Origin: Chloroflexota bacterium
GTDB lineage: Bacteria > Chloroflexota > Dehalococcoidia > Lucifugimonadales > Lucifugimonadaceae
NCBI GenBank assembly: GCA_022574675.1
Contig: JACZRO010000002.1
Coordinates: 8,529-72,528 of the forward strand
Direction of reading: 5' to 3'
DNA length: 64,000 bases
Part shown: piece by piece, positions 1-64,000 of the stretch
Layout: every line of letters begins with the position of its first letter
Position numbering within the stretch: the stretch's first letter is position 1
Notes under the pieces: generated by a model
The model's database searches: none
Seen by the model: only the letters and a program-made list of their open reading frames with translations
What the model was told of the DNA's origin: nothing
Position numbers and translations under genes: made by a program

Positions 1-335
1 GGGCCGCCCGCCAGCTCGTACACCGGGACGCCCAGCGCCTTTCCCTTGATGTCCCAGAGGGCCAGATCGATACCGGCGATCGCCTTGGCGGCGATACCGC
101 CGGGGCTCTGGCGGCCCATGCGGTACATGTCCCAGTACCGGGCTTCCACAGCACGCGGGTCCTGGCCGAGGAGTATCACCTCGAACTCTTTAGCGGTCTC
201 AACGACACCGTACGGGTTGCGGCCGTCCGAGCATTCGCCGTACCCGGTGATCCCCTCGTCGGTGCGTACTGCGACGTACTGCCAGGGACGCCATCCCGCG
301 TCTACGACAAAGGTGTCGATTCCAGTGATCTTCAT
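1..335 (-). CDS. Enolase-superfamily enzyme (mandelate racemase/muconate lactonizing enzyme-like), N-terminal part; C-terminus lies outside the window
   Basis: Hand translation of the minus strand from ATG at 335..333: MKITGIDTFVVDAGWRPWQYVAVRTDEGITGYGECSDGRNPYGVVETAKEFEVILLGQDPRAVEARYWDMYRMGRQSPGGIAAKAIAGIDLALWDIKGKALGVPVYELAGG. This is a typical MR/MLE N-terminal domain. It is missing from the ORF track because it runs off the window edge. Confidence 0.7.
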   Translation of the reverse strand, partial: MKITGIDTFVVDAGWRPWQYVAVRTDEGITGYGECSDGRNPYGVVETAKEFEVILLGQDPRAVEARYWDMYRMGRQSPGGIAAKAIAGIDLALWDIKGKALGVPVYELAGG

Positions 336-452
336 TACCGGTGCCCTTCATGTTGAAACAGGATGTGTGCGGGCGCGGCCCGAGCGATCACCGAGTGATC
401 CAGGCCGGCATGCCGGGCGCAGGTTACACGCCGCGGCGCGGTGGCGGAAGCG

Positions 453-1325
453 TCACGACGTCGCCCATGTGACCAGCCAGCCTCGCTGCGGTTCAGCCCA
501 CCGGAGCTTCACGCCATCGCCGTTCGGCACAAGGCAGGCCGGCAGCAGGCCGGCAAGCCGTTTCGCGTTCGGCGAGCCGGGGACCAGGAAGAGCCGCTGC
601 GTCGCGCGTGCCAGGGCGGCTTCCGCATCCGGGAACATTCCGTGCGGCCGGTCGTCAAGCCGGTGCGTGTCGTACTCGATTTCGAGCGTTTCGAGTAACC
701 GGCGAAACGCCGGCATCGCCGGAAGAGCGACCCGCTTCTCGCCGAAGAGCCGCTTGAAAAGCTCGTGGAAGTTCGCCTGCGGGGGACATTCTCGAAGCAT
801 TACGGTGACCCGTTTACGGGCGTGATCATGCAGCTTCTCCACGAACGGGAGGATCGGCGTCGCGTTGTACAAGACGTGCGAGCACACGACGTGGTCCGCC
901 GGAGGTATCTCGGCGGTCTCCCAGGTGCCCGGCATGATCTTCACGTTCGTCACACCGAGTTCAACCAGGGAGGATTCAAATTGCGAGCGCATCGCCGGCG
1001 ACGGCTCGATCGCGGTCACCTCGCGGCACCGGCGCGCCAGCGGGATCGCGATCCTTCCGCCCCCGGCTCCCACGTCGATGACGGTGTCGGTACCGCCGAG
1101 ATACGTCTCAACGACCGATATCGCGGGGTCTAGATCGGCCTCATCGCGATCGGGCGGGGCGAAACTCCGCGCGAGTCCGGTCCACGGATCTTGGTTTTCT
1201 GGGTCTTCCGGCGGATCGCGGAAGCGATCAGTCTGCTCACGTTCCCGAAAAATGAGCTCGTCCCATTCACGCGCGCACTCAACTGCGGCCGAGGTTACGT
1301 GCATAGTGTTTGCCGTACTCCCCAA
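453..1325 (-). CDS. Class I SAM-dependent methyltransferase
   Basis: 290-aa ORF with motif I VIDVGAGGGRIAIPLARRCREVTAIE and a downstream acidic/hydrophobic motif pattern. Confidence 0.75.
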   Translation of the reverse strand: MGSTANTMHVTSAAVECAREWDELIFREREQTDRFRDPPEDPENQDPWTGLARSFAPPDRDEADLDPAISVVETYLGGTDTVIDVGAGGGRIAIPLARRCREVTAIEPSPAMRSQFESSLVELGVTNVKIMPGTWETAEIPPADHVVCSHVLYNATPILPFVEKLHDHARKRVTVMLRECPPQANFHELFKRLFGEKRVALPAMPAFRRLLETLEIEYDTHRLDDRPHGMFPDAEAALARATQRLFLVPGSPNAKRLAGLLPACLVPNGDGVKLRWAEPQRGWLVTWATS

Positions 1326-1428
1326 TACTCCAGGGACCGGATGCGCGCGCCCCGCCTATCGACGATTGCGCCTGTTGGCCTGCCGGCAGACCGGGTCGGC
1401 CTGACCGCTCATTCAAAGATATATACAC

Positions 1429-2229
1429 ATGCCCTTCATTTCTTCCAACGGCGTCTCCATCCACTACGAGATCGAGGGCGACGATTCCGCGGCATCCCTC
1501 CTGCTCCATCACGGCTGGACGTCCGACATCGAGGCGTGGCGTGATTTCGGATACGTCGCCGCACTTCGTGACCGTTTCCGGCTGATCCTGATGGACGCAC
1601 GCGGGCACGGCTTGAGTGAGGCGCCGGTGTCACCGGACGACTACACGCCGGACCGGTTTGTCGAAGATGTAGAGGCGGTACTCGACGCCGCCGGGAGCGG
1701 TTCGGTCACGTTCTGGGGCTACTCGATGGGAGCGGCCATCGGCTTTGAGCTTGCACTCACTTCGCCGGACAGGCTGGATCGCCTCATCGCCGGGGGCATG
1801 CACCCGTACGGAAGCTCGGCAACCGGGCGGCCGCAGAAAACGAGCGCGACCGTCCTTCTTTGCAAACGGGGAATGGAGGGGTTCATCGAGGAGCGCGAGC
1901 GGGCCCTGGGCGGCAGGTTGGTGTCGAAGTTACGGAGTCGCCTGCTGGCCGCCGACGCCGCAGCCCTGTCTGCGGCGGGCGAGGCATGGGCCGGCTGGAA
2001 GGGGATCGGCGAACGGGTCGGCGAGATCGACGTAGACGCCCTGCTGTACGCAGGCGCCGCGGACTCCAGGTTTCACGATGGGGCCAGCCGGGCTGCGGTG
2101 GAGATGCCGAACGCCCGGTTCGTATCGTTGCCGGGAATGTCGCACGACGCCGCGTTCGCCTCCTCCCCGACGATACTGCCCTCGATCCACGCATTCCTCG
2201 ATGACTTTGGGGATGACTCTGGGGATTGA
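1429..2229 (+). CDS. Alpha/beta-fold hydrolase
   Basis: 266 aa. HHGW oxyanion region, nucleophile elbow GYSMGA and C-terminal SHD... region. Confidence 0.8.
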   Translation: MPFISSNGVSIHYEIEGDDSAASLLLHHGWTSDIEAWRDFGYVAALRDRFRLILMDARGHGLSEAPVSPDDYTPDRFVEDVEAVLDAAGSGSVTFWGYSMGAAIGFELALTSPDRLDRLIAGGMHPYGSSATGRPQKTSATVLLCKRGMEGFIEERERALGGRLVSKLRSRLLAADAAALSAAGEAWAGWKGIGERVGEIDVDALLYAGAADSRFHDGASRAAVEMPNARFVSLPGMSHDAAFASSPTILPSIHAFLDDFGDDSGD

Positions 2230-2315
2230 TCCCGGTTTCCGAGCCCGCCGGATTCCAGGGCCCGGCCCCACCGCGACCAGTCCGATCGTCCCGCGGGCTA
2301 CGCTGCTCCCTGGTC

Positions 2316-2756
2316 ATGGAGATCAATAGACACGCCCCCATCGTGCTCAGGCACGAAATTGACGTATTCGCGCCCCCGGAAAAGGTCTGGATGTGGATCG
2401 CGCAGGTCGAATTCTGGTCAGAGTGGCATCCGGACATCGGGACGGCGTACTGGACCGACGACGAGCCACAGGAACGGCGCGGCTTCAAGTTCGGCGTGAA
2501 GATGTTCCGGTTCACGGCCCGATTACACGTGTACGACGAGCCGTACGAGATCGGCTGGCAGGCCAGTCACCTGTTCTCCAGCCATCGCCAGGTATTCCGG
2601 CTCCGTGGTGATTATCGTCAGACCGCGCTTACGAGCGAGGCATGGTACGAAGGGCGTATAGCCGAAATGATGTCGGAGCGGCTCCGAGAGCCCCTGGATC
2701 AGTTTGGCCAGACGTGGCTCGCCGCGTTGAAGACCCGTAACGAGTCGGCACCTTAA
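2316..2756 (+). CDS. SRPBCC (START/polyketide-cyclase-like) family protein
   Basis: ORF 2226..2756. The start is placed at internal ATG 2316 (MEINRHAPIVLRHEIDVFAPPEKVWMWIAQVEFWSEWHP...), a typical SRPBCC N-terminus. The upstream 30 codons are Pro/Arg-rich and overlap the preceding gene. Confidence 0.6.
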   Translation: MEINRHAPIVLRHEIDVFAPPEKVWMWIAQVEFWSEWHPDIGTAYWTDDEPQERRGFKFGVKMFRFTARLHVYDEPYEIGWQASHLFSSHRQVFRLRGDYRQTALTSEAWYEGRIAEMMSERLREPLDQFGQTWLAALKTRNESAP

Positions 2757-2902
2757 AGCGGATAACGGAGCGCGCAGCGAACGGCGATCGAAAACCCGGT
2801 CGGGGGATCGGGGGTAGCTCACGCGTCGGAACTGCCGCTATCTCGGGGTTTCAATGCTGCCCGGGGTAGCCGGACTCACGCCCGGCGACTGGACGACGAT
2901 CA

Positions 2903-3109
2903 ATGACAGCGTCACGCGGGCGGCGCGGAATCACGGATCCCGAACGCTACCGGTACGCATCACCGGTCCGCTCAATCCTGACCGGGCACAGGGACCACTT
3001 TGAACGGACGATGGACTCGCTCGGCGACCCGGCAGGGGTCGTGGCGGTCATGGCGTTCCTCGCGAGCGACGACGCCGATCACGTCCGCGGGACTGTTTTC
3101 ACACGGTAA
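2903..3109 (+). pseudogene. Possible C-terminal remnant of a short-chain dehydrogenase/reductase
   Basis: The 68-aa ORF ends ...GDPAGVVAVMAFLASDDADHVRGTVFTR, resembling the SDR C-terminal FLASDxAxxxTG motif. No Rossmann or catalytic part lies upstream. Confidence 0.35.
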
Positions 3110-3278
3110 CGGGTTACACGGTTCCGTTATCCGGAAACGCGACGATCGCGCAACCGATATGTCAGCGCAGTCCGACCGGCGGCGTCGAATCGATTTTCGC
3201 AACCGGCATGCCGGCGACAATTCTATGTATAACGAATATCGTCTTTGTCAGATTGTTTGTTACGATTTCATTCATGGT

Positions 3279-3430
3279 CTACCTCTGGTAAACCTGTATA
3301 CTGCCGTTGTCGTCCAGATATTTCCTTATCCGGGCGATGGTAATGGGGCGGCCTTTACTGACCAGGAAGGCCCGGCTTCGACGCAATGTAGCCCCGACGA
3401 AAGGCGGTCGAGCGGTGCCACTCTTACACG
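3279..3430 (-). pseudogene. Possible decayed tyrosine-recombinase (integrase) C-terminal fragment
   Basis: The tail of ORF 3279..3701 reads CKSGTARPPFVGATLRRSRAFLVSKGRPITIARIRKYLDDNGSIQVYQR*. It is loosely alignable to GKGxKxRxVPL...LRHxFAxxLxxxGxxxxxIxxxLGHxxxxxTxxY. It lies in an A/T-richer patch. The call is weak. Confidence 0.2.
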
Positions 3431-3699
3431 TCCGGTACTGCGTATGGCAGGTTGACCTCGAAGGCCTCGCGCGGCGAACCTCACCATCGAAGACCAAGAT
3501 GCTGAGCGGGGCTACTGAAACCCATCGCACGACCCGAGATATTTGAGCCGAATCGGGCCCGCAAAGCCCGGGGGCCGTCCGGCCACAGCGCCGGGATTGA
3601 GGGGAAGCGGTGGAGTGCGGTCGGGAATGGATTTGCGACCGTCCGGGACTGCGGGAGGAAATGCCCGGGTCCCGAGGGTGGCGGGAAATGTCACAACGC

Positions 3700-3737
3700 A
3701 AGAGCCGGCGCCAGTAAGTCGCTGGCTCTTCGTTTTT
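3700..3737 (+). terminator. Intrinsic terminator-like hairpin plus T-run
   Basis: AAGAGCCGGCG-ccagtaagt-CGCTGGCTCTT followed by CGTTTTT. No recognisable plus-strand gene lies upstream. Confidence 0.45.
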
Positions 3738-3806
3738 CCGTGTACCCGGGATTCCGTTTTCTGGCGGGAGCCGCGACTCCGGACATCACCAGCCCCCGCC
3801 CGCTGA

Positions 3807-4514
3807 TTAGCCGGGTTTACGCATCCGGGCGAGGATGTGCCGGCCACCGCTCGCCGAGTAACGCCGGTTGCCCGAGTTGATCACTTCCACCAACTGCCGC
3901 GCATCGATAAAACCGGCGTCCGTCAACAGGCTGGCCTCGACTTCCTTGGCCCTGAGGAAGGCCAGCGCCAGGTCGGTGACGTCATGGGAGAGCTCAAGCT
4001 CCATCCCGTACTGGGCGGCGATCGACTCGCCGGTCACCTCGCTCGACCCGAAGTAGTCGGTCAGGAGAAACCTCCCGCCCGGCTTGAGCACGCGATAAAT
4101 CTCCGGCGGATGATAGAAGCCCTCCGTCGATAACACGACATCAAACTGCCCGTCGTCAAAGCTGAGGGCGGTGTCGCGGTCCTGGACGAACTGGCACAGG
4201 TCTGCGACGCCTTCGATCTCCGCCAGATCTTCGGCCGTCACCAGCGCCCCTTCGTCAATGTCGTAACCCCAGACCCGGCACCCGTACAACGAAGCGAGCC
4301 AGCGAGCGTTGCCGCCGATTCCGCAGGCCGCGTCCAGGACGACCGTCTCCTCCGCTATTTCGACGCCCTGGAGCAGGATCCTGACCAGGGTCTGGTTCGC
4401 GCCAACGTGTTGGAATTCACCATACGGCTCGGCGTCCGGGCGCTCCCGTTCCACAAACCATTGCTGAAGCCGCTGTGTCTTGTTGGGCATGGTGCGTACT
4501 TTACCGGCTGCCAT
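3807..4514 (-). CDS. Class I SAM-dependent methyltransferase
   Basis: 235 aa. VLDAACGIGGNARWLA (motif I), DIDEGAL, VLKPGGRFLL. Confidence 0.8.
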   Translation of the reverse strand: MAAGKVRTMPNKTQRLQQWFVERERPDAEPYGEFQHVGANQTLVRILLQGVEIAEETVVLDAACGIGGNARWLASLYGCRVWGYDIDEGALVTAEDLAEIEGVADLCQFVQDRDTALSFDDGQFDVVLSTEGFYHPPEIYRVLKPGGRFLLTDYFGSSEVTGESIAAQYGMELELSHDVTDLALAFLRAKEVEASLLTDAGFIDARQLVEVINSGNRRYSASGGRHILARMRKPG

Positions 4515-4539
4515 GGGGTTAAGGCAGCCCGGGGTAGCG

Positions 4540-4935
4540 TCATACCTTCGGCGTCCAGGCGCCTTCGCAGGGCACGGCTTCTTCGTTCCCCGGCCAGGGC
4601 GGAAAGGTGGCGATCACGATCTCCAGGGGCGTCGCTCCGTCATTCCTGAACTGGAATCGCATTCCCGTCGCGATGCTCGCTCCGGACCCGGGGACGAGAT
4701 CGATCGTCTCCTCGGTCCCGTCCTGCGACCTCCACAATCTGCCTTTGCCGGAAATGCAGAGCCACGCCTCTTCGACCGTCCGATGGTGGACCGCTTTCGT
4801 GATCGCGCCCGGTGGCAGCGTGCAATGGACCATGCTGGCGCCGGCCGTCGCCACGCTCACAAAGCGAACCTCGGATCCATCCGGTGCGATCACGTCCGGC
4901 GTGGCAGGCAACAGGCGCGACTCGAACGGCGTCAT
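4540..4935 (-). CDS. Cupin-domain protein
   Basis: 131 aa. HHRTVEEAWLCISGKG...GASIATGMRFQFRN matches the two cupin motifs. Confidence 0.7.
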   Translation of the reverse strand: MTPFESRLLPATPDVIAPDGSEVRFVSVATAGASMVHCTLPPGAITKAVHHRTVEEAWLCISGKGRLWRSQDGTEETIDLVPGSGASIATGMRFQFRNDGATPLEIVIATFPPWPGNEEAVPCEGAWTPKV

Positions 4936-5116
4936 CCGCTCTCACCTTCCCTGATTTATGTATCGGGGCGTTACGGCGTGGGAGTTACTGCACGGACCGA
5001 GCGGCCGTTCAGGCTATCGGGCGACCATCGGGAATCGGCGAATCCCGCGATGAAATCCGCTAGCAGGTAAAAACTCCTCGACCTATCTTCGGGGAAACGC
5101 CATCTTTATTCGGACG

Positions 5117-5305
5117 GTGATGATAAACCCGGTGGCGAGCCACGCAGCGATTCACGTACATGCTTCCGAGGTGCTGACCGCCCTCGGCGCACTGGCTGTC
5201 GCCCAGGAAGAGGAACGGCCGGCAGACGAGGTGGATTCACTCGCCGGCGATGTTTCGAATGCGCTGGATGACTACCGGGAATCGCGAGGCGAGCTGGCCG
5301 CCTGA
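5117..5305 (+). CDS. Small acidic hypothetical protein
   Basis: 62-aa ORF with GC3-rich codons, followed 20 nt later by a strong intrinsic terminator. No family recognised. Confidence 0.35.
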   Translation: MMINPVASHAAIHVHASEVLTALGALAVAQEEERPADEVDSLAGDVSNALDDYRESRGELAA

Positions 5306-5325
5306 CCGGCAAATTCGTCGACGTC

Positions 5326-5353
5326 AACGCCCCGTTTGCCGGGGCGTTTTTTT
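5326..5353 (+). terminator. Rho-independent terminator
   Basis: AACGCCCCG-tttgc-CGGGGCGTT followed by a run of T (5347..5353). Confidence 0.7.
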
Positions 5354-5431
5354 ATCTGGATGCGCTTCCCCGTGCCGGCGAGGCACCCGTAGCCGCCTTT
5401 CCACACATTTTTCCGATCCCGGGCGCCGGAA

Positions 5432-5944
5432 TCAGTAAGTGACCAGCGAGTGAACCTCGTGGTCTTTCAGCACAGCCCGTCCGTTCAACGCGGCCAGTTC
5501 CACGACAAACGCCATGGCGAGTACCTGCGCGCCCAACCGTTCGATAAGCAGCGCCGCCGCCGCAGCCGTGCCGCCGGTGGCCAGCAGGTCATCCACCACC
5601 AGCACACTGTCACCCTGCTTCAGGGCGTCGGTCCGAATCTCCATGTGGCCAGCGCCGTATTCAAGTTCAAAGTCGACCCCGACCACCTCCGGCGGGAGCT
5701 TGTTCTCCTTGCGTAACGGGACGAAGGGGAGTCCCAGCCCCAACGCTATGGGCACGCCAAACATGAATCCCCGCGACTCGATGCCGGCTACCGCGTCGAT
5801 CGGCGCGTCCCGGTACTTGTCCACGAGGCTATTCACTGCGTAGCTGAACGCCTCCGGCGCCTTCCACAATGGTGTGAGGTCCCGGAACAGGACGCCGGGT
5901 TGCGGGTAGTCCGGGATATCACGGATCCAGTTCTTCAGGTCCAC
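5432..5944 (-). CDS. apt: Adenine phosphoribosyltransferase
   Basis: 170 aa. IRDIPDYPQPGVLFRDLTPL, GIESRGF, PRPP-binding loop VLVVDDLLATGGTA. Confidence 0.9.
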   Translation of the reverse strand: MDLKNWIRDIPDYPQPGVLFRDLTPLWKAPEAFSYAVNSLVDKYRDAPIDAVAGIESRGFMFGVPIALGLGLPFVPLRKENKLPPEVVGVDFELEYGAGHMEIRTDALKQGDSVLVVDDLLATGGTAAAAALLIERLGAQVLAMAFVVELAALNGRAVLKDHEVHSLVTY

Positions 5945-6047
5945 GGTCGACTCCAGCCGTTACCAGGGATCTCGCACGGTCGTGTTCGGGTTCAAGCAGA
6001 GTCTAATCGTGGGCACACGAACACGCACCCGAAGGTATGGCCCGGCA

Positions 6048-7151
6048 TTACGTCAACGGGTACAGCTCGGTCTCCGGATAGAAATCGGACCAGGCGAACC
6101 AGAACGACACAATGGAGTGGACCCGCTCAAGCTGCACGCCTTCCAGTTCCCCGTCGATCCCGCGTCCGGTGAACGGCAGGAAGCGCGAGCCCGTCGCCTT
6201 ATCGCGAAGCAGGACCGTGCCATCGTCATCGACCACCTGCTCAAACTCCAGGCGCCGTCCATTCACCACCCGGTTGTATACCAGGGCGGTATCGCTGTTC
6301 GGCTGAAAAAATATGACCACGTCCTTGCCCGCCACGGTGTCGTTCACGACCGGCATAGCTTCGAGCGCGGACAGGGGAAACGCCTTCGGCCCACCATCGA
6401 AGCCGATCCCGACGACCTTGTCCTTGCGTGCCAGGCGGTCGTCGACGATGGACTCGCCAATTACGCCGGCGTCGTTATTGACGTAGTACCCGTCATACGG
6501 ATCGGAGGAACCGCGGCGGCCCTTGTCCAGGACAGCCGTGTCGGGGTGCTCACGCACCCACTGGCCGTACGTCGTCTGTACGATCGGAATGGTCTCCAGG
6601 TACCGGCCGGCGAACTCACCCTTGACCCCGCGTGACAGGAACTGGCTCCAGAGAGTGCCGCTCTGGTGGTCGTACATCACCAGCGCGTTCATGATCAGCT
6701 TTCCGGACACACCAAATGTGTGCTCGACTCCGTCTATCGTCCGGGCATACCCGATGCCGGTGAAGCAAAGCGGTCACCAGGTGACGGCTATGGGAACCCC
6801 GCCGACGGTATCGTTCACGATCTCCCGTCCGCTCAGGAATGGTATCGAGTAAACGCGACTGTCCCCGTTTATCGTTACGCCCAGCACCGGCTCGTCGTCG
6901 TCGTACGTCTCGGCCTGTTCCGGTGAAATGAACCGCGGATTGAGAATCGCCTGGATGCCGTCCCGCGGCAGCAACGTGACGATCTCCAGCGTACGGTCGA
7001 GGGACGCAGGGTCATTTGGATCGCCCGGCAACACGATGGTCTCCTTGCTCAGTAGCGCAATCCGCAACGCTCCCGGTCCGCCCAGGACGAAGAACATGAC
7101 GAGGCCCGCGGCGGCCAGTCCCATGAACAGATATGACCTGGGAATCTTCAA
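6048..7151 (-). CDS. DUF3179-family exported protein with an in-frame TGA (6774..6776) at the first Cys of the conserved CPLC motif; candidate selenoprotein or nonsense pseudogene
   Basis: Track ORFs 6774..7151 and 6048..6710 share one frame. Read-through gives ...IVNDTVGGVPIAVTW[TGA]PLCFTGIGYARTIDGVEHTFGVSGKLIMNALVMYDHQSGTLWSQ..., and there is an N-terminal TM/signal anchor. Confidence 0.7.
6741..6760 (-). other. SECIS-like hairpin 13 nt downstream of TGA 6774..6776
   Basis: mRNA CCGGCAU-CGGGU-AUG(C)CCGG. 7 bp with one bulged C and a G-rich 5-nt loop. Confidence 0.4.
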
Positions 7152-7316
7152 CTGGAATTCCAGTCCCTTTTCCGGGGCGATTCACTGCGCCCTGGCTGTT
7201 CCGGGTTAATTTCCGAACTGATCGTTTAGATGAGGCAGAGCGCATCCCGGTTCCGCGGTGACGCGATCACCGAAAGATCGAGGCGCCGATGCTAAAATCC
7301 GTGCCCTCCGCGCTCC

Positions 7317-8579
7317 GTGGACATTCCTCCCGGCGGCGCTACCTCCAGGCAGACCGAACTCGCACCCGGGATTCCGCCCATCCGCATCACGAAACTCAGC
7401 CTCTCGAACTTCCGTAACTTCTCAGAATGCTCGCTCGACCTGGAGCCCGGGATAACGGTGTTCCAGGGACCGAACGGCCACGGCAAGAGCAACCTGATGG
7501 AGGCCGTCTACCTGATCGCTATCGCCAAGTCGCCGCGATCGTCTTCCGATCGCGAGCTTCTCGGGTGGGATGTGGTGCAAAACGGGGGCCACGTACAGAT
7601 CGCCGGCGTCGCCCGGGATGACGAGCTCACCGTGCAGGTCCAGATCGATTTCGACGTGATCCCGCGGCCTCCGGAGCCGGGGAGCGGCGGCGCGAGGCCG
7701 GCGCCGTCTGTGCGGAAAGAGTTGCGCATCAACGGCGTGCAGAGGTCGGCGGCGGATTTCGTCGGTGCGGTAAACGTGGTGGCGTTCTCGGCGGACGACA
7801 TCCAACTGGTCATGGGTGGACCGTCCGTCAGGCGAAGATACCTGGATATCCTGATCTCCCAGAGCGATCCACCGTATCTGAAGATGATCCAGCGTTACAG
7901 CCGTGTCGTGAATCAACGCAATCATCTGTTGCGTCAGATGCGCGAGGGCCGGGTCGGGTCGGACGAGCTTGAGTTCTGGAACGACCGGTTGGTGAACGAA
8001 GGGGCGGCGATCATCGAGCGACGCGGGCGCGCCGTGGAGCGGCTTGCCGAGGAGGCGGCACCGCGACACCTCGCCCTGTCCGGCGGGCGTGAGCGACTAG
8101 GCGTCCAGTACCGGCCGCGCGTCTCGGCGAACGCGGAGGACGGCCCAGACCCAGTCCCCACTTCGGCGTCGGAACTGGCGTCGATCATGCGCGCCTCGCT
8201 TGAGACGGTCAGGCCCCGCGAGATCGGCCAGGGCGCTACCGTCATCGGTCCTCACAGGGACGAGATCGCACTGAGCCTGAACGACGAGCCGGCGGGCGCG
8301 TTTTCGTCCCGCGGGCAGGCGCGCACCGCCGCGCTCGCGTTGCGTCTCGCCGAGGCCGCGTTCGTCACCTCTGCGACGGGCCGGACGCCGGTGCTCGCGC
8401 TGGACGACGTGCTGTCGGAGCTGGACCAAACTCGACGCAAGCTGGTGCTGGAGAACGTGGCTTCGTACGAGCAGGTGTTGATCACAACGACCGATTTCGA
8501 CCGCGTGGAGGACTCGTTCCTCTCGGGCGCGGCCCGGATGACGGTCGAGTCCGGTTCGGTGATTCGTGTCGACGGCTGA
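7317..8579 (+). CDS. recF: DNA replication and repair protein RecF
   Basis: ITKLSLSNFRNF..., Walker A GPNGHGKSNLMEA, C-terminal signature/Walker B LALDDVLSELD. GTG start. Confidence 0.9.
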   Translation: MDIPPGGATSRQTELAPGIPPIRITKLSLSNFRNFSECSLDLEPGITVFQGPNGHGKSNLMEAVYLIAIAKSPRSSSDRELLGWDVVQNGGHVQIAGVARDDELTVQVQIDFDVIPRPPEPGSGGARPAPSVRKELRINGVQRSAADFVGAVNVVAFSADDIQLVMGGPSVRRRYLDILISQSDPPYLKMIQRYSRVVNQRNHLLRQMREGRVGSDELEFWNDRLVNEGAAIIERRGRAVERLAEEAAPRHLALSGGRERLGVQYRPRVSANAEDGPDPVPTSASELASIMRASLETVRPREIGQGATVIGPHRDEIALSLNDEPAGAFSSRGQARTAALALRLAEAAFVTSATGRTPVLALDDVLSELDQTRRKLVLENVASYEQVLITTTDFDRVEDSFLSGAARMTVESGSVIRVDG

Positions 8580-9477
8580 CGTCTCCTCCGCGATCAGCGC
8601 GGCGGCGCAGCACATCGCATCGAGCGAATACGTCGTCGCCATGACCGGGGCCGGGATCTCCGTCGAGAGCGGCATTCCACCGTTTCGGGGTCCTGACGGG
8701 TTGTGGACGAAACACGGCACGCCTTCGCACAACGGATACCAGCGTTTCCTGGAGGATCCGGCTGCGTGGTGGCGCAGGGAGATGGAACGCTCCGTCGAGC
8801 CCTGGGTCGCCGAGTTGCGTCGAGCGGTCAGGAACGCCCGGCCGAACCCCGGCCACACCGCTCTCGCCGAGATGGAACGGGCCGGTTACGTGCGCTCCGT
8901 CATCACCCAGAACATCGACGGGCTGCACACGGACGCCGGCACGGAGAACATCGTGGAGATCCACGGGTCGAGACGATATCTTCGTTGCGTAGAGTGCGGC
9001 GACAAGACGCCGCGGACGTCCCTGTTCGCCACCGAGCCTGCCCCGCCCTGCAACGTCTGCGGCGGCCCGGTCAAGTACGACTCGGTGTTGTTCGGCGAGC
9101 CGATCCCGCCACGGGTCATGGAATCGGCCCGCGAGGAAACGAACCGCGCAGATTGCGTCCTGGTGATCGGCAGCTCGTCGACGGTGCGCCCGGCCGGTGG
9201 GCTGCCCCGGATCGCGCGCGCCAACGGGGCGAAGTTGATCGAGGTGAACACCTCCGGCACGCGTCTCACACCGGTTTGCGATGTGGTGATACAAGCCCCT
9301 GCGGCGATCGCTCTGCCGGCCTTGCTGGTCGAGCTGCGCCAGGTCGGCGTACCCCGGGGTGGCTTACCGGGGACGCCCGAACCGGACGAGGAACACCCAG
9401 AGCACGTGAGGTTTCCGGGAACTCGTCCGCAAAACCCGCCCGAACGCCGGCGTCGGAGAGGGCCGGGCGCAGAGTAA
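8566..9477 (+). CDS. NAD-dependent protein deacylase (Sir2 family)
   Basis: GAGISVESGIPPFRG, TQNIDGLH, zinc ribbon CxxC...CxxC (CVECG...CNVCG), VIGSS. Overlaps the recF stop by 14 nt. Confidence 0.85.
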   Translation: MSTADVSSAISAAAQHIASSEYVVAMTGAGISVESGIPPFRGPDGLWTKHGTPSHNGYQRFLEDPAAWWRREMERSVEPWVAELRRAVRNARPNPGHTALAEMERAGYVRSVITQNIDGLHTDAGTENIVEIHGSRRYLRCVECGDKTPRTSLFATEPAPPCNVCGGPVKYDSVLFGEPIPPRVMESAREETNRADCVLVIGSSSTVRPAGGLPRIARANGAKLIEVNTSGTRLTPVCDVVIQAPAAIALPALLVELRQVGVPRGGLPGTPEPDEEHPEHVRFPGTRPQNPPERRRRRGPGAE

Positions 9478-9534
9478 TATTCCGGCGCGCGCCGCGTGGC
9501 GATCGCATTCAGAGTTAGTTTCGGGGTCGTATCG

Positions 9535-10896
9535 ATGACAACCCAGGACGCGCTAGCCCAGGACGCACTCCGGGGCGAGATAGACACCTATATCGCGCAG
9601 AACCCAAAATCTGAAGCCCTCAACGCGGAGGCGGCCCGGTACCTCCCGGGCGGCGATTCCCGAAACTCGATCTACTGGCCGCCCTACCCCGCGTACATCG
9701 TGGGCGGCGAAGGGACGCGCATCACCGACGCCGACGGCAACGTCCGGACCGATTTCATCAACAACATGACGACGCTGATCGTCGGGCACCGCCACCCTGA
9801 CGTGGTCAAGGCCCTGCAGGACCAGGTCTCAGAGGGCTGGTCATACCCGGGGCCGTCGCCGTCCCAGATCCGCTGGGCGGAGATCCTGGTCGAGCGCGTG
9901 CCGTCCGTGGAACAGGTCCGGTTCGTCAACTCCGGCACCGAGGCCACGCTCAACGCCATTCGCGCCGCCCGGGCTTTTACCGGCCGCCAGAAGCTGGGCA
10001 AGATGGAGGGCGGATATCACGGCACCCACGACTCGGTGGCGGTGAGCGTCGCACCGAAACTTGACCTCGCGGGCGACGCCCTGAATCCGAACTCGGTGCA
10101 GGACTACGAGGGCCTGCCGTCGTGGGTGACGGAAGGCGCCGTGGTGATGCCGATCAACGACATCGAGGCCTGCGAAAGGATCATCCGGGCGAATGCCGGC
10201 GACCTGGCGTGTGTAATTGTCGAGCCTGTCAACGGGCGGAACGGGTTCGTTCCCGCCGAGCCCGGTTTTCTTGAGGGGCTGCGCGCCGTCACGAAAGAGC
10301 TCGGCGTCATCCTGATCTTCGACGAGGTGATCTCGTTCCGTGTGGCGCGCGGCGGCGCTCAGGAGCACTACGGCGTCACGCCGGACATGACCACGTTCGG
10401 CAAGGTGATCGGTGGCGGGCTGCCGGTCGGCGCGTTCGGCGGCCGCGCTGACATCATGTCGCTTTACGACCCGAGCAACGGCGCTCCACGGGTGCAGCAC
10501 GCAGGCACGTTCAACGGCAACCCGATGACGGCGGCGGCCGGTGTGGCGACGCTGGAGGCGGCGACGCCGGAGGTGTACGAGTACGTGGGCCGGATGGGGG
10601 GCGTGATCCGCGAACGGTTGCGGGCGCTGATCGCAGAGGTCGAGGCGCCGATGGGCGTGACGGGCGTCGAGTCGCTCTGGTGCCTGCAGTTCACGCCGGA
10701 ACGCGTGACCGATTACCGGACCTCGATGACGAACGACAAGGTGATGACCCGGTGCATGTTCCTCGGCCTCCAGAACGAGGGCTTCCTGCTCTCACCCAGT
10801 TGCCAGGGCACGGTGTCGTCCGTGCATACCGAGGAGGATGTCGACGGGTTGATAGCCGCGATCCGAAAGGTGCTCGGAAGACTGGGTTACGCCTAA
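9535..10896 (+). CDS. Class-III (PLP) aminotransferase, glutamate-1-semialdehyde aminomutase-like
   Basis: YLPGGDSRN..., VNSGTEATLNAIRAARAFTGR, GGYHG, FDEVISFRV, TFGKVIGGGLPVGAFGG. Start taken at ATG 9535; the ORF opens at 9496. Confidence 0.8.
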   Translation: MTTQDALAQDALRGEIDTYIAQNPKSEALNAEAARYLPGGDSRNSIYWPPYPAYIVGGEGTRITDADGNVRTDFINNMTTLIVGHRHPDVVKALQDQVSEGWSYPGPSPSQIRWAEILVERVPSVEQVRFVNSGTEATLNAIRAARAFTGRQKLGKMEGGYHGTHDSVAVSVAPKLDLAGDALNPNSVQDYEGLPSWVTEGAVVMPINDIEACERIIRANAGDLACVIVEPVNGRNGFVPAEPGFLEGLRAVTKELGVILIFDEVISFRVARGGAQEHYGVTPDMTTFGKVIGGGLPVGAFGGRADIMSLYDPSNGAPRVQHAGTFNGNPMTAAAGVATLEAATPEVYEYVGRMGGVIRERLRALIAEVEAPMGVTGVESLWCLQFTPERVTDYRTSMTNDKVMTRCMFLGLQNEGFLLSPSCQGTVSSVHTEEDVDGLIAAIRKVLGRLGYA

Positions 10897-10950
10897 GAAA
10901 TGATCTCAAAAGCCACCGCCCGGCATGCATGAACGACCTCCGCACGCCAA

Positions 10951-11048
10951 CGCATCGTAGGGGCCGCTGGCTACCGGCCCGGGTGGTGCGGCAGGGCGTG
11001 GAGCCGAGCAACTGTGCCGGAAAGGGCGGATAGTCAGCCGCCCCTACA
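10951..11048 (+). repeat. 98-nt composite palindromic element, copy A (two inverted GTAGGGGCsGCTGrCTAyCsGCCC units)
   Basis: Hand alignment to the reverse complement of 21169..21266 gives about 81/98 identical positions. The terminal units are mutually complementary. Confidence 0.75.
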
Positions 11049-11237
11049 CGGGTCTGTGAAACTATCTCAAAAGCTGTAGTCCAGTGCGGTCCCACGATGC
11101 AAAATTCGCCCGCGCCCGCAATCACATTCACCGGGCGAGACGGTTTTGAGATAGTCACTAAGGGGCTGCCACAAGAGACCACCAATCACGAGCCGATCAA
11201 AACCGGGGGAAGTGTTCTTCCACCGAGCCGGGCGGTG

Positions 11238-11816
11238 TCAGCCGGTGAAAGGGAATTCGCGTATCACGCGCCGCTCCCCGTCCGGTCCCGTGCCAACACG
11301 TCCCGTCAGGCTAAGGCGGTCCACTGTGAACTCCTCGAGATCAAACTCCGCAACGAGCCGGGTTCCGAGCTTTTTCGCCGACTCGGGTATCCGCTGGAAA
11401 TAGGTCAGATGAGGGTGGTAATCGGCCGGGTCGTGATAGGCGTTGGTCGCCGTCGGCAGTACGGCCCGCGCCAGCCGGTCATGCAGCGACTGTAGTTCCG
11501 GGGTGACCTCGATCCGTGCCGTGGACAACAGGAGGCCGTCCGGCGACCCCCAGATTTCGCCCGTTGGCGTCATGGTCAAGGCCCCTGTCCCCATCACCGC
11601 TTCGGCCACCTGCTCGCAGACGCGATCCACGCTCTCGATCTCGCAGAAAGCGCCCAGGGCGGTCACGTGCGCCTGGAACATGGGCCATGCAGGACGAAGT
11701 TGATCGCGAAGGCGCTGGACCCGGGAAGCGATCGGCTCTGGCGCCGCCAGTACCAGGCCGTAGACGCTGTAACCGTGTACGTCGTTCGGACGGTAGCTTG
11801 CGTCGATTATCTGCAT
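11238..11816 (-). CDS. 2H-phosphoesterase superfamily protein (LigT / 2'-5' RNA ligase-like)
   Basis: Two HxT motifs (FQAHVTALG and HPHLTYFQ). Start moved to ATG 11816 because the upstream 39 codons consist of a repeat unit (11841..11863). Confidence 0.6.
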   Translation of the reverse strand: MQIIDASYRPNDVHGYSVYGLVLAAPEPIASRVQRLRDQLRPAWPMFQAHVTALGAFCEIESVDRVCEQVAEAVMGTGALTMTPTGEIWGSPDGLLLSTARIEVTPELQSLHDRLARAVLPTATNAYHDPADYHPHLTYFQRIPESAKKLGTRLVAEFDLEEFTVDRLSLTGRVGTGPDGERRVIREFPFTG

Positions 11817-11840
11817 CGGGCTCACCTCACCGAACCCACT

Positions 11841-11863
11841 GTAGGGACGGCTGATTATCCGCC
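11841..11863 (+). repeat. Solo unit of the GTAGGGGC...GCCC repeat family
   Basis: GTAGGGACGGCTGATTATCCGCC. Confidence 0.6.
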
Positions 11864-12021
11864 TCTGGCCGGGCGACGCCCCGCCTTCCAGGGAACGACG
11901 AGGAACCTTCACCGCGAGATCCGCCATCGACAACGCCGTTTCAGCGGGGACTGATTCGTCCGTGAACGATCTGGGCCCTTAATAGCGCGCTGGCGACTTG
12001 CCGCCCGTTGAGCGGCACACC

Positions 12022-12058
12022 CCTCACCCCAACCCTCTCCCGACTGGGAGAGGTGGCA
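12022..12058 (+). repeat. Hairpin repeat family 2 (CCTCACCCyAACCCTCTCCCG-n-CTGGGAGAGG)
   Basis: CCTCACCCCAACCCTCTCCCGACTGGGAGAGGTGGCA, with internal inverted repeat CTCTCCC/GGGAGAG. Confidence 0.7.
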
Positions 12059-12194
12059 AAGTGTGATGGGCGCGGGTTTTTTGGCGCCGGGCGCGGGTTC
12101 AGGGCACGATCGCACCGATTCCCCGATTTAGGCCGGGGGCGCAGCTGCGCTGTTTTTGCCGGCGCCTATCTCGACTTTCCTTCTGTTGCCAGAC

Positions 12195-12218
12195 GGGCGG
12201 AGCAAGCCCCGCCCCTGC
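12195..12218 (-). repeat. Solo degenerate unit of repeat family 1
   Basis: GGGCGGAGCAAGCCCCGCCCCTGC. Confidence 0.5.
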
Positions 12219-12481
12219 CATGAGAAGGATCCCGGTTGTGTTCCGCGCTTCGGGCAGGCGTCCGTCTATCTGACCCGTCTTTCTTCTAAGTGGCGGATCT
12301 GACCACCGTTTCGACGGAAATCCAACGGTGTTTCTTGTCTCGGCACTTACCGGCGGACGCCTCTCCAGCCCCGCGACCTCGCAAGCATCTGGCACCAAGA
12401 ACGTCTCCGCGACCCGGTTCATGCCGCTGAGCGACAAACTCAGAAGCCGAAGGTGGAAGTGTCTCTACGATGAGACTTCTC

Positions 12482-12517
12482 CCTCACCCTAACCCTCTCC
12501 CGCTGGGAGAGGGGGCA
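12482..12517 (+). repeat. Hairpin repeat family 2, second copy
   Basis: CCTCACCCTAACCCTCTCCCGCTGGGAGAGGGGGCA. Confidence 0.7.
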
Positions 12518-12673
12518 TTTGAAGTAGCCGCTATTTTTCGGTGCAATCGCGCCCGATGGGCCCGATATCTCTGTCGAACATAGACACCGTACGGAGAGTC
12601 CTGTCCGCCGGTCGGTGTGTCGCCCCCACGGGTACCCGTACGCTGGGAGACTATCGCCGACCCTACAAAATCA

Positions 12674-12703
12674 ATAATAGAACGTATGTTCTAGGTGTGT
12701 CAA
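12674..12703 (-). promoter_or_regulatory. Near-consensus sigma70-type promoter (TTGACA-N18-TATTAT) with a LexA/Cheo box in the spacer
   Basis: Minus strand reads TTGACA (12703..12698), 18-nt spacer, TATTAT (12679..12674). The 16-bp perfect palindrome TAGAACGTATGTTCTA (12678..12693) contains GAAC-N4-GTTC. Confidence 0.55.
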
Positions 12704-12996
12704 TGGTGTTGGTCACTGGTAAACCGGGGAGATTGGACCCGTTCGCCACAAGATCGCTCCAATGTTCTGGCGACCATGTTCTCCGCGTGGGGCGCGTTGC
12801 GAAACCGACGCGGAGTTCTGTTGCACCTTTCTGTCCGTAATGCGTGCTGGAGCTGCCTCCGCCACGATGGCGTGTCTCGCGAGACGGGGGCCGCCCGGAC
12901 GGCCCCCTGCAACATTATCGGCGGGATTGTTTTCGCCATCTCGCTCGATCAGACTCGTGTACATGGCCAGCAGATCGGGTCGCCCGGTTTTAAGTC

Positions 12997-14739
12997 CTAC
13001 AACGAAGGCGACGTTTGTGTCCGGCTCTGTAAACGTTGTTGTTCTCGGGCCATGTACTGATGTATCTGCGGGACCGCGGCCGCTCCTTCGCCCACCGCCG
13101 AGGCCACTCTTTTGATCGAGCCATCGCGCACGTCACCTGCGGCGAATACGCCTGGAATACTGGTCTGCAAAAACAGGGAGTCCGGCCAACCTTCTAGCCG
13201 ATCCCTGACGGCGTCTCCAGTAACGATGAAGCCAAAGTCATCGCATTGGAGCGTGTCTTTGAGCCACTCGGTTCGAGGACGAGCCCCGATCAGGATGAAT
13301 ACCCCATGGGCCGGTTCTGTCCAGGTCTTTCCTGTCCGGTTGTCTCGTAGTTCCAGTGATTCGAGTAAATGTTCGCCGTTGGCCCTTACCATCTCCGTGT
13401 TTGTGGCAACGTTGACGTTTGCGGTGGCATCGATCTCTCTAATCAAATAGTCGGACATCGATGTAGCAAGCGAACTGCCCCGCACCAGGATCGTGACCCT
13501 GTCCGCGAACCTGGCGAAGTACACGGCGGCCTGACCGGCAGAGTTCCCGCCTCCCACGACAAAAACTTGCCTTCCAGTCATCGCGGGCGCTTCAGTTTTC
13601 GCGGCTCCGTAATAAACGCCGCGACCGGTCAACTCATTGAGGCCAGGTTGGTCCAGTAACCGGTAGGACACTCCGCAGCAGATCAAAACGGCCCGGGTGT
13701 TTACCTGAACGCCGTCGTCCAGGGTCAACCGCTTCATCCCATCAACAACCTCCAGTTTGGCCACCTCTCGGCAGAAATCGATTTCGGAGCCGAGAAGCCA
13801 CGACTGATTTATGGCTTTTAGAGCCAGATCGGTGCCACCGATTCCGGACGGGAAACCCATGTAGTTGCGGATCCGAGTACTTGTCCCGGCCTGCCCACCG
13901 GGCGCCTCCGATTCGACCATCACCGTTTTAAGGCCTTCCGAGGCCGCGTTCACCGCCGCGCTGAGTCCCGCAGGGCCGGCGCCGACAATCACCAGGTCGT
14001 ATCCCCCGGGGTCGTATTCGATGAACGCACCCATGGCCGCGGCCAGTTCGTGTTTGTTCGGTGACAACAGTACGCGCCCGTCGAGAAACCGCAGGGCGGG
14101 CAGGTCTTCAACTGATACGTTCATGCTCTTCGCAAGTTCCTGACCGGCGGGAGACTCGTAGTCGATGAAGCCGGTGGGACAAATGGACCGATCCAGGACG
14201 TCCCGTAGCCATACGGTAAAGGAGTCATTCGCTCGGCCAAGAATCGAAACGGATTCGAACCGTGGCAGGTTAGCCTGGGCCCAGTCAGTCAGGAGAATGC
14301 TGAGCTCCCTGTGGAACTTCTCGTCAGGATTCACCAGCGGTTTCAAAAAGACGGCGTCGGCCACGCCTGAAGCCATCGCCATTAACACCCGGTCGCTGAC
14401 GGCCGAGTTTGACAACCCTCCCCATGCCGTCACCATCAACGCTCGCTTGGTGTTGGGCCAGCGTTGCCGGCACTTTTCCAGCAAGGCTGAACAGCCCGAT
14501 ATGTCGGCGGCCGACAGCCAGATCGCGACCCTCTCTTCACCCGTCGCTAGCTCGATCTCCCTTTCGGCATCCTTCGTCGTTCCGTGCACGCGGATGGAGT
14601 AGTCAGATCTGTACCTGCTCTCAAGAGCCTGCTGAAGTAACAGGCGATGCTCCGCGTTCTCGTCGATCGCGATGATGAAAGGCTTGTCCATCAGACATAT
14701 CCGTTTCTTGTGTTGATGCAAGAACTCACGGTCAGGCAC
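12997..14739 (-). CDS. Three-domain flavoprotein: receiver-like N-terminus, thioredoxin/glutaredoxin-like middle, and thioredoxin-reductase-like FAD/NAD(P) domain lacking the CxxC
   Basis: DLVIVGAGPAGLSAA, VFVVGGGNSAGQAA, GVFAAGDVRDGSIKRVASAVGEGA. Where TrxR has CATCDG this protein has YGAAKTEA. The start could instead be ATG 14691. Confidence 0.75.
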   Translation of the reverse strand: MPDREFLHQHKKRICLMDKPFIIAIDENAEHRLLLQQALESRYRSDYSIRVHGTTKDAEREIELATGEERVAIWLSAADISGCSALLEKCRQRWPNTKRALMVTAWGGLSNSAVSDRVLMAMASGVADAVFLKPLVNPDEKFHRELSILLTDWAQANLPRFESVSILGRANDSFTVWLRDVLDRSICPTGFIDYESPAGQELAKSMNVSVEDLPALRFLDGRVLLSPNKHELAAAMGAFIEYDPGGYDLVIVGAGPAGLSAAVNAASEGLKTVMVESEAPGGQAGTSTRIRNYMGFPSGIGGTDLALKAINQSWLLGSEIDFCREVAKLEVVDGMKRLTLDDGVQVNTRAVLICCGVSYRLLDQPGLNELTGRGVYYGAAKTEAPAMTGRQVFVVGGGNSAGQAAVYFARFADRVTILVRGSSLATSMSDYLIREIDATANVNVATNTEMVRANGEHLLESLELRDNRTGKTWTEPAHGVFILIGARPRTEWLKDTLQCDDFGFIVTGDAVRDRLEGWPDSLFLQTSIPGVFAAGDVRDGSIKRVASAVGEGAAAVPQIHQYMAREQQRLQSRTQTSPSL

Positions 14740-15022
14740 GCGCCCGGCCTAATCGGCGTCAGGGAACGAGGTTTACCGACATGCCCGCCAGTCTACTCAA
14801 GCGGAGGCAGCGAGGGGAGCGAACACGCCGAGAGCGGTCTCTCCAAGCGGCATCACCTGAAACCATTTCCGTGATTTTGTTTCACCGGCGACGGCGCGGA
14901 TAGCTCATAGAGCAGGCGGCGCATCTGGGCTTTAGGTCGAGCGCCACGCAGATCACATCATTGCCTGTGCGCCCAAAAACGGCGCAACACTTCCCCTTGT
15001 TTTGTTTCGCCTCCATCTGTGG

Positions 15023-15607
15023 TCAAGTGACCGGTCGGTCCATCACCATCAGGTATATGTCTACGTTTTCGACCATTGATCGAAAGGTTCGGACGTATCG
15101 AAATCCCACCTTCTCATAGGCCCGTATTGCGGGGCGATTCTCGGGATGCGGGTCGATGGTGCAGCGTTGGATCGCTGGATTCGCGAATATGACCTCATTG
15201 ACGAATTTGCGGATCAGAGCGGTTCCGACGCCACGATTGCGCCATTCAGGGAGTCCAATCAGGACATCAACGCCTGCGGCGTCCGCGATTTGCATCTCAG
15301 CGGCGTGGTCTGGGTAGTCGGCGAAATCGGATGTTTGGATAATGCCGATATCTATGGCATCGACACTGACTACGTAGCGATCGGTCTTATCTTCGTCGTT
15401 TGGCTCGCCTCGGACACGCGGTTCCCACTCAGCTCGAATCTCTTCTTCTGTTTCCTGGTGGGGATACCACCAACGTCTAACGCAGTCGTCCAGCATCCAC
15501 TGCACGATGTTCTCTAGATCAGTAATAGCGAGTGGCCTGAATGAGATGTCCACCCCAGACACCCTACTCCGCCCAGCCTCTCCTAACATAGCGGCGGCGC
15601 AATGCAA
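15023..15607 (-). CDS. GNAT-family N-acetyltransferase
   Basis: RNRGVGTALIRKF (acetyl-CoA loop) and PENRPAIRAYEKVGFRYV. Confidence 0.8.
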   Translation of the reverse strand: MHCAAAMLGEAGRSRVSGVDISFRPLAITDLENIVQWMLDDCVRRWWYPHQETEEEIRAEWEPRVRGEPNDEDKTDRYVVSVDAIDIGIIQTSDFADYPDHAAEMQIADAAGVDVLIGLPEWRNRGVGTALIRKFVNEVIFANPAIQRCTIDPHPENRPAIRAYEKVGFRYVRTFRSMVENVDIYLMVMDRPVT

Positions 15608-15698
15608 CCGTTCGCCTCGTTTTGTTGCACTTACGAGTGGATCGCCTTGACCTATACTTCCGGCCCAACGACATCACGCAAGCTCGGGAGGCATCCTA

Positions 15699-15971
15699 AT
15701 GTCAGCGGTCTTTATCCAACACAGAGTCGCCGATTTCGATACCTGGAAACCCCTATTTGATGCCGATCACGCCCGGCGTGTAGAGACTGGCCTCAAGGAC
15801 GCCCGGGTGTTCCGGCTCGATGGCGACGAGAACATGCTTCTCGTGGCCTTTCAGACCGACGATCTCTCAAGTTTTGCCAAGATGATGGCCGACCCCGAAT
15901 TGGCTGCTGCGATGAAAGAAGCTGGCGTGATCTCGGAACCTGAAGTCTGGATCGGCGAGCCGGCCGGGTAG
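15699..15971 (+). CDS. Small hypothetical protein (90 aa)
   Basis: Clean ORF with a protein-like composition. No family recognised. Confidence 0.45.
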   Translation: MSAVFIQHRVADFDTWKPLFDADHARRVETGLKDARVFRLDGDENMLLVAFQTDDLSSFAKMMADPELAAAMKEAGVISEPEVWIGEPAG

Positions 15972-16029
15972 TTCGTTCGACGGGTCGCAGGCTGCGATCG
16001 GTATACGCCTCGCACGCGCCACCACCCCG

Positions 16030-16059
16030 CTCTCTTCTCGCCGGAGAGGGTTGGGCGAG
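16030..16059 (-). repeat. Degenerate inverted copy of repeat family 2
   Basis: Reverse complement is CTCGCCCAACCCTCTCCGGCGAGAAGAGAG. Confidence 0.45.
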
Positions 16060-16274
16060 CGAACGCCCAAGTGGCGTGCACCAACGCCCGGGTGGGGGCT
16101 CTCGGCGTGGGGGAGAGAGGGCGAGTCATAGGCCGTGCTCGGCTTCTTGATCCAGTGGCCAGGAGAGCCGGGAGATCCTTCGGTTTCGGCCTCAGGATGA
16201 CAGATCAGTCGATTCAGATGGCGCGAACGGGCGTTTCGGACTGGTGAGTGTGGGCAGGGTTGCGGCTTTCTCAA

Positions 16275-16298
16275 GGGCGGATACTCAGCCGCCCCTAC
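16275..16298 (-). repeat. Solo unit of repeat family 1
   Basis: GGGCGGATACTCAGCCGCCCCTAC followed by GATGCGC, as in the copy at 21237..21266. Confidence 0.65.
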
Positions 16299-16354
16299 GA
16301 TGCGCTTGCAGTTAGAGTTCGTTCGTGCATGCCGGGTGGTTATTTCTGAGATTG

Positions 16355-16774
16355 TTATTGAGAGGCGGCCCGGCCTATCAAGCGCCGGTGCTCGATGAGT
16401 GCGCATCGGTCCATCACCACTTCTAACCCGGCGCTTGCTGCGATCTTGGCCCCCTCTTCGCTCATGACGCCGAGTTGGGTCCACAGCACCTTTGCGCCGA
16501 TCGCCACGGCGGCGCGGGCGATGTCCGGCACGTGCTCTGAGCGACGGAATACGTCGACGATCTCGATCGGGTCCGGCACGTCCTCGAGTGACGGGTAGCT
16601 GCGGAGCCCGAGCACTTCATCCACGACCGGGTTGATCGGGATCACGTTGTAGCCGTTCTCCAGCAAGTACCGCGCCACCTGGCTGCTCGGCCGGTCCGGG
16701 TCCGGAGAAAGGCCGACTACGGCCACGTTCCGGTAGTTGGCGAGGATGGCTCGAAGTTGCTCGTCACTGTTCAT
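16355..16774 (-). CDS. CoA-binding domain protein (YccU/YneT-like)
   Basis: NVAVVGLSPDPDRPS...GYNVIPINP...VDVFRRSEHVP...GAKVLWTQLG. Confidence 0.85.
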   Translation of the reverse strand: MNSDEQLRAILANYRNVAVVGLSPDPDRPSSQVARYLLENGYNVIPINPVVDEVLGLRSYPSLEDVPDPIEIVDVFRRSEHVPDIARAAVAIGAKVLWTQLGVMSEEGAKIAASAGLEVVMDRCALIEHRRLIGRAASQ

Positions 16775-17553
16775 TGCGAGTCCCCGCCCTCCTGTTCGCC
16801 GCTATCGCCTCGAACGGGCGCCCGATCCAGGCCTCGGTACCTCCCGAGAGCCCAGTTGAGCCGGACCCGGCCGATATCCAGAAACCCGGCCAGTCCCTTG
16901 AGCAGGGTCACCTTGCTGCCCGAGAAGTAGTACCAGTCGATCGCCTGCTCGCGAATCGATACCCCCATCTTCCGGGCCATGAACAGGACCTCGACGTCAA
17001 ACCCGAAGCCGTCGAGGGTCTGGGTCTGGAAAATGCGCTCGGCAACGTCGCCCCTGAAGAGCTTGAACCCGCACTGGGTGTCCTCGATCCCCCTGAAGGC
17101 CAGCATCCACACGGCGATGGTGTAGGCGCGTCCAATTATGTGCCTGCGCGATGGCTCACCGATGCGCCTGGCTCCCGGGGCTTCGCGCGAGCCGATGACG
17201 ATCTCCTCCGACGGTGGCTCGCCTCCGGGAAGGAAGCGATCCAGTTGCTCCGGCGGCATCGACAGGTCCGCGTCACACAGGAAGCGCCATTCGGCGTCCG
17301 TCGCCAGCATCCCGGCGCGGACCGCCGATCCCTTGCCCCTGTGGGGGAGGCTGATCAAGCGAACGGACGGGCTGCGCTCCGCCACGCCGGCCACGATCGA
17401 TGCGGACGCATCCGTACTACCGTCGTCGGCGACGACGATCTCCCACGTGTATGGCCGTTCAGCCAGGTACCCGGCCAGTTTTTCGAGGCTGGCCGCGATG
17501 CGTTCTTCCTCGTTGTAAACGGGTACCACCACGGCGAGGAAGGGTGCGGCCAA
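16771..17553 (-). CDS. Family 2 glycosyltransferase (dolichyl-phosphate glucosyltransferase-like)
   Basis: VVVPVYNEEERI, VVADDGSTD, CDADLS. 4-nt overlap with the downstream gene. Confidence 0.85.
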   Translation of the reverse strand: MAAPFLAVVVPVYNEEERIAASLEKLAGYLAERPYTWEIVVADDGSTDASASIVAGVAERSPSVRLISLPHRGKGSAVRAGMLATDAEWRFLCDADLSMPPEQLDRFLPGGEPPSEEIVIGSREAPGARRIGEPSRRHIIGRAYTIAVWMLAFRGIEDTQCGFKLFRGDVAERIFQTQTLDGFGFDVEVLFMARKMGVSIREQAIDWYYFSGSKVTLLKGLAGFLDIGRVRLNWALGRYRGLDRAPVRGDSGEQEGGDSQ

Positions 17554-17556
17554 CGG

Positions 17557-18810
17557 TTAGACGTCCACCGCGTCGAGTTCGAACGCGCTGTGAAGCGCGT
17601 TGGCCGCTTTCTTGACCGAGGAAGAAGCGATGACGCAGGTGATCCTGATCTCGGAAGTGGTGATCATCTCTATGTTGACGTTGGAGCTGGACAACGCATC
17701 GAACATCGTGGCGGCGTAGCCGGGGCCGTTCTGCATGCCGGTCCCGACGATGCTTACCTTCGCCAGCCCGGCGTTGCCGACCACGTCTTGAGCAATTTCA
17801 GCGCAGGTCTGCCGCGTCAGGTCGAGCGTGCGTTCAAAATCGGCCTTCGACACCGTGAAAGTTACGTCCGTCAAGCCTTCCAGGGAGGCGTTCTGGACGA
17901 TCACGTCGACGCTGATCCCGGCCTCCGCCAGGGGGACGAAGATCTGGCTGACGATACCGGGGCGGTCTTCAACGGCGCGGACAGTGATTTTGGCGACGTC
18001 GCGCTCGACGGCGACGGCGGTTACGGCCCTGCGGACCTCCATCATGTGGGGACCTCCGTGGATCAGCGTGCCTGGCACGTCTTCAAACGTGGACGCGACA
18101 AGTATCGGTACATCGTAAACGGCGGCGAGCTCGATTGAGCGCGGGTTCATCTTGGCGCCCAGCGACGCCATCTCCAGCATCTCGTCGTAACCGATCTCGG
18201 CCAGCTTCCGGGCGGAAGGCACGAGACGTGGATCGGCCGTGTAGATGCCGTCAACGTCGGTGTAGATCTCGCACCGCTCGGCGTCCAGCGCGGCGGCGAG
18301 CGCCACGGCAGTGGTGTCCGAGCCCCCTCGTCCGAGCGTGGTCACGTCCTCGTTATCGGCGAGTCCCTGGAACCCGGCGACCACGCATATGCGCCCGAGT
18401 TCCAGCTCGCGTCGCAGCCGGGCGACATCGATGTCTGCGATGCGCGCCGAGCCGTGCGTGGTGTCGGTGCGGATGCCGGCCTGCTGGCCGCTGAGGCTGA
18501 CCGCCGGGTGTCCGGCCGACGAGATGGCCATCGCCATCAAGGTGGACGCGACCAGCTCTCCGGTCGAAAGCAAAGTGTCGAGCTCGCGCGCCTCCGGGGA
18601 ACGGCCGCCCGATACTTCGCGCGCCATCTCGATCAATCGGTCGGTCGAATCGCCCATCGCCGACACCACGACCACCAGGGACGCGCCGGTCTCTGCGCGA
18701 TCGCTAATCTTGCGGGCGATCGCGCTGATCTTCGCAGCGTCGGCAACGGAGCTGCCACCGTACTTCTGGACGATAACGGGCCGGGTCTCGCCGGAGTTAG
18801 TGCTCATCAC
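17557..18810 (-). CDS. lysC: Aspartate kinase
   Basis: VQKYGGSSV, VVVVSAMGDSTD, two C-terminal ACT-like repeats. Confidence 0.9.
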   Translation of the reverse strand: MMSTNSGETRPVIVQKYGGSSVADAAKISAIARKISDRAETGASLVVVVSAMGDSTDRLIEMAREVSGGRSPEARELDTLLSTGELVASTLMAMAISSAGHPAVSLSGQQAGIRTDTTHGSARIADIDVARLRRELELGRICVVAGFQGLADNEDVTTLGRGGSDTTAVALAAALDAERCEIYTDVDGIYTADPRLVPSARKLAEIGYDEMLEMASLGAKMNPRSIELAAVYDVPILVASTFEDVPGTLIHGGPHMMEVRRAVTAVAVERDVAKITVRAVEDRPGIVSQIFVPLAEAGISVDVIVQNASLEGLTDVTFTVSKADFERTLDLTRQTCAEIAQDVVGNAGLAKVSIVGTGMQNGPGYAATMFDALSSSNVNIEMITTSEIRITCVIASSSVKKAANALHSAFELDAVDV

Positions 18811-18838
18811 GTCTACCGCCGGTCCCGGGGGCCTTTAA

Positions 18839-19759
18839 TCACCGGGCAACCACGTGAGCGCCGCGTTCGGTCGGCCGAACAACGCGCGTGGTCGCCTCGA
18901 TACCGTGAAGACGGGCCGCCTCGGTCATTTCGTAAGCGACCGTGTTCTCGCGGCCGGTCGTGAAGGCCATGACCGCGGGGCCGGCGCCGGCCAGGAACGC
19001 GCCGTGCGCGCCGCCGGTCAGCGCGGCCCGGATGATGGTGTTGAGGCCTTTGTAGATGTCCGCGCGGGCCGGCTGGTGCAGCCGGTCTTCGGTGGCGTAC
19101 CGGAGCAGGTCAAGCTGGCCCGTCGAAAGCGCGTTCACCAGCAGCGCGGAACGGCCGATGTTGAACACCGCGTCCGCGCGTTGCACTTCGTCGCGCAGAA
19201 CGCTTCTCGCATGGGCGGTCTCGCCAACATAGTCCGGGATCAGAATGACGGTGTAAAGATCGTCCGGCAGTGCGACCCGGGAAGTGATCCATTTCTCGCC
19301 GGACTTCACCCCGATCTGGCATCCGCCGAGGATGGCCGGGGCGGCGTTGTCTGGATGGCCCTCGATCTCGGCGGCGAGCTCGAGCGCCTCCGTCGGGTCG
19401 GCGCCGTCGCCCTGCAAGGCGAACCCGGCCACGATGCCGCTCACGATGGCAGCAGAGCTGCTCCCGAGACCGCGTGCGAACGGTATGCCGTTCACGCAGT
19501 GGAACCGCATCTCCGGAAACTCGGCGCCGCGGGCTTCGTAGGCGGCGCGGGCGCCGGCGACGACCAGGTTGTGCTCGTCGCGCGGGATTTCCTCGGCTCC
19601 GTCGCCTTCGATCACGACCTTGAAGGGGCCGGGCTCAACGGTCAGCTCGTTCCACAGATCGACGGCGATCCCGATCGCATCGAAGCCGGGCCCAAGGTTC
19701 GCGGCCGTCGCCGGGACGCGCACGGAAACGCGTTGTAGCGTGTTGTTCTGGGGAGTCAT
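18839..19759 (-). CDS. thrB: Homoserine kinase
   Basis: VRVPATAANLGPGFD and GHMP motif PFARGLGSSSAAIV. Start at ATG 19759 inside the longer ORF. Confidence 0.9.
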   Translation of the reverse strand: MTPQNNTLQRVSVRVPATAANLGPGFDAIGIAVDLWNELTVEPGPFKVVIEGDGAEEIPRDEHNLVVAGARAAYEARGAEFPEMRFHCVNGIPFARGLGSSSAAIVSGIVAGFALQGDGADPTEALELAAEIEGHPDNAAPAILGGCQIGVKSGEKWITSRVALPDDLYTVILIPDYVGETAHARSVLRDEVQRADAVFNIGRSALLVNALSTGQLDLLRYATEDRLHQPARADIYKGLNTIIRAALTGGAHGAFLAGAGPAVMAFTTGRENTVAYEMTEAARLHGIEATTRVVRPTERGAHVVAR

Positions 19760-19986
19760 GTAACTCAGCGGATGGCGCTCACGCCCCCAACTTTTCGGGG
19801 TTCCCGGGATTTCCCGAGGTAAGCGCCGGGCGGGCAAGGCCCGGCAGGTGACAAAAAGAATGCCCGCGCCAACGCGCAGACAACGACTAAGTATAATCCG
19901 GCGGGTTTGGGCCCCGCACGTCCGGGGCGGGCGGATTTGGGAATTAGCGTTAGCTACGGCCGGTAAAGGCCGGGAACAGGACCGGG

Positions 19987-20991
19987 ATGTCTCCGAAGAA
20001 GGTTGCGCTGGTGGGCGCTGATAACGAACGTACGCACGAGATGGTCGTCGAGTTCAAACGGCTGGCGGCAGAAGCCGGTGGCGACGCCGATATCGTGTGG
20101 GTGGATTCGGAGCAACCTGAGGCCGGTATCGTCGCTGGAATCAGCGACGCAGTGGCGATAATCCACGGCTGGGGGGCGAAATTGCCAGCCGACCTGATCC
20201 GGCAGGCGCCGAGCGTGAAGCTCGTGCAGACGATGTCCGCAGGCACCGACTATGTCGATAAGCCCGGCCTCCACGCCATCGGCGTACCGGTCGCCAACAA
20301 CGGCGGCGGCAACGCGGTGGCCGTGGCCGAGCACGCAATCTGGCTGATGATCGCCGTGTACCGTCGCCTCGATGAACAGATTCGAGATACGGCCGCCGGT
20401 CTGTGGGGGGTGAACGTCGCACCGCACCGTGACGAGGCGCACGACCTGTCGGATAAGACGGTCGGCATCGTCGGGCTGGGACGGATCGGCTCACGGGTCG
20501 CACGGCGGTTGCAGGGCTGGGAGTGCCGCGTTATCTACTACGACGTGCTGGAGTTCTCGGACGAGTACGAAAGCGAGCTGGAAGTGGAGCGGGCGCCGTT
20601 CGACGAGCTTGTGGCGATCTCAGATGTGATCACCCTCCACACGCCGCTTGAGCCGACGACGAAGCACCTGATGTCGACCGATCAGTTCAAGGCGATGAAG
20701 GACAGCGCCATCCTGATCAACTCCTGCCGCGGGCCCGTAGTGGACGAGGCGGCTTTGGTCGAGGCGCTGAAGGCGGGCGAGATCTACGGCGCCGGATTGG
20801 ATGTGTATGAGGTCGAGCCGATCGAGATGGACAACCCGCTGTTCAAGCTTGAGAACGTCGTGATGACGCCGCACCTGGCGACGCGCGCGATTGAATCGAC
20901 CTATAAGACGATGGAGTTCGCGGCGGCAAACGTGTCGCGCGTCGCACGCGGTGAGGCCCCGGAGTCGATAGTCCCGCCCGTCGAGATGTAG
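19987..20991 (+). CDS. D-isomer-specific 2-hydroxyacid dehydrogenase family protein
   Basis: GIVGLGRIGSRVARRL, NSCRGPVVDE, MTPHLA. Confidence 0.85.
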   Translation: MSPKKVALVGADNERTHEMVVEFKRLAAEAGGDADIVWVDSEQPEAGIVAGISDAVAIIHGWGAKLPADLIRQAPSVKLVQTMSAGTDYVDKPGLHAIGVPVANNGGGNAVAVAEHAIWLMIAVYRRLDEQIRDTAAGLWGVNVAPHRDEAHDLSDKTVGIVGLGRIGSRVARRLQGWECRVIYYDVLEFSDEYESELEVERAPFDELVAISDVITLHTPLEPTTKHLMSTDQFKAMKDSAILINSCRGPVVDEAALVEALKAGEIYGAGLDVYEVEPIEMDNPLFKLENVVMTPHLATRAIESTYKTMEFAAANVSRVARGEAPESIVPPVEM

Positions 20992-21168
20992 CGCGGGCGA
21001 AAATCCCTCTCCCGGCCGGGCGTATTTCGGGCGCAGGGCGCCCGCTTATGGGTCAGGGCGAAGTCTTCATCGTGGGACCGCACCCGACATCAGCGTCGGA
21101 GATGGTTTCAAGGCCGTTGTGTACGTGTACTTCCCAGACAGGTTGTAGACAACAGAGTGAGAAGAATA

Positions 21169-21266
21169 TGCAGGGGCGGCTGACTATCCGCCCTTTAGTG
21201 CGCGGTTGGTTGTCTCCAGGCCCGACCGATCCACCTGGGCCGGTAGTCAACGGCCCCTACGATGCG
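21169..21266 (-). repeat. 98-nt composite palindromic element, copy B
   Basis: The reverse complement aligns with 10951..11048 over its full length. The flank 21067..21083 also matches 11084..11100. Confidence 0.75.
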
Positions 21267-21443
21267 CTGGCAGGCGGAGATCGTTGTTCATATCAGGGGC
21301 GGAACTTTTCGGATAGCCATTAAGGCCTCCTCGGGTCCACTGCGCCCACAGATCGAGCGCGCTGGGACGTACCCGCGAAAACGGCGGGCGACCAGCGGAA
21401 ATCGCGGTATCCCGGGCCTTATAATCAGATTTCGTGCCTTTTT

Positions 21444-21520
<77 letters not shown>

Positions 21521-21644
21521 CAGGCTCAACTGACCTAGCTATTGAAGGCTCGGCCAATATGGCCGGGCCTTTCTCTGGCAAACCCTGTCGCAATCAGAAC
21601 AGATATCGGTCTCTCCCGATTCGGACGAGACCCGAGCCCCGGGC

Positions 21645-22646
21645 TCAGTCGGCGGCCACGTCCTCACCGAGCTCGTAGCCCACCGCGTGATTCCAGCAGC
21701 GCCGGCTGTGCTCCGATACGAACTGGTACGCGGCCAGCGCCGCCACGGCGCCCTGCGAGGCCGCGGTGATCGTCTGCTTGAGCGTGCCGGAGCCGTCGGT
21801 GATATCGCCGGCGGCGAAAATGCCGTCCACGTTCGTATTCATGTGCCGGTCGACGTGTATCTCGTTCGTCTCCGAATTCAACTCCACACCGAGCGTTTGC
21901 GGTATCTCGACCCGCGGATCGGCGCCGATCTCGATGAACACGCCGTCCAGCACCATCTCGTCACGACCCTCGTAGGGCTTGCTGAGCTTGACGCCTGTCA
22001 GGCCTGCGGTGTCGTCGCCGAGTAGTTCCGTGACCTCGGTCTCGAACAACACGTGGACGTTTTGTCTCTTTTCGAGCAGATCGACGAGCACCGGCTCCGG
22101 CCTGCGGAACCGGTCGCCGCGGTAGATCAGGTAGGTCTCTGTCGTGTACTTATCGAGCAGAATTGCGCCCTCAACGGCGGCGCTGCCGCCGCCCACGACA
22201 GCAACGACCTTGCCCCGGAACAGCGGGGCGTCGCAGGTCGAGCAGTAGGACACGCCCTTGCCCGTCCACGCCTCCTCATGGGGGAGGTTGAGTTTTCGGC
22301 GCTCTCGGCCGATAGCGAAGATCACGGCGCCGGCGCGTACGGTCGAGTCGTCCGAGAGCGTCGCGAGGAAGCAGTCGCCGACGTCCTCGACCGCGGTCAC
22401 CGCGGCGTCGACGATCGGCAGGTCGTACTTCTCGACCTGCTCACGGAACCTGAGCATCAGATCGAAGCCATCGATCTCCGGATAGCCCGGGTAGTTCTCG
22501 ATTCCGCCACCGATGGCGGTCTCGCCACCGAACCGGTCGCCCACGACCAGGCCGTTGAGCTTGTAGCGGGCCGTGTACAGCGCCGCGGCAAACGCAGCAG
22601 CCCCCTGTCCGGCGATAAGGACATCCGTCGTGCGGGATTCTGGCAT
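21645..22646 (-). CDS. Thioredoxin-disulfide reductase-like flavoprotein (CxxC present)
   Basis: SYCSTCDAPLFRGKVVAVVGGGSAAVEGA and GIFAAGDITDG. Confidence 0.8.
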   Translation of the reverse strand: MPESRTTDVLIAGQGAAAFAAALYTARYKLNGLVVGDRFGGETAIGGGIENYPGYPEIDGFDLMLRFREQVEKYDLPIVDAAVTAVEDVGDCFLATLSDDSTVRAGAVIFAIGRERRKLNLPHEEAWTGKGVSYCSTCDAPLFRGKVVAVVGGGSAAVEGAILLDKYTTETYLIYRGDRFRRPEPVLVDLLEKRQNVHVLFETEVTELLGDDTAGLTGVKLSKPYEGRDEMVLDGVFIEIGADPRVEIPQTLGVELNSETNEIHVDRHMNTNVDGIFAAGDITDGSGTLKQTITAASQGAVAALAAYQFVSEHSRRCWNHAVGYELGEDVAAD

Positions 22647-22807
22647 TACTTCTTCTCAGGGCCGCGAGGCCCCTTACGTTGGGGTTAAGAGGCGCGCCTG
22701 CTCATGGGTGCTGTAAGTACGATGCAATTATCGCCCGTGTGGTGCGAACATTCCGATATCGGAGGCGTTAATCGGAGCGTCGCTCGGGAGAGCCCGCGCT
22801 CTACCCC

Positions 22808-25552
22808 TCAGGCGGCGCGATGGTCCAGAGCCGCCTCGAAAGGGGGCTCCTCACCGGATACATCCCTGATCGGGGTCGGCGCCGGCGGCGCGTCAAGGAG
22901 GCCGGGGAGGTAAAACTTCACCGTGGTTCCGACACCGGCCTCACTCTCAAGGAACATCTCGCCCTCGTGGAGCTCGACGAGCGATCGGGCGATCACGAGA
23001 CCCAGTCCGGTGCCGGGCACTGACCGGGTTTCCTTGTTGGAGGCGCGGAAGAACGACGTGAACAACTGCTTCTGATCTTCAGGCGAGATGCCGATGCCGT
23101 GATCGGCGACCGAGAACCACAACCGGCCTTCCCTCGTTTCCACCGAGATGTCGACCGTCTTCCCCTCTCCCGAGTATTTCGATGCGTTTGAGATCAGGTT
23201 TGTCAGGATCTGCTCAACGCGGTCCGGATCGCCATCGACCCATAGTTCCTCGGCCGAATAACTCTCCACGACGGTCTGGCCGCGGGGTTCCATGATCGGC
23301 TCGAACGAACGGATCAGTACGCGCAAAAGGGCGATGGCGTCGAACGGCTTCCGCTCAATATGCAGCTGGCCGCTCTGGATTCTTGACATGTCCAGCAGAT
23401 CGTCGATCAGGACGGCCAAACGGCGGCCGGAACGATATATCACCTCGATGTGTTGGACCTGTTTCTCTTCGAGATTACCGTTGCGATTCCTTTTCAAAAC
23501 CTCGGCGAGCGCCATGATGCTGGCCAGGGGCGTCTTCAGCTCATGTGACACCGTCGAGAGGAACTTGTTCTTCTCCTCATTGACGCGTTCCAGTTCGCGT
23601 TTCTCCTGGTCGAGGCGCTGCCGCAGCTCGCGCTCGCGGGCGAGCCGTATTGTCTGCGCGTGAAGCCGGGCGTTTGCAAGCGCTCCAGCAATCTGGGCCC
23701 CGATACGAGCCAGGAGGTCCTGGTCGCGCCCGGTGTAGGGGACCGGACCCGTGGTAGCCAGGTCTATGACCCCGATCACGTGGTCGTCCGACACTAGCGG
23801 CACGCTCAAAGCGGCGGTGATCCGCGGTTGGCTGGCAGCTCCCCCGGAGTCGTAGCGGTACAGGCCGCGGACCTGCGACGCGTCGAGCAGCAGGGTCTCA
23901 CGTTCCCGCACCACTTTTTCCAGACCAGACCCGTCAACGGGGTGGATCGAGCCGCGATGCCAACCAGAAACGGGCGTCCCGCCCACGTACGCCGGCGAAA
24001 GTGCGTCCCGCTCTTCGTCAAGCGCTGCGATCATGATGCGGTCGAACGGCACGAGCAGCTTCACCTGTTCGACGAAGGCGGGGTATACCCGTTCAGTGTC
24101 CAGCGATGCGCTGATGACGCGCCCGATCTCGGCGATGACCGCCCGCTCGTCGGCCTCGCGTTGCGCCTGTGCATACAGGCGGGCGTTTTCCACCGTCACG
24201 GCCATGCGGTCCGCGGCGGTGGCGAGGAAACTGAGAGAATCCTGCGGATATCCGCCGCCGACGAGTCGCGGACCGAGGATCAGGATCCCGGTGAGCGTAT
24301 CCTCGGCGATCATCGGCACGAGGAGTTCAGCGTCCAGCCGGGCCAGCGCCCGTCTCTCCTGTGCGCTCATGGCCTGAAGTTCAGGATCGGAATCCACCGT
24401 TCGCAGGTCCAGCGACGTGCCGTGGCGGTCGAACCAGGATGCCACCGCGCCCGTCCGTGACAGGGCGGCCGTCGGCGGCTGTCCGCGCGTGTCCGCGATT
24501 ATCAGCAGCCGCGTCCCGCTCGGATCCGGCAACGCCATCGACGCCCAGTCACTCTGCATGGCACGTCGAACGGTCTGGACCGTGTCGTCCGCCAGAGATC
24601 TGAGGTCCGAGATGTCGCGGGCGTTCTCGTTCATTTCCACGAGCGCCGTCAGATGGTCGTAACGCTCCCGGAAAAACAGCCGGTCGATAAATCGCTGCAC
24701 GCGGTCGATCGCGGGCTGGATAAAGACGCTCGTCAGGAGAACCGTCCCTACGGACGCCAGTATCCATGCCTCAAGGCTCATCGTTCGTGTGAAGAAGAAG
24801 ACTGCGCCGAACGACGCGCCGTAGGAAGCGAAGACGAACGAACTGACCAGCGTGTACGCCAGCCCCTTACGCAACAGCAGCCGCAGGTTCATCAGGCGGT
24901 GCCGGGTGACGGCAAGGGTCGTGATCAGGGCGAAGCCGATGTTGCCGACCACCCCGAGCGGATAGATGTTGATGCCGAGGGATGGGATGAAATCAGTGGT
25001 CCCGCCGAGCACCGAGACGAAAACGCCGAACCGCAGCATCTTTAATTGGGCGCGCTCTCGTCCATTTCCGGCGTTCGGAATCGCCCGGGTCAAATCCACG
25101 ATCGATAACAGCACCGGTGGATACGAGGCAAGAAGTAGAAGCGGGAACGCCCAGCCCAGCTGGGGAGCGAAGCCGTAGAAGCGCTCTTCGACTCCGGTCA
25201 CCGTCCAACCCGCCAGTGTGGCGGCCGCGGCGACGATGCCGAGGACGTACCAAACGCCCAGTATCACGGGGCTGCGACGCGCTCCGGTCAATCCGTGAAC
25301 GAAGTGGTAAAAGATGATCCCGCTGAACGGAATCACGACGATGGCGGCTTGCTCCCACGAGTAAGCCGCTATGGCGTCCGGGAACGCGTCCCGCATGCCA
25401 AATATCAGGAAACCCCAGAACGCGATCGCGACAAGGAACCCGGCGAAGATCAGGTTAAGCCGGTCGCGCGGGTCGCTGAGCACGGCCAGGCTCGCCAGGA
25501 ACAATGCGACAACACCCTGCACAAACGGCAAGGCGATATAGATGGCGTTCAA
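22808..25552 (-). CDS. Sensor histidine kinase: N-terminal multi-TM (7TM-type) domain, two GAF-like domains, HisKA, HATPase_c
   Basis: H-box FLSTVSHELKTPL, N-box NLISNASKY, G-boxes DHGIGI and GTGLGL. About 7 hydrophobic helices in the first 270 aa. No adjacent response regulator. Confidence 0.9.
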   Translation of the reverse strand: MNAIYIALPFVQGVVALFLASLAVLSDPRDRLNLIFAGFLVAIAFWGFLIFGMRDAFPDAIAAYSWEQAAIVVIPFSGIIFYHFVHGLTGARRSPVILGVWYVLGIVAAAATLAGWTVTGVEERFYGFAPQLGWAFPLLLLASYPPVLLSIVDLTRAIPNAGNGRERAQLKMLRFGVFVSVLGGTTDFIPSLGINIYPLGVVGNIGFALITTLAVTRHRLMNLRLLLRKGLAYTLVSSFVFASYGASFGAVFFFTRTMSLEAWILASVGTVLLTSVFIQPAIDRVQRFIDRLFFRERYDHLTALVEMNENARDISDLRSLADDTVQTVRRAMQSDWASMALPDPSGTRLLIIADTRGQPPTAALSRTGAVASWFDRHGTSLDLRTVDSDPELQAMSAQERRALARLDAELLVPMIAEDTLTGILILGPRLVGGGYPQDSLSFLATAADRMAVTVENARLYAQAQREADERAVIAEIGRVISASLDTERVYPAFVEQVKLLVPFDRIMIAALDEERDALSPAYVGGTPVSGWHRGSIHPVDGSGLEKVVRERETLLLDASQVRGLYRYDSGGAASQPRITAALSVPLVSDDHVIGVIDLATTGPVPYTGRDQDLLARIGAQIAGALANARLHAQTIRLARERELRQRLDQEKRELERVNEEKNKFLSTVSHELKTPLASIMALAEVLKRNRNGNLEEKQVQHIEVIYRSGRRLAVLIDDLLDMSRIQSGQLHIERKPFDAIALLRVLIRSFEPIMEPRGQTVVESYSAEELWVDGDPDRVEQILTNLISNASKYSGEGKTVDISVETREGRLWFSVADHGIGISPEDQKQLFTSFFRASNKETRSVPGTGLGLVIARSLVELHEGEMFLESEAGVGTTVKFYLPGLLDAPPAPTPIRDVSGEEPPFEAALDHRAA

Positions 25553-25702
25553 TCCCGCGTCATCCTCCCCCGGGGCGCTCTCGGTGATTAGCGTCGGCGT
25601 CAGGCGCCGCCAACATTCTCATCTCGACGGACAGGAGAATTGTCTCGTGCGACATCAGTGTGGGCAGCCGAGTTATCCACAGCCGTCCCTGCGTGCCAAC
25701 GC

Positions 25703-27853
25703 CTACGGATCGAAGCCCAACGCCTCTTCCACCGCGGCCAATCGAGGACCGACCCTCCAGTGCTGAGGAGTGAGCAATGCGAGTCGCTCATATATGGCAT
25801 GGGTTCGGAGCGCCGCCTCAAGATCGCCCGTCCCGGCGAGTTCCCAGTCCAGGTACGCGGCGCGGAAGTTCAGGTCGCGATCGAGAGGGTTGAGAGCCAG
25901 GGCGCGTTCGGCGCTCGCCGCCGCTTCTCGCAACGCAGCGACGGGGTCGGCGGTTCCCGGCTCGAGGGCGAGCTGCTCATACAGGCCGCTCCGGATCGTA
26001 TGAAACCGGGGCACATCGGGCGCGAGGGAGATTGCTTGATCGATATCGTCAAGTCGTTCGGCGGCGGTCGATCCGCCCGGATCGGGACTCGCCGCGGCGG
26101 CCGCGCTCGCGTCCGCCCGCAGCCGCTGGACGGTCTCGGTCCAGGTGATCCAGGTCACCGTAATTGCGACCAGAGCGACGATAAATACGGCGGCCGCCCG
26201 GATAGCGCCCGACATTGCCGGGCCTGACGTTTCGCTCGCGGATCGCCCGTTCTCCTCCCCGCGGAACACCCGGGCCGTCGCCACCGCAAGGCCGGCGAGC
26301 AACCAGAACAGCACACTGTCGCCCGACTTCGGGATTCCGGTCAGCCCGGCCACGAACCACGCTACCAGCGCCGCCCCGACGGCAAGCGTGACTGCCTGCC
26401 CGGCTCCGCCAACTTTACGATTCCGCCAGAGATTGCCGAGCAGAAGGAACGCGAGCGATAGCCAGAGCGCCATCCACGCAAGCAGTCCGGCCAGGCCGGT
26501 CTCGACGAGGCGGTTCAAGGGATCGTTATGCGCTGCCGGAGTTCGGACGTCTGTCAAGGAACGCGGGGCGACGAGTGGGAACACGTCCGGGAAGGTATCC
26601 GGACCGTAACCGAACAACGAGCGAATCAGGGTCCCACGCTCAACCCCCACCGGCGGCGCCGGACGGTTGACAGCAAGATCCAGCGCACCGTCCCAGCGAA
26701 CGAGGCGCGGGTTGGCATCGGAATCGAACACTCCCGTCAACGTCGTGATCCGGTCCTGGGTCTCGTTCACGATCGCAACACCCGTGGCGCCTGGACCGTC
26801 AGCAGCGACCGCTGACGATGACCTGGTGGGGTTCGCCCAACCATCGGTCATGCCCAGGAAAGCCAGCGAGGCGAGGACGGCCACAACGGTCAATAAGCCG
26901 GTCGCTGCGGCGCGCCGCCACCCGAACAGGACCGGAGCCAACACGCCGATCGCGAACATAGCGGTGGCGACCCCGAACCACGGGCCCCGGCTCAGGGTTA
27001 TCAGCAACGCAGTTATATGAACGAACGCCACCAGGCCATACACGGAGAGCCAGCCGGCCGCCCTCCCAAAAAACCTACGCCCGGCAAGCTCACGAACGGA
27101 GAGCGAAGCGCCGGCGGCCAGCGTGAATGTCACGGCAAGGATCGTGGCAAAAAAGATCGGATTCCCGGCCGTGCCGGACACGCGCGCCGTTCCCGAGGTC
27201 GAGCGAATGCCGAACGGTTCAAGGCCGAAGTGTTGCGCGATGCCGACGAGCGCGGCAAGCGTCCCGGCGGAGACGATCGCGGCCATCAGCCGCCAGACCT
27301 GTGACCGCGTTCGCAAACGGGTCGCGACGGCAAAGAATAGGACGCCGTACGAAGCGGTCGAGTACAGCGAGTAGCTCTCGCCCCCGGGGTCAGAACCCCA
27401 TGCGCTCAACCGGGGCACGAGGGCAAAAACAGTGGCCGCCGCAATGGTTCCGATAACGACCATGACGGACGCCATGACAAGGACCCGGGCGTCTCCCCGA
27501 ACCCCAGGAATCCGAAATATTCGGGAGACCCGGGAGATCAGGCCCCTGTCCAGGCGGCGAGGAATCGCAAATCCCTGACGCCAAACGATCAGTCCGGCGT
27601 CGACGAGAAGGAGAATAAGGACCGCGCCGGCCGCGATCCGGACCGTCGCGACCTTCGGCAACTCCGTCTTCGAGAGAAATGTTTCCTCGGACAGGACGAT
27701 AAGCGGCGTGATGACCGCCGCGATGAGCCAGGCCGCCTCGATCCCGTGGCCAAGCCACGCGCGCAGATCGGTGAAACGCGCCATCTCACGCACCGTGGGC
27801 GCGCTGCGTCGCGTACGGCGTGATGCACGAGACCGGGCCGTGATAGCGGTCAC
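25703..27853 (-). CDS. O-antigen ligase/polymerase-like (Wzy_C) polytopic membrane protein with C-terminal TPR-like region
   Basis: More than 10 TM segments, TLSRGPWFG loop motif, C-terminal helical repeats (ALALNPLDRDLNFRAAYL...). Confidence 0.7.
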   Translation of the reverse strand: MTAITARSRASRRTRRSAPTVREMARFTDLRAWLGHGIEAAWLIAAVITPLIVLSEETFLSKTELPKVATVRIAAGAVLILLLVDAGLIVWRQGFAIPRRLDRGLISRVSRIFRIPGVRGDARVLVMASVMVVIGTIAAATVFALVPRLSAWGSDPGGESYSLYSTASYGVLFFAVATRLRTRSQVWRLMAAIVSAGTLAALVGIAQHFGLEPFGIRSTSGTARVSGTAGNPIFFATILAVTFTLAAGASLSVRELAGRRFFGRAAGWLSVYGLVAFVHITALLITLSRGPWFGVATAMFAIGVLAPVLFGWRRAAATGLLTVVAVLASLAFLGMTDGWANPTRSSSAVAADGPGATGVAIVNETQDRITTLTGVFDSDANPRLVRWDGALDLAVNRPAPPVGVERGTLIRSLFGYGPDTFPDVFPLVAPRSLTDVRTPAAHNDPLNRLVETGLAGLLAWMALWLSLAFLLLGNLWRNRKVGGAGQAVTLAVGAALVAWFVAGLTGIPKSGDSVLFWLLAGLAVATARVFRGEENGRSASETSGPAMSGAIRAAAVFIVALVAITVTWITWTETVQRLRADASAAAAASPDPGGSTAAERLDDIDQAISLAPDVPRFHTIRSGLYEQLALEPGTADPVAALREAAASAERALALNPLDRDLNFRAAYLDWELAGTGDLEAALRTHAIYERLALLTPQHWRVGPRLAAVEEALGFDP

Positions 27854-28122
27854 TGCGCTCCGCTCCGCGCGATGGCCGCGGGGTTCAGCCGCAGGCGCGG
27901 TGAGGTCACCGACGGGAGCCGGTCAACGCGGAATACGTCCGCCGGGCCAGTTGCATCGCCAGACATGTGACGTCAGCGTATGGCTAGAGGCCGACGACGA
28001 CGACGTTCAGGCGCGTGAAATATCTGGGAGTCCGCACCAATGCGTGCCGAGAACCGCAACGCCTTTCCGGTCCGGGGCGCGTGGCCGGTCGCGCTACGCG
28101 TCCGGCAAGGGCATGGCCGCGG

Positions 28123-29979
28123 TCAGGCGCGGGATTCCAGTCGGATCTCAAACGCTTCCAGGATGTCACCCTCCCGGAAGTCGATGAACCCCTCGACCCC
28201 GACACCACCCTCGAACCCGGCGTTCAATTCCCGGACATCGTCCTTGAAGTGACGGAGGCTTGCGATCTGGCCGGTGTAGACCGCTTCACCGTCGCGCTGG
28301 ATTCGGATGCTTGCCTGTCGCGTTATCTGGCCGTCCAGTATTCGAACGCCAGCCACACGATACCTGCGCCCGGCGGGGAAGATCGCCTGCACCACGGCGT
28401 GGCCGAGGACGACCTCCGTCTCGATCGGCGCCAGGAGACCCCGGGCGGCGGACCTCAGGTCATCGACAAGGTTGTAGATGATGTTGTATTGCCGGATATC
28501 GACGCCATGGATCGCAGCTTGTTTCTCTGCGCCGGCCTGGGTTCCGGTCTCGAAGGCCATGATCAGCGCGCCGGACGCGGAAGCCAGCATCACGTCACTC
28601 TCGTTCACGGGGCCGGTGGCGGTGTGAATCAGGTTGATCTGCACATCGGCGTCCGATATCTGTTCCGCGCTCCTGCGGACGGCGTCGATGCTGCCCTGTG
28701 TCCCGGTCTTGATGATGACAGAGAGCTCCTCGGCGTCACCGGCGTTCACGCGGCGCATCACCTCCGCCAGGGTGGCCAGGGAACGGCCCTCTCCGGCGCG
28801 ATCCGCCTTCTCCCGCTTTTCTACCATCTGGCGGGCCACCTTCTCGTTAGCGACCACATCCATCTGGACTCCGGGTTCCGGTATGGCTCCCAGGCCCATC
28901 ACTTCGACCGCGTCCGACGGCCCGGCCGATTTGACCGAGTTCCCGTTCGCGTCCACCAGTCCACGGACGCGCCCCCGTGCCTTGCCCACTACGATCTGAT
29001 CGCCAAGCTTTAAGGCACCCGATCGCATGAGGATCGTCGCCAGCGGGCCGCGAGATGAATCGATGTGCGCCTCGAGGCACACGCCAACCCCGGGCGAATT
29101 CGGGTTCGCCTTCAGTTCCTGGACTTCGGCAAGAATCACCAGGTTTTCCAGGAGTTCGTCGATCCCGTCGCCCTTCAGGGCCGAGACTTCGACGGAGACG
29201 ACTTCGCCGCCCCAGCTCTCGACGAGGATGTTTCGTTCCGCAAGCTCGCGCTTCACACGCTCCGGGTCGGCGCCGGCGAGATCGATTTTATTTATCGCGA
29301 CGACCATCGGCACCCCTGCCGCCTGCGCGTGGTCGATCGCTTCGATCGTCTGCGGCATGATGCCGTCGTCGGCAGCCACGACCAGCACCACGATATCGGT
29401 GACCTGGGCGCCGCGTGCGCGCATCATCGTGAAGGCTTCATGGCCGGGGGTGTCGATAAAGGTCAGTTTCTGACCGTCACGCTCCACCTGGTAAGCGCCG
29501 ATGCTTTGCGTGATCCCGCCGGCCTCGGTATCGACCACGGAGGTGCCGCGTATGGAGTCGAGCAGGGTGGTCTTGCCGTGGTCCACATGGCCGAGCACCG
29601 TGATCACGGGCGAACGCGGCACCGCATCTTCATCGTCCGCAGCGTCCACCTTTCCGACAGCGGTCCCGGCGATGCTCTCCACTTCTTCCTGAGGACGCAG
29701 GACCTTTACGCCGATACTGCCTGCGACCGCAGCGGCATTCGCGAAGTCCACGGGGTCGTTCACGGTCATCATGAGCCCGCGGCGCATCAGCAACTTGATC
29801 GTTTCGACGGGACCGGCGCCGATCTTCTCGGCGAGTTCGCCAACGGTCAGGATAGCCGGGATCTCGATAGGCTCGGTCGGGATCTGGCGCTCTTGCACGG
29901 CGGTCTGCGCGCCCGGCCGTGCGCGTCTGCGCCCCCGGCCCCTGGGCCTGCCTGCGAATCCGCTGCGTCGTCTGGCCAT
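28123..29979 (-). CDS. infB: Translation initiation factor IF-2
   Basis: [26 protein letters not shown]. Short Arg-rich N-terminus. Confidence 0.95.
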
Positions 29980-30033
29980 GAATCTCCGTCTTTCCGGTTT
30001 CGTCTCTGTCGGGTTACTGGCGTTCCGGTCGCA

Positions 30034-30321
30034 TCAAATGGTACTTGCAACCGCAAATTCCGCCCTGGCCCACGCCAGCAAGCTGGCCCGTGAGCGATCC
30101 GATCCCTCTCCCCTCAACGAGTGAGCCAGGCCGCCCCGATCCAGGCCTATCTCAAAGCACTTCAACCGCTGGCACAGGTAGGCCCCACGCCCGCCCGCTT
30201 CTCGCGCCCTGCTGGTGACGAAATCGGAGTTCGCATCCCGTGTGACGCGCACGAAGTCCCGCTGCGGTCCCTTACTCTTGCATGCGACACAGGTGCGCAG
30301 CGGTACATGATTCTGCCGCAT
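30034..30321 (-). CDS. ylxR: YlxR/DUF448 family RNA-binding protein
   Basis: RTCVACKSKGPQRDFVRV...GRGAYLC. Lies in the conserved position between nusA and infB. Confidence 0.8.
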   Translation of the reverse strand: MRQNHVPLRTCVACKSKGPQRDFVRVTRDANSDFVTSRAREAGGRGAYLCQRLKCFEIGLDRGGLAHSLRGEGSDRSRASLLAWARAEFAVASTI

Positions 30322-30375
30322 TTACACCTCGCTATCGCCGGACCGGCGCGTATCGTGATTTCGTCGGCTTGAACT

Positions 30376-32073
30376 TTAGCTCGACGTTCCTGCGTTGTCG
30401 CCCGATGGCGCCGGCGACTGCGCCGCCTTGCGAGCCACCGCCCGGCGCGCCTTCGCGCTCAAGTTCTCACCACCACGGCGCCCGCGCCCTCGGCGGCGAG
30501 AACCGCCCTGGTCTCGATAGCCAATGATGTCCTCGGCGAACCTGAGGGTTCCGGTTTCACCCTCGTCATCGGAAGAAGGCATCTGCCAGATGTCGTCGGA
30601 CCCGAAATCGATGATCTGCGCTGCCTCGGTTGCTGCGGCGGCTTCGGCTTGTTCCTGTTCCTCAAGGATCTTCAATTCTTCTTCCAACGCCTGAAGGGCA
30701 AGAACCTCTTCCGGAGACACGGTCGGGTCCGCTGTCGGCTTTTGCGCAACCTCGCTCACCGGCGCAGGCTCGGGGGCGGCGGCCGGCTGTTCGACTACCG
30801 GCTCAGGCTCGACGACGACTTCAGCGACGGCTGCCGGCGCGGCCTCTTCGGTCGGCTCGGCGGGCGCTTCAACTTTCGCCGCAACAGGCTCCGCTACCGG
30901 CTCCTCAACAATCTCCGCAACCTCGGCCGGCGCAGCGTCGGCAACCGGCGCCTCCTCCACGGCCGCAACGATCTCGGATATCGCATCGACGACGGCCGGT
31001 GGAGTCTCAATTTCCGGCGCCTGTGACTGCGAATATTCGGACACCGACTTGATGTCTATGCGCCAATCGGTCAGCTTCGCCGCAAGACGGGCGTTCTGCC
31101 CCTCGCGGCCGATCGCCAGTGAAAGAGCGCGGTCCGGTACGACCACGATCGCCGACCGCTCTTCTTCGTCAAGGATCACGTTGTCGACCTGGGCCGGGCT
31201 AAGCGAGTTGGCGATGTAGGTCGAAATGTCCTCGGCGAACTCAACCACGTCGATCTTCTCGCCGTGGAGTTCGCTTACGACGTTCTGGATACGGATGCCG
31301 CGCAAACCGACACACGCCCCGACGGCGTCGACACCAGTCTGGTGAGACTGGACGGCGACCTTGCTCCGGGCGCCGGGCTCGCGGGCGATGTTCTTGATCT
31401 CTACGATCCCGTTGTAGATCTCCGGGACTTCGGCCTCAAACAATCTGCGGATCAGGTCCGGGTGGGTTCGTGATGCGATGATTTCCGGGCCGCGGACGGT
31501 GCGCGCCACCTCAACGATGTAGACCTTCACCTTGTAGCCCGGACGGTACCTCTCGGACGGCACCTGCTCGGACGGTGGCATGATCGCCTCGGCACGGCCA
31601 ACGTCCAGCACGACGCCCCTCGCGTCGCCCCTCTGGACGGTCACGGTCAGAACTTCGCCGATCTTATCCTGGAACTCGTCGAAGACGATCTCCCGCTCGG
31701 CTTCGCGCAGCCGCTGCATCACCACCTGCTTGGCGGTCTGAGCAGCTATGCGGCCGGGGTTTTCGGTGATGGTCCCTGTGACGACGTACTGCCCGACGGT
31801 AGCGCTCTCGTCGATCTTGATCGCGTCGCTCAGGTACACCATCGCCAGAGGCTCTTCCATCTCGGCGCCGTCTGCGACGACGGTGCGGACGGTGTGGACC
31901 TCCATCTCGCCGGTGTCCGGGTCGAGCAGCACCGTGACATCCTGCCCTTTGGACATCGCGTCGCGCTTGTACGCGGAGACGAGAGCCTCCTGGATGGCGC
32001 TCAGTACCACGCCATGCGGGAGAGCCCTCTCGGCAGCGAGTTGTGTTACTGCAAGGAGCAGGTCACTCTTCAC
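30376..32073 (-). CDS. nusA: Transcription termination/antitermination factor NusA with a ~220-aa low-complexity C-terminal extension
   Basis: N-terminal domain, S1 and two KH domains ([24 protein letters not shown]) in residues 1-345. GTG start with GGAAGG Shine-Dalgarno. Confidence 0.95.
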
Positions 32074-32109
32074 AGTTTTACCTTCCGGTCCGACTCAAAA
32101 TTGCCCTAG

Positions 32110-32140
32110 ACAAACAAAAAAGTGGGGCAAACCCACTTCC
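32110..32140 (-). terminator. Intrinsic terminator in the nusA leader
   Basis: Minus strand AAGTGGG-tttgc-CCCACTT followed by TTTTGTTTG. It sits about 45 nt upstream of the nusA GTG. Confidence 0.6.
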
Positions 32141-32177
32141 TCAGTAGCGATCGTTACCCCGATCAAACTCATCTGTC

Positions 32178-32206
32178 AGTATATTCCAGACGGTCAGTAT
32201 TCGCAA
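32178..32206 (-). promoter_or_regulatory. Candidate sigma70-type promoter for the nusA operon
   Basis: Minus strand TTGCGA (32206..32201), 17-nt spacer, TATACT (32183..32178). Confidence 0.5.
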
Positions 32207-32345
32207 TCGTCGCCGAGGCAGGCCGCAAACGTAAAATCGGCATTCCTTTACGGATTTCGACGCGCTCACGACTAAGCTCGGCGCCGGTAGTGACTCAGCC
32301 CGCCGATCTCTTCACTTCCCAGCTTTGCTTCGGATAGCGCCCACA

Positions 32346-32999
32346 ATGAAACTTGCACTGGTCCTGGATTTCGACGGGACTATCACCACAAGAGACATCG
32401 GCGTCGAGATCATCAAGAACTTCGCTGACCCGGGCTGGGAGGAAGGGCTGCGCCGCTGGAGGGCGGGAGAAATAGGCCAGAGCCAGCTCATGGAGTGGGA
32501 GTTCGCCCGGCTGCCGGCCGGGCGGGCGATGGAGATGCGGCAGTGGGCGCTTCGTGAGGCGGAGGTCCGGCCCGGACTCGCTGGCTTGATGGAGCTGTGC
32601 CGGGCGAACGGCGTGAAGGTGGAGGTGGTCTCGAACGGGATGTCGTTCTATGTGGAAGCCGTCCTGGAGAGAGAGGGGCTCTCAGGCCTGCCATTTGTCG
32701 CGCCGATTCCGACGTTTAACCGCGTGGACGGTCCCGTCGTTGAGTTCAGTGACGGCGTCGCCACCTGCGAGCGCACCGGGTTGTGCAAGTGCGAAAGGGT
32801 TCTCAGGTTGCGATCGAGCGGGCGGAAGATCGTGTTCGTCGGGGACGGCATTTCCGACTTCTGCGTCGCGGAAGAGGCGGACTTCGTCATCGCGCGCTCG
32901 GCGTTGAAAAAGCACTGTGCAGACCACGGTATCGCCCACAGCGAGTTCCAGGATTTTGATGACGTCCGCCGTGAATTGGCGTCACTGCTCGCGATGTGA
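32346..32999 (+). CDS. HAD-IB family phosphatase (MtnX / phosphoserine-phosphatase-like)
   Basis: LVLDFDGTIT (motif I) and FVGDGISDF (motif IV). Confidence 0.75.
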   Translation: MKLALVLDFDGTITTRDIGVEIIKNFADPGWEEGLRRWRAGEIGQSQLMEWEFARLPAGRAMEMRQWALREAEVRPGLAGLMELCRANGVKVEVVSNGMSFYVEAVLEREGLSGLPFVAPIPTFNRVDGPVVEFSDGVATCERTGLCKCERVLRLRSSGRKIVFVGDGISDFCVAEEADFVIARSALKKHCADHGIAHSEFQDFDDVRRELASLLAM

Positions 33000-33109
33000 C
33001 CCGCCCTCTATTACCATCCAGAATTGAGATCCCGCGGTGCTGCGTTCGGCAATCATCGCTTTCATACCATCGGCCGGACGGCCGGGAGCGTCGCGTAGTG
33101 GCAGACGGC

Positions 33110-34276
33110 ATGTCGCCGGAATCGCTCGAACGGCGGATACGCCAGTACGAGACCTTCGGGGTCCATCGCACCGGATGGCCGGGCGACATGGAATCTGCGG
33201 AGTGGATGCGAGCGGAGTTGACTGCGGCCGGCATCGATGCGTCGCTCGAAGAGTTTGAGTTCCCGATGCTCGAGTCCCGCGCGGCCCGGTTGTCGTGGGA
33301 CGGCGGCGGCCTGGAGGGGGTCCCCCTCCACGATTGCGGCCTGACGGGACCGGGGGGAGTGTCGGGCGCGCTGGCGCCGGCCGGCGTGGCCGACACCCGG
33401 GGCAGGATAGTAATCGCCCGGGAGAACGATCCGGATTTCAGCCAGGCACACATCTATGAGCGGGTCGCCGATCTTGAGCGGTCGGGCGCCGCCGGGCTGG
33501 TGTTGCCGCGCTGCGACTCACTCGGCGCGATAAACGTGATGAACGCTTATCGCATCGGCCGGCCGCTCGGCCTTCCTGTGCTCCAGGTCGCATGCCCCGG
33601 CGAAACAGATCTGGCAGAGGCGGCCGAACACGGCGGACAAGCCGTTCTGACGATCGATGCGGATCGGGAGCCCGGCGCCGCCTTTAACGTGGTGGCTACT
33701 CTGCCGGGCGAAGACGGCGACGCCGCGCCGCTGGCGATCATGACGCCGCGCTCCGGCTGGTTCACCTGCGCCTCAGAGCGCGGCGGCGGCATCGCCATAT
33801 GGTTGGGGCTCGCCGAAGCGATCCACGCCATGCAGTCGCGACGACGCACGGTGCACATGGTGGCGTCGAGCGGGCACGAACTTGACCATTACGGACTCCA
33901 GGGTTTCCTCGGCGACCGGCAGGGCCTGGAAACGAGAGCCATCGCATGGCTGCACCTGGGAGCGTTGATCGGCAGCCGCGCGACGCCGGTCAGAATCGAG
34001 CCGAGCGACGACGAACTCGGAGCCCTGGCGGAATCAGCCTTCAGATCCTCCGGGGCCAAACGCTGGGCGATGTGGAACCAGCGAGGCGGAGAGGCGGCGA
34101 ACATTGCGGCCGCCGGAGGCCGCTACATATCGCTGCGCGGCGGACCGTCGGACACCGGCGGCGATACCTTCTTCCACAGCCCGAACGACTCTTTCGACCG
34201 CGCCTCCGACATCGAGCTGGTGGCCGCGAGCGGTCGCGCCTGCGTGGCGATGGTGGAGGAATTGATCTCGGTCTGA
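33110..34276 (+). CDS. M28-peptidase-like protein with PA-like insert; metal ligands not obviously conserved
   Basis: The layout ...AIMTPRSGW...ASERGGGIAIWLGLAEA...RRTVHMVASSGHELDHYGLQGF resembles the M28 core pattern, but with substitutions at expected His/Asp/Glu ligands. Confidence 0.4.
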   Translation: MSPESLERRIRQYETFGVHRTGWPGDMESAEWMRAELTAAGIDASLEEFEFPMLESRAARLSWDGGGLEGVPLHDCGLTGPGGVSGALAPAGVADTRGRIVIARENDPDFSQAHIYERVADLERSGAAGLVLPRCDSLGAINVMNAYRIGRPLGLPVLQVACPGETDLAEAAEHGGQAVLTIDADREPGAAFNVVATLPGEDGDAAPLAIMTPRSGWFTCASERGGGIAIWLGLAEAIHAMQSRRRTVHMVASSGHELDHYGLQGFLGDRQGLETRAIAWLHLGALIGSRATPVRIEPSDDELGALAESAFRSSGAKRWAMWNQRGGEAANIAAAGGRYISLRGGPSDTGGDTFFHSPNDSFDRASDIELVAASGRACVAMVEELISV

Positions 34277-34324
34277 ACTGTCAGCTGAGCGTGCCGCGCT
34301 ATTTTTCGTGACCTGGAGCGACGG

Positions 34325-34846
34325 CTAACTGGGATACCATCGCCGTTGCTCGATCAGGCCGCGCACGTACGATGCCTGGCCGACGTGTTGCATGTTGCCG
34401 TTGACCACCGAGATGAGGCGCTCCCCTACGGTGGCGGCCGGAGGTGGTGTGTCGACCACGCGATCAAGATCGTCCGGGTCGAGTCCCGACAGGTAGTTCC
34501 GGGTGCGATTCAGAACGGCGTCGAAATGCTCAAGCAGGGTGGCGGTGTCCGGCGCCGCAAAGGCTGACACGCGCGCCGCGTCGTGGCCCATGCCGGTGTC
34601 CTGAGGATCGGCGGGCATGCCGTAGCGTTCGTGCCAGCGGTCCCGTACCCAGATCTGATCTTCGCCGGTAACGGCCGCGATTCCGCGGTCCTGCATCCTC
34701 GCCATGTGCCAGATCAGCCATCCAACCGGGTTGGACTCAGCCCCCGGCCGGTGTGCGAGTTGTTCCGGCGTCAATCCCTCCAGGGTAAGCGCCACGGTGG
34801 AGCGGACGGTCGTCAGCGCTCCCGAGACGAAATCTGCGACGTCCAC
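34325..34846 (-). CDS. DinB-family protein
   Basis: LEGLTPEQLAHRPGAESNPVGWLIWHMARMQD plus later His residues of the DinB triad. Confidence 0.8.
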   Translation of the reverse strand: MDVADFVSGALTTVRSTVALTLEGLTPEQLAHRPGAESNPVGWLIWHMARMQDRGIAAVTGEDQIWVRDRWHERYGMPADPQDTGMGHDAARVSAFAAPDTATLLEHFDAVLNRTRNYLSGLDPDDLDRVVDTPPPAATVGERLISVVNGNMQHVGQASYVRGLIEQRRWYPS

Positions 34847-34936
34847 GGATCGACTCCTCAGGTTTTGAGAACCCTGTTTTGAGTATCAGGCCCGGCGTCC
34901 GGGCAGGTGTTCTGGCCGGGCCGGCGATAACCGGTG

Positions 34937-36352
34937 TTAGCCGGGCGACAGGTTGAGAGAGAACGGTACGTCAGGGTGCTGTTCGATCATCCGGGTCCAT
35001 GCGCGACGACCGATGCGGTCCACCTCGTCTATCAACTCCGCCTCGTTCACGGTGAGCACGCGGCCGTCGCGCATCGCCCACTTCCCATCGATCATCACCG
35101 CCTCGATGTCGCCCGGCTGGCCGTTGTGGATGAATGAAGAGACGATACGCATGGTCGGCACCAGGTGGGCGCGACGCATGTCGATCATGAAAAGGTCGGC
35201 CTTCTTGCCCGTTTCCAGGGACCCGATCCGCTCTTCCATTTGCAGGGCGCGGGCCGATCCCATCGTGGCCCATTCGACAACATCCTCGGGCTGCGGGCTG
35301 ATGGCGTTTCCGGTCGCGACGCGCTCCGTCCGAAGCGCCGTGCGCATCACCTCGAACATGTCCTGCGTGTTGTTGTCCGTTCCGAGCCCAACGATGCATC
35401 CAGCGTCACGGAGCGCCGGGATGGGCGGGTGAACCGCCCGCAGCGCCGCCATCGCCGGCTGGTGGGTGATGTGCGTACGAGCTTCGCCAAGCGCGGCGAT
35501 CTCTCCCTCGTCCACATAGCGGCAGTGCGCCGCGACGAGCCGTGGTCCCAGGAAGTCGTTTTCCGCCAGGTAGTTGGAAGGCCTCAAACCCCGCGTCGCG
35601 ATCATCGTGTCGATCTCCAGACGGCTCTGCGCCAGGTGAATCGTGTAACCCGTGTCGTAGCGCTCGGCCATCGCCCGCACTTCCGCGAGCAGTTCCGGCG
35701 AACTTGTCTCCACAAGCTGGGCCGATGCGAAACAGGTCACGCGGCCGTCCCGAGCGCCATGCCAGCTGGAGAACAGGTCCGCCGCTCGCCGCAATTTCGT
35801 GTCGCGCTGCCCGGCTGAATAGCCCGACGGCGGCTGTCCCGGTCGATAATCCGGACCCACCACGCCGTCGTCGGTGTTCTCCGCCAGGATCAATCGCAAC
35901 CCGGTGCCGGCGATCGAAGCGGCGTACACGTCGATCCCCGAGGCCATCTCCAGCAGGGTGGTGGAACCGGAGCGAATCGCCTCGACGGCGCCGAGCGTCG
36001 CCAGCGTTATGCGCTCCTCGTCGCTTATTAACGAATAGATGCTGACCGGGAACGGCAGGTCGGGCGGAAACCCGAAATCCTCTGTAATTCCCCGCGACAA
36101 CACGTTCACCAGGTGCGCGTGGCAGTTGATCAAGCCCGGGAAGACGGCCTTGCCCCGGCCGTCGATGACCTCTGCGCCCGGGTTTGACGCGATCACGTCC
36201 GCTGACGAGCCGACCGCGGAGATCACGTCGTCCGTGATCGCTATCGCGCCGCCATGGATTACGTTGCGCGCCGCGTCGCCGGTGACGATCGTGGCGTTGG
36301 CGATGATGGTTGACGGCATGTATCTGTTGCGGCGGATGCCCGGGTTGCCCAA
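34937..36352 (-). CDS. Amidohydrolase-superfamily deaminase/chlorohydrolase-like enzyme
   Basis: PGLINCHAHL, ...HLAQS..., GLGTDN. Confidence 0.8.
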   Translation of the reverse strand: MGNPGIRRNRYMPSTIIANATIVTGDAARNVIHGGAIAITDDVISAVGSSADVIASNPGAEVIDGRGKAVFPGLINCHAHLVNVLSRGITEDFGFPPDLPFPVSIYSLISDEERITLATLGAVEAIRSGSTTLLEMASGIDVYAASIAGTGLRLILAENTDDGVVGPDYRPGQPPSGYSAGQRDTKLRRAADLFSSWHGARDGRVTCFASAQLVETSSPELLAEVRAMAERYDTGYTIHLAQSRLEIDTMIATRGLRPSNYLAENDFLGPRLVAAHCRYVDEGEIAALGEARTHITHQPAMAALRAVHPPIPALRDAGCIVGLGTDNNTQDMFEVMRTALRTERVATGNAISPQPEDVVEWATMGSARALQMEERIGSLETGKKADLFMIDMRRAHLVPTMRIVSSFIHNGQPGDIEAVMIDGKWAMRDGRVLTVNEAELIDEVDRIGRRAWTRMIEQHPDVPFSLNLSPG

Positions 36353-36401
36353 TTTCTGGGCTCCGCCTACGTGGGAATGACGGTTTCTATCGGACCCGTT
36401 T

Positions 36402-36773
36402 TTAATCCCGGGAGGGAGGGAGCAGTTCCAGGAACTCGATCCGCTGGTTCTCGATCAATGGGCGTATCTCGCCCCCAAGTTCCCTCGCCGCCGGCGGAGG
36501 GGCGTGGCCTTCTCTATACGGGGACATGATGGCGTCATCTGTCCAGTCAAGAACGACGACGTTCTGGTCGCCCGGCAGCGTCGCACCGTTGTAGGAAACC
36601 CGGAATTCGCTACGGTGGCCGACGTCTCTGTACGCCTGGGCCTGTTTTTGCAGCAGCATCGCCAAATTGCGAGCCTCGCCCGGTTTGGCATTGAAGATTC
36701 TCCTGATCAGGTACAACTCTGGCTCTCCCGTGGTCAAGGTGGATGGAGCCTCCATCAGAGGCGAGCGGAGCAT
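36402..36773 (-). CDS. Hypothetical protein (123 aa)
   Basis: Protein-like ORF. No family recognised; possibly a ferredoxin-like alpha/beta fold. Confidence 0.4.
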   Translation of the reverse strand: MLRSPLMEAPSTLTTGEPELYLIRRIFNAKPGEARNLAMLLQKQAQAYRDVGHRSEFRVSYNGATLPGDQNVVVLDWTDDAIMSPYREGHAPPPAARELGGEIRPLIENQRIEFLELLPPSRD

Positions 36774-36953
36774 ACCTGACAGAGCCGCGGAACGTGGTGA
36801 TTTCTATTCGCGTGTTCTGTTAGACGAGTCTGGGGCTGACTTTTCGAACGGATTGGCGCAAGGACCATTGCCTTCATGCGCTATCATCTGACGCTCCGAC
36901 GATCGCCACCGCGTTGGCGACGCCGAAATCCGGCATATTGAGGAGGTCCATGC

Positions 36954-37430
36954 ATGCCAGCCGTCTCTGGATTGGGTCATGTGGGGATTCACGTAAACGA
37001 TCTGATGGCGCAGCGAGACTTCTACTCTCGGATCATGGGTCTCAAGATCGCCGACGAGGATCTTGAGGATCGAAAGATGGTGTTTTTCAGCGCCAACCCG
37101 GAAGAAGAGCACCACGAGTTCGTGATCGTCGCAGGCCGCACCGCGCCCGAAGACACGGTGCTGATCAACCAGATCTCGTTCAAGGTCGACACGCTTGCGG
37201 AGCTCAAGGAGTTCTACGACGTATTCCGTGCCGAAGGCGTCCGCATCGATCGTACTGTGAGCCACGGCAACGCCTTCGGGATGTACGCACGCGACCCGGA
37301 AGGCAACACCATCGAGGTGTATTACAAGACCGGGTTCCCGGTTCCGCAACCTCACGCCGACATCGTCGATTTCGACGCGCCTGAAGAAGAGTTACTGGCC
37401 GCCGCCAGGGCGCTAATACCGACATCCTGA
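36954..37430 (+). CDS. VOC-family (glyoxalase/extradiol dioxygenase-like) protein
   Basis: GLGHVGIHVNDLMAQRDFYSRIMGL...HHEFV...NTIEVY. Confidence 0.8.
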   Translation: MPAVSGLGHVGIHVNDLMAQRDFYSRIMGLKIADEDLEDRKMVFFSANPEEEHHEFVIVAGRTAPEDTVLINQISFKVDTLAELKEFYDVFRAEGVRIDRTVSHGNAFGMYARDPEGNTIEVYYKTGFPVPQPHADIVDFDAPEEELLAAARALIPTS

Positions 37431-37515
37431 ACGCCGGGTCCGGTGGACCTGGACCGAAATGGGCGTGACGATTACGCCGTTCACATGAAAGTTGCCGTAT
37501 TCAGCGCCGGGGCGT

Positions 37516-39273
37516 CTAACCCTCCAGCGCGACTTTGACCGCCTGGACGCCTTCGGACAGCGGCGCCATCGTGATCTCATCACTGTCACGACGCTTCAAC
37601 TCGATCTCGCCGTTGCGTAGTCCGCGCGCGCTTACGACCACCCGCAACGGCAGGCCTATCAGGTCGGCGTCGTTGAACTTCACACCCGGCGGCTCGTCCC
37701 TGTCGTCGAACAGCACTTCCACTCCGGCAGAAACCAGTTCGTCGTAGAACTTATCGGCGGCCGTGACGACCGTCTCGTCGTTGGTGTTCAGCCGCGCCAG
37801 GTACACCTCGTACGGCGCGATGGCGCGCGGCAGGATCATCCCTTTGTCGTCGTGGTTCGCCTCCACCGTCGCCGCCAGAAGCCGGCCGATGCCGATGCCG
37901 TAACACCCCATTATGGCCAGCTTCTCGCTGCCGTCCTCGTCGATAAAGGTGGCGCCCATCGACTCGGAGTACCTCGTGCCGAGCTTGAAGATGTGGCCCA
38001 CCTCCACGCCCCGGTGCTCGACGAGATGGCCGTTGCAATCATTCGGGCATGCGTCGCCGGCGCGCGCCATCGCAATGTCCGCCACAACGTCTGCAGAGAA
38101 ATCACGGCCGTAGTTGCCGTTCTTCAGGTGGTAGTCGGTCCGGTTGGCGCCGGCGACCAGGTTCGGGGAGTCCACGAGCGAGTCGTCGGCGATGCTCGTT
38201 ATACGGGCGCGTGAGCGCGGCCCGTTCTCATCGTCCAGCCCGATGGCGGACGCAGAGCCAGCGACTATTCCCGCCGCAGCGACCTCTTCCGGGGTGGCAA
38301 AACGCAGCTCGGCTCCGCCCATAGAGTTGCGCAGCTTCGTCTCGTTCACCTCAAGGTCGCCGCGAATCGAGACGAACACGATCTCGCCGCCCGCGGATGT
38401 TTCAGAGGGCGTCTCCGGCGTGTAGAAAACGGCCTTCACCGTCTTGCTGACCGGCACCCCGACAAACTCGGCCAGGGCCTCTATCGTCTTGATGCCCGGC
38501 GTATGTACCTCTTCCAGCTCGCGGGGTTCTTCAGGTTCTGCGGCGGGTTTCTTGAACTCCGCCTTCTCGGCGTTGGCGGCGTAACCGCAGTTCTCGTCGC
38601 TGCACACGAAGATCGTGTCCTCGCCGGAATCGGCCAGCAGCACGAACTCGTTCGAGTCCTTGCCGCCTATCGGCCCGCTGTCCGCCTCGACCATCCTGAC
38701 GTCGATGCCGACGCGGCTGAAGATGCGGCGGTAGGCGTCCGCCATCTCCCGGAAGCTGACGTCCAGCCCCTCTTCATCCTTGTCGAACGAGTAAGCGTCC
38801 TTCATCTCGAACTCACGCACACGCAACAGCCCGGCGCGCGGCCGTGCCTCGTCACGAAACTTCGTCTGTATCTGGTACAGGTTGAACGGCAGGTCGCGGT
38901 AGCTTTCCAGGTTGGCGGCCACCATCAACGTCGTCGTCTCCTCGTGCGTGGGAGCGATGATCATCTTGCGGCCACGGCGGTCGGTCAGCGTCGCCAGCGG
39001 CGGCTGGAACGTGTCTGCCCGGCCGGACTGCTCCCACAGCTCACGCGGCTGTACGACCGGCATCGACACTTCCTGCGCTCCGGTCCGGTTCATCTCCTCT
39101 CGGATGATGTTGGAGATCTTCGTCAGGCTGCGCCAGCCAAGCGGCAGGTAGCTGTAGATTCCGGCGGCGACCTGCTGCACGAACCCGGCGCGCGTCAGGT
39201 ACTTGTGCGACGCCGTCTCGGCGTCGGCAGGCGCCTGGCGCAGGGTTTTTCCGAACGAGCGGCTCAGGCGCAT
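37516..39273 (-). CDS. proS: Proline--tRNA ligase (bacterial type with editing insertion)
   Basis: YLTRAGFVQQVAAGIYSYLPLGWR, FRDEARPRAGLLRVREFEMKDAYSF, GCYGIGIGR. Confidence 0.95.
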   Translation of the reverse strand: MRLSRSFGKTLRQAPADAETASHKYLTRAGFVQQVAAGIYSYLPLGWRSLTKISNIIREEMNRTGAQEVSMPVVQPRELWEQSGRADTFQPPLATLTDRRGRKMIIAPTHEETTTLMVAANLESYRDLPFNLYQIQTKFRDEARPRAGLLRVREFEMKDAYSFDKDEEGLDVSFREMADAYRRIFSRVGIDVRMVEADSGPIGGKDSNEFVLLADSGEDTIFVCSDENCGYAANAEKAEFKKPAAEPEEPRELEEVHTPGIKTIEALAEFVGVPVSKTVKAVFYTPETPSETSAGGEIVFVSIRGDLEVNETKLRNSMGGAELRFATPEEVAAAGIVAGSASAIGLDDENGPRSRARITSIADDSLVDSPNLVAGANRTDYHLKNGNYGRDFSADVVADIAMARAGDACPNDCNGHLVEHRGVEVGHIFKLGTRYSESMGATFIDEDGSEKLAIMGCYGIGIGRLLAATVEANHDDKGMILPRAIAPYEVYLARLNTNDETVVTAADKFYDELVSAGVEVLFDDRDEPPGVKFNDADLIGLPLRVVVSARGLRNGEIELKRRDSDEITMAPLSEGVQAVKVALEG

Positions 39274-39427
39274 TGGGGCGGGCCTTTTCGTGTGATGGGC
39301 GGGGACGCGCGTCGTCAGATCGAGACGAGTAGTTTAGCGGCGCGTCACATTATCGGAGCAGACACCGGATGTCCCGCCACCGTATCCCGACCCGGCCGGT
39401 CCGAGTGCAGCGGGCGGCTCCCAACCT

Positions 39428-40552
39428 TCAGCCTCGGCGTACCTCGGCCATCAGGGCTTCGAGCATTTCGGACTCCGGGACGGTCCTCACCTTCTTTCCC
39501 TTGCGGAAGATGACGGCGCGCCCGTTCCCGCCGGCGATGCCGATATCGGCGTCCTTGGCCTCGCCCGGGCCGTTGACCTCGCAGCCCATGACGGCGACCT
39601 TCAGGTCCGTCTTCACGCCCTTGAGGGCTTCGTCGACCTCTGCCGCCAGCTTCAGGACGTCTACATCGGCGCGACCGCAGCTCGGGCACGCGATGAGCGT
39701 CGGGCCGTGCGAACGCAGGTTGAGCGACTTCAGGATCTCGAATCCGGTTTTGACTTCCTCCCGCGAGTCGCCCGCCAGCGAGACGCGGATGGTGTCTCCA
39801 ATTCCTTCAGCGAGGAGGATGCCCAGGCCCACTGCGCTGCGAATGCCGCCGCTGAACGGGGTGCCGGCCTCTGTAATGCCCAGGTGGAACGGGTACGGGA
39901 CGAGCGGAGCGAGCTTCCGGTAGGCGTCGACGGTGGTCGGCACGTCAAAGGCCTTCAACGAGATCTTGATGTCGTCGAAGTCGAGCGCTTCGAGGATGCC
40001 GATCTCCCACAGCGCCGTGGCGACCATGTGATCGGCGACCGAGTACCCGCCGTCGTTAAATCTGGCGTCGCCGGACTTGGCGAGCTCGTTGACGCCGTCC
40101 TGCAGTCGAGAGCCGCCGCGCGCCATGCCGATCTTTCCGACCGGCGGGAGGCTGCCGAAGTTGACGCCGACGCGGATCGGAATCGCAGCCTTCCTGGCCG
40201 CTCCTACCACTTCCCGGACCTTCGCCTCGTCACGGATGTTGCCGGGGTTGAGGCGGAGCATGTCCACCCCTTGCCGTACCGCCTCAATTGCGAGTTCGTG
40301 GTGAAAGTGGATATCGGCGACAAGGGGGATGCCGATGCGGCGCTTTATCTGACCCAGCGCCTCCGCTGCGACCATGTCCGGTACGGCCACGCGGATGATC
40401 TCGCAGCCGACCGCTTCCAGTCCTGCGATCTCGGAGACGGTCGCCTCGATGTCCCGCGTGTCGCCTGTCGTCATCGACTGCACGACGATCGGGTTGTTGC
40501 GGCCGCCGATCTTGACGCCGCCAATCAGGACCTCTCGCGTTGCGCGCTTCAT
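39428..40552 (-). CDS. ispG: 4-hydroxy-3-methylbut-2-en-1-yl diphosphate synthase
   Basis: IVVQSMTTGDTRD, LGITEAG, CPSCGR, VAVMGCEVNGPGE. Confidence 0.95.
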   Translation of the reverse strand: MKRATREVLIGGVKIGGRNNPIVVQSMTTGDTRDIEATVSEIAGLEAVGCEIIRVAVPDMVAAEALGQIKRRIGIPLVADIHFHHELAIEAVRQGVDMLRLNPGNIRDEAKVREVVGAARKAAIPIRVGVNFGSLPPVGKIGMARGGSRLQDGVNELAKSGDARFNDGGYSVADHMVATALWEIGILEALDFDDIKISLKAFDVPTTVDAYRKLAPLVPYPFHLGITEAGTPFSGGIRSAVGLGILLAEGIGDTIRVSLAGDSREEVKTGFEILKSLNLRSHGPTLIACPSCGRADVDVLKLAAEVDEALKGVKTDLKVAVMGCEVNGPGEAKDADIGIAGGNGRAVIFRKGKKVRTVPESEMLEALMAEVRRG

Positions 40553-40616
40553 GCCCCGGCCCCTGCGCCCGCGGGCGACGCGGTCCGCCAGATTGAACGG
40601 CTTTCGGAAATGATCA

Positions 40617-42398
40617 TCAGAAGAAGCTTTCGCCGCGGAAGATACGCATCACGTCCTGAACGCTAATCAGGGCCATGAGACCGAGCAGCATAAGTATGCC
40701 CGCCAAATGCACTATCGCCTCGCGCTCCGGCGAGATCCGCTTGCCACGGCGAACCCACTCGATCGCGACAAAGAGCAGGCGGCCGCCGTCCAGCCCGGGC
40801 AACGGGAGGATGTTGATCACGGCCAGGCTCAGGCTGATCGTCGCCGCCAGTACCGCGAACGTCCTGAGCTTCGTGATGATCGGAGCGTCAGCCGTCGCTA
40901 TCTCGCCCGTGAGTTGTCCGATGCCGATCGGGCCGACCGTGGCGGGACCGCTCAACTGAGGGTTGTTTGAAGACTGGATCAGTCCCGATATCGAGTTCTT
41001 GGTCAGCAGGATAAGGTTCCGGACCTCACCGAACGAGCCGATAAAGGCGTCCCACGGGTTTTCGCCGAAGCGCTTCGTTCTGGGGTTTTCGGTACGGATC
41101 TGGATTCCGACGGAACCGTCCTTGATGGAGGTGCTGAGTCCGAGGGAGAAGTCGTGACGACGCGCGTCGGCGAAAGCTATCTGGCTGGTCGGGTCGGTCA
41201 CGCGCGCCACCACCAGCAGTACCTGGCCGACCTGTATGCGCACGTCCAACTGGCGAGCGTCGGCGATGGAAATTTCCTCGCTGGCGTCCGATACCACCCG
41301 TACAACGCGGAGCCTGTCGTTTACTCCGGCGGTCGGGTCAAGCAGCCGCGCCTCGGCAAGAAGGAGCTGGTTATCCGGGTCGGTGACCACAAACACCACG
41401 TCACGCTCCGGCACCTGGAAGCGCGGGCTCAGCGAAACCTGCCTGTCCCGTCCCTCCAGGTACTGGAACGCCGGGCCGCCCAGCATAGGCGCCGGGTCAG
41501 GTATCCCGGGCCGCACTACCCAGTTGCTGTTGCCGCCGAGCTTCAACATGATGGCCCGCTGGAGGTCGTTCAGATCGTCGATCTCGCGGCCATCCACCTG
41601 CAGAATCCGGTCGCCGACGCGGAGGCCGGCATGGTCGGCCGGTGAATCGGGGTAGACGGCGGTAATGGTGACGTCTCCCACCGTTCGCGTCTGCGGGAGC
41701 ATCAAGACGGCCATGAACAGGAAGATCGGGAGGACGGCGTTGACCGCCGCGCCCGATGCGAGAACCAGCACCCGGGCGGCGCGGGACTTGCTGGCCAGGC
41801 TGTTGTCGGCCTCCGGGTCTTCTTCGCCAACCATCTTCACGAAGCCACCCAGCGGCAGCCAGTTGATCGACCACACCATCTCCGAAATGGTGATGCTGTC
41901 TATCCCCACCTCTCGAAGCTTGCCGTTGATCAGATCACCATCCACCGCGTCGCCCGCGTCGGAGGCCAGCGCGTTGCGCCGCTTCTTCGGACGGACAAGC
42001 AAGGCATGGAGCGAGCCGTCGGCGCGCTTCTCGACGATGGCCTCGACCTGTGTTCCCGTTTGAAGCAGGGCAAGTCTCGGGTCGGCGGAGTCGGACGGCG
42101 CATCGCGCAGGTCGGCCACATCCCCGACTTTCCAGGGGACCGACGCTGACGGGACCGGCGAGTGTGTCAGGGATTCGAGTTCTTCAAATCCATCGAAAAT
42201 CGTATCGTCCGTGACCGCAACTTCGGTCCGTCCGGTCCAGATGCCGGTGGCGCGCGGCGGAAACCCGAACCCGAACTCAACGACCTTGGTGCCGGTCCAC
42301 TTCGCGGTGAAGAAGTGGCCCAGCTCGTGGAAGATGATCAGCGGGCCCAGGACGATCAGGAACGTCAGGATGCCGAATATGAACGTGTCGGGAATCAT
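40617..42398 (-). CDS. rseP: Site-2 (M50) RIP metalloprotease RseP-like, unusually long (593 aa)
   Basis: HELGHFF, LPLGGFVKM, PDZ (GLRVGDRILQVDG), NILPLPGLDGG. Confidence 0.85.
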   Translation of the reverse strand: MIPDTFIFGILTFLIVLGPLIIFHELGHFFTAKWTGTKVVEFGFGFPPRATGIWTGRTEVAVTDDTIFDGFEELESLTHSPVPSASVPWKVGDVADLRDAPSDSADPRLALLQTGTQVEAIVEKRADGSLHALLVRPKKRRNALASDAGDAVDGDLINGKLREVGIDSITISEMVWSINWLPLGGFVKMVGEEDPEADNSLASKSRAARVLVLASGAAVNAVLPIFLFMAVLMLPQTRTVGDVTITAVYPDSPADHAGLRVGDRILQVDGREIDDLNDLQRAIMLKLGGNSNWVVRPGIPDPAPMLGGPAFQYLEGRDRQVSLSPRFQVPERDVVFVVTDPDNQLLLAEARLLDPTAGVNDRLRVVRVVSDASEEISIADARQLDVRIQVGQVLLVVARVTDPTSQIAFADARRHDFSLGLSTSIKDGSVGIQIRTENPRTKRFGENPWDAFIGSFGEVRNLILLTKNSISGLIQSSNNPQLSGPATVGPIGIGQLTGEIATADAPIITKLRTFAVLAATISLSLAVINILPLPGLDGGRLLFVAIEWVRRGKRISPEREAIVHLAGILMLLGLMALISVQDVMRIFRGESFF

Positions 42399-42419
42399 GA
42401 GGCTGAGATCGTGCGCCTA

Positions 42420-43577
42420 TCAGACGCCCTTGAACACCGGGACAGCCGACCGGACGCGCCGGGCCGTTTCCGCCACCGCCTCCATGATCTGACGCAGTGA
42501 AGGTTCCATTATCGGTTGATGGTCGCGTAGGCCCCGCTCTATCACCGGGCCGATATCCGTGAACCCGATCTTCCCGGCAAGGAATAGCTCGACGGCGGCC
42601 TCGTCCGCGCCTACCAGGGCGGCCCGCCACGTCCCGCCGCGACGCCCGACGTCAAGGGCCAGGTTGAAGCAGGGATACAGCGAGGTGTCCAGCTTTTCGA
42701 AGGTCAGGTTCCCAACCTCGACCGGATCGAACCTGGGCAGGTTCACGTTCTCTACGCGGTCCGGGTGCGTGAGGGCGCACTGGATCGGGTATCTCAAATC
42801 CGGCGGTCCCAGTTGCGCTTTCACCGAGCCGTCCTGGAACTCGACCATTGAATGGATGATGCTCTGCTTGTGCATCACCACGTCGATCTGCTCGTACGGC
42901 ATGTCGAACAGCCAGTGCGCCTCGATCACCTCAAGGGCCTTATTGATCAGGGTCGCGGAGTCGATGGTGATCTTCCGGCCCATCTGCCATGTCGGGTGTT
43001 CCAGCGCCTCTTCCGGGGACACGGAACGCAGAGCATCCCACGAGCGGTCTCGGAACGCACCCCCGGACGCGGTGATGATGAGCCGTCTGGGCGGCTGTAG
43101 TTCCCCCCGGAGGCACTGCCAGATGGCAGAAGGCTCGCTATCGACCGGGAGGATCTCTGTGCCGCCATGTTTCGCGGCGTCCCGGAGGTGCTCGCCGGCC
43201 ATCACGACCAGCTCCTTGTTGGCCAGTGCGACCGGGATCCCCGCCCGGAGTGCGGCGATCGCAGGCTCCAGGGCGTCGGCTCCAGACATCGCCGCCACCA
43301 CCAGGTCCACGTCGTTCAGCGTAGCGAGTTCGATCAGGGAAGCCGGGCGACAGTCTGCGCAGTTCACCGGCTCGCGCCCATCTGCGGTGTAGTAGCGGTA
43401 CGGCCTGAACTCGGCGATCTGCGATGACAGAAGGTCAACGTTGCGGCCCGCCGCCAGGCCAAGGACCTGGAACCGGTCGGGAAAGGTGCGGATGACGTCG
43501 AGCGTCTGGGTTCCGACCGACCCTGTCGAGCCGAGCAGCACGACGCGCTTGGGGGACCGTTTCAAGTGGCGCTCCAT
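42420..43577 (-). CDS. dxr: 1-deoxy-D-xylulose 5-phosphate reductoisomerase
   Basis: [33 protein letters not shown]. Confidence 0.95.
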
Positions 43578-44362
43578 TCGGAGACCCAGTATACGATGAC
43601 CAGGTTCGGCATCAGTGAATCCAGCCTGTCCAGTATTCCGCCGTGACCGGGGAGCAGGAACCCGGAGTCTTTCACCCCGGCATGCCGCTTGAATATCGAT
43701 TCACCGAGGTCTCCCAGAGTGCCTGCGGTGGCCATCACAATTCCAAGTACGACGGCCATCCCGGACGCGATCTCGAGATCAAACACCGCGTCGATGACCA
43801 CGGCGGCAAGGGCGCCGCCCGCCATGCCGCCGATCATGCCCTCCCACGTCTTGCTCGGGCTGATTCGCGGGGCCAGCCTGTGCCGGCCGGCCACCATCCC
43901 GGCCAGCATGGCCGCGGAGTCGGCGGCGAAGGTCACGATGAGCGTGAGCAACAGCCACCAGGCGCCGTCATCTACAGAACGCAGGATCGGCGCGTGGGCC
44001 AGGGTAAGCCCCACGTAAGGCCCGGCCGCGATCGCGTAAAGGAAGGCCCGCCGGTGTCCGGTCGCGAGCATGACGAGGGCCGGCGCGAAACCGACCCCGA
44101 ACGCCGCCAAGAACAAGGCCCATCCGGCCTGGCTTTCGGCGATGAGCCAGCCCGAGGCTACTATCGCTACGGGCCAGGCTAAAAAGTGCCAGTGGAACCA
44201 GCGCCGACGGCTCGTCCCGCGTGCCCGCGCCATGCTGGCCAGCTCCCACCCCCCGACGCCCGCGGCTACGAGGACGAGCACACCGACGGCCGGGGTCCCC
44301 AGCCAGAAAATGCCGATTAGCGCCGGAATACCTGCGGCCGCTGTAACCAGTCGGAGCGTCAT
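43562..44362 (-). CDS. cdsA: Phosphatidate cytidylyltransferase
   Basis: Polytopic. C-terminal signature [28 protein letters not shown]. Confidence 0.85.
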
Positions 44363-44402
44363 CTACAGATCAGGGCTAACGCGACGATGGCGCGTGACGC
44401 GC

Positions 44403-45161
44403 TCAATCGGCCGGCTCAACGCCGCCGAAGCGACGCTGGCGATGACGGTACGCATCCAGGGCGCGATCGACTTCGTCGCCGTCGAAATCAGGCCACTGCA
44501 CCGGTGTCGAATAGAACTCGGCGTAAGCCGATTGCCAGAGCAGGAAGTTGGAGATACGGAACTCGCCCCCGGTTCGGATCACCAGATCCGGATCGGGGGT
44601 GCTGCCGGTGGACAGGTGGCGAGCGATAAGCCGGTCGTCGATATCGTCCGGCGGCACCCCGTCAGCGACGATGCTCTTGATCGCAGACACGATGTCCGCC
44701 CGGCCGCCGTAGTCGAAGGCAATGGTGAGCGTCATGCGATCGTTATCGCGCGTCAGTTCCACCGCGTTGACGATCTCGCGGCTGAGTTCATCGGGGAGCC
44801 GGTCGAGGCGGCCTATGTGCAGAATCCGGACCCCGTTGCGGTGCAGTTCCTGGGCCTCCGAACGGATCACTTCCTGCAAAATCGCAAGGAGCGCAGAAAT
44901 CTCTTCGCCGGGGCGCGACCAGTTCTCGGTCGAGAAGGCGAACAGGGTTGCATACCGCACCCCCCTTTCGACGAGCCGGGAGATGACGGAGCGCACATTC
45001 TCGGTCCCGGCGCGATGGCCATCGGCGCGGGGGCGGCGGCGTTGGGACGCCCAACGACCGTTGCCGTCCATGATGATGGCGACGTGACGGGGCGTCGCGC
45101 CGTCGTCGTTGGCGGACGGCGACGGCGCACGGCCGGGCGAGGAACGCGGGGATACGGTCAC
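44403..45161 (-). CDS. uppS: Isoprenyl (undecaprenyl) diphosphate synthase
   Basis: HVAIIMDGNGRWA, FSTENWSRP, RTGGEFRISNFLLWQ. Confidence 0.95.
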   Translation of the reverse strand: MTVSPRSSPGRAPSPSANDDGATPRHVAIIMDGNGRWASQRRRPRADGHRAGTENVRSVISRLVERGVRYATLFAFSTENWSRPGEEISALLAILQEVIRSEAQELHRNGVRILHIGRLDRLPDELSREIVNAVELTRDNDRMTLTIAFDYGGRADIVSAIKSIVADGVPPDDIDDRLIARHLSTGSTPDPDLVIRTGGEFRISNFLLWQSAYAEFYSTPVQWPDFDGDEVDRALDAYRHRQRRFGGVEPAD

Positions 45162-45185
45162 AGGGAGCCTCCCGGTGATGGAGGT

Positions 45186-45743
45186 CTAAACCTCCATCAC
45201 CTCCTCCTGTTTCCGTTTGCTCGCCAGGTCGATATCGGCCACGGTTGAGTCGGTATGATCCTGAAGGGTATCAAGGGCGCGGCGAACCACGTCCTGCGAC
45301 TCCTCCCCGTCCCGCTCCATGTTTCGCAAAGACTCCTGCGCACCCCTGCGTACGTTCCGCGCCGCTACTTTCGCCTCTTCGACGCGACGCCCCATCTGAC
45401 GAACCAGGTCACGCCGGCGCTCTTCCGTGAGCGGAGGCAGGATGAGCCGGATAATGTGGCCGTCCACGTTGGGATTCATGCCGATGTCAGATGCCTGAAG
45501 TGCGCGTTCAACGGCCTGAACGGCGGTACGGTCCCAGGGCTGGATGATAAGCATGCGCGCATCGCCGACGGTGATCTGGGCGAGTTGATTGAGCGGCATC
45601 TCCAGGCCCTGGTAGTTCACCACAATGTTTTCGATGAGCCCCGGGGAAGCGCGGTTAGTGCGGTACCCGTTGAGGTCGCGCTCAAGGGCGTCTACCGCGC
45701 CCTTCATACGCCTGCGAGCATCCTCAAGGATCTCTGTGGTCAT
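45186..45743 (-). CDS. frr: Ribosome recycling factor
   Basis: 185 aa with a typical RRF sequence (...YRTNRASPGLIENIVVNYQG...PPLTEERRRDLV...). Confidence 0.95.
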   Translation of the reverse strand: MTTEILEDARRRMKGAVDALERDLNGYRTNRASPGLIENIVVNYQGLEMPLNQLAQITVGDARMLIIQPWDRTAVQAVERALQASDIGMNPNVDGHIIRLILPPLTEERRRDLVRQMGRRVEEAKVAARNVRRGAQESLRNMERDGEESQDVVRRALDTLQDHTDSTVADIDLASKRKQEEVMEV

Positions 45744-45797
45744 TCTGCCGCTCCCTTCGATTATGCCGGCCTCGTTGAGCGAACCAAGCCTGCGGCT

Positions 45798-46553
45798 CTA
45801 CCTGGTTACGGTCCTCGTCTTCTTCACAGATGCGGTCGCCTTGTCCGAGATTAGCGTGCCGATCTCTTCTCCGCGCAGTATCCGCAGCAGGTTCCCCGGC
45901 TTGAACATGTCAAACACAACGATCGGCAGCCCGTTGTCCATGCACATCGAGAGCGCGGTCGCGTCGAGCGCTCCCACGCGACGCTGAAGCGCGTCCAGGT
46001 GTGTTATGTGTCCCAGCTTCGAGGCGGAATTGTCCACGTTCGGGTCAGACGTGTAGATGGCGTCTATGTTGTTCTTGGCCATCCACAGTGCGTCGGCGTT
46101 GACCTCAAGCGCGCGCAGCGCCGCCGCGGTGTCGGTCGACATGTACGGACTGCCTGTGCCGCCGGCGAATATCACCAGGCGGCCCTTTTCAAAGTGCCGG
46201 ATGGCGCGCCGCCGGATGTAAGGCTCGGCGACCGCAGACATGCTGATCGCGGTCTGGGTACGCACCTCATGCCCGGTGCGTTCCAGTGCGTCCTGCAGGG
46301 CCAGGGAGTTGATGATCGTGGCGAGCATTCCAGCGCTGTCGGCGGTGGAACGGTCCATTCCCGCGGCCTCGTAGTCGGCGCCGCGCCAGATGTTTCCGCC
46401 ACCTACCACGATCCCTATCTGGAGGCCGGTATCGGCCGCCTCGGCCACCTGGCCGGCGACGTAGTCAACGGCATCCGGGTCGAGACCGAATTCACGGTCC
46501 CCTTTGAGCGATTCACCGCTCAATTTGAGCAGGACACGTTTGTACGTAGTCAC
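45798..46553 (-). CDS. pyrH: UMP kinase
   Basis: YKRVLLKLSGESL, GGGNIWRG. Start set at GTG 46553, preceded by GGGAGGAG. The longer track ORF would overlap tsf. Confidence 0.9.
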   Translation of the reverse strand: MTTYKRVLLKLSGESLKGDREFGLDPDAVDYVAGQVAEAADTGLQIGIVVGGGNIWRGADYEAAGMDRSTADSAGMLATIINSLALQDALERTGHEVRTQTAISMSAVAEPYIRRRAIRHFEKGRLVIFAGGTGSPYMSTDTAAALRALEVNADALWMAKNNIDAIYTSDPNVDNSASKLGHITHLDALQRRVGALDATALSMCMDNGLPIVVFDMFKPGNLLRILRGEEIGTLISDKATASVKKTRTVTR

Positions 46554-46605
46554 TGGCTCCTCCCGGATACTGTTTCGTTTTGCCCGAACGGGCTCGAACT
46601 GAGCG

Positions 46606-47109
46606 TTACTCCCCGAGCTCGTAGCGGACGAACCTGCCAACGTGGACATTTTCGCCGGTCCTGGCAGCCAGGTCCTTGACCAGGTCACCGATGGTCTGGC
46701 CCGGGTCCCGGATGTAGGCCTGCTCCATCAACAGATCTTCGTTCGGGATGTCTCCGGCATCGTCCGGGACGGATCCCCGGTCGACGTATTTCGGGCTCAT
46801 CGCCGCCACCTGCATGGCGAGCTCTTTCGCAAGGTGTGTGAATTCGTCCGTCCGGGCGACGAAGTCCGTCTCGGATGAGAGCTGGACGAGAGCGCCGACG
46901 CGGTTCCCGCTGTGGATGTAACTCTCGATAACGCCTTCTGAGGTCTCGCGGCCGGCGCGTCGGGCGACGGATGCCAGACCCTTCTCCCGAAGGACTTCGA
47001 CGGCCTTGGCCTCGTCGCCGTCCACTTCTACAAGCGCGCGCTTCGAGTCCATGATCCCGGCTCCGGTCATGTCCCGGAGCGACTTGACCATTGCCACTGT
47101 GATGTCCAA
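46606..47109 (-). CDS. tsf: Elongation factor Ts (short form)
   Basis: VKSLRDMTGAGIMDSKRAL..., ETDFVARTDEF. Confidence 0.9.
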   Translation of the reverse strand: MDITVAMVKSLRDMTGAGIMDSKRALVEVDGDEAKAVEVLREKGLASVARRAGRETSEGVIESYIHSGNRVGALVQLSSETDFVARTDEFTHLAKELAMQVAAMSPKYVDRGSVPDDAGDIPNEDLLMEQAYIRDPGQTIGDLVKDLAARTGENVHVGRFVRYELGE

Positions 47110-47204
47110 GTGTCCTGCATCCCCTGTCGCCAGTGTTTCCTGCTTTGATTTTTTATCGTCCCGGGCGAACCCGTAATCGGTTTCGCGGGGCAGGCGCCGA
47201 TTGA

Positions 47205-48500
47205 TTACCCGTCCGTTTTCTCTTCCGCGGCCTCGTCAGATCCCTCGTCATCAGACGCATCATCAGAGGACGTCTCGCCGGACGCCTCGTCATCAGATTC
47301 GTCATCGGAGGAAGCGTCCGTTGTTTCGGCTGAGGCCTCAGGCGCTTCGCCATCGGCGTCCGCGGCCGGGGTCTTGTCCTCGGCAGCTTCTGTAGCAGCT
47401 TCCGGTTCCTCGGACGCGACCTCCTCGGTGGGCGCCTCTGCCGTGCTCTCCTCGGTTTTCGCGTCGGCCGGCTCAGCCTTGGCCTCTGCCGCGCTCTCCT
47501 CGGTTTTCGCGTCGGCCGGCTCAGCCTTGGCTTCGGTGGCGACCTCCGGCTTCTCCACTACGGCCACAGCCTCGGGCGGAGCTTCATCGGCCGACTCTTT
47601 GGTCACTTCGGCGTCGCTCGGTTCCTTTGCCAGGCCGGCGCGTGCGGCGGCGGCCTCTGCATCGCGGCGAGTCGCCTCTGCAACGGCCTGGCGGGCTGCG
47701 GCCTCTTCCTGGGCGGCGCGACGCGCTGCCTCTTCTTGTTCTTCGATCTCGGCGTTGAGGGCCATCTGCTCTGCGACCCGCGCCTGGCGCTGCTCGTTGC
47801 CCGAGATGATGGCGTCACCGATGCGCTCGGTTATGAGGCGAACACTGCGGATGGCGTCGTCGTTGGCGGGGATCATGTAGTCAATGCCGGTCGGATCGCA
47901 GTTCGTGTCAACGATGGCGACGATCGGTATCCCGAGCCGCTTCGCCTCGGCCACGGCGATATTTTCCTTGCCGATGTCGACGATGAACAGCACCTGTGGC
48001 AGCGTGGTCATCTGCTTGATGCCGCCCAGGAACTTGTTGAGGCGGACTACCTCGGTGGCCGCCTTCTGCGCCTCACGCTTGGTCGTCGCCTGGAGGGTCC
48101 CGTGCGCGATCTCGTCCTCGAGGCGCACGAGGTATTCGATCCGTTTCTGGATCGTCTGGAAGTTTGTCAACATCCCGCCGAGCCAGCGTTGGTTGACGTA
48201 CAGGGCGCTCGTGCGCTGTCCGACGTCGGCGATCGCTTCCTGCGCTTGCTTCTTGGTGCCGACGAGCATCACCTGCCCGCCTTCTGCAACCGTCTGCTCA
48301 ATAAATGCGGCTGCGACTTCAAGCCTTTCGATGGTCGTGGCGAGGTCAAAAACGTGGATCTTGTTGCGAGCCGTGAAGATGTACGGCTTCATCTTCGGGT
48401 GCCAGCGCTTGGTGGGGTGGCCGAAGTGGGCGCCGGCTTCAAGCAGCCTGCGCAATGTAATTGGCGGGCTCTGTTCCGCCTGAGCCTGTGTAGTCGTCAT
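47205..48500 (-). CDS. rpsB: 30S ribosomal protein S2 with a ~190-aa acidic low-complexity C-terminal extension
   Basis: [19 protein letters not shown]..., [25 protein letters not shown]. Start at ATG 48500 (MTTTQAQ...). Confidence 0.9.
47435..47530. repeat. Direct tandem duplication, 2 x 48 bp, inside the rpsB 3' extension
   Basis: 47435..47482 and 47483..47530 differ at one position. They encode [15 protein letters not shown](A/T) twice. Confidence 0.9.
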
Positions 48501-48687
48501 CGGTAGGTTTTTGCTACTCCGCGGGGCGGCTGTGTTGTCGTGAAACGCCCTTCGATTTGTCCCGGGCGCGCGCAAAACGACCGGGGCGATTACATTCGCA
48601 ATCCGCACCCGGAAGTGGTGCCAAATCATAGCACGGGCCATGCTTAGTCCGGGCTTCTGGCCATCCGGGATTCTGGCTGCGCGCGAT

Positions 48688-49524
48688 TCAATCTTCTCGC
48701 AACCACCCGTACTCAAGCGCCATGGTCGCCGCCTGCGCGCGGCTTCGCGTTCCCATCTTTTTGAACACCATGGACAGGTAGTTTTTGACGGTCTGTTCAG
48801 ACAGGTCAAGGCGTCGCGCGATCTCCCGGTTCTTCACACCATCGGCCACCATGCGCAACATGCGCACCTCGCGCTCGCTGAGCGGGCTGGGCGGGCTCGA
48901 AGCGGGGGCACGGCTCCAGGCGTCTCGCAACAGGGAGAGGATTGCAGAGGCAGCGCCCGTACGCAGCGCGGCCGCCTGGAGAATCGGGCACCGTCCTTCC
49001 GAGACTTCACGTACGACACCGGCGAGGATCACGTGCGCCTCGCTTTCAGGCACCGCGGCCCAGGCGCCCACCGCAACGGCCGAGAAGAGCGCCTCGTCGC
49101 TATCGTCGGGGACGATCGCGATAAGCCTGGCCCCCGAGGCGCGGAGCGTTTCAAACGGGATCTCGGGATCGTCCGGCGCGCCGAGCCGCGCGATCACCGG
49201 CTCGTCGCGGCCGATCTTCTCCGGGACGACGGGCCAGACAGGGGCCACCGCCCATGCCTGCAAATGGGCGGACAGCTCCCAGGCGTGTTCCGCGTCAAGC
49301 GCCAGGTGCGCCCGGATCGGCGGACGTTCCTCGCGTTCCTCCTCGGGCATCCCCGGGAGCATGGGCGCTTGTTGACCGGACCGCCTTAAAGGCACCTCGT
49401 TCGTAACCGCCATCCAGAGGAATCCGCGACGCGTCGATTCCAGACCGCGCCGCATCTGAAGGGATAAGAGAAACGGCAGGGTCAAACACGCCGGGCCGAA
49501 CACCAACGTTGAGGAGACTATCAA
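48688..49524 (-). CDS. LuxR-family transcriptional regulator (C-terminal HTH; degenerate receiver-like N-terminus)
   Basis: [44 protein letters not shown]. The true start is uncertain; internal ATGs at 49413 and 49362 are possible. Confidence 0.7.
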
Positions 49525-49623
49525 CCGGATTATGCGATTTCCCGCATTCTGGATGCATCCCGGCGAAGACGCCTCAACGTAGAATCAAGATGAACCTCCA
49601 GGCCATACGGCCGGGAGGCAGAG

Positions 49624-50532
49624 TTGGAACAGTCAATGGAAATCACCGCGATAAGTCAGCCCCCGGTATGGAGAGGTTATCTCTGGCCGGCGCTGCTCAC
49701 GCTCTCCGTACTCGGGTTTGCTGCGATCGCCGGATTCATCTGGCGAGACGGCGGTGTTGTCACCGCGAACATACTCAGCCTCCAGGGTCAATCCGAGGGC
49801 CAGGTCAGCGCCCTTAGCAGCATCATCCCCCTGGGATTCGCGTTCACGGTCGGCATGGTCGCCACGCTCAACCCCTGCGGCTTCGTGATGTTGCCCGCCT
49901 ACCTTGGTCTGTACATCGGCACCGACGACGGCGACAATTCCGTCAAACTCGGTCGCCGGATGGTCAGCGCCGGAAGCGTGAGCATGTCCGTCGGTCTCGG
50001 TTTCATCGTGTTGTTCGGCGCAGTTGGGCTGATCATCACCTCCGTGACGACCTCGATCGTGCAGTACTTTGACTGGGTCGGGCTGGGCGTCGGGATCATC
50101 ATGGGTGGCACGGCGATGTACGTCCTGGCGGGCGGAAAGCTGTACAACAGGTTCGCAGCCAACACCTCGGCCAAGATCGGTGACCCGCGCGACAGCACGC
50201 TTGTCGGATACTTCCTGTTCGGGATCAGTTACGCCGTAGCATCGCTCGGCTGCACGCTTCCGCTGTTCCTGGCGGTCGTGGCCAGCTCAGCTACGGGGAG
50301 TTTCCTGTTCGGGGCCTCGCAATTCGTCTCTTACGCCCTGGGCATGACGTTTATCTTCGCGGTGCTGACCCTGAGCGTCGCCCTGTTCAAGGGCGTGATG
50401 GTCAAATGGATGCGCAAGGCGATGCCATACGTCCAGCCTGCGTCGGCGGTGCTCCTGCTCCTCGCAGGCGCTTACCTGATCTTCTACTGGCTGACGGTCG
50501 GGGGCCTCGCGGACGTTATCGCCCAGGCATGA
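49624..50532 (+). CDS. Cytochrome c biogenesis CcdA/DsbD-type transmembrane thiol-disulfide transporter
   Basis: Polytopic. VATLNPCGFVMLPAYLG and a second Cys-containing helix (VASLGCTLPLF). Confidence 0.75.
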   Translation: MEQSMEITAISQPPVWRGYLWPALLTLSVLGFAAIAGFIWRDGGVVTANILSLQGQSEGQVSALSSIIPLGFAFTVGMVATLNPCGFVMLPAYLGLYIGTDDGDNSVKLGRRMVSAGSVSMSVGLGFIVLFGAVGLIITSVTTSIVQYFDWVGLGVGIIMGGTAMYVLAGGKLYNRFAANTSAKIGDPRDSTLVGYFLFGISYAVASLGCTLPLFLAVVASSATGSFLFGASQFVSYALGMTFIFAVLTLSVALFKGVMVKWMRKAMPYVQPASAVLLLLAGAYLIFYWLTVGGLADVIAQA

Positions 50533-50661
50533 AGGATCCGGTCATCCCGGCCGGATTAACGGAAACGGATGAGAAGGCCGCCCCGATCTGATCGAGGCGG
50601 CCTTCTCGCGTGGGCGTCCGCGGGCCTTAAAGAGAGAGTTCGCGGGCCGGGAGCCGGGCTG

Positions 50662-51408
50662 CTACGCCACCACGTTCCTGAGTTCGCCGAGGCCATCGAT
50701 CGCTGTCACCAGCGTGTCTCCGGGTTGCAGGCGCGATGTCACGCCGGAAGTACCCGTGAAGACGATGTCCCCCGGCTCCAGGGTGTTCGTCTGCGAGATG
50801 AAAGAGAGGCACTCCTGCGTGTTGAATATCATCTCTTCCGTGTTGCAGTTCTGGACCTCCTCGCCGTTTACGGTGACGACGATGGACTTGCCGTTCGGGT
50901 CGTAGTCGGTCTCTATGTACGGGCCGATGGGCGAGAATGAGTCACTTCCCTTGGCGCGCCACCATGACGTGTCGCCAGACTGCCACTCCCGCGCGCTGAT
51001 GTCGTGGCCGATGGTGTATCCAAGGACGTAGCTCAATGCGTCGCCGGCCGACACCCTGCGCATGCGACGGCCGATCACGACGACCATCTCGCCCTCTTCG
51101 TCCACCTTGCCGGCCTTCGCCGGGAGGACGACCGTGGAGTCGGGTCCCACGATAGAGCTGGACGGCTTGAGAAACGGTTCGGGCTGCGTGGGCGCCGGGG
51201 CGCCGCCCGTGTGAGAGTGGAAGTTGACCGCCATCGCGTACACATCGCCGGGCGCGATCGGCGCAAGCAACTGGACCGAGGAAAGCGACGCGCTGGCGCC
51301 GGTCTCGGTGTACCGGCCGGTCGGCGGGCCGGAGATCTCGATCACGGTGTCCCCGTCGAGAATTCCGTGTGTGGCGTGGCCTCCGGCCGAGTACCTGACA
51401 AATTTCAT
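50662..51408 (-). CDS. Fumarylacetoacetate hydrolase (FAH) family protein
   Basis: MKFVRY..., EGEMVVVIG, GYTIGHDISAR, GDIVFTGT. ATG 51408 is preceded by AGGAGAG. Confidence 0.85.
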   Translation of the reverse strand: MKFVRYSAGGHATHGILDGDTVIEISGPPTGRYTETGASASLSSVQLLAPIAPGDVYAMAVNFHSHTGGAPAPTQPEPFLKPSSSIVGPDSTVVLPAKAGKVDEEGEMVVVIGRRMRRVSAGDALSYVLGYTIGHDISAREWQSGDTSWWRAKGSDSFSPIGPYIETDYDPNGKSIVVTVNGEEVQNCNTEEMIFNTQECLSFISQTNTLEPGDIVFTGTSGVTSRLQPGDTLVTAIDGLGELRNVVA

Positions 51409-51645
51409 TCGTGCTCTCCTGAAGAGTCGACCCACCTCGCGGGGACGGCGCCCGGACCAGGGGTCGTTTGGCGGGATGTAAACAGGCGGGCGCAAGTGTA
51501 CGTCCGGGCCCGGACCGTCGCCAACGGAAGCGCACTAGACTGATCGCCGTCCCCGGATGGTCTCTGGATGGTCATGGCCTGATTCGTCCCCGAGTCGTGA
51601 TGGGAAGACAAACCCGCTGATGAGTGATTTTGTTGGAGTGCCCGC

Positions 51646-53256
51646 ATGTTCGACCTGTTGATCAAGAACGGCACCGTCCTGGACGGCACGGGCGCGCCCG
51701 GCTATGCCGCCGACATCGGGATCTCGGGCGACAGCATCACGGTCGTCGGCGACCTGGACGGTGAGGCGGCCCGGAATTCAACCAGGACGATCGATGCGTC
51801 CGGGCGCGTGGTGACTCCCGGGTTCATCGATCTTCACTGTCACAGCGACATGTCGTTCCTGATCGACCCGCTCGCCGATTCAAAGTTGACGCAGGGCGTG
51901 ACGCTGGAACTCAATGGCAACTGCGGCATGAGCCCCTGCGCTCCGCTACAGTCCAAAGCGGCCCGGGAAGCGCTTGAAAGCCGTTTCTTCACGGCCGGCG
52001 CGGAGTTCAGCCCGGACTGGACCGACTTCGCCGGATACCTGGACGCCCAGGAACGTGCGGAGGGCGTGATCAACCAGGCGTTCCAGGTCGGCCACGGCAC
52101 TGTGCGCACCAACGTCCTCGGCATGGACGCCCGGGCGCCGACGATCGACGAGATGGAGCAGATGAAGCGGCTGGTGGCGGAGAGCATCGACGCCGGGGCG
52201 ATGGGCTTCGCGACCGGGCTGTTCTACGCGCCCGGGAGCTACTCGCTCACCGACGAGGTGGTGCAGCTGGCGCAGGAGGCCGCTGACCGCGGGGTGCTGT
52301 ACTCGAGCCATATCCGGTCGGAGTCGAACGATAGCGTCGGGCTGCACGTCGCGGTGAACGAGGCGATCGAGATCGGCCGCCGCACGGGCGGTCGCATCCA
52401 GATGTCACACGTCAAGGTAAAAGGCCCGTTCACCTGGGGCCGGGCCGACGAGGTCCTGGACCTGCAGGCGCGTGCCCGGCGTGAGGGTATCGACGTCGCC
52501 GGCGACCAGTACCCGTATGTTGCGTCGAGCACCTCGCTAACCGGAGGGTTGTTCCCGCGCTGGGCGCTGGTGGGCGGGCGGACCGCCACGCTGGAGATGA
52601 TGGACGACTCAGATCTCCGGGCGCGCTTGCGAGACGGCATCGACTGGAACATCAAGAGCTTCATGGGCTCTCCCGACCGTGTTCTTCTAGCCGCGTACGG
52701 GCCGGACCGAAGTCGCGAGGGTCAACGGTTGAACGAGATCGCGGACGACATGGGGTGTGAGCCAGCGGAGGCGGCGATCAGGCTTTACGAAGGGGCCGAG
52801 GCGTCTATCGTCCAGTTTTCGTTGCACGAAGACGATGTAGATCTGATCGCCCGCGACCCGTTCATCGCCGTCGCCTCCGATGGCAACTCGGTGCGCTCGG
52901 AAGGCCCGTTGTCGAGCGGCAAGCCCCACCCTCGTTCATACGGGACGTTCCCGCGTTACCTGGCAGAGATGCACCGGGATAAAGGCCTGGTTTCGCTAGA
53001 GGAGGCCGTGCGCAAGATGTGCGCATTGCCGGCGTCTCGGCTGCGTCTGACTCGACGGGGCCGGATCGCGCCCGGCTGTTTCGCGGACGTGGTGGTGTTC
53101 AACCCGGACACCGTACAGGACCGCGCCACTTTCACAGACCCGCACCAGTACACGACGGGGATCGACGCCGTCGTGGTCAACGGGCAGATCGCGCTGGAGG
53201 ACGGGTCGCCGACCGGGGTCCGGGCCGGGCGGGTGGTGCGGTCCGCAGACGGCTAG
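51646..53256 (+). CDS. N-acyl-D-amino-acid deacylase (D-aminoacylase) family amidohydrolase
   Basis: MFDLLIKNGTVLDGTG..., PGFIDLHCHSD, ...ADVVVFNPDTV... Confidence 0.85.
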   Translation: MFDLLIKNGTVLDGTGAPGYAADIGISGDSITVVGDLDGEAARNSTRTIDASGRVVTPGFIDLHCHSDMSFLIDPLADSKLTQGVTLELNGNCGMSPCAPLQSKAAREALESRFFTAGAEFSPDWTDFAGYLDAQERAEGVINQAFQVGHGTVRTNVLGMDARAPTIDEMEQMKRLVAESIDAGAMGFATGLFYAPGSYSLTDEVVQLAQEAADRGVLYSSHIRSESNDSVGLHVAVNEAIEIGRRTGGRIQMSHVKVKGPFTWGRADEVLDLQARARREGIDVAGDQYPYVASSTSLTGGLFPRWALVGGRTATLEMMDDSDLRARLRDGIDWNIKSFMGSPDRVLLAAYGPDRSREGQRLNEIADDMGCEPAEAAIRLYEGAEASIVQFSLHEDDVDLIARDPFIAVASDGNSVRSEGPLSSGKPHPRSYGTFPRYLAEMHRDKGLVSLEEAVRKMCALPASRLRLTRRGRIAPGCFADVVVFNPDTVQDRATFTDPHQYTTGIDAVVVNGQIALEDGSPTGVRAGRVVRSADG

Positions 53257-53332
53257 CGTCCCGGGTGATTCAGGAACGGCCGGGCACGCACGCGGCGTGC
53301 ATGGGCGCCCGAAACGTGACTCGCAAGGCGAA

Positions 53333-53548
53333 TCAGCCAGCGCCGGACAACGCCTCACTCTGTTTTGGCGGGCAGCGGCGGTCCGCGTAGGAGCAAAAGA
53401 CGCAGCATTCGCCTTCCTTCGGCCGGAGCAGCTCGCCGCACGACGTGCAGTCGTAGAACACCTGTCAGGTGTCGGCCGGCATTGTCTCCCGTTTCGCGGC
53501 GCCACAGGCCGGACAGGTCAGTACGGCTTCCAGAAATATCTTCGGCAT
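53333..53548 (-). CDS. GDCCVxC-type small Cys-rich protein with in-frame TGA at codon 28 (53465..53467); candidate selenoprotein
   Basis: Hand translation: MPKIFLEAVLTCPACGAAKRETMPADT[TGA]QVFYDCTSCGELLRPKEGECCVFCSYADRRCPPKQSEALSGAG*. Not in the ORF track because of the TGA. Confidence 0.7.
53440..53454 (-). other. SECIS-like hairpin 10 nt downstream of TGA 53465..53467
   Basis: mRNA ACGAC-UGCAC-GUCGU. Confidence 0.35.
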
Positions 53549-53635
53549 CGTCTCGTTCCCTCTTGCCGGTCTCCGTTGCCGGGCCGGGGAGTTGTTGTTC
53601 ATAGCTGGTGGTTAGAGGGCGGCCGTTCGCGCGCC

Positions 53636-54349
53636 TCAGCAGTCACACGCGATCTCGTCATCTGGGTCGCCGACCCTCTCCTCCGCGTCAACTCGCCACA
53701 TGGTGCCGATGAGCCGGCCGCCGGACGTCGCGACCAGGATGCGATCGACGTTACGCGCCTGCATCCGTTCCAGAATCGGCGCCGCCTCGGCGTCTGGGCG
53801 GGATGTGGTCGGGCCGAGCTCCATGATGTCCTCGACGACAGCTGCGGGGTCGCCCGCCAGCGCCGGAGCACGCAGCCGGCCGAGGATGATCCGTTGTTCG
53901 TTGACGACAATGCACTGGTCCTGGTTCGCGGCGCGCGCGCGCTCGGCCGCATCTCCGACGGTATCCTCCAGCGCGCAGGTCACGTCGTCCGTCCGAGCCA
54001 CGTCAGCAGCCCGGAGGACGGGCATTGCGTCGCCCTCGCGCGGCAATCCTGCGGCGAACCAGTCCGCCTTTCCCGCCTCGTAGTCATATACGTTTGTAAA
54101 GCCAAGGGATTCAAGCCGCGCCGCGGCTCGTAGACTCATGTCTCAAGTCGCGTCGTGTCAGTACAGGACGACCGGGCGGGCGCGATCGAGGACGGCCGCG
54201 GTGTCCCGGTTGAGCTTCTTGAGGGGGAGGTTGATGGCGCCGGGCAGACGGCCCTCGGCGTACTCGCGGGCCGGGAGCACGTCGACGAGCTGGGTATCCT
54301 CATCGTCGAGCATTCTCTGAAGTTCATCTCGTGAAACCGTCGTTGGCAT
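53636..54349 (-). CDS. Rhodanese-domain + CBS-pair protein with two in-frame TGA codons (54158..54160 and 54143..54145) in the active-site loop; candidate di-selenocysteine protein
   Basis: Track ORFs 54158..54349 and 53636..54139 are in one frame. Read-through gives ...DRARPVVLY[TGA]HDAT[TGA][34 protein letters not shown]..., followed by a CBS pair. Confidence 0.7.
54114..54128 (-). other. SECIS-like hairpin 14 nt downstream of the second TGA (29 nt from the first)
   Basis: mRNA AGCCG-CGGCG-CGGCU. Confidence 0.35.
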
Positions 54350-54382
54350 TCGATTTTCCTTCCAATCAGGCCCATCGCCGCG

Positions 54383-54925
54383 TCAGATCGCTTCTTCTAT
54401 GTACTGCGCCAATCGGTCGTACCCCACCGGGGGGCCGCTGTAGACCACTCGATGGTCACGGTCCAGCACTACCGTGTGTCCGAGAACCCGTACCCGGAAA
54501 TCCGAGACGAGTTTCCCGTCCGGCGCCACAGCCCAGGACACGTCGGCCGCCCCTTTAGACCGCCAGTACTGGACCCAGCTTTGTAGTGGATCCCCGTAGA
54601 TGTCGATCGCTACCGTTCGCAGCCCCTCGCTTCGATACTTCTCTTGAAGCGCCCCGAGGACTGGAGCCTCCAGTCCGCATGTCGGTCAGCCAACGAACGA
54701 AAAATAGATGACGAGCGGCCGGTCGGCATGGTCCACGAGGCGGAACTCGGACATCTCCAGGGTCCCTTCACCCACCGCGTCGGCGACCTGAATCGAAAAC
54801 TCCGGAGAGGGCGGCCGGCCGGAGACCAGTTCTTCTGAGGTTCTCTCCGAGCTTTGGCAGGCGATGGTCGCGATCATTCCGATTACGACCACCGCGCCTA
54901 TAAATGGCAAGCGGATCAATCTCAC
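54383..54925 (-). CDS. TlpA/ResA-like thioredoxin-fold protein (signal/lipoprotein-like N-terminus) with in-frame TGA (54686..54688) at the first Cys of CxxC; candidate selenoprotein
   Basis: Read-through gives ...DRPLVIYFSFVG[TGA]PTCGLEAPVLGALQEKYRSEGLRTVAIDIYGDPLQSWVQYWRSKGAADVSWAVAPDGKLVSDFRVRVLGHTVVLDRDHRVVYSG...*. N-terminus MRLIRLPFIGAVVVIGMIATIAC. Confidence 0.7.
54658..54676 (-). other. SECIS-like hairpin 9 nt downstream of TGA 54686..54688
   Basis: mRNA GGACUGGA-GGC-UCCAGUCC (8-bp perfect stem; or 7 bp with loop AGGCU). Confidence 0.45.
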
Positions 54926-55095
54926 CGGCTCTGCTCTTCCCCCGCCGTCAACTCCGGCGCGGGCTTCTCCGCGTCGCGTAAATCAAGCTCGGTCTCGTCA
55001 CCCTCGTGAGCCCTCGATCTCAGTCCTCTGACGGCGACCACCGCCGCAATGGCGATCGGTATGCAACATACCGCTGCGGCTAGAAAAAAAGGCAC
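54922..55095 (-). CDS. Small single-pass membrane protein with a vicinal Cys pair in the TM helix
   Basis: GTG 55095 preceded by GGGGGA. (M)PFFLAAAVCCIPIAIAAVVAVRGLRSRAHEGDETELDLRDAEKPAPELTAGEEQSR*. Its stop overlaps the GTG start of the next gene (GTGA). Not in the ORF track. Confidence 0.45.
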   Translation of the reverse strand: MPFFLAAAVCCIPIAIAAVVAVRGLRSRAHEGDETELDLRDAEKPAPELTAGEEQSR

Positions 55096-55139
55096 CTGTC
55101 ATCCCCCTAAAGTTCCCGTGTCCTCAGTCCAACTGGCGT

Positions 55140-55811
55140 TCAGGCGTACTTCAACAAGGAAGCCCAGGCTTGCTTTCCGAGATCGAACGCATCCGGCAAC
55201 GATAGGAAGACGACTTTCATGTCCCTGCCCTCGGACCACTCTTTTGCCTCAGCCTGATTCGCAAAGAAATGGACTTGCTGGCAGAACGTCATGTAGATGG
55301 ACTCGATAGAACTTCCGTCATCGCCTGCCGGGTCCAGCATGATCATGGATACGACGGCATCCGGGTGACTGCTCGACGACACGCCCTCCGGCGTGACGGT
55401 CAACGTGATCGACTCTCCCGATGACGGAGAATTGGATACGACCAGGGCTTCTTTGCCGAGGGCCGGCGGCAGGAACAACGAATCCCACGCGCACCAGGTA
55501 CTCAGTCGAACGCCGGATACGGTGAACTGGTGCGGGTGCTCGTTGAGCGACAGGCCCGCTACACCGAGGATGTTGTCGTCATCATCTCGTTCAGATATCT
55601 CCCGTACGAACGCCTCGGCGGCATCTCGATCCACGCCCAGGGCGTCGGAGATCTCGGAAACGTCGGCCGGCCGGATCGGATCGCCTTCGGCCAACCGTCG
55701 CCATATTGCGATCAGAACCCGGGCGTCGTCGGATCCAAACAAAGGCGGTATGCCGGCGGAGTTCAGATTTTCGGCGATTTCTCCGATGGTCAGCTGCGTG
55801 TTGGTCGTCAT
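55140..55811 (-). CDS. merB: Organomercurial (alkylmercury) lyase MerB
   Basis: LSTWCAWDSLFLPPALGKEALVVSNSPSSGESITLTVTP and TFCQQVHFFANQAEAKEW align with the MerB catalytic regions (YAWCALDTLIFPALIG... / SFCCHVHFFAS...). The Cys-Asp-Cys triad is conserved. Confidence 0.85.
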   Translation of the reverse strand: MTTNTQLTIGEIAENLNSAGIPPLFGSDDARVLIAIWRRLAEGDPIRPADVSEISDALGVDRDAAEAFVREISERDDDDNILGVAGLSLNEHPHQFTVSGVRLSTWCAWDSLFLPPALGKEALVVSNSPSSGESITLTVTPEGVSSSSHPDAVVSMIMLDPAGDDGSSIESIYMTFCQQVHFFANQAEAKEWSEGRDMKVVFLSLPDAFDLGKQAWASLLKYA

Positions 55812-55858
55812 TTCACGATTCTCTGTTGTTTACTCGCCTGTTAGCGCGTTTCTTTGTC

Positions 55859-56215
55859 TTACCGGAGCGTCTGGCAGGCGATGACCTGCTCGGCGTTATC
55901 TGCCAGCACTTGCTCTGCGCCTCGGAGGAGGTCCGCTACGCGGTCATCTCCGATGGAATAGATCACTCTCTTGCCGTCGCGCACGGACGCCACGAGCCCG
56001 CACCACTTGAGACAGGCGAGGTGCGTCGAAATCCTGCTCTGGGACCCTCCTGTGCCTTCCACGAGTTCGCCCACGCTTTGCGGGCCTTCGTCCAGAAGAA
56101 GTTTCAATATTCGGACCCGGGTAGGATCGCCGAGCGCCCGGAAGAACTTGGCCAGCAGGTCGGCTTGAGCCGCCAACAATTCCTGCGTGCGCTCTCGAGT
56201 TAGCGTTGTGGTCAT
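55859..56215 (-). CDS. ArsR/SmtB-family metalloregulator
   Basis: FFRALGDPTRVRILKLLLDEGPQSVGELVEGTGGSQSRISTHLACLKWCGLV. The Cys pair in the recognition helix region is a possible metal site. Confidence 0.85.
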   Translation of the reverse strand: MTTTLTRERTQELLAAQADLLAKFFRALGDPTRVRILKLLLDEGPQSVGELVEGTGGSQSRISTHLACLKWCGLVASVRDGKRVIYSIGDDRVADLLRGAEQVLADNAEQVIACQTLR

Positions 56216-56233
56216 AGTTCACTTCCATGTATT

Positions 56234-56284
56234 CGCAATTGCGGATATGAGGTACATGATGACCCAGAATTGCGATTGACGCAA
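56234..56284. promoter_or_regulatory. Candidate operator palindromes upstream of the ArsR-family gene
   Basis: CGCAATTGCG (56234..56243, perfect palindrome) and TTGCG-attga-CGCAA (56270..56284). Both contain AATTGCG. Confidence 0.3.
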
Positions 56285-56330
56285 GCGCGATCGAATTGGA
56301 GGCAGACGCTTGTCTGACGGACCAATGGCG

Positions 56331-56393
56331 TTCGAGGACGGAGCGCCGACCGGCGTCAGGGGTGGCCGGGTGGTGCGGTCCGAGGACGGCTAG
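56331..56393 (+). pseudogene. Relic copy of the D-aminoacylase 3' end (direct repeat of 53194..53256)
   Basis: 52/63 nt identical by hand alignment. Encodes FEDGAPTGVRGGRVVRSEDG* versus LEDGSPTGVRAGRVVRSADG* at the real gene end. Confidence 0.55.
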
Positions 56394-56977
56394 TCCGCGA
56401 GCTTCGACCAGGTCTCGGCCCAGGCCAGGACGGCGCTGCTGGTGGGCCGGCCGAAGCGATTCTCTTCGTACGGCTCGCCGGCCGCAAAGTCGCCGTCGAC
56501 GGTGATCCTCGCCTCACGCGCCTGCACGAAGGTCGTCCACGCGCTCAACGGTATCTGGCCTTCACCCCTGCCGCCCGGCATGTGCATCACAAAGGCGGGC
56601 TGAAGGTCGGTCCATGTCAGCGAGAACTCCTCGGCGTCTGAGGTGACGAACTCGGTCGAGTACGAGCGGGCGTCGCCCTCGCGAAGAAACTCGGCATCGC
56701 GGACCGGCAGGGATGTATCGGCGTGGCGCGGGTACAGAAACCCCTGGATATTGACCTGCAGGAAGCGTGCGAGGGCGATGTTGTCGCTGTAGACGCGCGC
56801 CTCGCCCCCGGTCATCTCGCCTTCGTAGAACAGAACGTGGCCGGGTCCGGCGGGGGTCCACAGCACACGCCAGTGGCTCGCGCGCTCCGTGATCGTCTCG
56901 CCGCCGTCGCGGCTGAGCCTGATGAACGAGTTCTCGCCGACGAGGATAACTTCGCCGTTATCGATGATGGGAGGCAT
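56390..56977 (-). CDS. Hypothetical protein (195 aa)
   Basis: Protein-like ORF. No family recognised. Confidence 0.5.
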   Translation of the reverse strand: MPPIIDNGEVILVGENSFIRLSRDGGETITERASHWRVLWTPAGPGHVLFYEGEMTGGEARVYSDNIALARFLQVNIQGFLYPRHADTSLPVRDAEFLREGDARSYSTEFVTSDAEEFSLTWTDLQPAFVMHMPGGRGEGQIPLSAWTTFVQAREARITVDGDFAAGEPYEENRFGRPTSSAVLAWAETWSKLAD

Positions 56978-57159
56978 GAACTATCTCCAGATCGCCCGCC
57001 TTCAGGCGTGCTGATCCTTCCGCAGACCTTCCCCGGAAGGACGATTCGACTCCCGTCGGCAGTTGCCGGTCGGAGCGGGCGGACCGATGATGGATATCGA
57101 TGTCGATCGGGCCGTATCTTAGCTGCCTGATGTAACAGCCAACGCCGGGAGGATTATCA

Positions 57160-57480
57160 ATGGATGAAGGGTTCGAGCGAGTTGCGGCGCTTTCCGATCT
57201 CCTGGATGGGGATCTCATGGCCGTGGATGTGCAGGGTGAGAGCATCCTGCTGGCCAATGTGGACGGACAGGTCTATGCGATTTCCGAGACCTGTTCGCAC
57301 GAAGGGGCTCCACTGTCTGAGGGTTACCTGCTCGACGGAACCTGCCTTGAGTGTCCCTGGCATGCCGGGCATTTCGATCTCACCGATGGGTCGGTGCTCG
57401 AAGCGCCCCCCATCGTCGACCTCACGGCGTACGCGGTACAGGTCGATGGCGACGACATCTACGTCGGCCCCGCCCTGTAA
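57160..57480 (+). CDS. Rieske [2Fe-2S] ferredoxin-type protein
   Basis: CSHEG...(17)...CPWHAG. Confidence 0.85.
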   Translation: MDEGFERVAALSDLLDGDLMAVDVQGESILLANVDGQVYAISETCSHEGAPLSEGYLLDGTCLECPWHAGHFDLTDGSVLEAPPIVDLTAYAVQVDGDDIYVGPAL

Positions 57481-57534
57481 CCATTTTTAACCGCTTGCAG
57501 CGAGCGATCGAGTCCACATTCTAAAAGGCCGGCA

Positions 57535-58716
57535 TTGACTTACGACCTGGTGATCAAGAACGGGACCGTGATCGACCCGTCGCAGGACCTGCACGCGCGG
57601 CGCGACGTCGCCATTGCCGGCGGGCGGATCGTGGCGGTAGATGAGCATGTCTCGGACAACGACACCCACGACGTCATAGAGGCGGACGGCCTGCTCGTGC
57701 TCCCGGGTCTCGTGGACCTCCACGTGCACGTGTGGTGGGGCGTCGCGCACCTTGCCATCGAGGCCGACGCCCATTCACTGTCGCGCGGCGCAACGACGAT
57801 CGTGGACGCCGGGTCGGCGGGCGCCAACACGATAGCCGGGTTCCGCCGCTACGTGATCGACCAGGTGGATGCGAGGACCCTCGCCTTCCTCCACATATCG
57901 GGCATGGGCCAGCTCGATCAGGAGATCGGAGAACTGGAGGACATCCGCTGGGCGCGCGTCGATAAGGCGGTCGAGGCGGCGAAGATGCATCCGGACGTCA
58001 TCGTCGGCGTCAAGGTTCGGCTGACGGAGGGGATCGTCGGCAAGAACGACCTGGTCGCGCTTGACCGGGCGATCGAAGCCGCCGGGTACCTGGACAAGCC
58101 CGTAATGATCCACATCGGCGGAACGCACCACGACCTGGAGGAGATACTCGGCCGGCTGCGCCCCGGCGACATCGTCACGCACAGCTTCACGGCCAACCCG
58201 CCGGGCATCATCACCGACGCCGGCGCGGTCCTCCCCGCCGCGCTGGAGGCGCGCGCCCGCGGCGTGAACTTTGACGTGGGACACGGAGCGGGCAGCTTCA
58301 GCTTCCGCGTGGCCGAGGCGGCGCTTGAACACGGGTTCACGCCGGCCACGGTCTCGAGCGATGTCCATCGTTACAACGTTCGCGGCCCGGTGTACGACCT
58401 GGCGACGACGCTCTCCAAGTTCCTCCATCTCGGCCTCTCGCTCGACGAAGTCGTCCGGCTCGCCACTTCGGCCCCGGCGAGCGCTGTCGGGCGCGGCGAC
58501 CAGTTCGGGACGCTCAGGGTCGGCGTCGAGGCGGACGTGAGCGTCATGCGGCTTGAAGAGGGCGCGTTCAGGTTCACCGACGCCCCGGGCGACGTGCGTA
58601 TCGGCGACAGGCTGCTCACCCCGGTCGTTACGTTGCGCGCCGGTCGGCGGCATGCGCCGACACACGGCGCCCACCCCGATCTACTGACCCAGCATCCACA
58701 TCAATCTCCCGCATGA
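57535..58716 (+). CDS. Amidohydrolase/deacetylase-family metallohydrolase
   Basis: LVIKNGTVIDP..., PGLVDLHVHVW. TTG start. Confidence 0.8.
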   Translation: MTYDLVIKNGTVIDPSQDLHARRDVAIAGGRIVAVDEHVSDNDTHDVIEADGLLVLPGLVDLHVHVWWGVAHLAIEADAHSLSRGATTIVDAGSAGANTIAGFRRYVIDQVDARTLAFLHISGMGQLDQEIGELEDIRWARVDKAVEAAKMHPDVIVGVKVRLTEGIVGKNDLVALDRAIEAAGYLDKPVMIHIGGTHHDLEEILGRLRPGDIVTHSFTANPPGIITDAGAVLPAALEARARGVNFDVGHGAGSFSFRVAEAALEHGFTPATVSSDVHRYNVRGPVYDLATTLSKFLHLGLSLDEVVRLATSAPASAVGRGDQFGTLRVGVEADVSVMRLEEGAFRFTDAPGDVRIGDRLLTPVVTLRAGRRHAPTHGAHPDLLTQHPHQSPA

Positions 58717-59477
58717 CGCTTTCTACCCAGGAACGCACGGGTCCGGGCGATCAAGCCGCGACCGGCGTCGTCGCTATCGAAGCGACTCGCCTGGAGAAGT
58801 CGTTCGGGAACGCTGCCGTGTTGCGCGGCCTTGACATGAAGGTCCGGGACGGCGAGGTGGTGGCCATCTTCGGCGCCAACGGCGCAGGTAAAACCACCCT
58901 GCTGCGGATCCTTGCGACCCTCACGAGGCCTGACCACGGCACGGTATCGATCTACGGCAACGACCTGGCGCGCGAGGCGGAGAGGGCCCGTCTCTCACTG
59001 GGCGCCGTCCTCCACTCGCCGATGCTCTACGGCGACATGACCGTGGAAGAGAACCTGAAGTTTTTCGGCCGGATGTTCCGCGTCCCGGGGCTGAGCGCGC
59101 GCGTCCTTGAGATCGCAGACCGGATGGGACTCACGCCGCGGTTGGACCAGCGCGTGCGTGAGCTGTCCCACGGATACCGGAAGCGAGCCGCGCTGGCCCG
59201 GGCGCTTCTGCACCGGCCCAGAGTCCTTCTACTCGACGAGGCCGAAACCGGGCTCGACGAGCCGGCGCGGCAGGTCCTCGACAGTGTGATCGCCGAGCAC
59301 CGCGCCGCCGGACACGCTGTCGTGATGACCACCCACTCCGTGGAAAGAGGGATCGCCGCGTCGGACCGCGTACTCGTGCTCGCGGGTGGGCGCTTTGCTC
59401 TGGACGAGCCGTCCTCCAGTGTGACGCTCACCGACGTCACCCGTTTTTACATTGAGCCCGAGCCAGGGGACGCCTGA
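58713..59477 (+). CDS. ccmA: ABC transporter ATP-binding protein, probable heme exporter CcmA
   Basis: Walker A GANGAGKTTLL, signature LSHGYRKR, Walker B LLLDEA. Lies directly upstream of ccmB/C. Confidence 0.8.
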   Translation: MTLSTQERTGPGDQAATGVVAIEATRLEKSFGNAAVLRGLDMKVRDGEVVAIFGANGAGKTTLLRILATLTRPDHGTVSIYGNDLAREAERARLSLGAVLHSPMLYGDMTVEENLKFFGRMFRVPGLSARVLEIADRMGLTPRLDQRVRELSHGYRKRAALARALLHRPRVLLLDEAETGLDEPARQVLDSVIAEHRAAGHAVVMTTHSVERGIAASDRVLVLAGGRFALDEPSSSVTLTDVTRFYIEPEPGDA

Positions 59478-60151
59478 TGGGCGCTGCGCTGGCGACGGTC
59501 TGGACCCTGGCGCGGAAGGATCTGCTGCTGGAGCTGCGCTCGCGGGACATCGTTCTCGCGATAGTGGTGTTCGCCCTCCTCGTGATCACCATCTTCACGT
59601 TCGCCATCGAACTCACGCCGTCCCGTTCCAGGGATGTCGGCCCGGGCGTCCTGTGGGCGGCCGTGGCGTTTGCCGGGGTGCTTGGCATCAACCGGTCGTT
59701 CGCCATGGAAGCGGAAGGGGACACGCTGGACGGGTTGATGCTGACGCCGGTCAGCCGGGAGCTGATCTTCTTCGGCAAGTCTCTCGCCAATTTCATCTTC
59801 ATTACCGTCGCGGAGATAGTGATCTTCCCAGTGTTCGAGGCGCTGTTCAACATCAACGTGCTGCGGATCGAGACGATCGTGATCGCGTTGCTCGCGAGCA
59901 TCGGCTTCTCCGCCGTGGGGACGGCGTTCGCCGCCGTTTCTGTAAGGGTCCGATCGCGCGAGATCATGCTGCCCTTATTGTTCTTGCCGACGGTCATTCC
60001 GCTGATAATGGCCGCTGTAGAGTCGACGTCCGTGGTCGTCAACGGCGGGAGCTGGTCGGGCTTTAGCGCGTGGTTGCAACTGGCGATCGCGTTCGACGTG
60101 ATCTTCGTCATCGCCTCGGCCGTGCTTTTCCAGTTCGTACTGGAGGAGTGA
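59477..60151 (+). CDS. ccmB: Heme exporter protein CcmB
   Basis: Six-TM protein with a CcmB-like N-terminus (LARKDLLLELRSRD...) and ...EAEGDTLDGLMLTP... Confidence 0.8.
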   Translation: MGAALATVWTLARKDLLLELRSRDIVLAIVVFALLVITIFTFAIELTPSRSRDVGPGVLWAAVAFAGVLGINRSFAMEAEGDTLDGLMLTPVSRELIFFGKSLANFIFITVAEIVIFPVFEALFNINVLRIETIVIALLASIGFSAVGTAFAAVSVRVRSREIMLPLLFLPTVIPLIMAAVESTSVVVNGGSWSGFSAWLQLAIAFDVIFVIASAVLFQFVLEE

Positions 60152-60292
60152 TCACAGGCTGGATCGTCCTGAAAATCCCGGATTCCCGGGTGCCCGCGCG
60201 GTAGATTCTCACCGAAAATCGATAGCGTGAAGTCGCGCTCGTGATAGACTGCACACAGTCTCAGCCAGTGCACGGCGGAGCAAAATCAAGCG

Positions 60293-61060
60293 ATGGTCGC
60301 CGTTCCTAAAATACGTTTGATCTGGCTCGGGCTAACCGCAGCCCTCATGGCCCTGACGCTCTGGATGATATTTATCTGGGTGCCGACCGAGGTTAACCAG
60401 GGCAACATCCAGCGATCCCTGTACTTCCATGTCCCGGTGGCGTGGACCGCGATGGTCGCGATCGTCCTGGTCGCGTTCGCGAGCGTCGCCTACTTGAAGA
60501 CGCGCAGCGAGAAGTGGGACCGCCTCGCGGTCGCCGCCGCCGAGACCGGCGTGATCTTCGCCGGATTGATGCTCATCACAGGGATGGTCTGGGCGAAACC
60601 CGTCTGGGGCGTCTGGTGGACCGGCGAGGCAAAGCTCACCACCACGCTGATCCTGTTCTTCATCTACGTTGCGTACCTGATGTTCCGGGCCTACTTTCCG
60701 CCGGGCGAACAGCGACGGAGGCTGGCTGCGGTCATTGGACTGATGGGAGCGATCGACACGCCGATCATCTACTACGGGGCGCAACTGTGGGAGCGCGCTC
60801 ACCCATCAGCGGTGGTCGGCCCGCTCTCGGATTCGGATAGCAGCGTCGACGGGCCGATCGGGATCACCCTCATCGTGGCCGTGGTGGCGTTCTCTGTCCT
60901 GTTTGCTTACGTAGCCAGCGAAAGGTATCGGCTGCGCAAACAGGAGGACGAGGTGATGGAACTCAGGCGGGCCGTATCTCTGCGACCAGCCCTTGCGATC
61001 TCGTCATCGCTGGAGACGACAGAATCAACGGCCAGCGCCCCGGCCGGAGGCGCCTACTAA
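60293..61060 (+). CDS. ccmC: Heme exporter/heme lyase subunit CcmC
   Basis: YFHVPVAW and Trp-rich motif WAKPVWGVWWTGEAKLTT. Confidence 0.85.
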   Translation: MVAVPKIRLIWLGLTAALMALTLWMIFIWVPTEVNQGNIQRSLYFHVPVAWTAMVAIVLVAFASVAYLKTRSEKWDRLAVAAAETGVIFAGLMLITGMVWAKPVWGVWWTGEAKLTTTLILFFIYVAYLMFRAYFPPGEQRRRLAAVIGLMGAIDTPIIYYGAQLWERAHPSAVVGPLSDSDSSVDGPIGITLIVAVVAFSVLFAYVASERYRLRKQEDEVMELRRAVSLRPALAISSSLETTESTASAPAGGAY

Positions 61061-61618
61061 ATGCGCAAGCGCATCATCCCGCTTCTCATCGCGATCGTCC
61101 TGCTCGCCATCCCCGGCGTTGCGCTGGCACAATCCCCCGACGCGGCGTCGAAGGCCTCCGACGGCAACACCAGCGGGGTGATTACGGTGATTCGGGTCGA
61201 CCAGGACACAAACCTGGTCGGGTTCGTACTATCCACTAAGGATGGCGAACTGGTCGAGATCGCGGTGGGCGATGCGACAAGCTTCGGCCTTGAGAACGCT
61301 GCGGGAGACCGTTGGGTAGCGGAGCTCGGTGGAGACCCGTCTGAAGCGCTTTTACGTATTCGTGATCAGAGAGAGCGGTTCTCTCCCGTTACGGTCACCG
61401 TCGTGGACGGCGTCGCGAGCGCCGTTGTCAGCCGTGAGCAGGGCGATCTCGAACAGAACCTCGGATTCCTGTTCGCCATATATCTGGTGACGTGGGCGGG
61501 GTTCTTCGTCTACATATTTATCGTGTCTCGCCGGCAGCACGACCTCGCGCGAGAGATTCAGGTCCTCAAGGGCCAGGTCTTCGGCGTGGACGCGTCTGAA
61601 GCCAGTCAGGCGGGGTAG
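61061..61618 (+). CDS. Secreted-domain protein fused to a CcmD-like C-terminal TM segment
   Basis: Signal peptide MRKRIIPLLIAIVLLAIPGVALA. C-terminal LGFLFAIYLVTWAGFFVYIFIVSRRQHDLAREIQVLK resembles CcmD. Lies between ccmC and ccmE. Confidence 0.5.
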   Translation: MRKRIIPLLIAIVLLAIPGVALAQSPDAASKASDGNTSGVITVIRVDQDTNLVGFVLSTKDGELVEIAVGDATSFGLENAAGDRWVAELGGDPSEALLRIRDQRERFSPVTVTVVDGVASAVVSREQGDLEQNLGFLFAIYLVTWAGFFVYIFIVSRRQHDLAREIQVLKGQVFGVDASEASQAG

Positions 61619-61628
61619 AAGGCCCAGA

Positions 61629-62165
61629 ATGAACAAGTACGACGACCCGATCTCAGATGGGCAGCCGGAGAACCGGCCGCAGGAAGTTGCAGCGACAGCT
61701 ACAACGTTATTCACGCCTCGGGTGAAAGTGGCGGTGGCGCTCGCGTTATTCGTGGGAGCGCTCGGCTATTTCGTGTTCACGACGTTCGACAGCGCGACCG
61801 TTTACTACATGTCTGTATCCGAGATCGAGGCCGGCGGCCCGACAGAGCCCGGCAAGTTCATCCGTCTCACCGGGACGCTGGTCGAGGAGTCGTTCGTCCG
61901 GCAGCCCAACGGCCTGGACGCCCGGTTTGAAATCCGTGACGAGGCCGGCGATATCCTTGGCGTGAACTACAGCGGCGAGATCGGGCAGGTATTTTTCAAC
62001 CCGCACTCGACGATCGACCTGGAGGGCCGGTATACGGACCAGGGCGTATTTGTGACAGAGCAACTGGTGATCAAATGCCCGTCGAAGTTCCTTACCGAAG
62101 CGGAACGGGATGAGCTTGAAGGGGGGACCGGAGCGGCGCCGTACCAGGTGGTGATCGACGCCTAG
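61629..62165 (+). CDS. ccmE: Cytochrome c maturation heme chaperone CcmE, Cys-type variant
   Basis: TM anchor plus OB-fold (FIRLTGTLVEESF...) and LVIKCPSKF in place of the canonical HxxxY heme-binding motif. Confidence 0.8.
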   Translation: MNKYDDPISDGQPENRPQEVAATATTLFTPRVKVAVALALFVGALGYFVFTTFDSATVYYMSVSEIEAGGPTEPGKFIRLTGTLVEESFVRQPNGLDARFEIRDEAGDILGVNYSGEIGQVFFNPHSTIDLEGRYTDQGVFVTEQLVIKCPSKFLTEAERDELEGGTGAAPYQVVIDA

Positions 62166-62224
62166 ATATATGTGCGTGGGCCAGCGTGACGGACCCCGCG
62201 GCGCTATATATACTCCAGACTCTT

Positions 62225-62914
62225 ATGACTGAAGGCCTGACACTCGCTGACCTGGTCCTCGCGGCCAGCGTCGCGTTCTTCCTCGGATCCATCCCGACTG
62301 CGTGGTTGGTCGCCCGATCACGCGGGGTCAGGATTTTCGCCGTCGGAACGCACCAGGCCGGTGCGACAAATGTTTACCACGAGGTCGGGCGCGCCGCCGC
62401 TGTATTTGTCGGTCTCGTGGACGCCGCCAAGGGCGGGCTGGCGATCATGATCGCCGTCTGGGCCGGGTTGGAGGGAAGCTGGCTGCTGCTGCCTGCGGTG
62501 GCAGCGATCATGGGGCACTGGAACTCACCGATGACGCGGTTCCGAGGCGGGGACGGCGTGGCGACGGCGGTCGGCGTGATGATCACCATTTCACCTGTGG
62601 GGACGGTCGTGCCGATACTGGTGGGCGGGCTCGTGGCTACGGCTCTCAAGAACCGCGTCGCCCATCCGTCTGCCTGGGGAGGAATCGCCGGGTTCGCGAC
62701 ACTGAACGTCCTCGCCGCGGTTACCGGCACTGGAATGAGCGCTGCGACCGTGGCAGGTATGACGCTCATAGCGGCGTCAATCTTCCTGCACAGCTACGTT
62801 TACCATCGCCGGCAGCCCGACGCGTACCGGATCGATGTCCTAGATGAAGTCCTGGACAGCGATCACCAGGATGCGCAGATACCCCGGACGCCGGGACCAC
62901 AGGCCCCCGCCTGA
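62225..62914 (+). CDS. plsY: Glycerol-3-phosphate acyltransferase PlsY
   Basis: FFLGSIPTAWLV, GATNVYH, DAAKGGLA, GHWNSPMTRFRGGDGVAT. The ORF opens at GTG 62186. Confidence 0.8.
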   Translation: MTEGLTLADLVLAASVAFFLGSIPTAWLVARSRGVRIFAVGTHQAGATNVYHEVGRAAAVFVGLVDAAKGGLAIMIAVWAGLEGSWLLLPAVAAIMGHWNSPMTRFRGGDGVATAVGVMITISPVGTVVPILVGGLVATALKNRVAHPSAWGGIAGFATLNVLAAVTGTGMSAATVAGMTLIAASIFLHSYVYHRRQPDAYRIDVLDEVLDSDHQDAQIPRTPGPQAPA

Positions 62915-62962
62915 CCCGGGGACCTGCGACGGCGCGATCGCGATCGGGCTTCCCCTGGACCT

Positions 62963-63253
62963 TTACTTATGGCGTGTTATCCCGCGGACCCGTTCCATCG
63001 TGGCCTCCGGAACGTCGATCTCCGGTGTCGCACGCAGGAGCCCGACCGTCATCGCCAGAGACTTAAGCCAGCCGTCACAATCACGGCACAGGCCCAGGTG
63101 TTCCATGATCCGAGACTGGATCTCTTCCTCGCACTCACCGTCGATGTAGTCAGATCCGCTCGCTCGCACTTCTTCGCAAGGGACGCCGTCACCGGAATCC
63201 GAGCCGCTCCCCCTGCGGCGGAACCTGGAGAACCAAGAACCGCTTGATGTCAT
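62963..63253 (-). CDS. Putative zinc-finger (zf-HC2) anti-sigma factor-like protein
   Basis: C-x(n)-HLGLCRDC pattern (H-x3-C-x2-C). Divergent from the ECF sigma gene. Confidence 0.55.
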   Translation of the reverse strand: MTSSGSWFSRFRRRGSGSDSGDGVPCEEVRASGSDYIDGECEEEIQSRIMEHLGLCRDCDGWLKSLAMTVGLLRATPEIDVPEATMERVRGITRHK

Positions 63254-63512
63254 GGAATACTTTCTCCGCGGGCCGTCTCAACGAACCCTTGATACGTGCC
63301 GATGCGGACGACCCGAAATCTCACAGGGTCCGCGTTACCGACGGGTAATGTACAAGATAAGATGCTACGGCTGACCATACAGATTCACCAGCGCGGCGCG
63401 CCCCTGATATTTTAGGGGGCCCACCCGATTACCGGACATAACCCCACGGGAACCGATCGACCTTCGGCCACCACGATCACCAGATCACCTTAAGTCCACT
63501 ATCACCCGACGT

Positions 63513-64000
63513 ATGACCGAAGAAGATTTCGCTGAAGTAGTCGAGAATTACACCAGTTTCGTCTACAACGTCGCCTACCGGATGATGAACTCGCCGGACG
63601 ACGCGGACGATGTCGTGCAGGACGCGTTCATCTCCGCTTACAGGGCCAAGGACCGATTCCGCGGTGACGCCCAGGTTACGACGTGGTTGTATCGAATTAC
63701 CGTGAACGCGGCGCTAATGCGCATCCGGAAGGACAAACGCCGGATACAGATGACCGCGCCCGAAGACTCGTACCTGGAACGCAACGTCGCAAACTGGGAA
63801 GACACACCTGACAAAGCCGCCCTGAACTCGGAGTTGAGCCGGGAGATCAAAAGCAAGATCGCCCTCCTCCCCGAAGATCTGCGCACGGCGGTCGTGCTCC
63901 GGGACGTGCAGGGGTTGTCGAACACCGAAGCCTCCGAAATCCTGGACATCTCTATCTCCGCACTGAAGGCACGGTTGCACCGCGGCCGCGTCTCACTGCG
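63513..64000 (+). CDS. ECF-type RNA polymerase sigma-70 family factor (3' end outside the window)
   Basis: Region 2 DDVVQDAFISAYRAKDRFRGDAQVTTWLYRITVNAALMRIRK and region 4 LPEDLRTAVVLRDVQGLSNTEASEILDISISALKARLHRGR. Confidence 0.9.
   Translation, partial: MTEEDFAEVVENYTSFVYNVAYRMMNSPDDADDVVQDAFISAYRAKDRFRGDAQVTTWLYRITVNAALMRIRKDKRRIQMTAPEDSYLERNVANWEDTPDKAALNSELSREIKSKIALLPEDLRTAVVLRDVQGLSNTEASEILDISISALKARLHRGRVSL

Follow-up and report, generated by a model that had tools for sequence, protein, structure and literature searches.

A rhodanese-CBS gene with two in-frame TGA codons in its active-site loop: a probable double-selenocysteine protein of Chloroflexota

A one-strand gene cluster with in-frame TGA codons

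The 64-kb stretch of Chloroflexota DNA analysed here (the window) contains a cluster of five genes on one strand, in the order ArsR regulator, MerB-like lyase, redoxin with one proposed selenocysteine (Sec, U), rhodanese-CBS protein with two, and GDCCVxC protein with one (Table 1). No gene for MerA, MerT or MerP was found within the annotated flanks of the cluster. A promoter and terminator scan of positions 53000-56600 returned nothing, and an Rfam scan of positions 53200-55200 gave zero matches at E<=10.

Table 1. Features of the rhodanese-CBS locus, in window coordinates.
Feature	Positions	Strand	Remarks
GDCCVxC domain (seleno)protein gene	53333..53602	minus	TGA at 53467-53465; NF041374 96.7 bits (cutoff 40); downstream operon neighbour
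Rhodanese + CBS-pair (Bateman) gene	53636..54349	minus	237 codons + stop; ATG at 54349, terminal TGA at 53638-53636
H2, SECIS-like hairpin CGAGCCGC-GGC-GCGGCUUG	54112..54130	minus	8 bp, 3-nt loop; begins 12 nt past TGA2
H1, small hairpin GACU / UGAGACAUG / AGUC	54133..54149	minus	TGA2 in loop; specific to the double-TGA clade
Internal ATG (Met71)	54137..54139	minus	gene-caller start of the 167-aa 'CBS' ORF; judged not a real start
TGA2, codon 69	54143..54145	minus	second Cys of the C-x4-C loop; proposed Sec
TGA1, codon 64	54158..54160	minus	canonical catalytic Cys column of the rhodanese loop; proposed Sec
Redoxin/TlpA-like gene, membrane-anchored	54383..54925	minus	TGA at 54688-54686 in FSFVG-U-PTC; upstream operon neighbour
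MerB-like organomercurial lyase gene	55140..55811	minus	NF009710 1.9e-44, 151.6 bits (below cutoff 193)
ArsR/SmtB metalloregulator gene	55859..56215	minus	cluster head; NF033788 89.5 bits (cutoff 55)

The rhodanese-CBS gene is listed as two open reading frames, 54158..54349 (63 aa) and 53636..54139 (167 aa), which share one frame. TGA1 and TGA2 are the only internal stops of the frame that runs from 54349 to 53636, and translation of the minus strand across the junction gives ...RPVVLY-[TGA]-HDAT-[TGA].... This is exactly what the preliminary description of the locus had reported, namely a single frame with two TGAs, five codons apart, in a rhodanese loop. A Shine-Dalgarno sequence, GGAAGGA, is found ahead of the ATG at 54349, and none is found ahead of the internal ATG at 54139.

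When Cys is placed at the two stops, the Pfam Rhodanese domain (PF00581) matches residues 7-99, across both TGAs (1e-18, 68.1 bits against a gathering threshold of 22.2), and the CBS domain (PF00571) matches at 1e-6 (29.4 bits against 24). The AF2 model of a homolog with Cys at both positions (P0008) has a pLDDT of 92, and its best PDB matches are the rhodanese BH2092 and CBS pairs, the solved CBS pairs being matched at E ~1e-8. The window protein ends in ...EIACDC. A Cys-rich tail (EIACDC, SCCCCKD or SCNCKG) is shared by the HD[AS][TA] subgroup of the double-TGA clade, to which the window belongs. The CBS half opens with an invariant Cys125, which may be a further participant in metal handling.

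Other genes in the window have the same kind of in-frame TGA. The redoxin-like gene carries its TGA in a UxxC motif, which is known in redoxin/TlpA selenoproteins (PMC13188914), and has an 8-bp hairpin with a GGC loop 17 nt past the TGA. In the GDCCVxC gene, a hairpin with a GUC loop follows the TGA; the hairpins of these two genes lie at 17-21 nt. A third gene, 47 kb away, encodes a DUF3179 protein (PF11376 matched end to end at 1e-84) with an in-frame TGA in TW-U-PLC, and DUF3179 is a listed selenoprotein family (PMC13188914). Its hairpin candidate is weaker than those of the redoxin-like and GDCCVxC genes. The DUF3179 case came from an unguided search for TGA codons close to Cys positions across the window, a search that gave mostly noise in this GC-rich DNA. 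Given these three further genes of selenoprotein type, the source organism very probably decodes Sec. Genes for selA, selB, selD and tRNA-Sec were found neither in the window nor in 60 related loci. A motif search for SelA, SelD and SelB in the six frames of the window matched only IF2, and ARAGORN returned no tRNA-Sec from the window and the 60 loci, its one false 'tRNA-Val' call lying over the hairpin region of two related loci (L009 and L010).

The TGA codons among relatives

A search of 5.8 billion proteins returned 534 relatives of the rhodanese-CBS protein. Of the best 120, about half are ORFs of 167-179 aa whose first residue is the Met that follows the second stop, and where relatives are full-length, VYC-x4-C-D[LM]S occupies the aligned positions. 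At the DNA level, the shortened relatives share this frame and its TGA pair down to ~55% identity (Y-TGA-HDAT-TGA, Y-TGA-HDST-TGA and Y-TGA-HDAA-TGA). An ortholog with 81% identity is present in the MAG GCA_027623795.1. A genome scan, with one genome per species, together with JGI metagenomes added 160 further loci. Counted per locus, the loop codons are TGC/TGT-x4-TGA in 136, TGA-x4-TGA in 28 (window included) and Cys/Cys in one; a TGA occupies the TGA2 site in 164 of 172 sources (171 loci and the window). Once duplicates were removed, 153 distinct related loci remained, 129 of them Cys-x4-TGA and 24 TGA-x4-TGA, so that the orthologs with one or two TGAs for which a search had been proposed do exist.

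The 24 distinct double-TGA loci reach down to ~50% amino acid identity. Complete genes have exactly two, one or no internal stops according to their class, with no other stops and no frameshifts. The earlier argument that two chance nonsense mutations would be improbable is thereby strengthened, since the same TGA pair recurs in 24 distinct loci and the complete copies show no other lesion. In the alignment of relatives, in-frame TGAs are confined to Cys columns. Genes with Cys at both positions comprise the full-length proteins P0008-P0036 and the loci L045, L172 and L173, and the loop of BH2092, YCWGPAC...AA..LGF, can be aligned residue for residue with Y-U-HDAT-U...AA..LGF. The C-x4-C columns, which had been supposed from rhodanese domains in general, are thus occupied by Cys in actual homologs.

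An exhaustive comparison of the C-terminal ORF with 1.84 billion cluster representatives matched 714 clusters at E<=1e-10. Roughly 90% of the best 150 start directly behind TGA2 and only about a dozen reach upstream. The Sec form therefore predominates in the family and is regularly annotated, wrongly, as a short 'CBS' protein.

The two loop positions behave differently when probed with NCBIfam models. Replacement of Cys by Ala at position 1 lowered the scores for the MoeB, GlpE, PspE, ChrE and LYCAU models, whereas position 2 matters for few models only, notably TsoB, which loses 5.3 bits per Cys. Judged by these models, the catalytic Cys of canonical rhodanese loops corresponds to position 1; the first loop Cys had been named as the catalytic residue beforehand, and all the rhodanese-model scores tested drop when it is changed. 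Neighbour-joining places the double-TGA sequences together in a single clade beside C-x4-U genes of Dehalococcoidia, and the named members of this clade are Chloroflexota/Dehalococcoidia MAGs. Accordingly, the ancestral Sec takes the place of the second, non-canonical Cys, and in the clade of the window the catalytic Cys has given way to Sec as well. C-x4-U, with Sec at position 2, is the original form and the prevailing one, and Sec at the catalytic position 1 was gained once, in a Chloroflexota/Dehalococcoidia lineage.

Hairpins and the reading of the two UGA codons

Only one good hairpin, at 54114..54128, had been described after the TGA pair. It is real, but it forms part of a longer hairpin, H2, and a second, smaller hairpin, H1, encloses TGA2 in its loop. 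The loop of H2 lies 20 nt past TGA2 and 35 nt past TGA1; it is GGC in the window and GUG in most relatives. H2 is recovered by RNAalifold and on its own has a free energy of -11.9 kcal/mol. Over 137 distinct Sec-form sequences, 96.5% of cells are paired, and the six pairs in the middle of the stem are all but invariant. The pattern is one of conservation and not of covariation, with a single compensatory change in the 137 sequences.

Codon choice within H2 follows the RNA. Four-fold degenerate sites are frozen in the hairpin (Ala GCC in 135/137, Ala GCG in 133/137 and Arg CGG in 137/137), and the Arg codon before H2 ends only in A or G, whereas the neighbouring Pro and Gly codons vary freely. 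Cys/Cys homologs encode the same SPRAAWRLE peptide with CGC and other codons, and in these H2 is broken. The bacterial SECIS model places the loop 16-37 nt from the UGA, and with respect to TGA2 H2, whose loop has G as its first base, agrees with all four bSECIS criteria quoted from the same source (PMC13188914). With high confidence, we take H2 to be the SECIS, to which SelB would bind.

H1 is a feature of the double-TGA sequences. In the window its arms are GACU (54149-54146) and AGUC (54136-54133), and in relatives it takes the form GGCU(U)/(G)AGCC, GGACUC/GAGUCC or GGGCUC/GAGCCC. Of the 19 distinct double-TGA sequences, 18 have H1, compared with 4 of 118 C-x4-TGA sequences, although these counts are not independent and represent few independent events, because the double-TGA sequences are monophyletic. 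The H1 region has a median stability of -5.8 kcal/mol in the double-TGA sequences and -2.2 kcal/mol in the C-x4-TGA sequences (Mann-Whitney p=1.6e-8, with kinship ignored). The third base of the Ser codon (AGU/AGC) always fits the upstream A or G, in two registers (A-U to G-C compensation), and by our reading of the tree this covariation would amount to at least three compensatory events. A single consensus for H1 fails because two registers are in use, and hence RNAalifold returns H2 only.

In the window H1 is weak, with 4 bp and -0.5 to -2.3 kcal/mol, compared with 6-7 bp in other clade members. An alternative fold that is specific to the window reaches -18.5 kcal/mol, against -14.9 kcal/mol for H1 and H2 together, although the ribosome would remove much of this alternative. 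The loop of H1 has G at loop position 2 and lies ~12 nt past TGA1, short of the model's 16-37 nt range or at its margin. No hairpin with its loop 17-21 nt from the UGA, the spacing usual in this organism, was found downstream of TGA1. We consider it probable, with moderate confidence, that H1 is a helper for UGA1, acting either as a spacer or as a mini-SECIS.

A scheme for decoding can be proposed from these elements. SelB and tRNA-Sec would decode both UGAs, with H2 in the 16-37 nt range of each. While UGA1 is in the A site, H1 would fold 17-20 nt, including UGA2, and so hold H2 near the ribosome entrance; H1 would then be unwound, which would bring H2 back to the entrance for UGA2. Alternatively, H1 may serve as a minimal SECIS in its own right.

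The gene is best read as encoding a single selenoprotein of 237 residues, with the rhodanese domain at the N-terminus and the CBS pair at the C-terminus, in which both Cys of the active-site loop are replaced by Sec, each encoded by UGA. From the comparative sequence evidence, we assign this reading a probability of about 0.85. The strongest competitor is that TGA2 alone specifies Sec and that TGA1 is a genuine stop, leaving an inactive gene or a 63-aa fragment, perhaps with re-initiation at the ATG at 54139. It would account for the lack of a SECIS at canonical distance after TGA1 and for the presence of the internal ATG in the window, and one double-TGA locus (L015) that is a close relative of a C-x4-U locus (L014) is without H1, so that its TGA1 could be a recent nonsense mutation. 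We nevertheless regard it as improbable. TGA1 is kept, with the N-terminal 63 codons in frame, across the ~50% amino acid divergence of the 24 distinct loci, and a split at this point would break the rhodanese fold apart within the active-site loop. Nor is the internal Met a constant feature: among 137 relatives the Met71 codon is Met in 80 and Leu in 38, the remainder having other residues (Val and Ile among them), and one double-TGA sequence (L094) has GTA, no start codon, at this position. Furthermore, H2 lies in the model range for TGA1, H1 is kept by compensation, and Sec at the catalytic position is known in UxxG rhodaneses and in TsoB, as tabulated in PMC13188914. Separate translation of the two halves, which the preliminary description had named as an outcome that would count against it, was rejected, as Met71 is variable and the rhodanese domain spans the junction.

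Still less probable is that UGA is read in another way, through a reassigned code (table 4 or 25) or through near-cognate suppression with Cys or Trp. One database protein (P0023) has Trp at position 2, evidently as a result of translation by code 4. Yet TGA is the commonest terminal stop of the family genes (88 of 148, with TAG in 39 and TAA in 21) and is also the terminal stop of the window gene, and hence it still functions as a stop and has not been reassigned. The restriction of in-frame TGAs to Cys columns likewise speaks against such a reading, as do a SECIS-type hairpin that is coupled to the TGA and lost in the Cys forms and neighbouring genes that belong to curated selenoprotein families. 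Reassignment to code 4 or 25 was rejected.

The least credible explanation, a pseudogene or an assembly or sequencing artefact with two chance nonsense changes, could draw on a Pro-to-Leu change (CCA to CTA) beside the loop that is unique to the window copy, in an S-P-R near-invariant among relatives, and on the absence of visible Sec machinery from the 64 kb, but it was rejected because many independent assemblies from different samples contain the same TGA pair in genes that are otherwise intact, with conservation at the RNA level downstream of the TGAs.

Predicted function and comparison with known systems

The gene neighbourhood of the family points towards metals. Among the 129 C-x4-U loci, the gene most often found upstream on the same strand encodes a fusion of a DF-family (seleno)protein with a MerB-like domain, and it occurs in 36; among the 73 of these loci with at least 1.5 kb of upstream sequence, it is found in 21 (~29%). 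ArsR is the second-commonest neighbour (25/129), followed by DsbD-TM, MerR and heavy-metal ATPases; MerA was not encountered among these neighbours. In the loci of the closest orthologs there are genes for ArsR, MerR, HMA, DsbD-TM and thioredoxin. Among the double-TGA loci, the window alone has a MerB-like gene. Literature searches on rhodanese with MerB and on GDCCVxC returned nothing relevant.

From these neighbours, we infer that the rhodanese-CBS protein has a role in the handling of Hg(II) or of an organometal product. The metal would be bound within the rhodanese cradle, at an S-Se or Se-Se site, with help from the C-terminal CxC/CCCC tail in the HD[AS][TA] subgroup, and the CBS pair would be regulatory. 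The protein would act alongside MerB-like lyases under ArsR control, either by accepting the metal with high affinity or by selenylsulfide/diselenide redox chemistry. That the U-x4-U loop itself undergoes diselenide or Se-Hg-Se chemistry is speculation.

The decoding scheme and the proposed function can be joined in a broader picture, which we put forward tentatively and hold to be somewhat doubtful as a whole. Two UGAs 15 nt apart would be read via one SECIS (H2) and a 'collapsible spacer' (H1) that arose with the second Sec, and the C-x4-U and U-x4-U rhodanese-CBS proteins would be a widespread and unrecognised partner of MerB-like lyases, taking Hg(II) or the organometal on S-Se or Se-Se with no MerA nearby.

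The family is a large one that gene callers systematically split, and it occurs among Actinomycetota, Chloroflexota and Acidobacteriota of soil and aquatic habitats. Its C-x4-U and U-x4-U members constitute a natural before-and-after pair for the decoding of UGAs five codons apart, in which H1 is a concrete RNA feature that appeared together with the second Sec. The linkage to ArsR and to MerB-like/DF proteins, along with the Sec-containing neighbours, suggests a selenium-based handling of mercury or organometals, which would be relevant to Hg cycling by Chloroflexota of groundwater, soil and deep water.

Rhodanese selenoproteins have been described before. A 2026 review lists the forms UxxS, UxxG, CxU (NF041203, 'LYCAU'), a further UxxG, and the UxxxxU of TsoB (PMC13188914), and a UxU rhodanese of Olavius symbionts was reported in 2007 (PMC1976440). 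The rhodanese-CBS family has no entry in the prokaryotic selenoprotein table of the 2026 review (PMC13188914). It reached the cutoff of no NCBIfam model, and its one NCBI-named member is called a 'hypothetical protein'. The preliminary description had called bacterial selenoproteins with two Sec residues rare. C-x4-U and a CBS fusion are absent from the forms of the review, but U-x4-U in TsoB and the UxU rhodanese are known; the window gene therefore brings a TsoB-like loop into a new architecture and family and represents no new category.

TsoB (NF045694, form 5) is the nearest of these in motif. It is a rhodanese/DsbD fusion-like protein with two Sec in UxxxxU (Haft & Tolstoy 2025, as tabulated in PMC13188914), and going by that table it shares with the window protein a rhodanese with two Sec five residues apart. 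Both loop columns of the window protein are also Cys/Sec-conserved in the TsoB model, the score falling from 39.4 to 34.1 to 28.8 bits on successive replacement of Cys by Ala. In contrast to TsoB, the window protein scores only 37.9-39.4 bits against a cutoff of 805, aligns to model positions 46-163 of 572 only, and has a CBS pair and a Cys tail instead of a DsbD-like membrane domain. Its neighbours are ArsR and MerB-like genes and not a tso cluster.

The remaining rhodanese forms are more distant. With LYCAU (NF041203, CxU) the score is 43-46 bits where 115 is required, and its model conserves position 1 but not position 2, whereas the motif here is U-x4-U. Forms 1-4 and the UxU rhodanese resemble the window protein in having Sec in or beside the catalytic loop, and in the UxU rhodanese a second Sec likewise evolved beside an existing one. 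Unlike the present family, in which the ancestral Sec is at the second, non-canonical Cys, they are without C-x4-U and without a CBS fusion. BH2092 of Bacillus halodurans (PDB 3NHV/3O3W) is the best match of the rhodanese half in both sequence and structure, although it is all-Cys, has no CBS pair, and is a structural-genomics entry without an assigned function. MerA has an active-site C-x4-C and a C-terminal Cys pair. By analogy, the window protein combines an x4-spaced chalcogen pair with a Cys tail that would be flexible (EIACDC, or SCCCCKD in relatives), in a cluster that contains a MerB-like gene. It differs from MerA in having neither the FAD/NADPH oxidoreductase domain nor homology, and the resemblance is offered as a lead for function.

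In-frame TGA genes flanking the rhodanese-CBS gene

The genes on either side of the rhodanese-CBS gene each carry an in-frame TGA of their own (see table). In the upstream membrane-anchored redoxin/TlpA-like gene, this codon lies inside FSFVG-U-PTC, a UxxC motif, and is followed after 17 nt by a hairpin of 8 bp whose loop reads GGC; the gene likely encodes a further selenoprotein. The downstream gene matches the GDCCVxC domain family (NF041374, 96.7 bits), and its TGA occupies the Cys position of ...MPADT-U-QVFYDC.

At codon 73 (54131-54133) of the rhodanese-CBS gene itself, within the S-P-R motif downstream of the rhodanese loop, the window copy has Leu (CTA), while 131 of 137 relatives have Pro (CCA). 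This change gives rise to a competing RNA fold of -18.5 kcal/mol, versus -14.9 kcal/mol for the small hairpin enclosing the second TGA together with the SECIS-like hairpin that follows it. A sequencing error, neutral change or the onset of decay could each account for the substitution.

Features in the window and at fetched related loci (L-numbers)
Feature	Location	Strand	Remarks
DsbD_TM-like gene, then 123-aa ORF	49624..50940	+	
Redoxin/TlpA-like gene, membrane-anchored	54383..54925	-	Directly upstream of rhodanese-CBS gene; TGA 54688-54686
GDCCVxC domain (seleno)protein gene	53333..53602	-	Directly downstream of rhodanese-CBS gene; TGA 53467-53465
DUF3179 protein gene	~6048..7124	-	In-frame TGA 6776-6774, in TW-U-PLC
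DF-family/MerB-like fusion	L059:4898-5998, 43 further loci		Upstream of C-x4-U (Cys-x4-TGA loop) genes
Small membrane protein with CPCH motif (…VACPCHLPLTLPLILG…)	L005:4420-4734 and three other double-TGA (TGA-x4-TGA loop) loci		

Neighbouring genes

The commonest upstream neighbour of the C-x4-U genes fuses a domain from the DF (seleno)protein family (NF049942, 97.6 bits) to a MerB-like lyase domain. The latter scores below both the MerB and the SaoL cutoffs, and the fusion may represent an organometallic lyase type without a name. The CPCH small membrane protein, for which NCBIfam gave no match, was found near double-TGA genes only. The 123-aa ORF following the DsbD_TM-like gene in the window has no Pfam match, and its place is taken by a thioredoxin at the ortholog locus L001.

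Unusual family copies and annotation artefacts

An actinomycetotal rhodanese-CBS copy (L084:~6170-6320) contains three TGAs (YC*DCQ*DLSARAA*RLE), one at a Trp position (TGG to TGA) and another at loop position 2, the column of the second TGA; its appearance suggests either gene decay or G-to-A errors. One contig carries two paralogous C-YDLD-U rhodanese-CBS genes at a distance of 2 kb (L155:1173 and L155:3201). The 'tRNA-Val(tac)' called by ARAGORN at L009:3057-3142 and L010:2397-2482 sits in the coding region just 3′ of the second TGA and overlaps the SECIS-like hairpin; it is almost certainly a false positive. In the JGI homolog P0023, Trp occupies loop position 2 and the C-terminus is long and aberrant, which suggests that the gene caller translated its contig with genetic code 4.

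Predicted selenocysteine use beyond the mer-like cluster

The DUF3179 protein matches PF11376 over its full length (1e-84). Its TGA-containing gene is 47 kb away from the mer-like cluster, and selenocysteine use is therefore predicted to be genome-wide in this organism, extending beyond that cluster. DUF3179 is an already known selenoprotein family (PMC13188914).

What the first reader, a model, noticed from the sequence alone, without database searches (positions are those of the whole stretch)
54383..54925. Exported TlpA-like thioredoxin-fold protein with U-P-T-C and the strongest SECIS-like hairpin
Read-through of TGA 54686..54688 joins a signal/lipoprotein-like N-terminus (…MIATIAC) to a complete thioredoxin fold: LVIYFSFVG-[TGA]-PTCGLEAPVLGALQEKY...VAIDI...VSWAVAPDGKLVSDFRVRVLGHTVVLDRDHRVV. 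The TGA replaces the nucleophilic Cys of the WCxxC motif. Nine nt downstream there is a perfect 8-bp hairpin, GGACUGGA-GGC-UCCAGUCC. Thioredoxin-fold UxxC proteins are a known class of selenoprotein. An extracytoplasmic one inside a merB operon is unusual.
Basis: partly seen in the sequence, partly recalled or inferred. Interest (0 to 1): 0.65.

Follow-up and report, generated by a model that had tools for sequence, protein, structure and literature searches.

The report
Mercury-operon selenoprotein with thioredoxin fold
This is a real gene for a membrane-anchored, outward-facing thioredoxin-like protein whose key cysteine is replaced by selenocysteine, and it belongs to a widespread, so far unnamed family that sits in mercury-resistance gene clusters of Chloroflexota and a few other phyla.

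Summary
The minus-strand gene 54925..54383 has one in-frame TGA (54686-54688). Reading through it gives a 180-aa protein that passes Pfam Redoxin across the TGA. The TGA lies where ResA and DsbE have the first Cys of CxxC. The 8-bp hairpin GGACUGGA-GGC-UCCAGUCC, 9 nt downstream, meets every criterion of the bacterial SECIS model.

A DNA pattern that allowed TGA, TGC or TGT found 74 further family members, and all 74 carry TGA. In 56 distinct sequences the hairpin is 98% paired, with compensatory changes.

The family is not in NCBIfam. It belongs to a known class, the TlpA-like/Redoxin UxxC selenoproteins. Neighbours are mer genes (MerA, MerB, ArsR or MerR, HMA), never cytochrome c maturation genes. 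The membrane partner is either a roughly 50-aa peptide with CC in its helix or a CcdA-like protein, and rarely both. The thioredoxin-family cis-Pro is replaced by an invariant Gly.

The most likely function is exofacial capture of Hg(II) or organomercury and hand-off to a membrane Cys pair. This is inferred. The main rival is a CcdA-fed disulfide reductase. Sec machinery could not be checked, but three other selenoprotein genes lie in the window.

The parts
54383..54925 (-). Gene for the TlpA/ResA-like thioredoxin-fold selenoprotein (180 aa with Sec80). GTG start overlaps the stop of the upstream CC-peptide gene by 4 nt (GTGA).
   Evidence: Translation. Pfam Redoxin spans the TGA. PDB matches. 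Orthologues.
54686..54688 (-). In-frame UGA read as selenocysteine. It is the first position of the U-P-T-C active-site motif.
   Evidence: It aligns to the first Cys of CxxC in ResA, DsbE and the Cys homologues. TGA is present in 76 of 76 family members with the G-x-P-T-C-x-L-E-A-P motif, although TGC and TGT were allowed in the search.
54658..54676 (-). Bacterial SECIS hairpin. 5' arm 54676..54669, apical loop GGC 54668..54666, 3' arm 54665..54658. There are 17 nt from the UGA to the loop.
   Evidence: MFE fold. Folding energy -11.9 kcal/mol. RNAalifold gives the same helix. Pair counts are 98-99% paired, with 14 and 32 compensatory cells and 0 of 500 shuffles reaching this. The model criteria are given.
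54857..54925 (-). Signal peptide with lipobox (MRLIRLPFIGAVVVIGMIATIA|C23). It predicts a lipid-anchored protein on the outer face of the membrane.
   Evidence: Read directly from the sequence. A lipobox or an N-terminal TM anchor is conserved in the homologues. No signal-peptide predictor was available.
54922..55095 (-). 57-aa single-helix membrane peptide with CC in the helix (MPFFLAAAVCCIPIAIAAVVAV...). It is the conserved upstream partner of the selenoprotein gene.
   Evidence: No family hit. An equivalent 39-66 aa CC peptide lies directly upstream in 27 of 62 loci with enough upstream sequence. Its presence is anti-correlated with a downstream CcdA-like gene.
55140..55811 (-). MerB-family organomercurial lyase homologue with TWCAWD and FCQQVHFF motifs.
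   Evidence: NCBIfam MerB models score 151.6 and 132 bits, both below the curated cutoffs of 193 and 200.
55859..56215 (-). ArsR/SmtB-family metalloregulator and first gene of the operon.
   Evidence: NF033788 scores 89.5 bits. ArsR homologues are next to the family gene in seven of the genomic loci.
53636..54349 (-). Rhodanese-CBS gene of the same operon, with two in-frame UGAs (54158-54160 and 54143-54145; motif Y-U-HDAT-U-DMS).
   Evidence: Translation. Pfam Rhodanese 68 bits plus CBS (protein 2). The TsoB rhodanese domain model scores 37.9 bits. The UxxxxU form is listed as known.
53333..53602 (-). GDCCVxC (seleno)protein gene of the same operon, with in-frame UGA at 53465-53467.
   Evidence: NF041374 scores 96.7 bits against a cutoff of 40. 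Translation.
49624..50532 (+). CcdA/DsbD_TM-like membrane protein, about 4 kb away. It is homologous to the CcdA-like genes that directly follow the selenoprotein gene in other genomes.
   Evidence: 38-49% identity to those genes by tblastn. 38% identity, E=1e-31, to the CcdA of the Rhodococcus mer operon. Pfam DsbD_TM scores 25.8 bits, just below the cutoff of 27.1.

Best explanation
The gene encodes a genuine selenoprotein. It is a lipid-anchored, extracytoplasmic protein of the TlpA/ResA type of thioredoxin fold, and its active site is U-P-T-C. The UGA is recoded to selenocysteine by a bacterial SECIS hairpin that starts 9 nt downstream, inside the coding sequence. The bases that encode L-E-A-P form the top of the stem and the loop.

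The protein is the Sec form of the thioredoxin-like accessory protein of ArsR- or MerR-regulated mer operons. Actinobacteria carry the Cys form.

The most likely mechanism is inferred and I put it at about 0.5. On the outer face of the membrane the selenolate/thiolate pair binds Hg(II) or an organomercurial, acting as a MerP analogue. Binding is made possible by loss of the cis-Pro that normally keeps metals off the CxxC site. The metal is then handed by ligand exchange to a Cys pair buried in the membrane. That pair belongs either to the co-translated 57-aa CC peptide or to a CcdA-like protein. From there it reaches the cytoplasmic mer proteins: MerB and the Sec-containing rhodanese-CBS and GDCCVxC proteins here, or MerA in most other genomes.

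Shown here: the gene, the Sec codon, the SECIS, the fold, the conserved gene neighbourhood and the loss of cis-Pro. Inferred: export, Hg binding and the direction of hand-off.
For: Gene and Sec codon. The Pfam Redoxin match spans the TGA. The closest orthologue, L001 (52.6% identity by tblastn; fragment P0001 55%), has TGA at the same codon. A DNA pattern that permitted TGA, TGC or TGT found 22 family members in GTDB genomes and 52 in metagenomes, and all 74 have TGA. Many database proteins are truncated calls that begin just after the motif.

SECIS. All four criteria of the published model are met (criteria, values). The synonymous sites of CUG-GAG-GCU-CCA are almost invariant even though the search left them free. 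The two basal pairs covary: GC 25, CG 24, GU 3, UA 2 at one pair, and GC 49, AU 5, UA 1, GU 1 at the other. Of all cells, 98.2% are paired, against 25-50% in the slid controls. A Sec paralogue with a different peptide (E-U-PTC-RVVYPS) has a different hairpin at the same place. Distant Cys forms lack the hairpin.

Sec use by this organism. The window also holds a GDCCVxC gene, a rhodanese gene with two UGAs, and a DUF3179 gene, all interrupted by TGA at Cys positions. All three are families listed as selenoproteins.

Mercury link. In the genomic loci tblastn finds MerA-like genes in nine loci (plus orthologue L001), CcdA-like genes in eight, ArsR in seven and HMA proteins in four (plus L001). 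A Pfam census of 146 neighbours in the 22 loci gives 8-9 with Pyr_redox_2 plus Pyr_redox_dim, five with DsbD_TM, four MerR, four ArsR and three HMA. Five of five tested neighbours pass the MerA equivalog cutoff. All 19 metagenome loci of 3 kb or more have a mer-type neighbour. The only plasmid hit is the TlpA gene of a Rhodococcus CcdA-TlpA-merA-merB operon. Cys homologues are also next to MerA and DsbD_TM genes.

Metal rather than redox. The cis-Pro of ResA and DsbE is replaced by an invariant Gly, or by Asp in actinobacterial forms. The cis-Pro is thought to prevent metal binding to CxxC (PMC2757866, citing Su et al. 2007). The partner is either a one-helix CC peptide or a CcdA-like protein and rarely both: 10, 14, 1 and 4 loci for the four combinations, Fisher p=5e-4. 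A 50-aa CC helix resembles the CC helices of MerT and MerF. It cannot plausibly replace CcdA as an electron conduit.
Against: There is no experimental evidence of any kind, neither for selenium insertion nor for Hg binding. Sec machinery (selA, selB, selC, selD) is not in the window, and the source genome could not be found.

The two closest Cys forms (P0030, P0012) keep most of the hairpin. Part of its conservation could therefore reflect the C-x-x-C-x-x-E-x-P protein motif shared with ResA, or these are recent Sec-to-Cys conversions.

A TlpA-like protein next to CcdA is the classical electron-delivery pair, for example in ResA systems. The fold model is closest to true reductases.

A very tight Hg-Se bond could hinder onward transfer.

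In this window CcdA is 4 kb away and no MerA is present. MerB scores below NCBIfam's trusted cutoffs.

The co-occurrence statistics are not corrected for phylogeny. All homologues were found through one peptide motif.
Confidence: 0.6

Rival explanations
1. It is a conventional extracytoplasmic thiol-disulfide reductase, in a Sec-boosted version. A CcdA-like protein would re-reduce it with electrons from cytoplasmic thioredoxin. Its job would be to keep exofacial Cys residues of mer or envelope proteins reduced, or to repair them under mercury or oxidative stress. This is the logic of ResA/CcmG and of the surface lipoprotein thioredoxins that work with CcdA.
For: The fold and sequence are closest to ResA, DsbE and TlpA, and the pneumococcal surface lipoprotein thioredoxin Etrx2 is among the structural matches. 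The ResA-type C-x-x-C-x-x-E-x-P motif is retained. A CcdA-like gene directly follows in 14 of 29 fully sampled loci. In one Cys-form locus a glutaredoxin follows CcdA. Sec in UxxC thioredoxin-fold proteins is usually interpreted as a catalytic enhancement (review).
Against: The cis-Pro is strongly conserved in thioredoxins and cytochrome-maturation proteins and forms part of the substrate-binding site. It is missing in every member. In 10 of 29 loci, and next to this gene, the adjacent membrane partner is a 50-aa CC peptide with no CcdA nearby, which gives no obvious electron source. A selenol-based catalyst would be an easily poisoned target in a mercury-exposed compartment.
Confidence: 0.3
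2. It is the ResA/CcmG-type reductase of cytochrome c maturation, and belongs functionally to the Ccm genes that lie 4 kb away in the window.
For: CcmA, CcmB, CcmC, a CcmD-like gene and CcmE homologues lie at 58713..62165. No CcmG was seen among them. The fold is that of ResA/CcmG.
Against: The gene is on the opposite strand, in a different operon headed by ArsR and MerB. None of the 74 homologous loci has a Ccm neighbour, whereas mer genes are recurrent. The cis-Pro is lost.
Confidence: 0.04
3. The UGA is not read as selenocysteine. The gene could be a pseudogene or an assembly error. Or the UGA could be decoded as Cys or another residue by a non-canonical tRNA, or by leaky read-through.
For: No tRNA-Sec or sel gene is in the window. 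Sec insertion was not measured. Recoding of Sec codons by Cys through unusual tRNAs has been described in some bacteria (recalled from memory, not checked here).
Against: A nonsense mutation or error cannot be conserved in 76 independent sequences from several phyla together with a covarying hairpin. Three other genes in the window, from families catalogued as selenoproteins, have UGA at Cys positions. TGA is the normal stop of half the genes.
Confidence: 0.04

Closest known systems
[quoted passage not shown]
   Same: Same fold class, same UxxC position for Sec, and a bacterial SECIS directly downstream. The best Pfam model here is also PF08534.
   Different: I could not compare sequences with the catalogue examples (MGB1650493.1, HEU0032618.1), so identity with either listed family is open. 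The catalogue entries carry no mer-operon link, no CC-peptide or CcdA partner and no note on cis-Pro loss. NCBIfam has no model for this family: the best hit is ResA at 21 bits against a cutoff of 170.
ResA / CcmG (DsbE) / TlpA extracytoplasmic thiol-disulfide reductases
   Same: Membrane-anchored thioredoxin fold with an N-terminal hairpin and a central insert. The Cys homologue superposes at TM 0.88-0.90 and rmsd 1.6-2.0 A. The motif is C-x-x-C-x-x-E-x-P, and there is frequent pairing with a CcdA/DsbD_TM protein.
   Different: Sec replaces the first Cys. The Trp before the motif is replaced by Gly. The cis-Pro is replaced by an invariant Gly. The family is never next to cytochrome c maturation genes and is next to mer genes instead.
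TlpA-family and CcdA-family proteins of actinobacterial mer operons (e.g. Rhodococcus qingshengii pCP2; proteins annotated 'mercury transporter' in Gordonia and Rhodococcus)
   Same: They are homologous: 28% identity, E=2e-12 for the TlpA part and 38% identity, E=1e-31 for the CcdA part. The neighbours are the same, merA and merB (ArsR-type 'MerR' in the actinomycete table). The cis-Pro is also lost, to Asp. A review table lists them as the prevalent Hg proteins of actinomycetes (PMC12195606).
   Different: The actinobacterial proteins have W-C-x-x-C with Cys and no SECIS. Their function is itself only an annotation and is untested as far as I could find.
MerP-MerT/MerF mercury uptake relay of proteobacterial mer operons
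   Same: The proposed logic is the same. An exofacial dithiol-type site captures Hg(II) and passes it to a CC pair in a membrane helix and then to cytoplasmic mer proteins. The position in a mer operon is also shared.
   Different: There is no homology. MerP has the HMA fold with GMTCxxC, while this is a thioredoxin fold with UPTC. The CC peptide matches no MerT, MerF or MerE model. This is an analogy only, and it is not tested.
SaoT, the thioredoxin-like selenoprotein of the SAO system (Haft and Gwadz 2022 preprint)
   Same: It is a thioredoxin-like protein with UPTC among its motif variants. It sits in an operon with a MerB homologue and several other selenoproteins, and is proposed to touch a heavy-metal species rather than act as a plain reductase.
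   Different: SaoT is about 85 aa and related to MJ0307, has no signal or lipobox, and occurs in anaerobes such as Clostridioides. It belongs to a different family (NF040730 did not hit). The same authors state that no selenoprotein was known in characterised mercury-resistance families.

Membership tests
Bacterial selenoprotein gene (Sec-UGA plus bSECIS) | The in-frame UGA aligns with Cys in homologues, and homology continues on both sides. | tested here: met
   Pfam Redoxin covers residues 56-165 across residue 80. The UGA aligns to the first Cys of ResA, DsbE and 3ha9 and of the Cys homologues P0030, P0012 and the Rhodococcus TlpA.
Bacterial selenoprotein gene (Sec-UGA plus bSECIS) | The UGA is conserved in orthologues from independent genomes. 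| tested here: met
   Window, L001, 22 genome loci and 52 metagenome loci all have TGA, under a pattern that also allowed TGC and TGT.
Bacterial selenoprotein gene (Sec-UGA plus bSECIS) | bSECIS model: apical loop 3-9 nt, stem 4-16 bp, G in the first two loop positions, 16-37 nt from UGA to loop, MFE of -7.5 kcal/mol or lower. | tested here: met
   Loop GGC (3 nt), stem 8 bp, 17 nt spacing, -11.9 kcal/mol. Criteria are quoted from PMC13188914. Covariation is shown.
Bacterial selenoprotein gene (Sec-UGA plus bSECIS) | The genome encodes SelA, SelB, SelD and tRNA-Sec. | not testable with these tools
   None is in the 64-kb window, and the source genome was not found. There is indirect support from three other UGA-interrupted genes of catalogued selenoprotein families in the window. 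Chloroflexi are known to include Sec users (PMC1794560).
Bacterial selenoprotein gene (Sec-UGA plus bSECIS) | Selenium is actually incorporated at the UGA. | not testable with these tools
   This needs 75Se labelling or mass spectrometry.
TlpA/ResA/CcmG-type extracytoplasmic thiol-disulfide oxidoreductases (cd02966) | Thioredoxin fold with the TlpA-type N-terminal hairpin and central insert. | tested here: met
   Profile-to-PDB E-values of 6e-14 to 1e-12 against DsbE and ResA. The model of Cys homologue P0030 has pLDDT 83.6 and TM 0.88-0.90 to ResA and DsbE. The model is of a homologue with 32% identity, not of the window protein itself.
TlpA/ResA/CcmG-type extracytoplasmic thiol-disulfide oxidoreductases (cd02966) | W-C-x-x-C redox motif at the start of helix 1. 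| tested here: inconclusive
   The motif is G-U-P-T-C. Position and spacing are kept, but the first Cys is Sec and the Trp is Gly.
TlpA/ResA/CcmG-type extracytoplasmic thiol-disulfide oxidoreductases (cd02966) | Conserved cis-Pro before strand 3, facing the active site. | tested here: not met
   The LPT of ResA and MPT of DsbE align with L-G-[HQT]-T. Gly is invariant in all 24 complete Sec forms, and Asp is present in the actinobacterial Cys forms.
TlpA/ResA/CcmG-type extracytoplasmic thiol-disulfide oxidoreductases (cd02966) | Export or membrane anchoring. | tested here: met
   A lipobox (TIAC) follows a charged n-region and a hydrophobic h-region. A lipobox or TM anchor is present in the homologues. 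This was judged by inspection only.
TlpA/ResA/CcmG-type extracytoplasmic thiol-disulfide oxidoreductases (cd02966) | Genomic link to cytochrome c maturation or another defined redox client. | tested here: not met
   No Ccm neighbour in 74 loci. In the window the Ccm genes are in a separate, opposite-strand cluster.
mer-operon TlpA/CcdA accessory pair (actinobacterial type) | Homology to the TlpA-family gene of a bona fide mer operon. | tested here: met
   The only plasmid tblastn hit is the TlpA gene of the R. qingshengii pCP2 CcdA-TlpA-merA-merB cluster. Pairwise E=2e-12.
mer-operon TlpA/CcdA accessory pair (actinobacterial type) | Recurrent neighbourhood with MerA or MerB and a metalloregulator. 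| tested here: met
   Five of five neighbours pass the MerA equivalog TIGR02053, at 494-537 bits against a cutoff of 454. In the window itself the neighbours are ArsR and a MerB homologue.
mer-operon TlpA/CcdA accessory pair (actinobacterial type) | A role in mercury binding or transport. | not testable with these tools
   For the actinobacterial proteins this is annotation only. No experiment was found in the searchable library.
MerP (periplasmic Hg-binding protein) | HMA fold with the GMTCxxC motif. | tested here: not met
   There is no HMA match. The fold is thioredoxin-like. It can only be a functional analogue.

The most novel reading that the evidence does not exclude
The gene is part of a selenium-dependent mercury relay. 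An exofacial selenolate in a thioredoxin fold without cis-Pro captures Hg(II) or methylmercury. It passes the metal to a membrane Cys pair, which is supplied either by a 50-aa CC mini-protein or by a CcdA-family protein. A CcdA-type protein would then conduct a metal ion and not electrons. In this window the chain would continue inside the cell through MerB and two further selenoproteins (rhodanese-CBS with U-x-x-x-x-U, and GDCCVxC), with no MerA nearby in the window. That would amount to Sec-based sequestration or trafficking of mercury, and not reduction to Hg(0).
Probability: 0.3. Interest if true: 0.8.

Novelty: new member of a known kind. Interest (0 to 1): 0.5.

Why it matters
Gene callers cut this gene at the UGA. 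The family, at least 76 members mostly in Chloroflexota, Dehalococcoidia and SAR202 MAGs, is present in databases only as fragments and has no NCBIfam model. Defining it would repair annotation of a recurrent mer-operon gene.

Haft and Gwadz (2022) wrote that no selenoprotein was known in the characterised mercury-resistance families, and that reliance on selenium would be an odd design for resistance. Here a Sec protein is systematically linked to MerA and MerB operons, and in this window it sits beside three more Sec codons in two neighbouring genes.

If the relay model holds, it would explain how ArsR-type mer operons that lack MerT and MerP take up mercury. It would also give a bacterial molecular example of mercury-selenium antagonism.

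Tried and rejected
- The word-index protein search with the read-through protein gave nothing.
- The protein-seeded scan of genome contigs gave nothing.
- Alignments A1 and A2 were too divergent for the search for related loci. I replaced that approach with a degenerate DNA pattern.
Only the 100 aa after the UGA were searched.
- The source contig was not found through MerB, so the organism is only inferred to be Chloroflexota-like.
- Rfam has no match in 53000..56500.
- The promoter and terminator scan found nothing in the operon.
- A GC3 frame plot was uninformative.
- The genome-wide list of TGA-joined ORF pairs was too noisy, apart from turning up the DUF3179 gene.
-, protein 1, used a DUF3179 query that I had mistyped. 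It must be ignored.
- The scripts under-counted CC peptides because of a start-codon range bug. One search is the corrected count.
- Literature searches found no experimental work on TlpA/CcdA proteins of mer operons.
- Rejected readings: pseudogene or sequencing error, two separate ORFs, and a cytochrome c maturation role.
Full report
**1. The observation**

On the minus strand, 54925..54383 reads as one frame with a single internal stop, TGA at 54686-54688...RPLVIYFSFVG-[TGA]-PTCGLEAPVLGALQEKY...EEAI. With that codon read as Cys, the 180-aa product passes Pfam Redoxin at 35.5 bits (cutoff 26.6) over residues 56-165. The domain therefore runs straight through codon 80. AhpC-TSA and Thioredoxin_8 give weaker matches over the same span.

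Sequence searches of the PDB align the codon with the first Cys of WCxxC in an Aeropyrum thioredoxin-like protein (3ha9) and in ResA. A family profile aligns it likewise with DsbE and B. subtilis ResA at E=6e-14 to 1e-12. TGA terminates 28 of 57 predicted genes of the window, so the genetic code is standard and any read-through must be local.

**2. The hairpin**

Nine nt after the UGA lies GGACUGGA-GGC-UCCAGUCC (54676..54658). It is the dominant element of the MFE fold and folds alone at -11.9 kcal/mol. The published bacterial SECIS model requires:
- a 3-9 nt loop;
- a 4-16 bp stem;
- a G in the first two loop positions;
- 16-37 nt between the UGA and the loop;
- an MFE of -7.5 kcal/mol or lower (PMC13188914).

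The values here are 3 nt (GGC), 8 bp, GG, 17 nt and -11.9 kcal/mol. The 64-kb window contains only 23 perfect 8-bp hairpins with 3-9 nt loops.

**3. Relatives**

The word-index search and a protein-seeded genome scan found nothing, as expected for a gene that callers split at the UGA. An exhaustive HMMER search with the 100 residues after the UGA gave 63 hits. Many are 78-112 aa proteins that begin just after the motif (for example VLEAPALARIQ..., MEAPALGRIH...), which is the signature of truncated calls. Others are full-length Cys forms with GCPTC, GCQTC or WCxxC.

The DNA of the closest hit (L001; fragment P0001 55% identity, read-through protein 52.6% by tblastn) shows ...LVLYFSFPG-TGA-PTCALEAPVLG..., followed by an HMA protein and MerA.

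I then scanned for the degenerate DNA pattern GGN-TGH-CCN-ACN-TGY-NNN-YTN-GAR-GCN-CC, which encodes G-[U/C]-P-T-C-x-L-E-A-P with TGA, TGC or TGT allowed.
- In one genome per GTDB species it gave 26 loci. Of these, 22 are true family members and all 22 have TGA. The other four are chance hits without thioredoxin homology.
- In JGI metagenomes it gave 54 loci. Of these, 52 are family members and all have TGA.
- The hosts are mostly Chloroflexota, Dehalococcoidia, SAR202 and Caldilineaceae MAGs. There are single cases in Methylomirabilia, Nitrospinaceae, Deltaproteobacteria and Betaproteobacteria.

**4. Is the hairpin an RNA element or a by-product of the peptide?**

The pattern left the synonymous positions of Leu, Glu, Ala and Pro free. 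Even so, CUG-GAG-GCU-CCA is nearly invariant, although GCU and CCA are not the codons expected in G+C-rich genomes.

The 3' partners of the lower five pairs lie outside the search pattern. In 56 distinct sequences, 98.2% of cells pair, against 25-50% when the 3' arm is slid. There are 32 cells with changes on both sides, against a shuffle mean of 12.6, and 0 of 500 shuffles reach this. Pair 20-36 is GC 25, CG 24, GU 3, UA 2. Pair 21-35 is GC 49, AU 5, UA 1, GU 1.

These pairs couple a synonymous third position of the x codon to the second position of the Val/Ala/Glu codon after Pro. Protein selection alone does not explain that coupling. RNAalifold predicts the same helix independently.

A Sec paralogue with a different peptide (E-U-PTC-RVVYPS, L028) has a different hairpin at the same distance. 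Distant Cys forms (WCxxC) have no comparable structure: -7.4 to -16.8 kcal/mol and no common helix, against a mean of -19.3 for the Sec forms.

One caveat remains. The two closest Cys forms keep 7 of 8 pairs, one of them with loop AGC instead of GGC. The E and P of LEAP are also the ResA-type C-x-x-C-x-x-E-x-P residues. Part of the sequence conservation is therefore at the protein level, or these are recent Sec-to-Cys conversions.

**5. Does the organism use Sec?**

The window has no tRNA-Sec and no sel gene among the ORFs of suitable size. The source record could not be located. This refuting test therefore remains open.

Indirect evidence is strong. Three other genes of the window are interrupted by TGA at Cys positions.
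- The GDCCVxC (seleno)protein scores 96.7 bits on NF041374.
- A rhodanese-CBS protein carries Y-U-HDAT-U-DMS, with two UGAs.
- A DUF3179 protein carries VTW-U-PLC, and Pfam scores 284.8 bits across the stop.

GDCCVxC (as 'GOS_B') and DUF3179 are catalogued selenoprotein families, and the rhodanese has the U-x-x-x-x-U form catalogued for rhodanese-like selenoproteins, although it reaches no selenoprotein model's cutoff.

**6. Location of the protein**

The N-terminus, MRLIRLP-FIGAVVVIGMIATIA-C23, has a basic n-region, a hydrophobic core and a lipobox-compatible TIAC. At least ten of the 22 genomic homologues have L-[AT]-[AG]-C-GG at the same place. Others have an Arg-rich segment followed by a TM helix. 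No predictor was available, so export as a membrane-anchored protein is inferred by inspection.

**7. Fold**

An AlphaFold model of the Cys homologue P0030 (32% identical to the window protein; 28-row alignment; pLDDT 83.6, above 90 over the domain) superposes on ResA and DsbE at TM 0.88-0.90 and rmsd 1.6-2.0 A. The hit list also includes the pneumococcal surface lipoprotein thioredoxin Etrx2.

**8. Gene neighbourhood**

In the window the gene lies in a tight minus-strand operon:
- ArsR;
- a MerB homologue (151.6 bits, below the cutoff of 193; the TWCAWD and FCQQVHFF motifs are present);
- a 57-aa CC peptide;
- this gene (4-nt overlap with the peptide gene);
- rhodanese-CBS;
- GDCCVxC.

Across the 22 genomic loci, tblastn finds MerA-like genes in nine (plus L001), a CcdA-like gene in eight, ArsR in seven, HMA proteins in four (plus L001) and GDCCVxC twice in one locus. 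A Pfam census of 146 neighbouring ORFs puts Pyr_redox_2 with Pyr_redox_dim, DsbD_TM, MerR, ArsR and HMA at the top. Five of five tested oxidoreductases pass NCBIfam's MerA equivalog cutoff. All 19 metagenome loci of 3 kb or more have at least one mer-type neighbour, and none has Ccm genes.

Cys homologues sit in the same context: MerA-HMA-MerR...Redoxin-CcdA-like in L028, and MerA...Redoxin-DsbD_TM-Grx in L031. The only hit among 72,556 plasmids is the TlpA-family gene of a Rhodococcus qingshengii CcdA-TlpA-hyp-merA-merB cluster. The window's CcdA-like protein (49624..50532) is 38% identical to that CcdA.

A 2025 review lists such TrxA-domain and CcdA-domain 'mercury transporter' proteins among the prevalent Hg proteins of actinomycetes (PMC12195606). 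[quoted passage not shown] That leaves room for a different uptake module.

**9. Two features that bear on mechanism**

(a) Loss of the cis-Pro. The cis-Pro preceding strand 3 (LPT in ResA, MPT in DsbE) is replaced by Gly in every Sec form and in the close Cys forms, and by Asp in the actinobacterial and distant Cys forms. This proline is reported to be more conserved across thioredoxin-fold groups than the CxxC itself. [quoted passage not shown] 2007).

(b) Two alternative membrane partners. A 39-66 aa single-helix peptide with CC in mid-helix (consensus roughly M..LLVALPIVCCLLIPAVIG..+) lies directly upstream in 27 of 62 loci with enough flank. Among 29 non-redundant loci with both flanks available, ten have the CC peptide only, 14 have a downstream CcdA-like gene only, one has both and four have neither. 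The odds ratio is 0.03 and Fisher p=5e-4, without phylogenetic correction. At least two of the 'neither' loci have a CC peptide elsewhere nearby.

Two alternative partners that share only a membrane-embedded Cys pair point to ligand exchange of a thiophilic metal, as with the CC helices of MerT and MerF. They point away from electron delivery, which a one-helix peptide cannot provide.

**10. Mechanism and rivals**

Best explanation: a Sec-containing exofacial mercury-capture protein that hands Hg(II), or an organomercurial, to the CC peptide or the CcdA-like protein for passage to the cytoplasmic mer proteins. I put about 0.5 on this specific mechanism. I put more than 0.9 on 'genuine selenoprotein' and about 0.85 on 'component of the mer system'.

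The main rival, at about 0.3, is a conventional but Sec-boosted disulfide reductase recycled by CcdA. The fold and the CcdA pairing support it. The cis-Pro loss and the CcdA-less architecture count against it.

A cytochrome c maturation role is disfavoured by context, despite the Ccm cluster at 58713..62165. Pseudogene, sequencing error or non-Sec decoding are very unlikely given the conservation.

**11. Relation to what is known**

Thioredoxin-fold UxxC selenoproteins are a long-known class. The 2026 catalogue lists a cd02966 'thiol-disulfide isomerase-like' UxxC family (Sargasso Sea, 2005), a PF08534 'Redoxin family' UxxC family, a UGC-containing TlpA family and others. Sec forms of MerP-like and MerT-like proteins were also predicted from ocean metagenomes. 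I could not compare sequences with the catalogue examples, so this family may already be one of those entries.

I did not find the following described anywhere:
- the systematic mer-operon linkage;
- the loss of the cis-Pro;
- the CC-peptide or CcdA alternative;
- the occurrence of three Sec genes with four Sec codons in one MerB operon.

Haft and Gwadz (2022) state that no selenoprotein was known in characterised mercury-resistance families. NCBIfam has no model for the family.

I therefore classify the finding as a new, or at least unannotated, member of a known kind. The functional reading would make it a new variant if proven.

**12. Verdict**

The finding is a solid and well-conserved selenoprotein gene. 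Its interest is moderate. The recoding mechanism and fold are textbook. The mercury context and the atypical active-site environment are worth an experiment.

Noticed in passing
window 53636..54349 (-); UGA codons at 54158-54160 and 54143-54145: A rhodanese-CBS gene directly downstream in the same operon has two in-frame UGAs five codons apart (VVLY-U-HDAT-U-DMS), at the active-site loop. An 8-bp hairpin (AGCCGCGG-CGC-...) follows at 12 nt from the second UGA and could serve both codons. The U-x-x-x-x-U form is catalogued only for the rhodanese/DsbD fusion TsoB. Here the fusion partner is CBS.
   Followed up: partly
window 53333..53602 (-); UGA at 53465-53467: The last gene of the operon is a GDCCVxC (seleno)protein (NF041374, 96.7 bits) with UGA after MPADT. 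Two GDCCVxC genes also flank the family gene in locus L008.
   Followed up: partly
window 54922..55095 (-); equivalents in L002-L089: A 57-aa peptide with CC in its single helix is translationally coupled to the selenoprotein gene (GTGA overlap). Similar 39-66 aa CC peptides precede the family gene in 27 of 62 loci, and their presence is anti-correlated with a downstream CcdA-like gene (Fisher p=5e-4). The peptide matches no known family.
   Followed up: yes
window 6048..7151 (-); UGA at 6774-6776: A DUF3179 gene is interrupted by TGA in the motif VTW-U-PLC. The read-through protein scores 284.8 bits on PF11376 across the stop. DUF3179 UxxC is a catalogued selenoprotein family. This is a fourth Sec gene in the window, unlinked to the mer operon.
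   Followed up: partly
window 49624..50532 (+): A CcdA/DsbD_TM-like membrane protein lies 4 kb from the operon. It is 38-49% identical to the CcdA-like genes that directly follow the selenoprotein gene elsewhere, and 38% identical to the CcdA of a Rhodococcus mer operon. A fumarylacetoacetase-family gene and an amidohydrolase gene lie between it and the operon.
   Followed up: partly
window 55140..55811 (-) and the whole window: The MerB homologue scores below NCBIfam's trusted cutoffs (151.6 against 193 bits), although the Cys-x-x-Asp and second Cys motifs are present. No MerA gene was found among the window ORFs scanned. This looks like a MerB-only operon rich in Sec proteins.
   Followed up: partly
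L028 4358..4933 and 5001..5579: One metagenome contig carries a Sec paralogue (E-U-PTC-RVVYPS, with its own different hairpin) and a Cys paralogue (GCPTCVLEAP, with a largely retained hairpin) in tandem. They are followed by a CcdA-like gene and preceded by MerA, HMA and MerR. This looks like a snapshot of Sec/Cys exchange.
   Followed up: partly
proteins P0002, P0003 and P0006: P0002 and P0003 are proteins with two tandem domains of this family, both with Cys motifs. P0006 begins MHRNHLLPWL-PTCALEAP, with Leu where Sec is expected. This may be a miscalled start or a variant codon.
   Followed up: no
window 58713..62165 (+): A cytochrome c maturation cluster (CcmA, CcmB, CcmC, a CcmD-like domain protein and CcmE) has no CcmG/ResA-type thioredoxin among the ORFs examined.
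   Followed up: no
L051, L055, L066, L077: Rhodanese homologues of the window's rhodanese-CBS gene occur next to the family gene in four short metagenome contigs. The pairing of selenoprotein and rhodanese is therefore not unique to this window.
   Followed up: no
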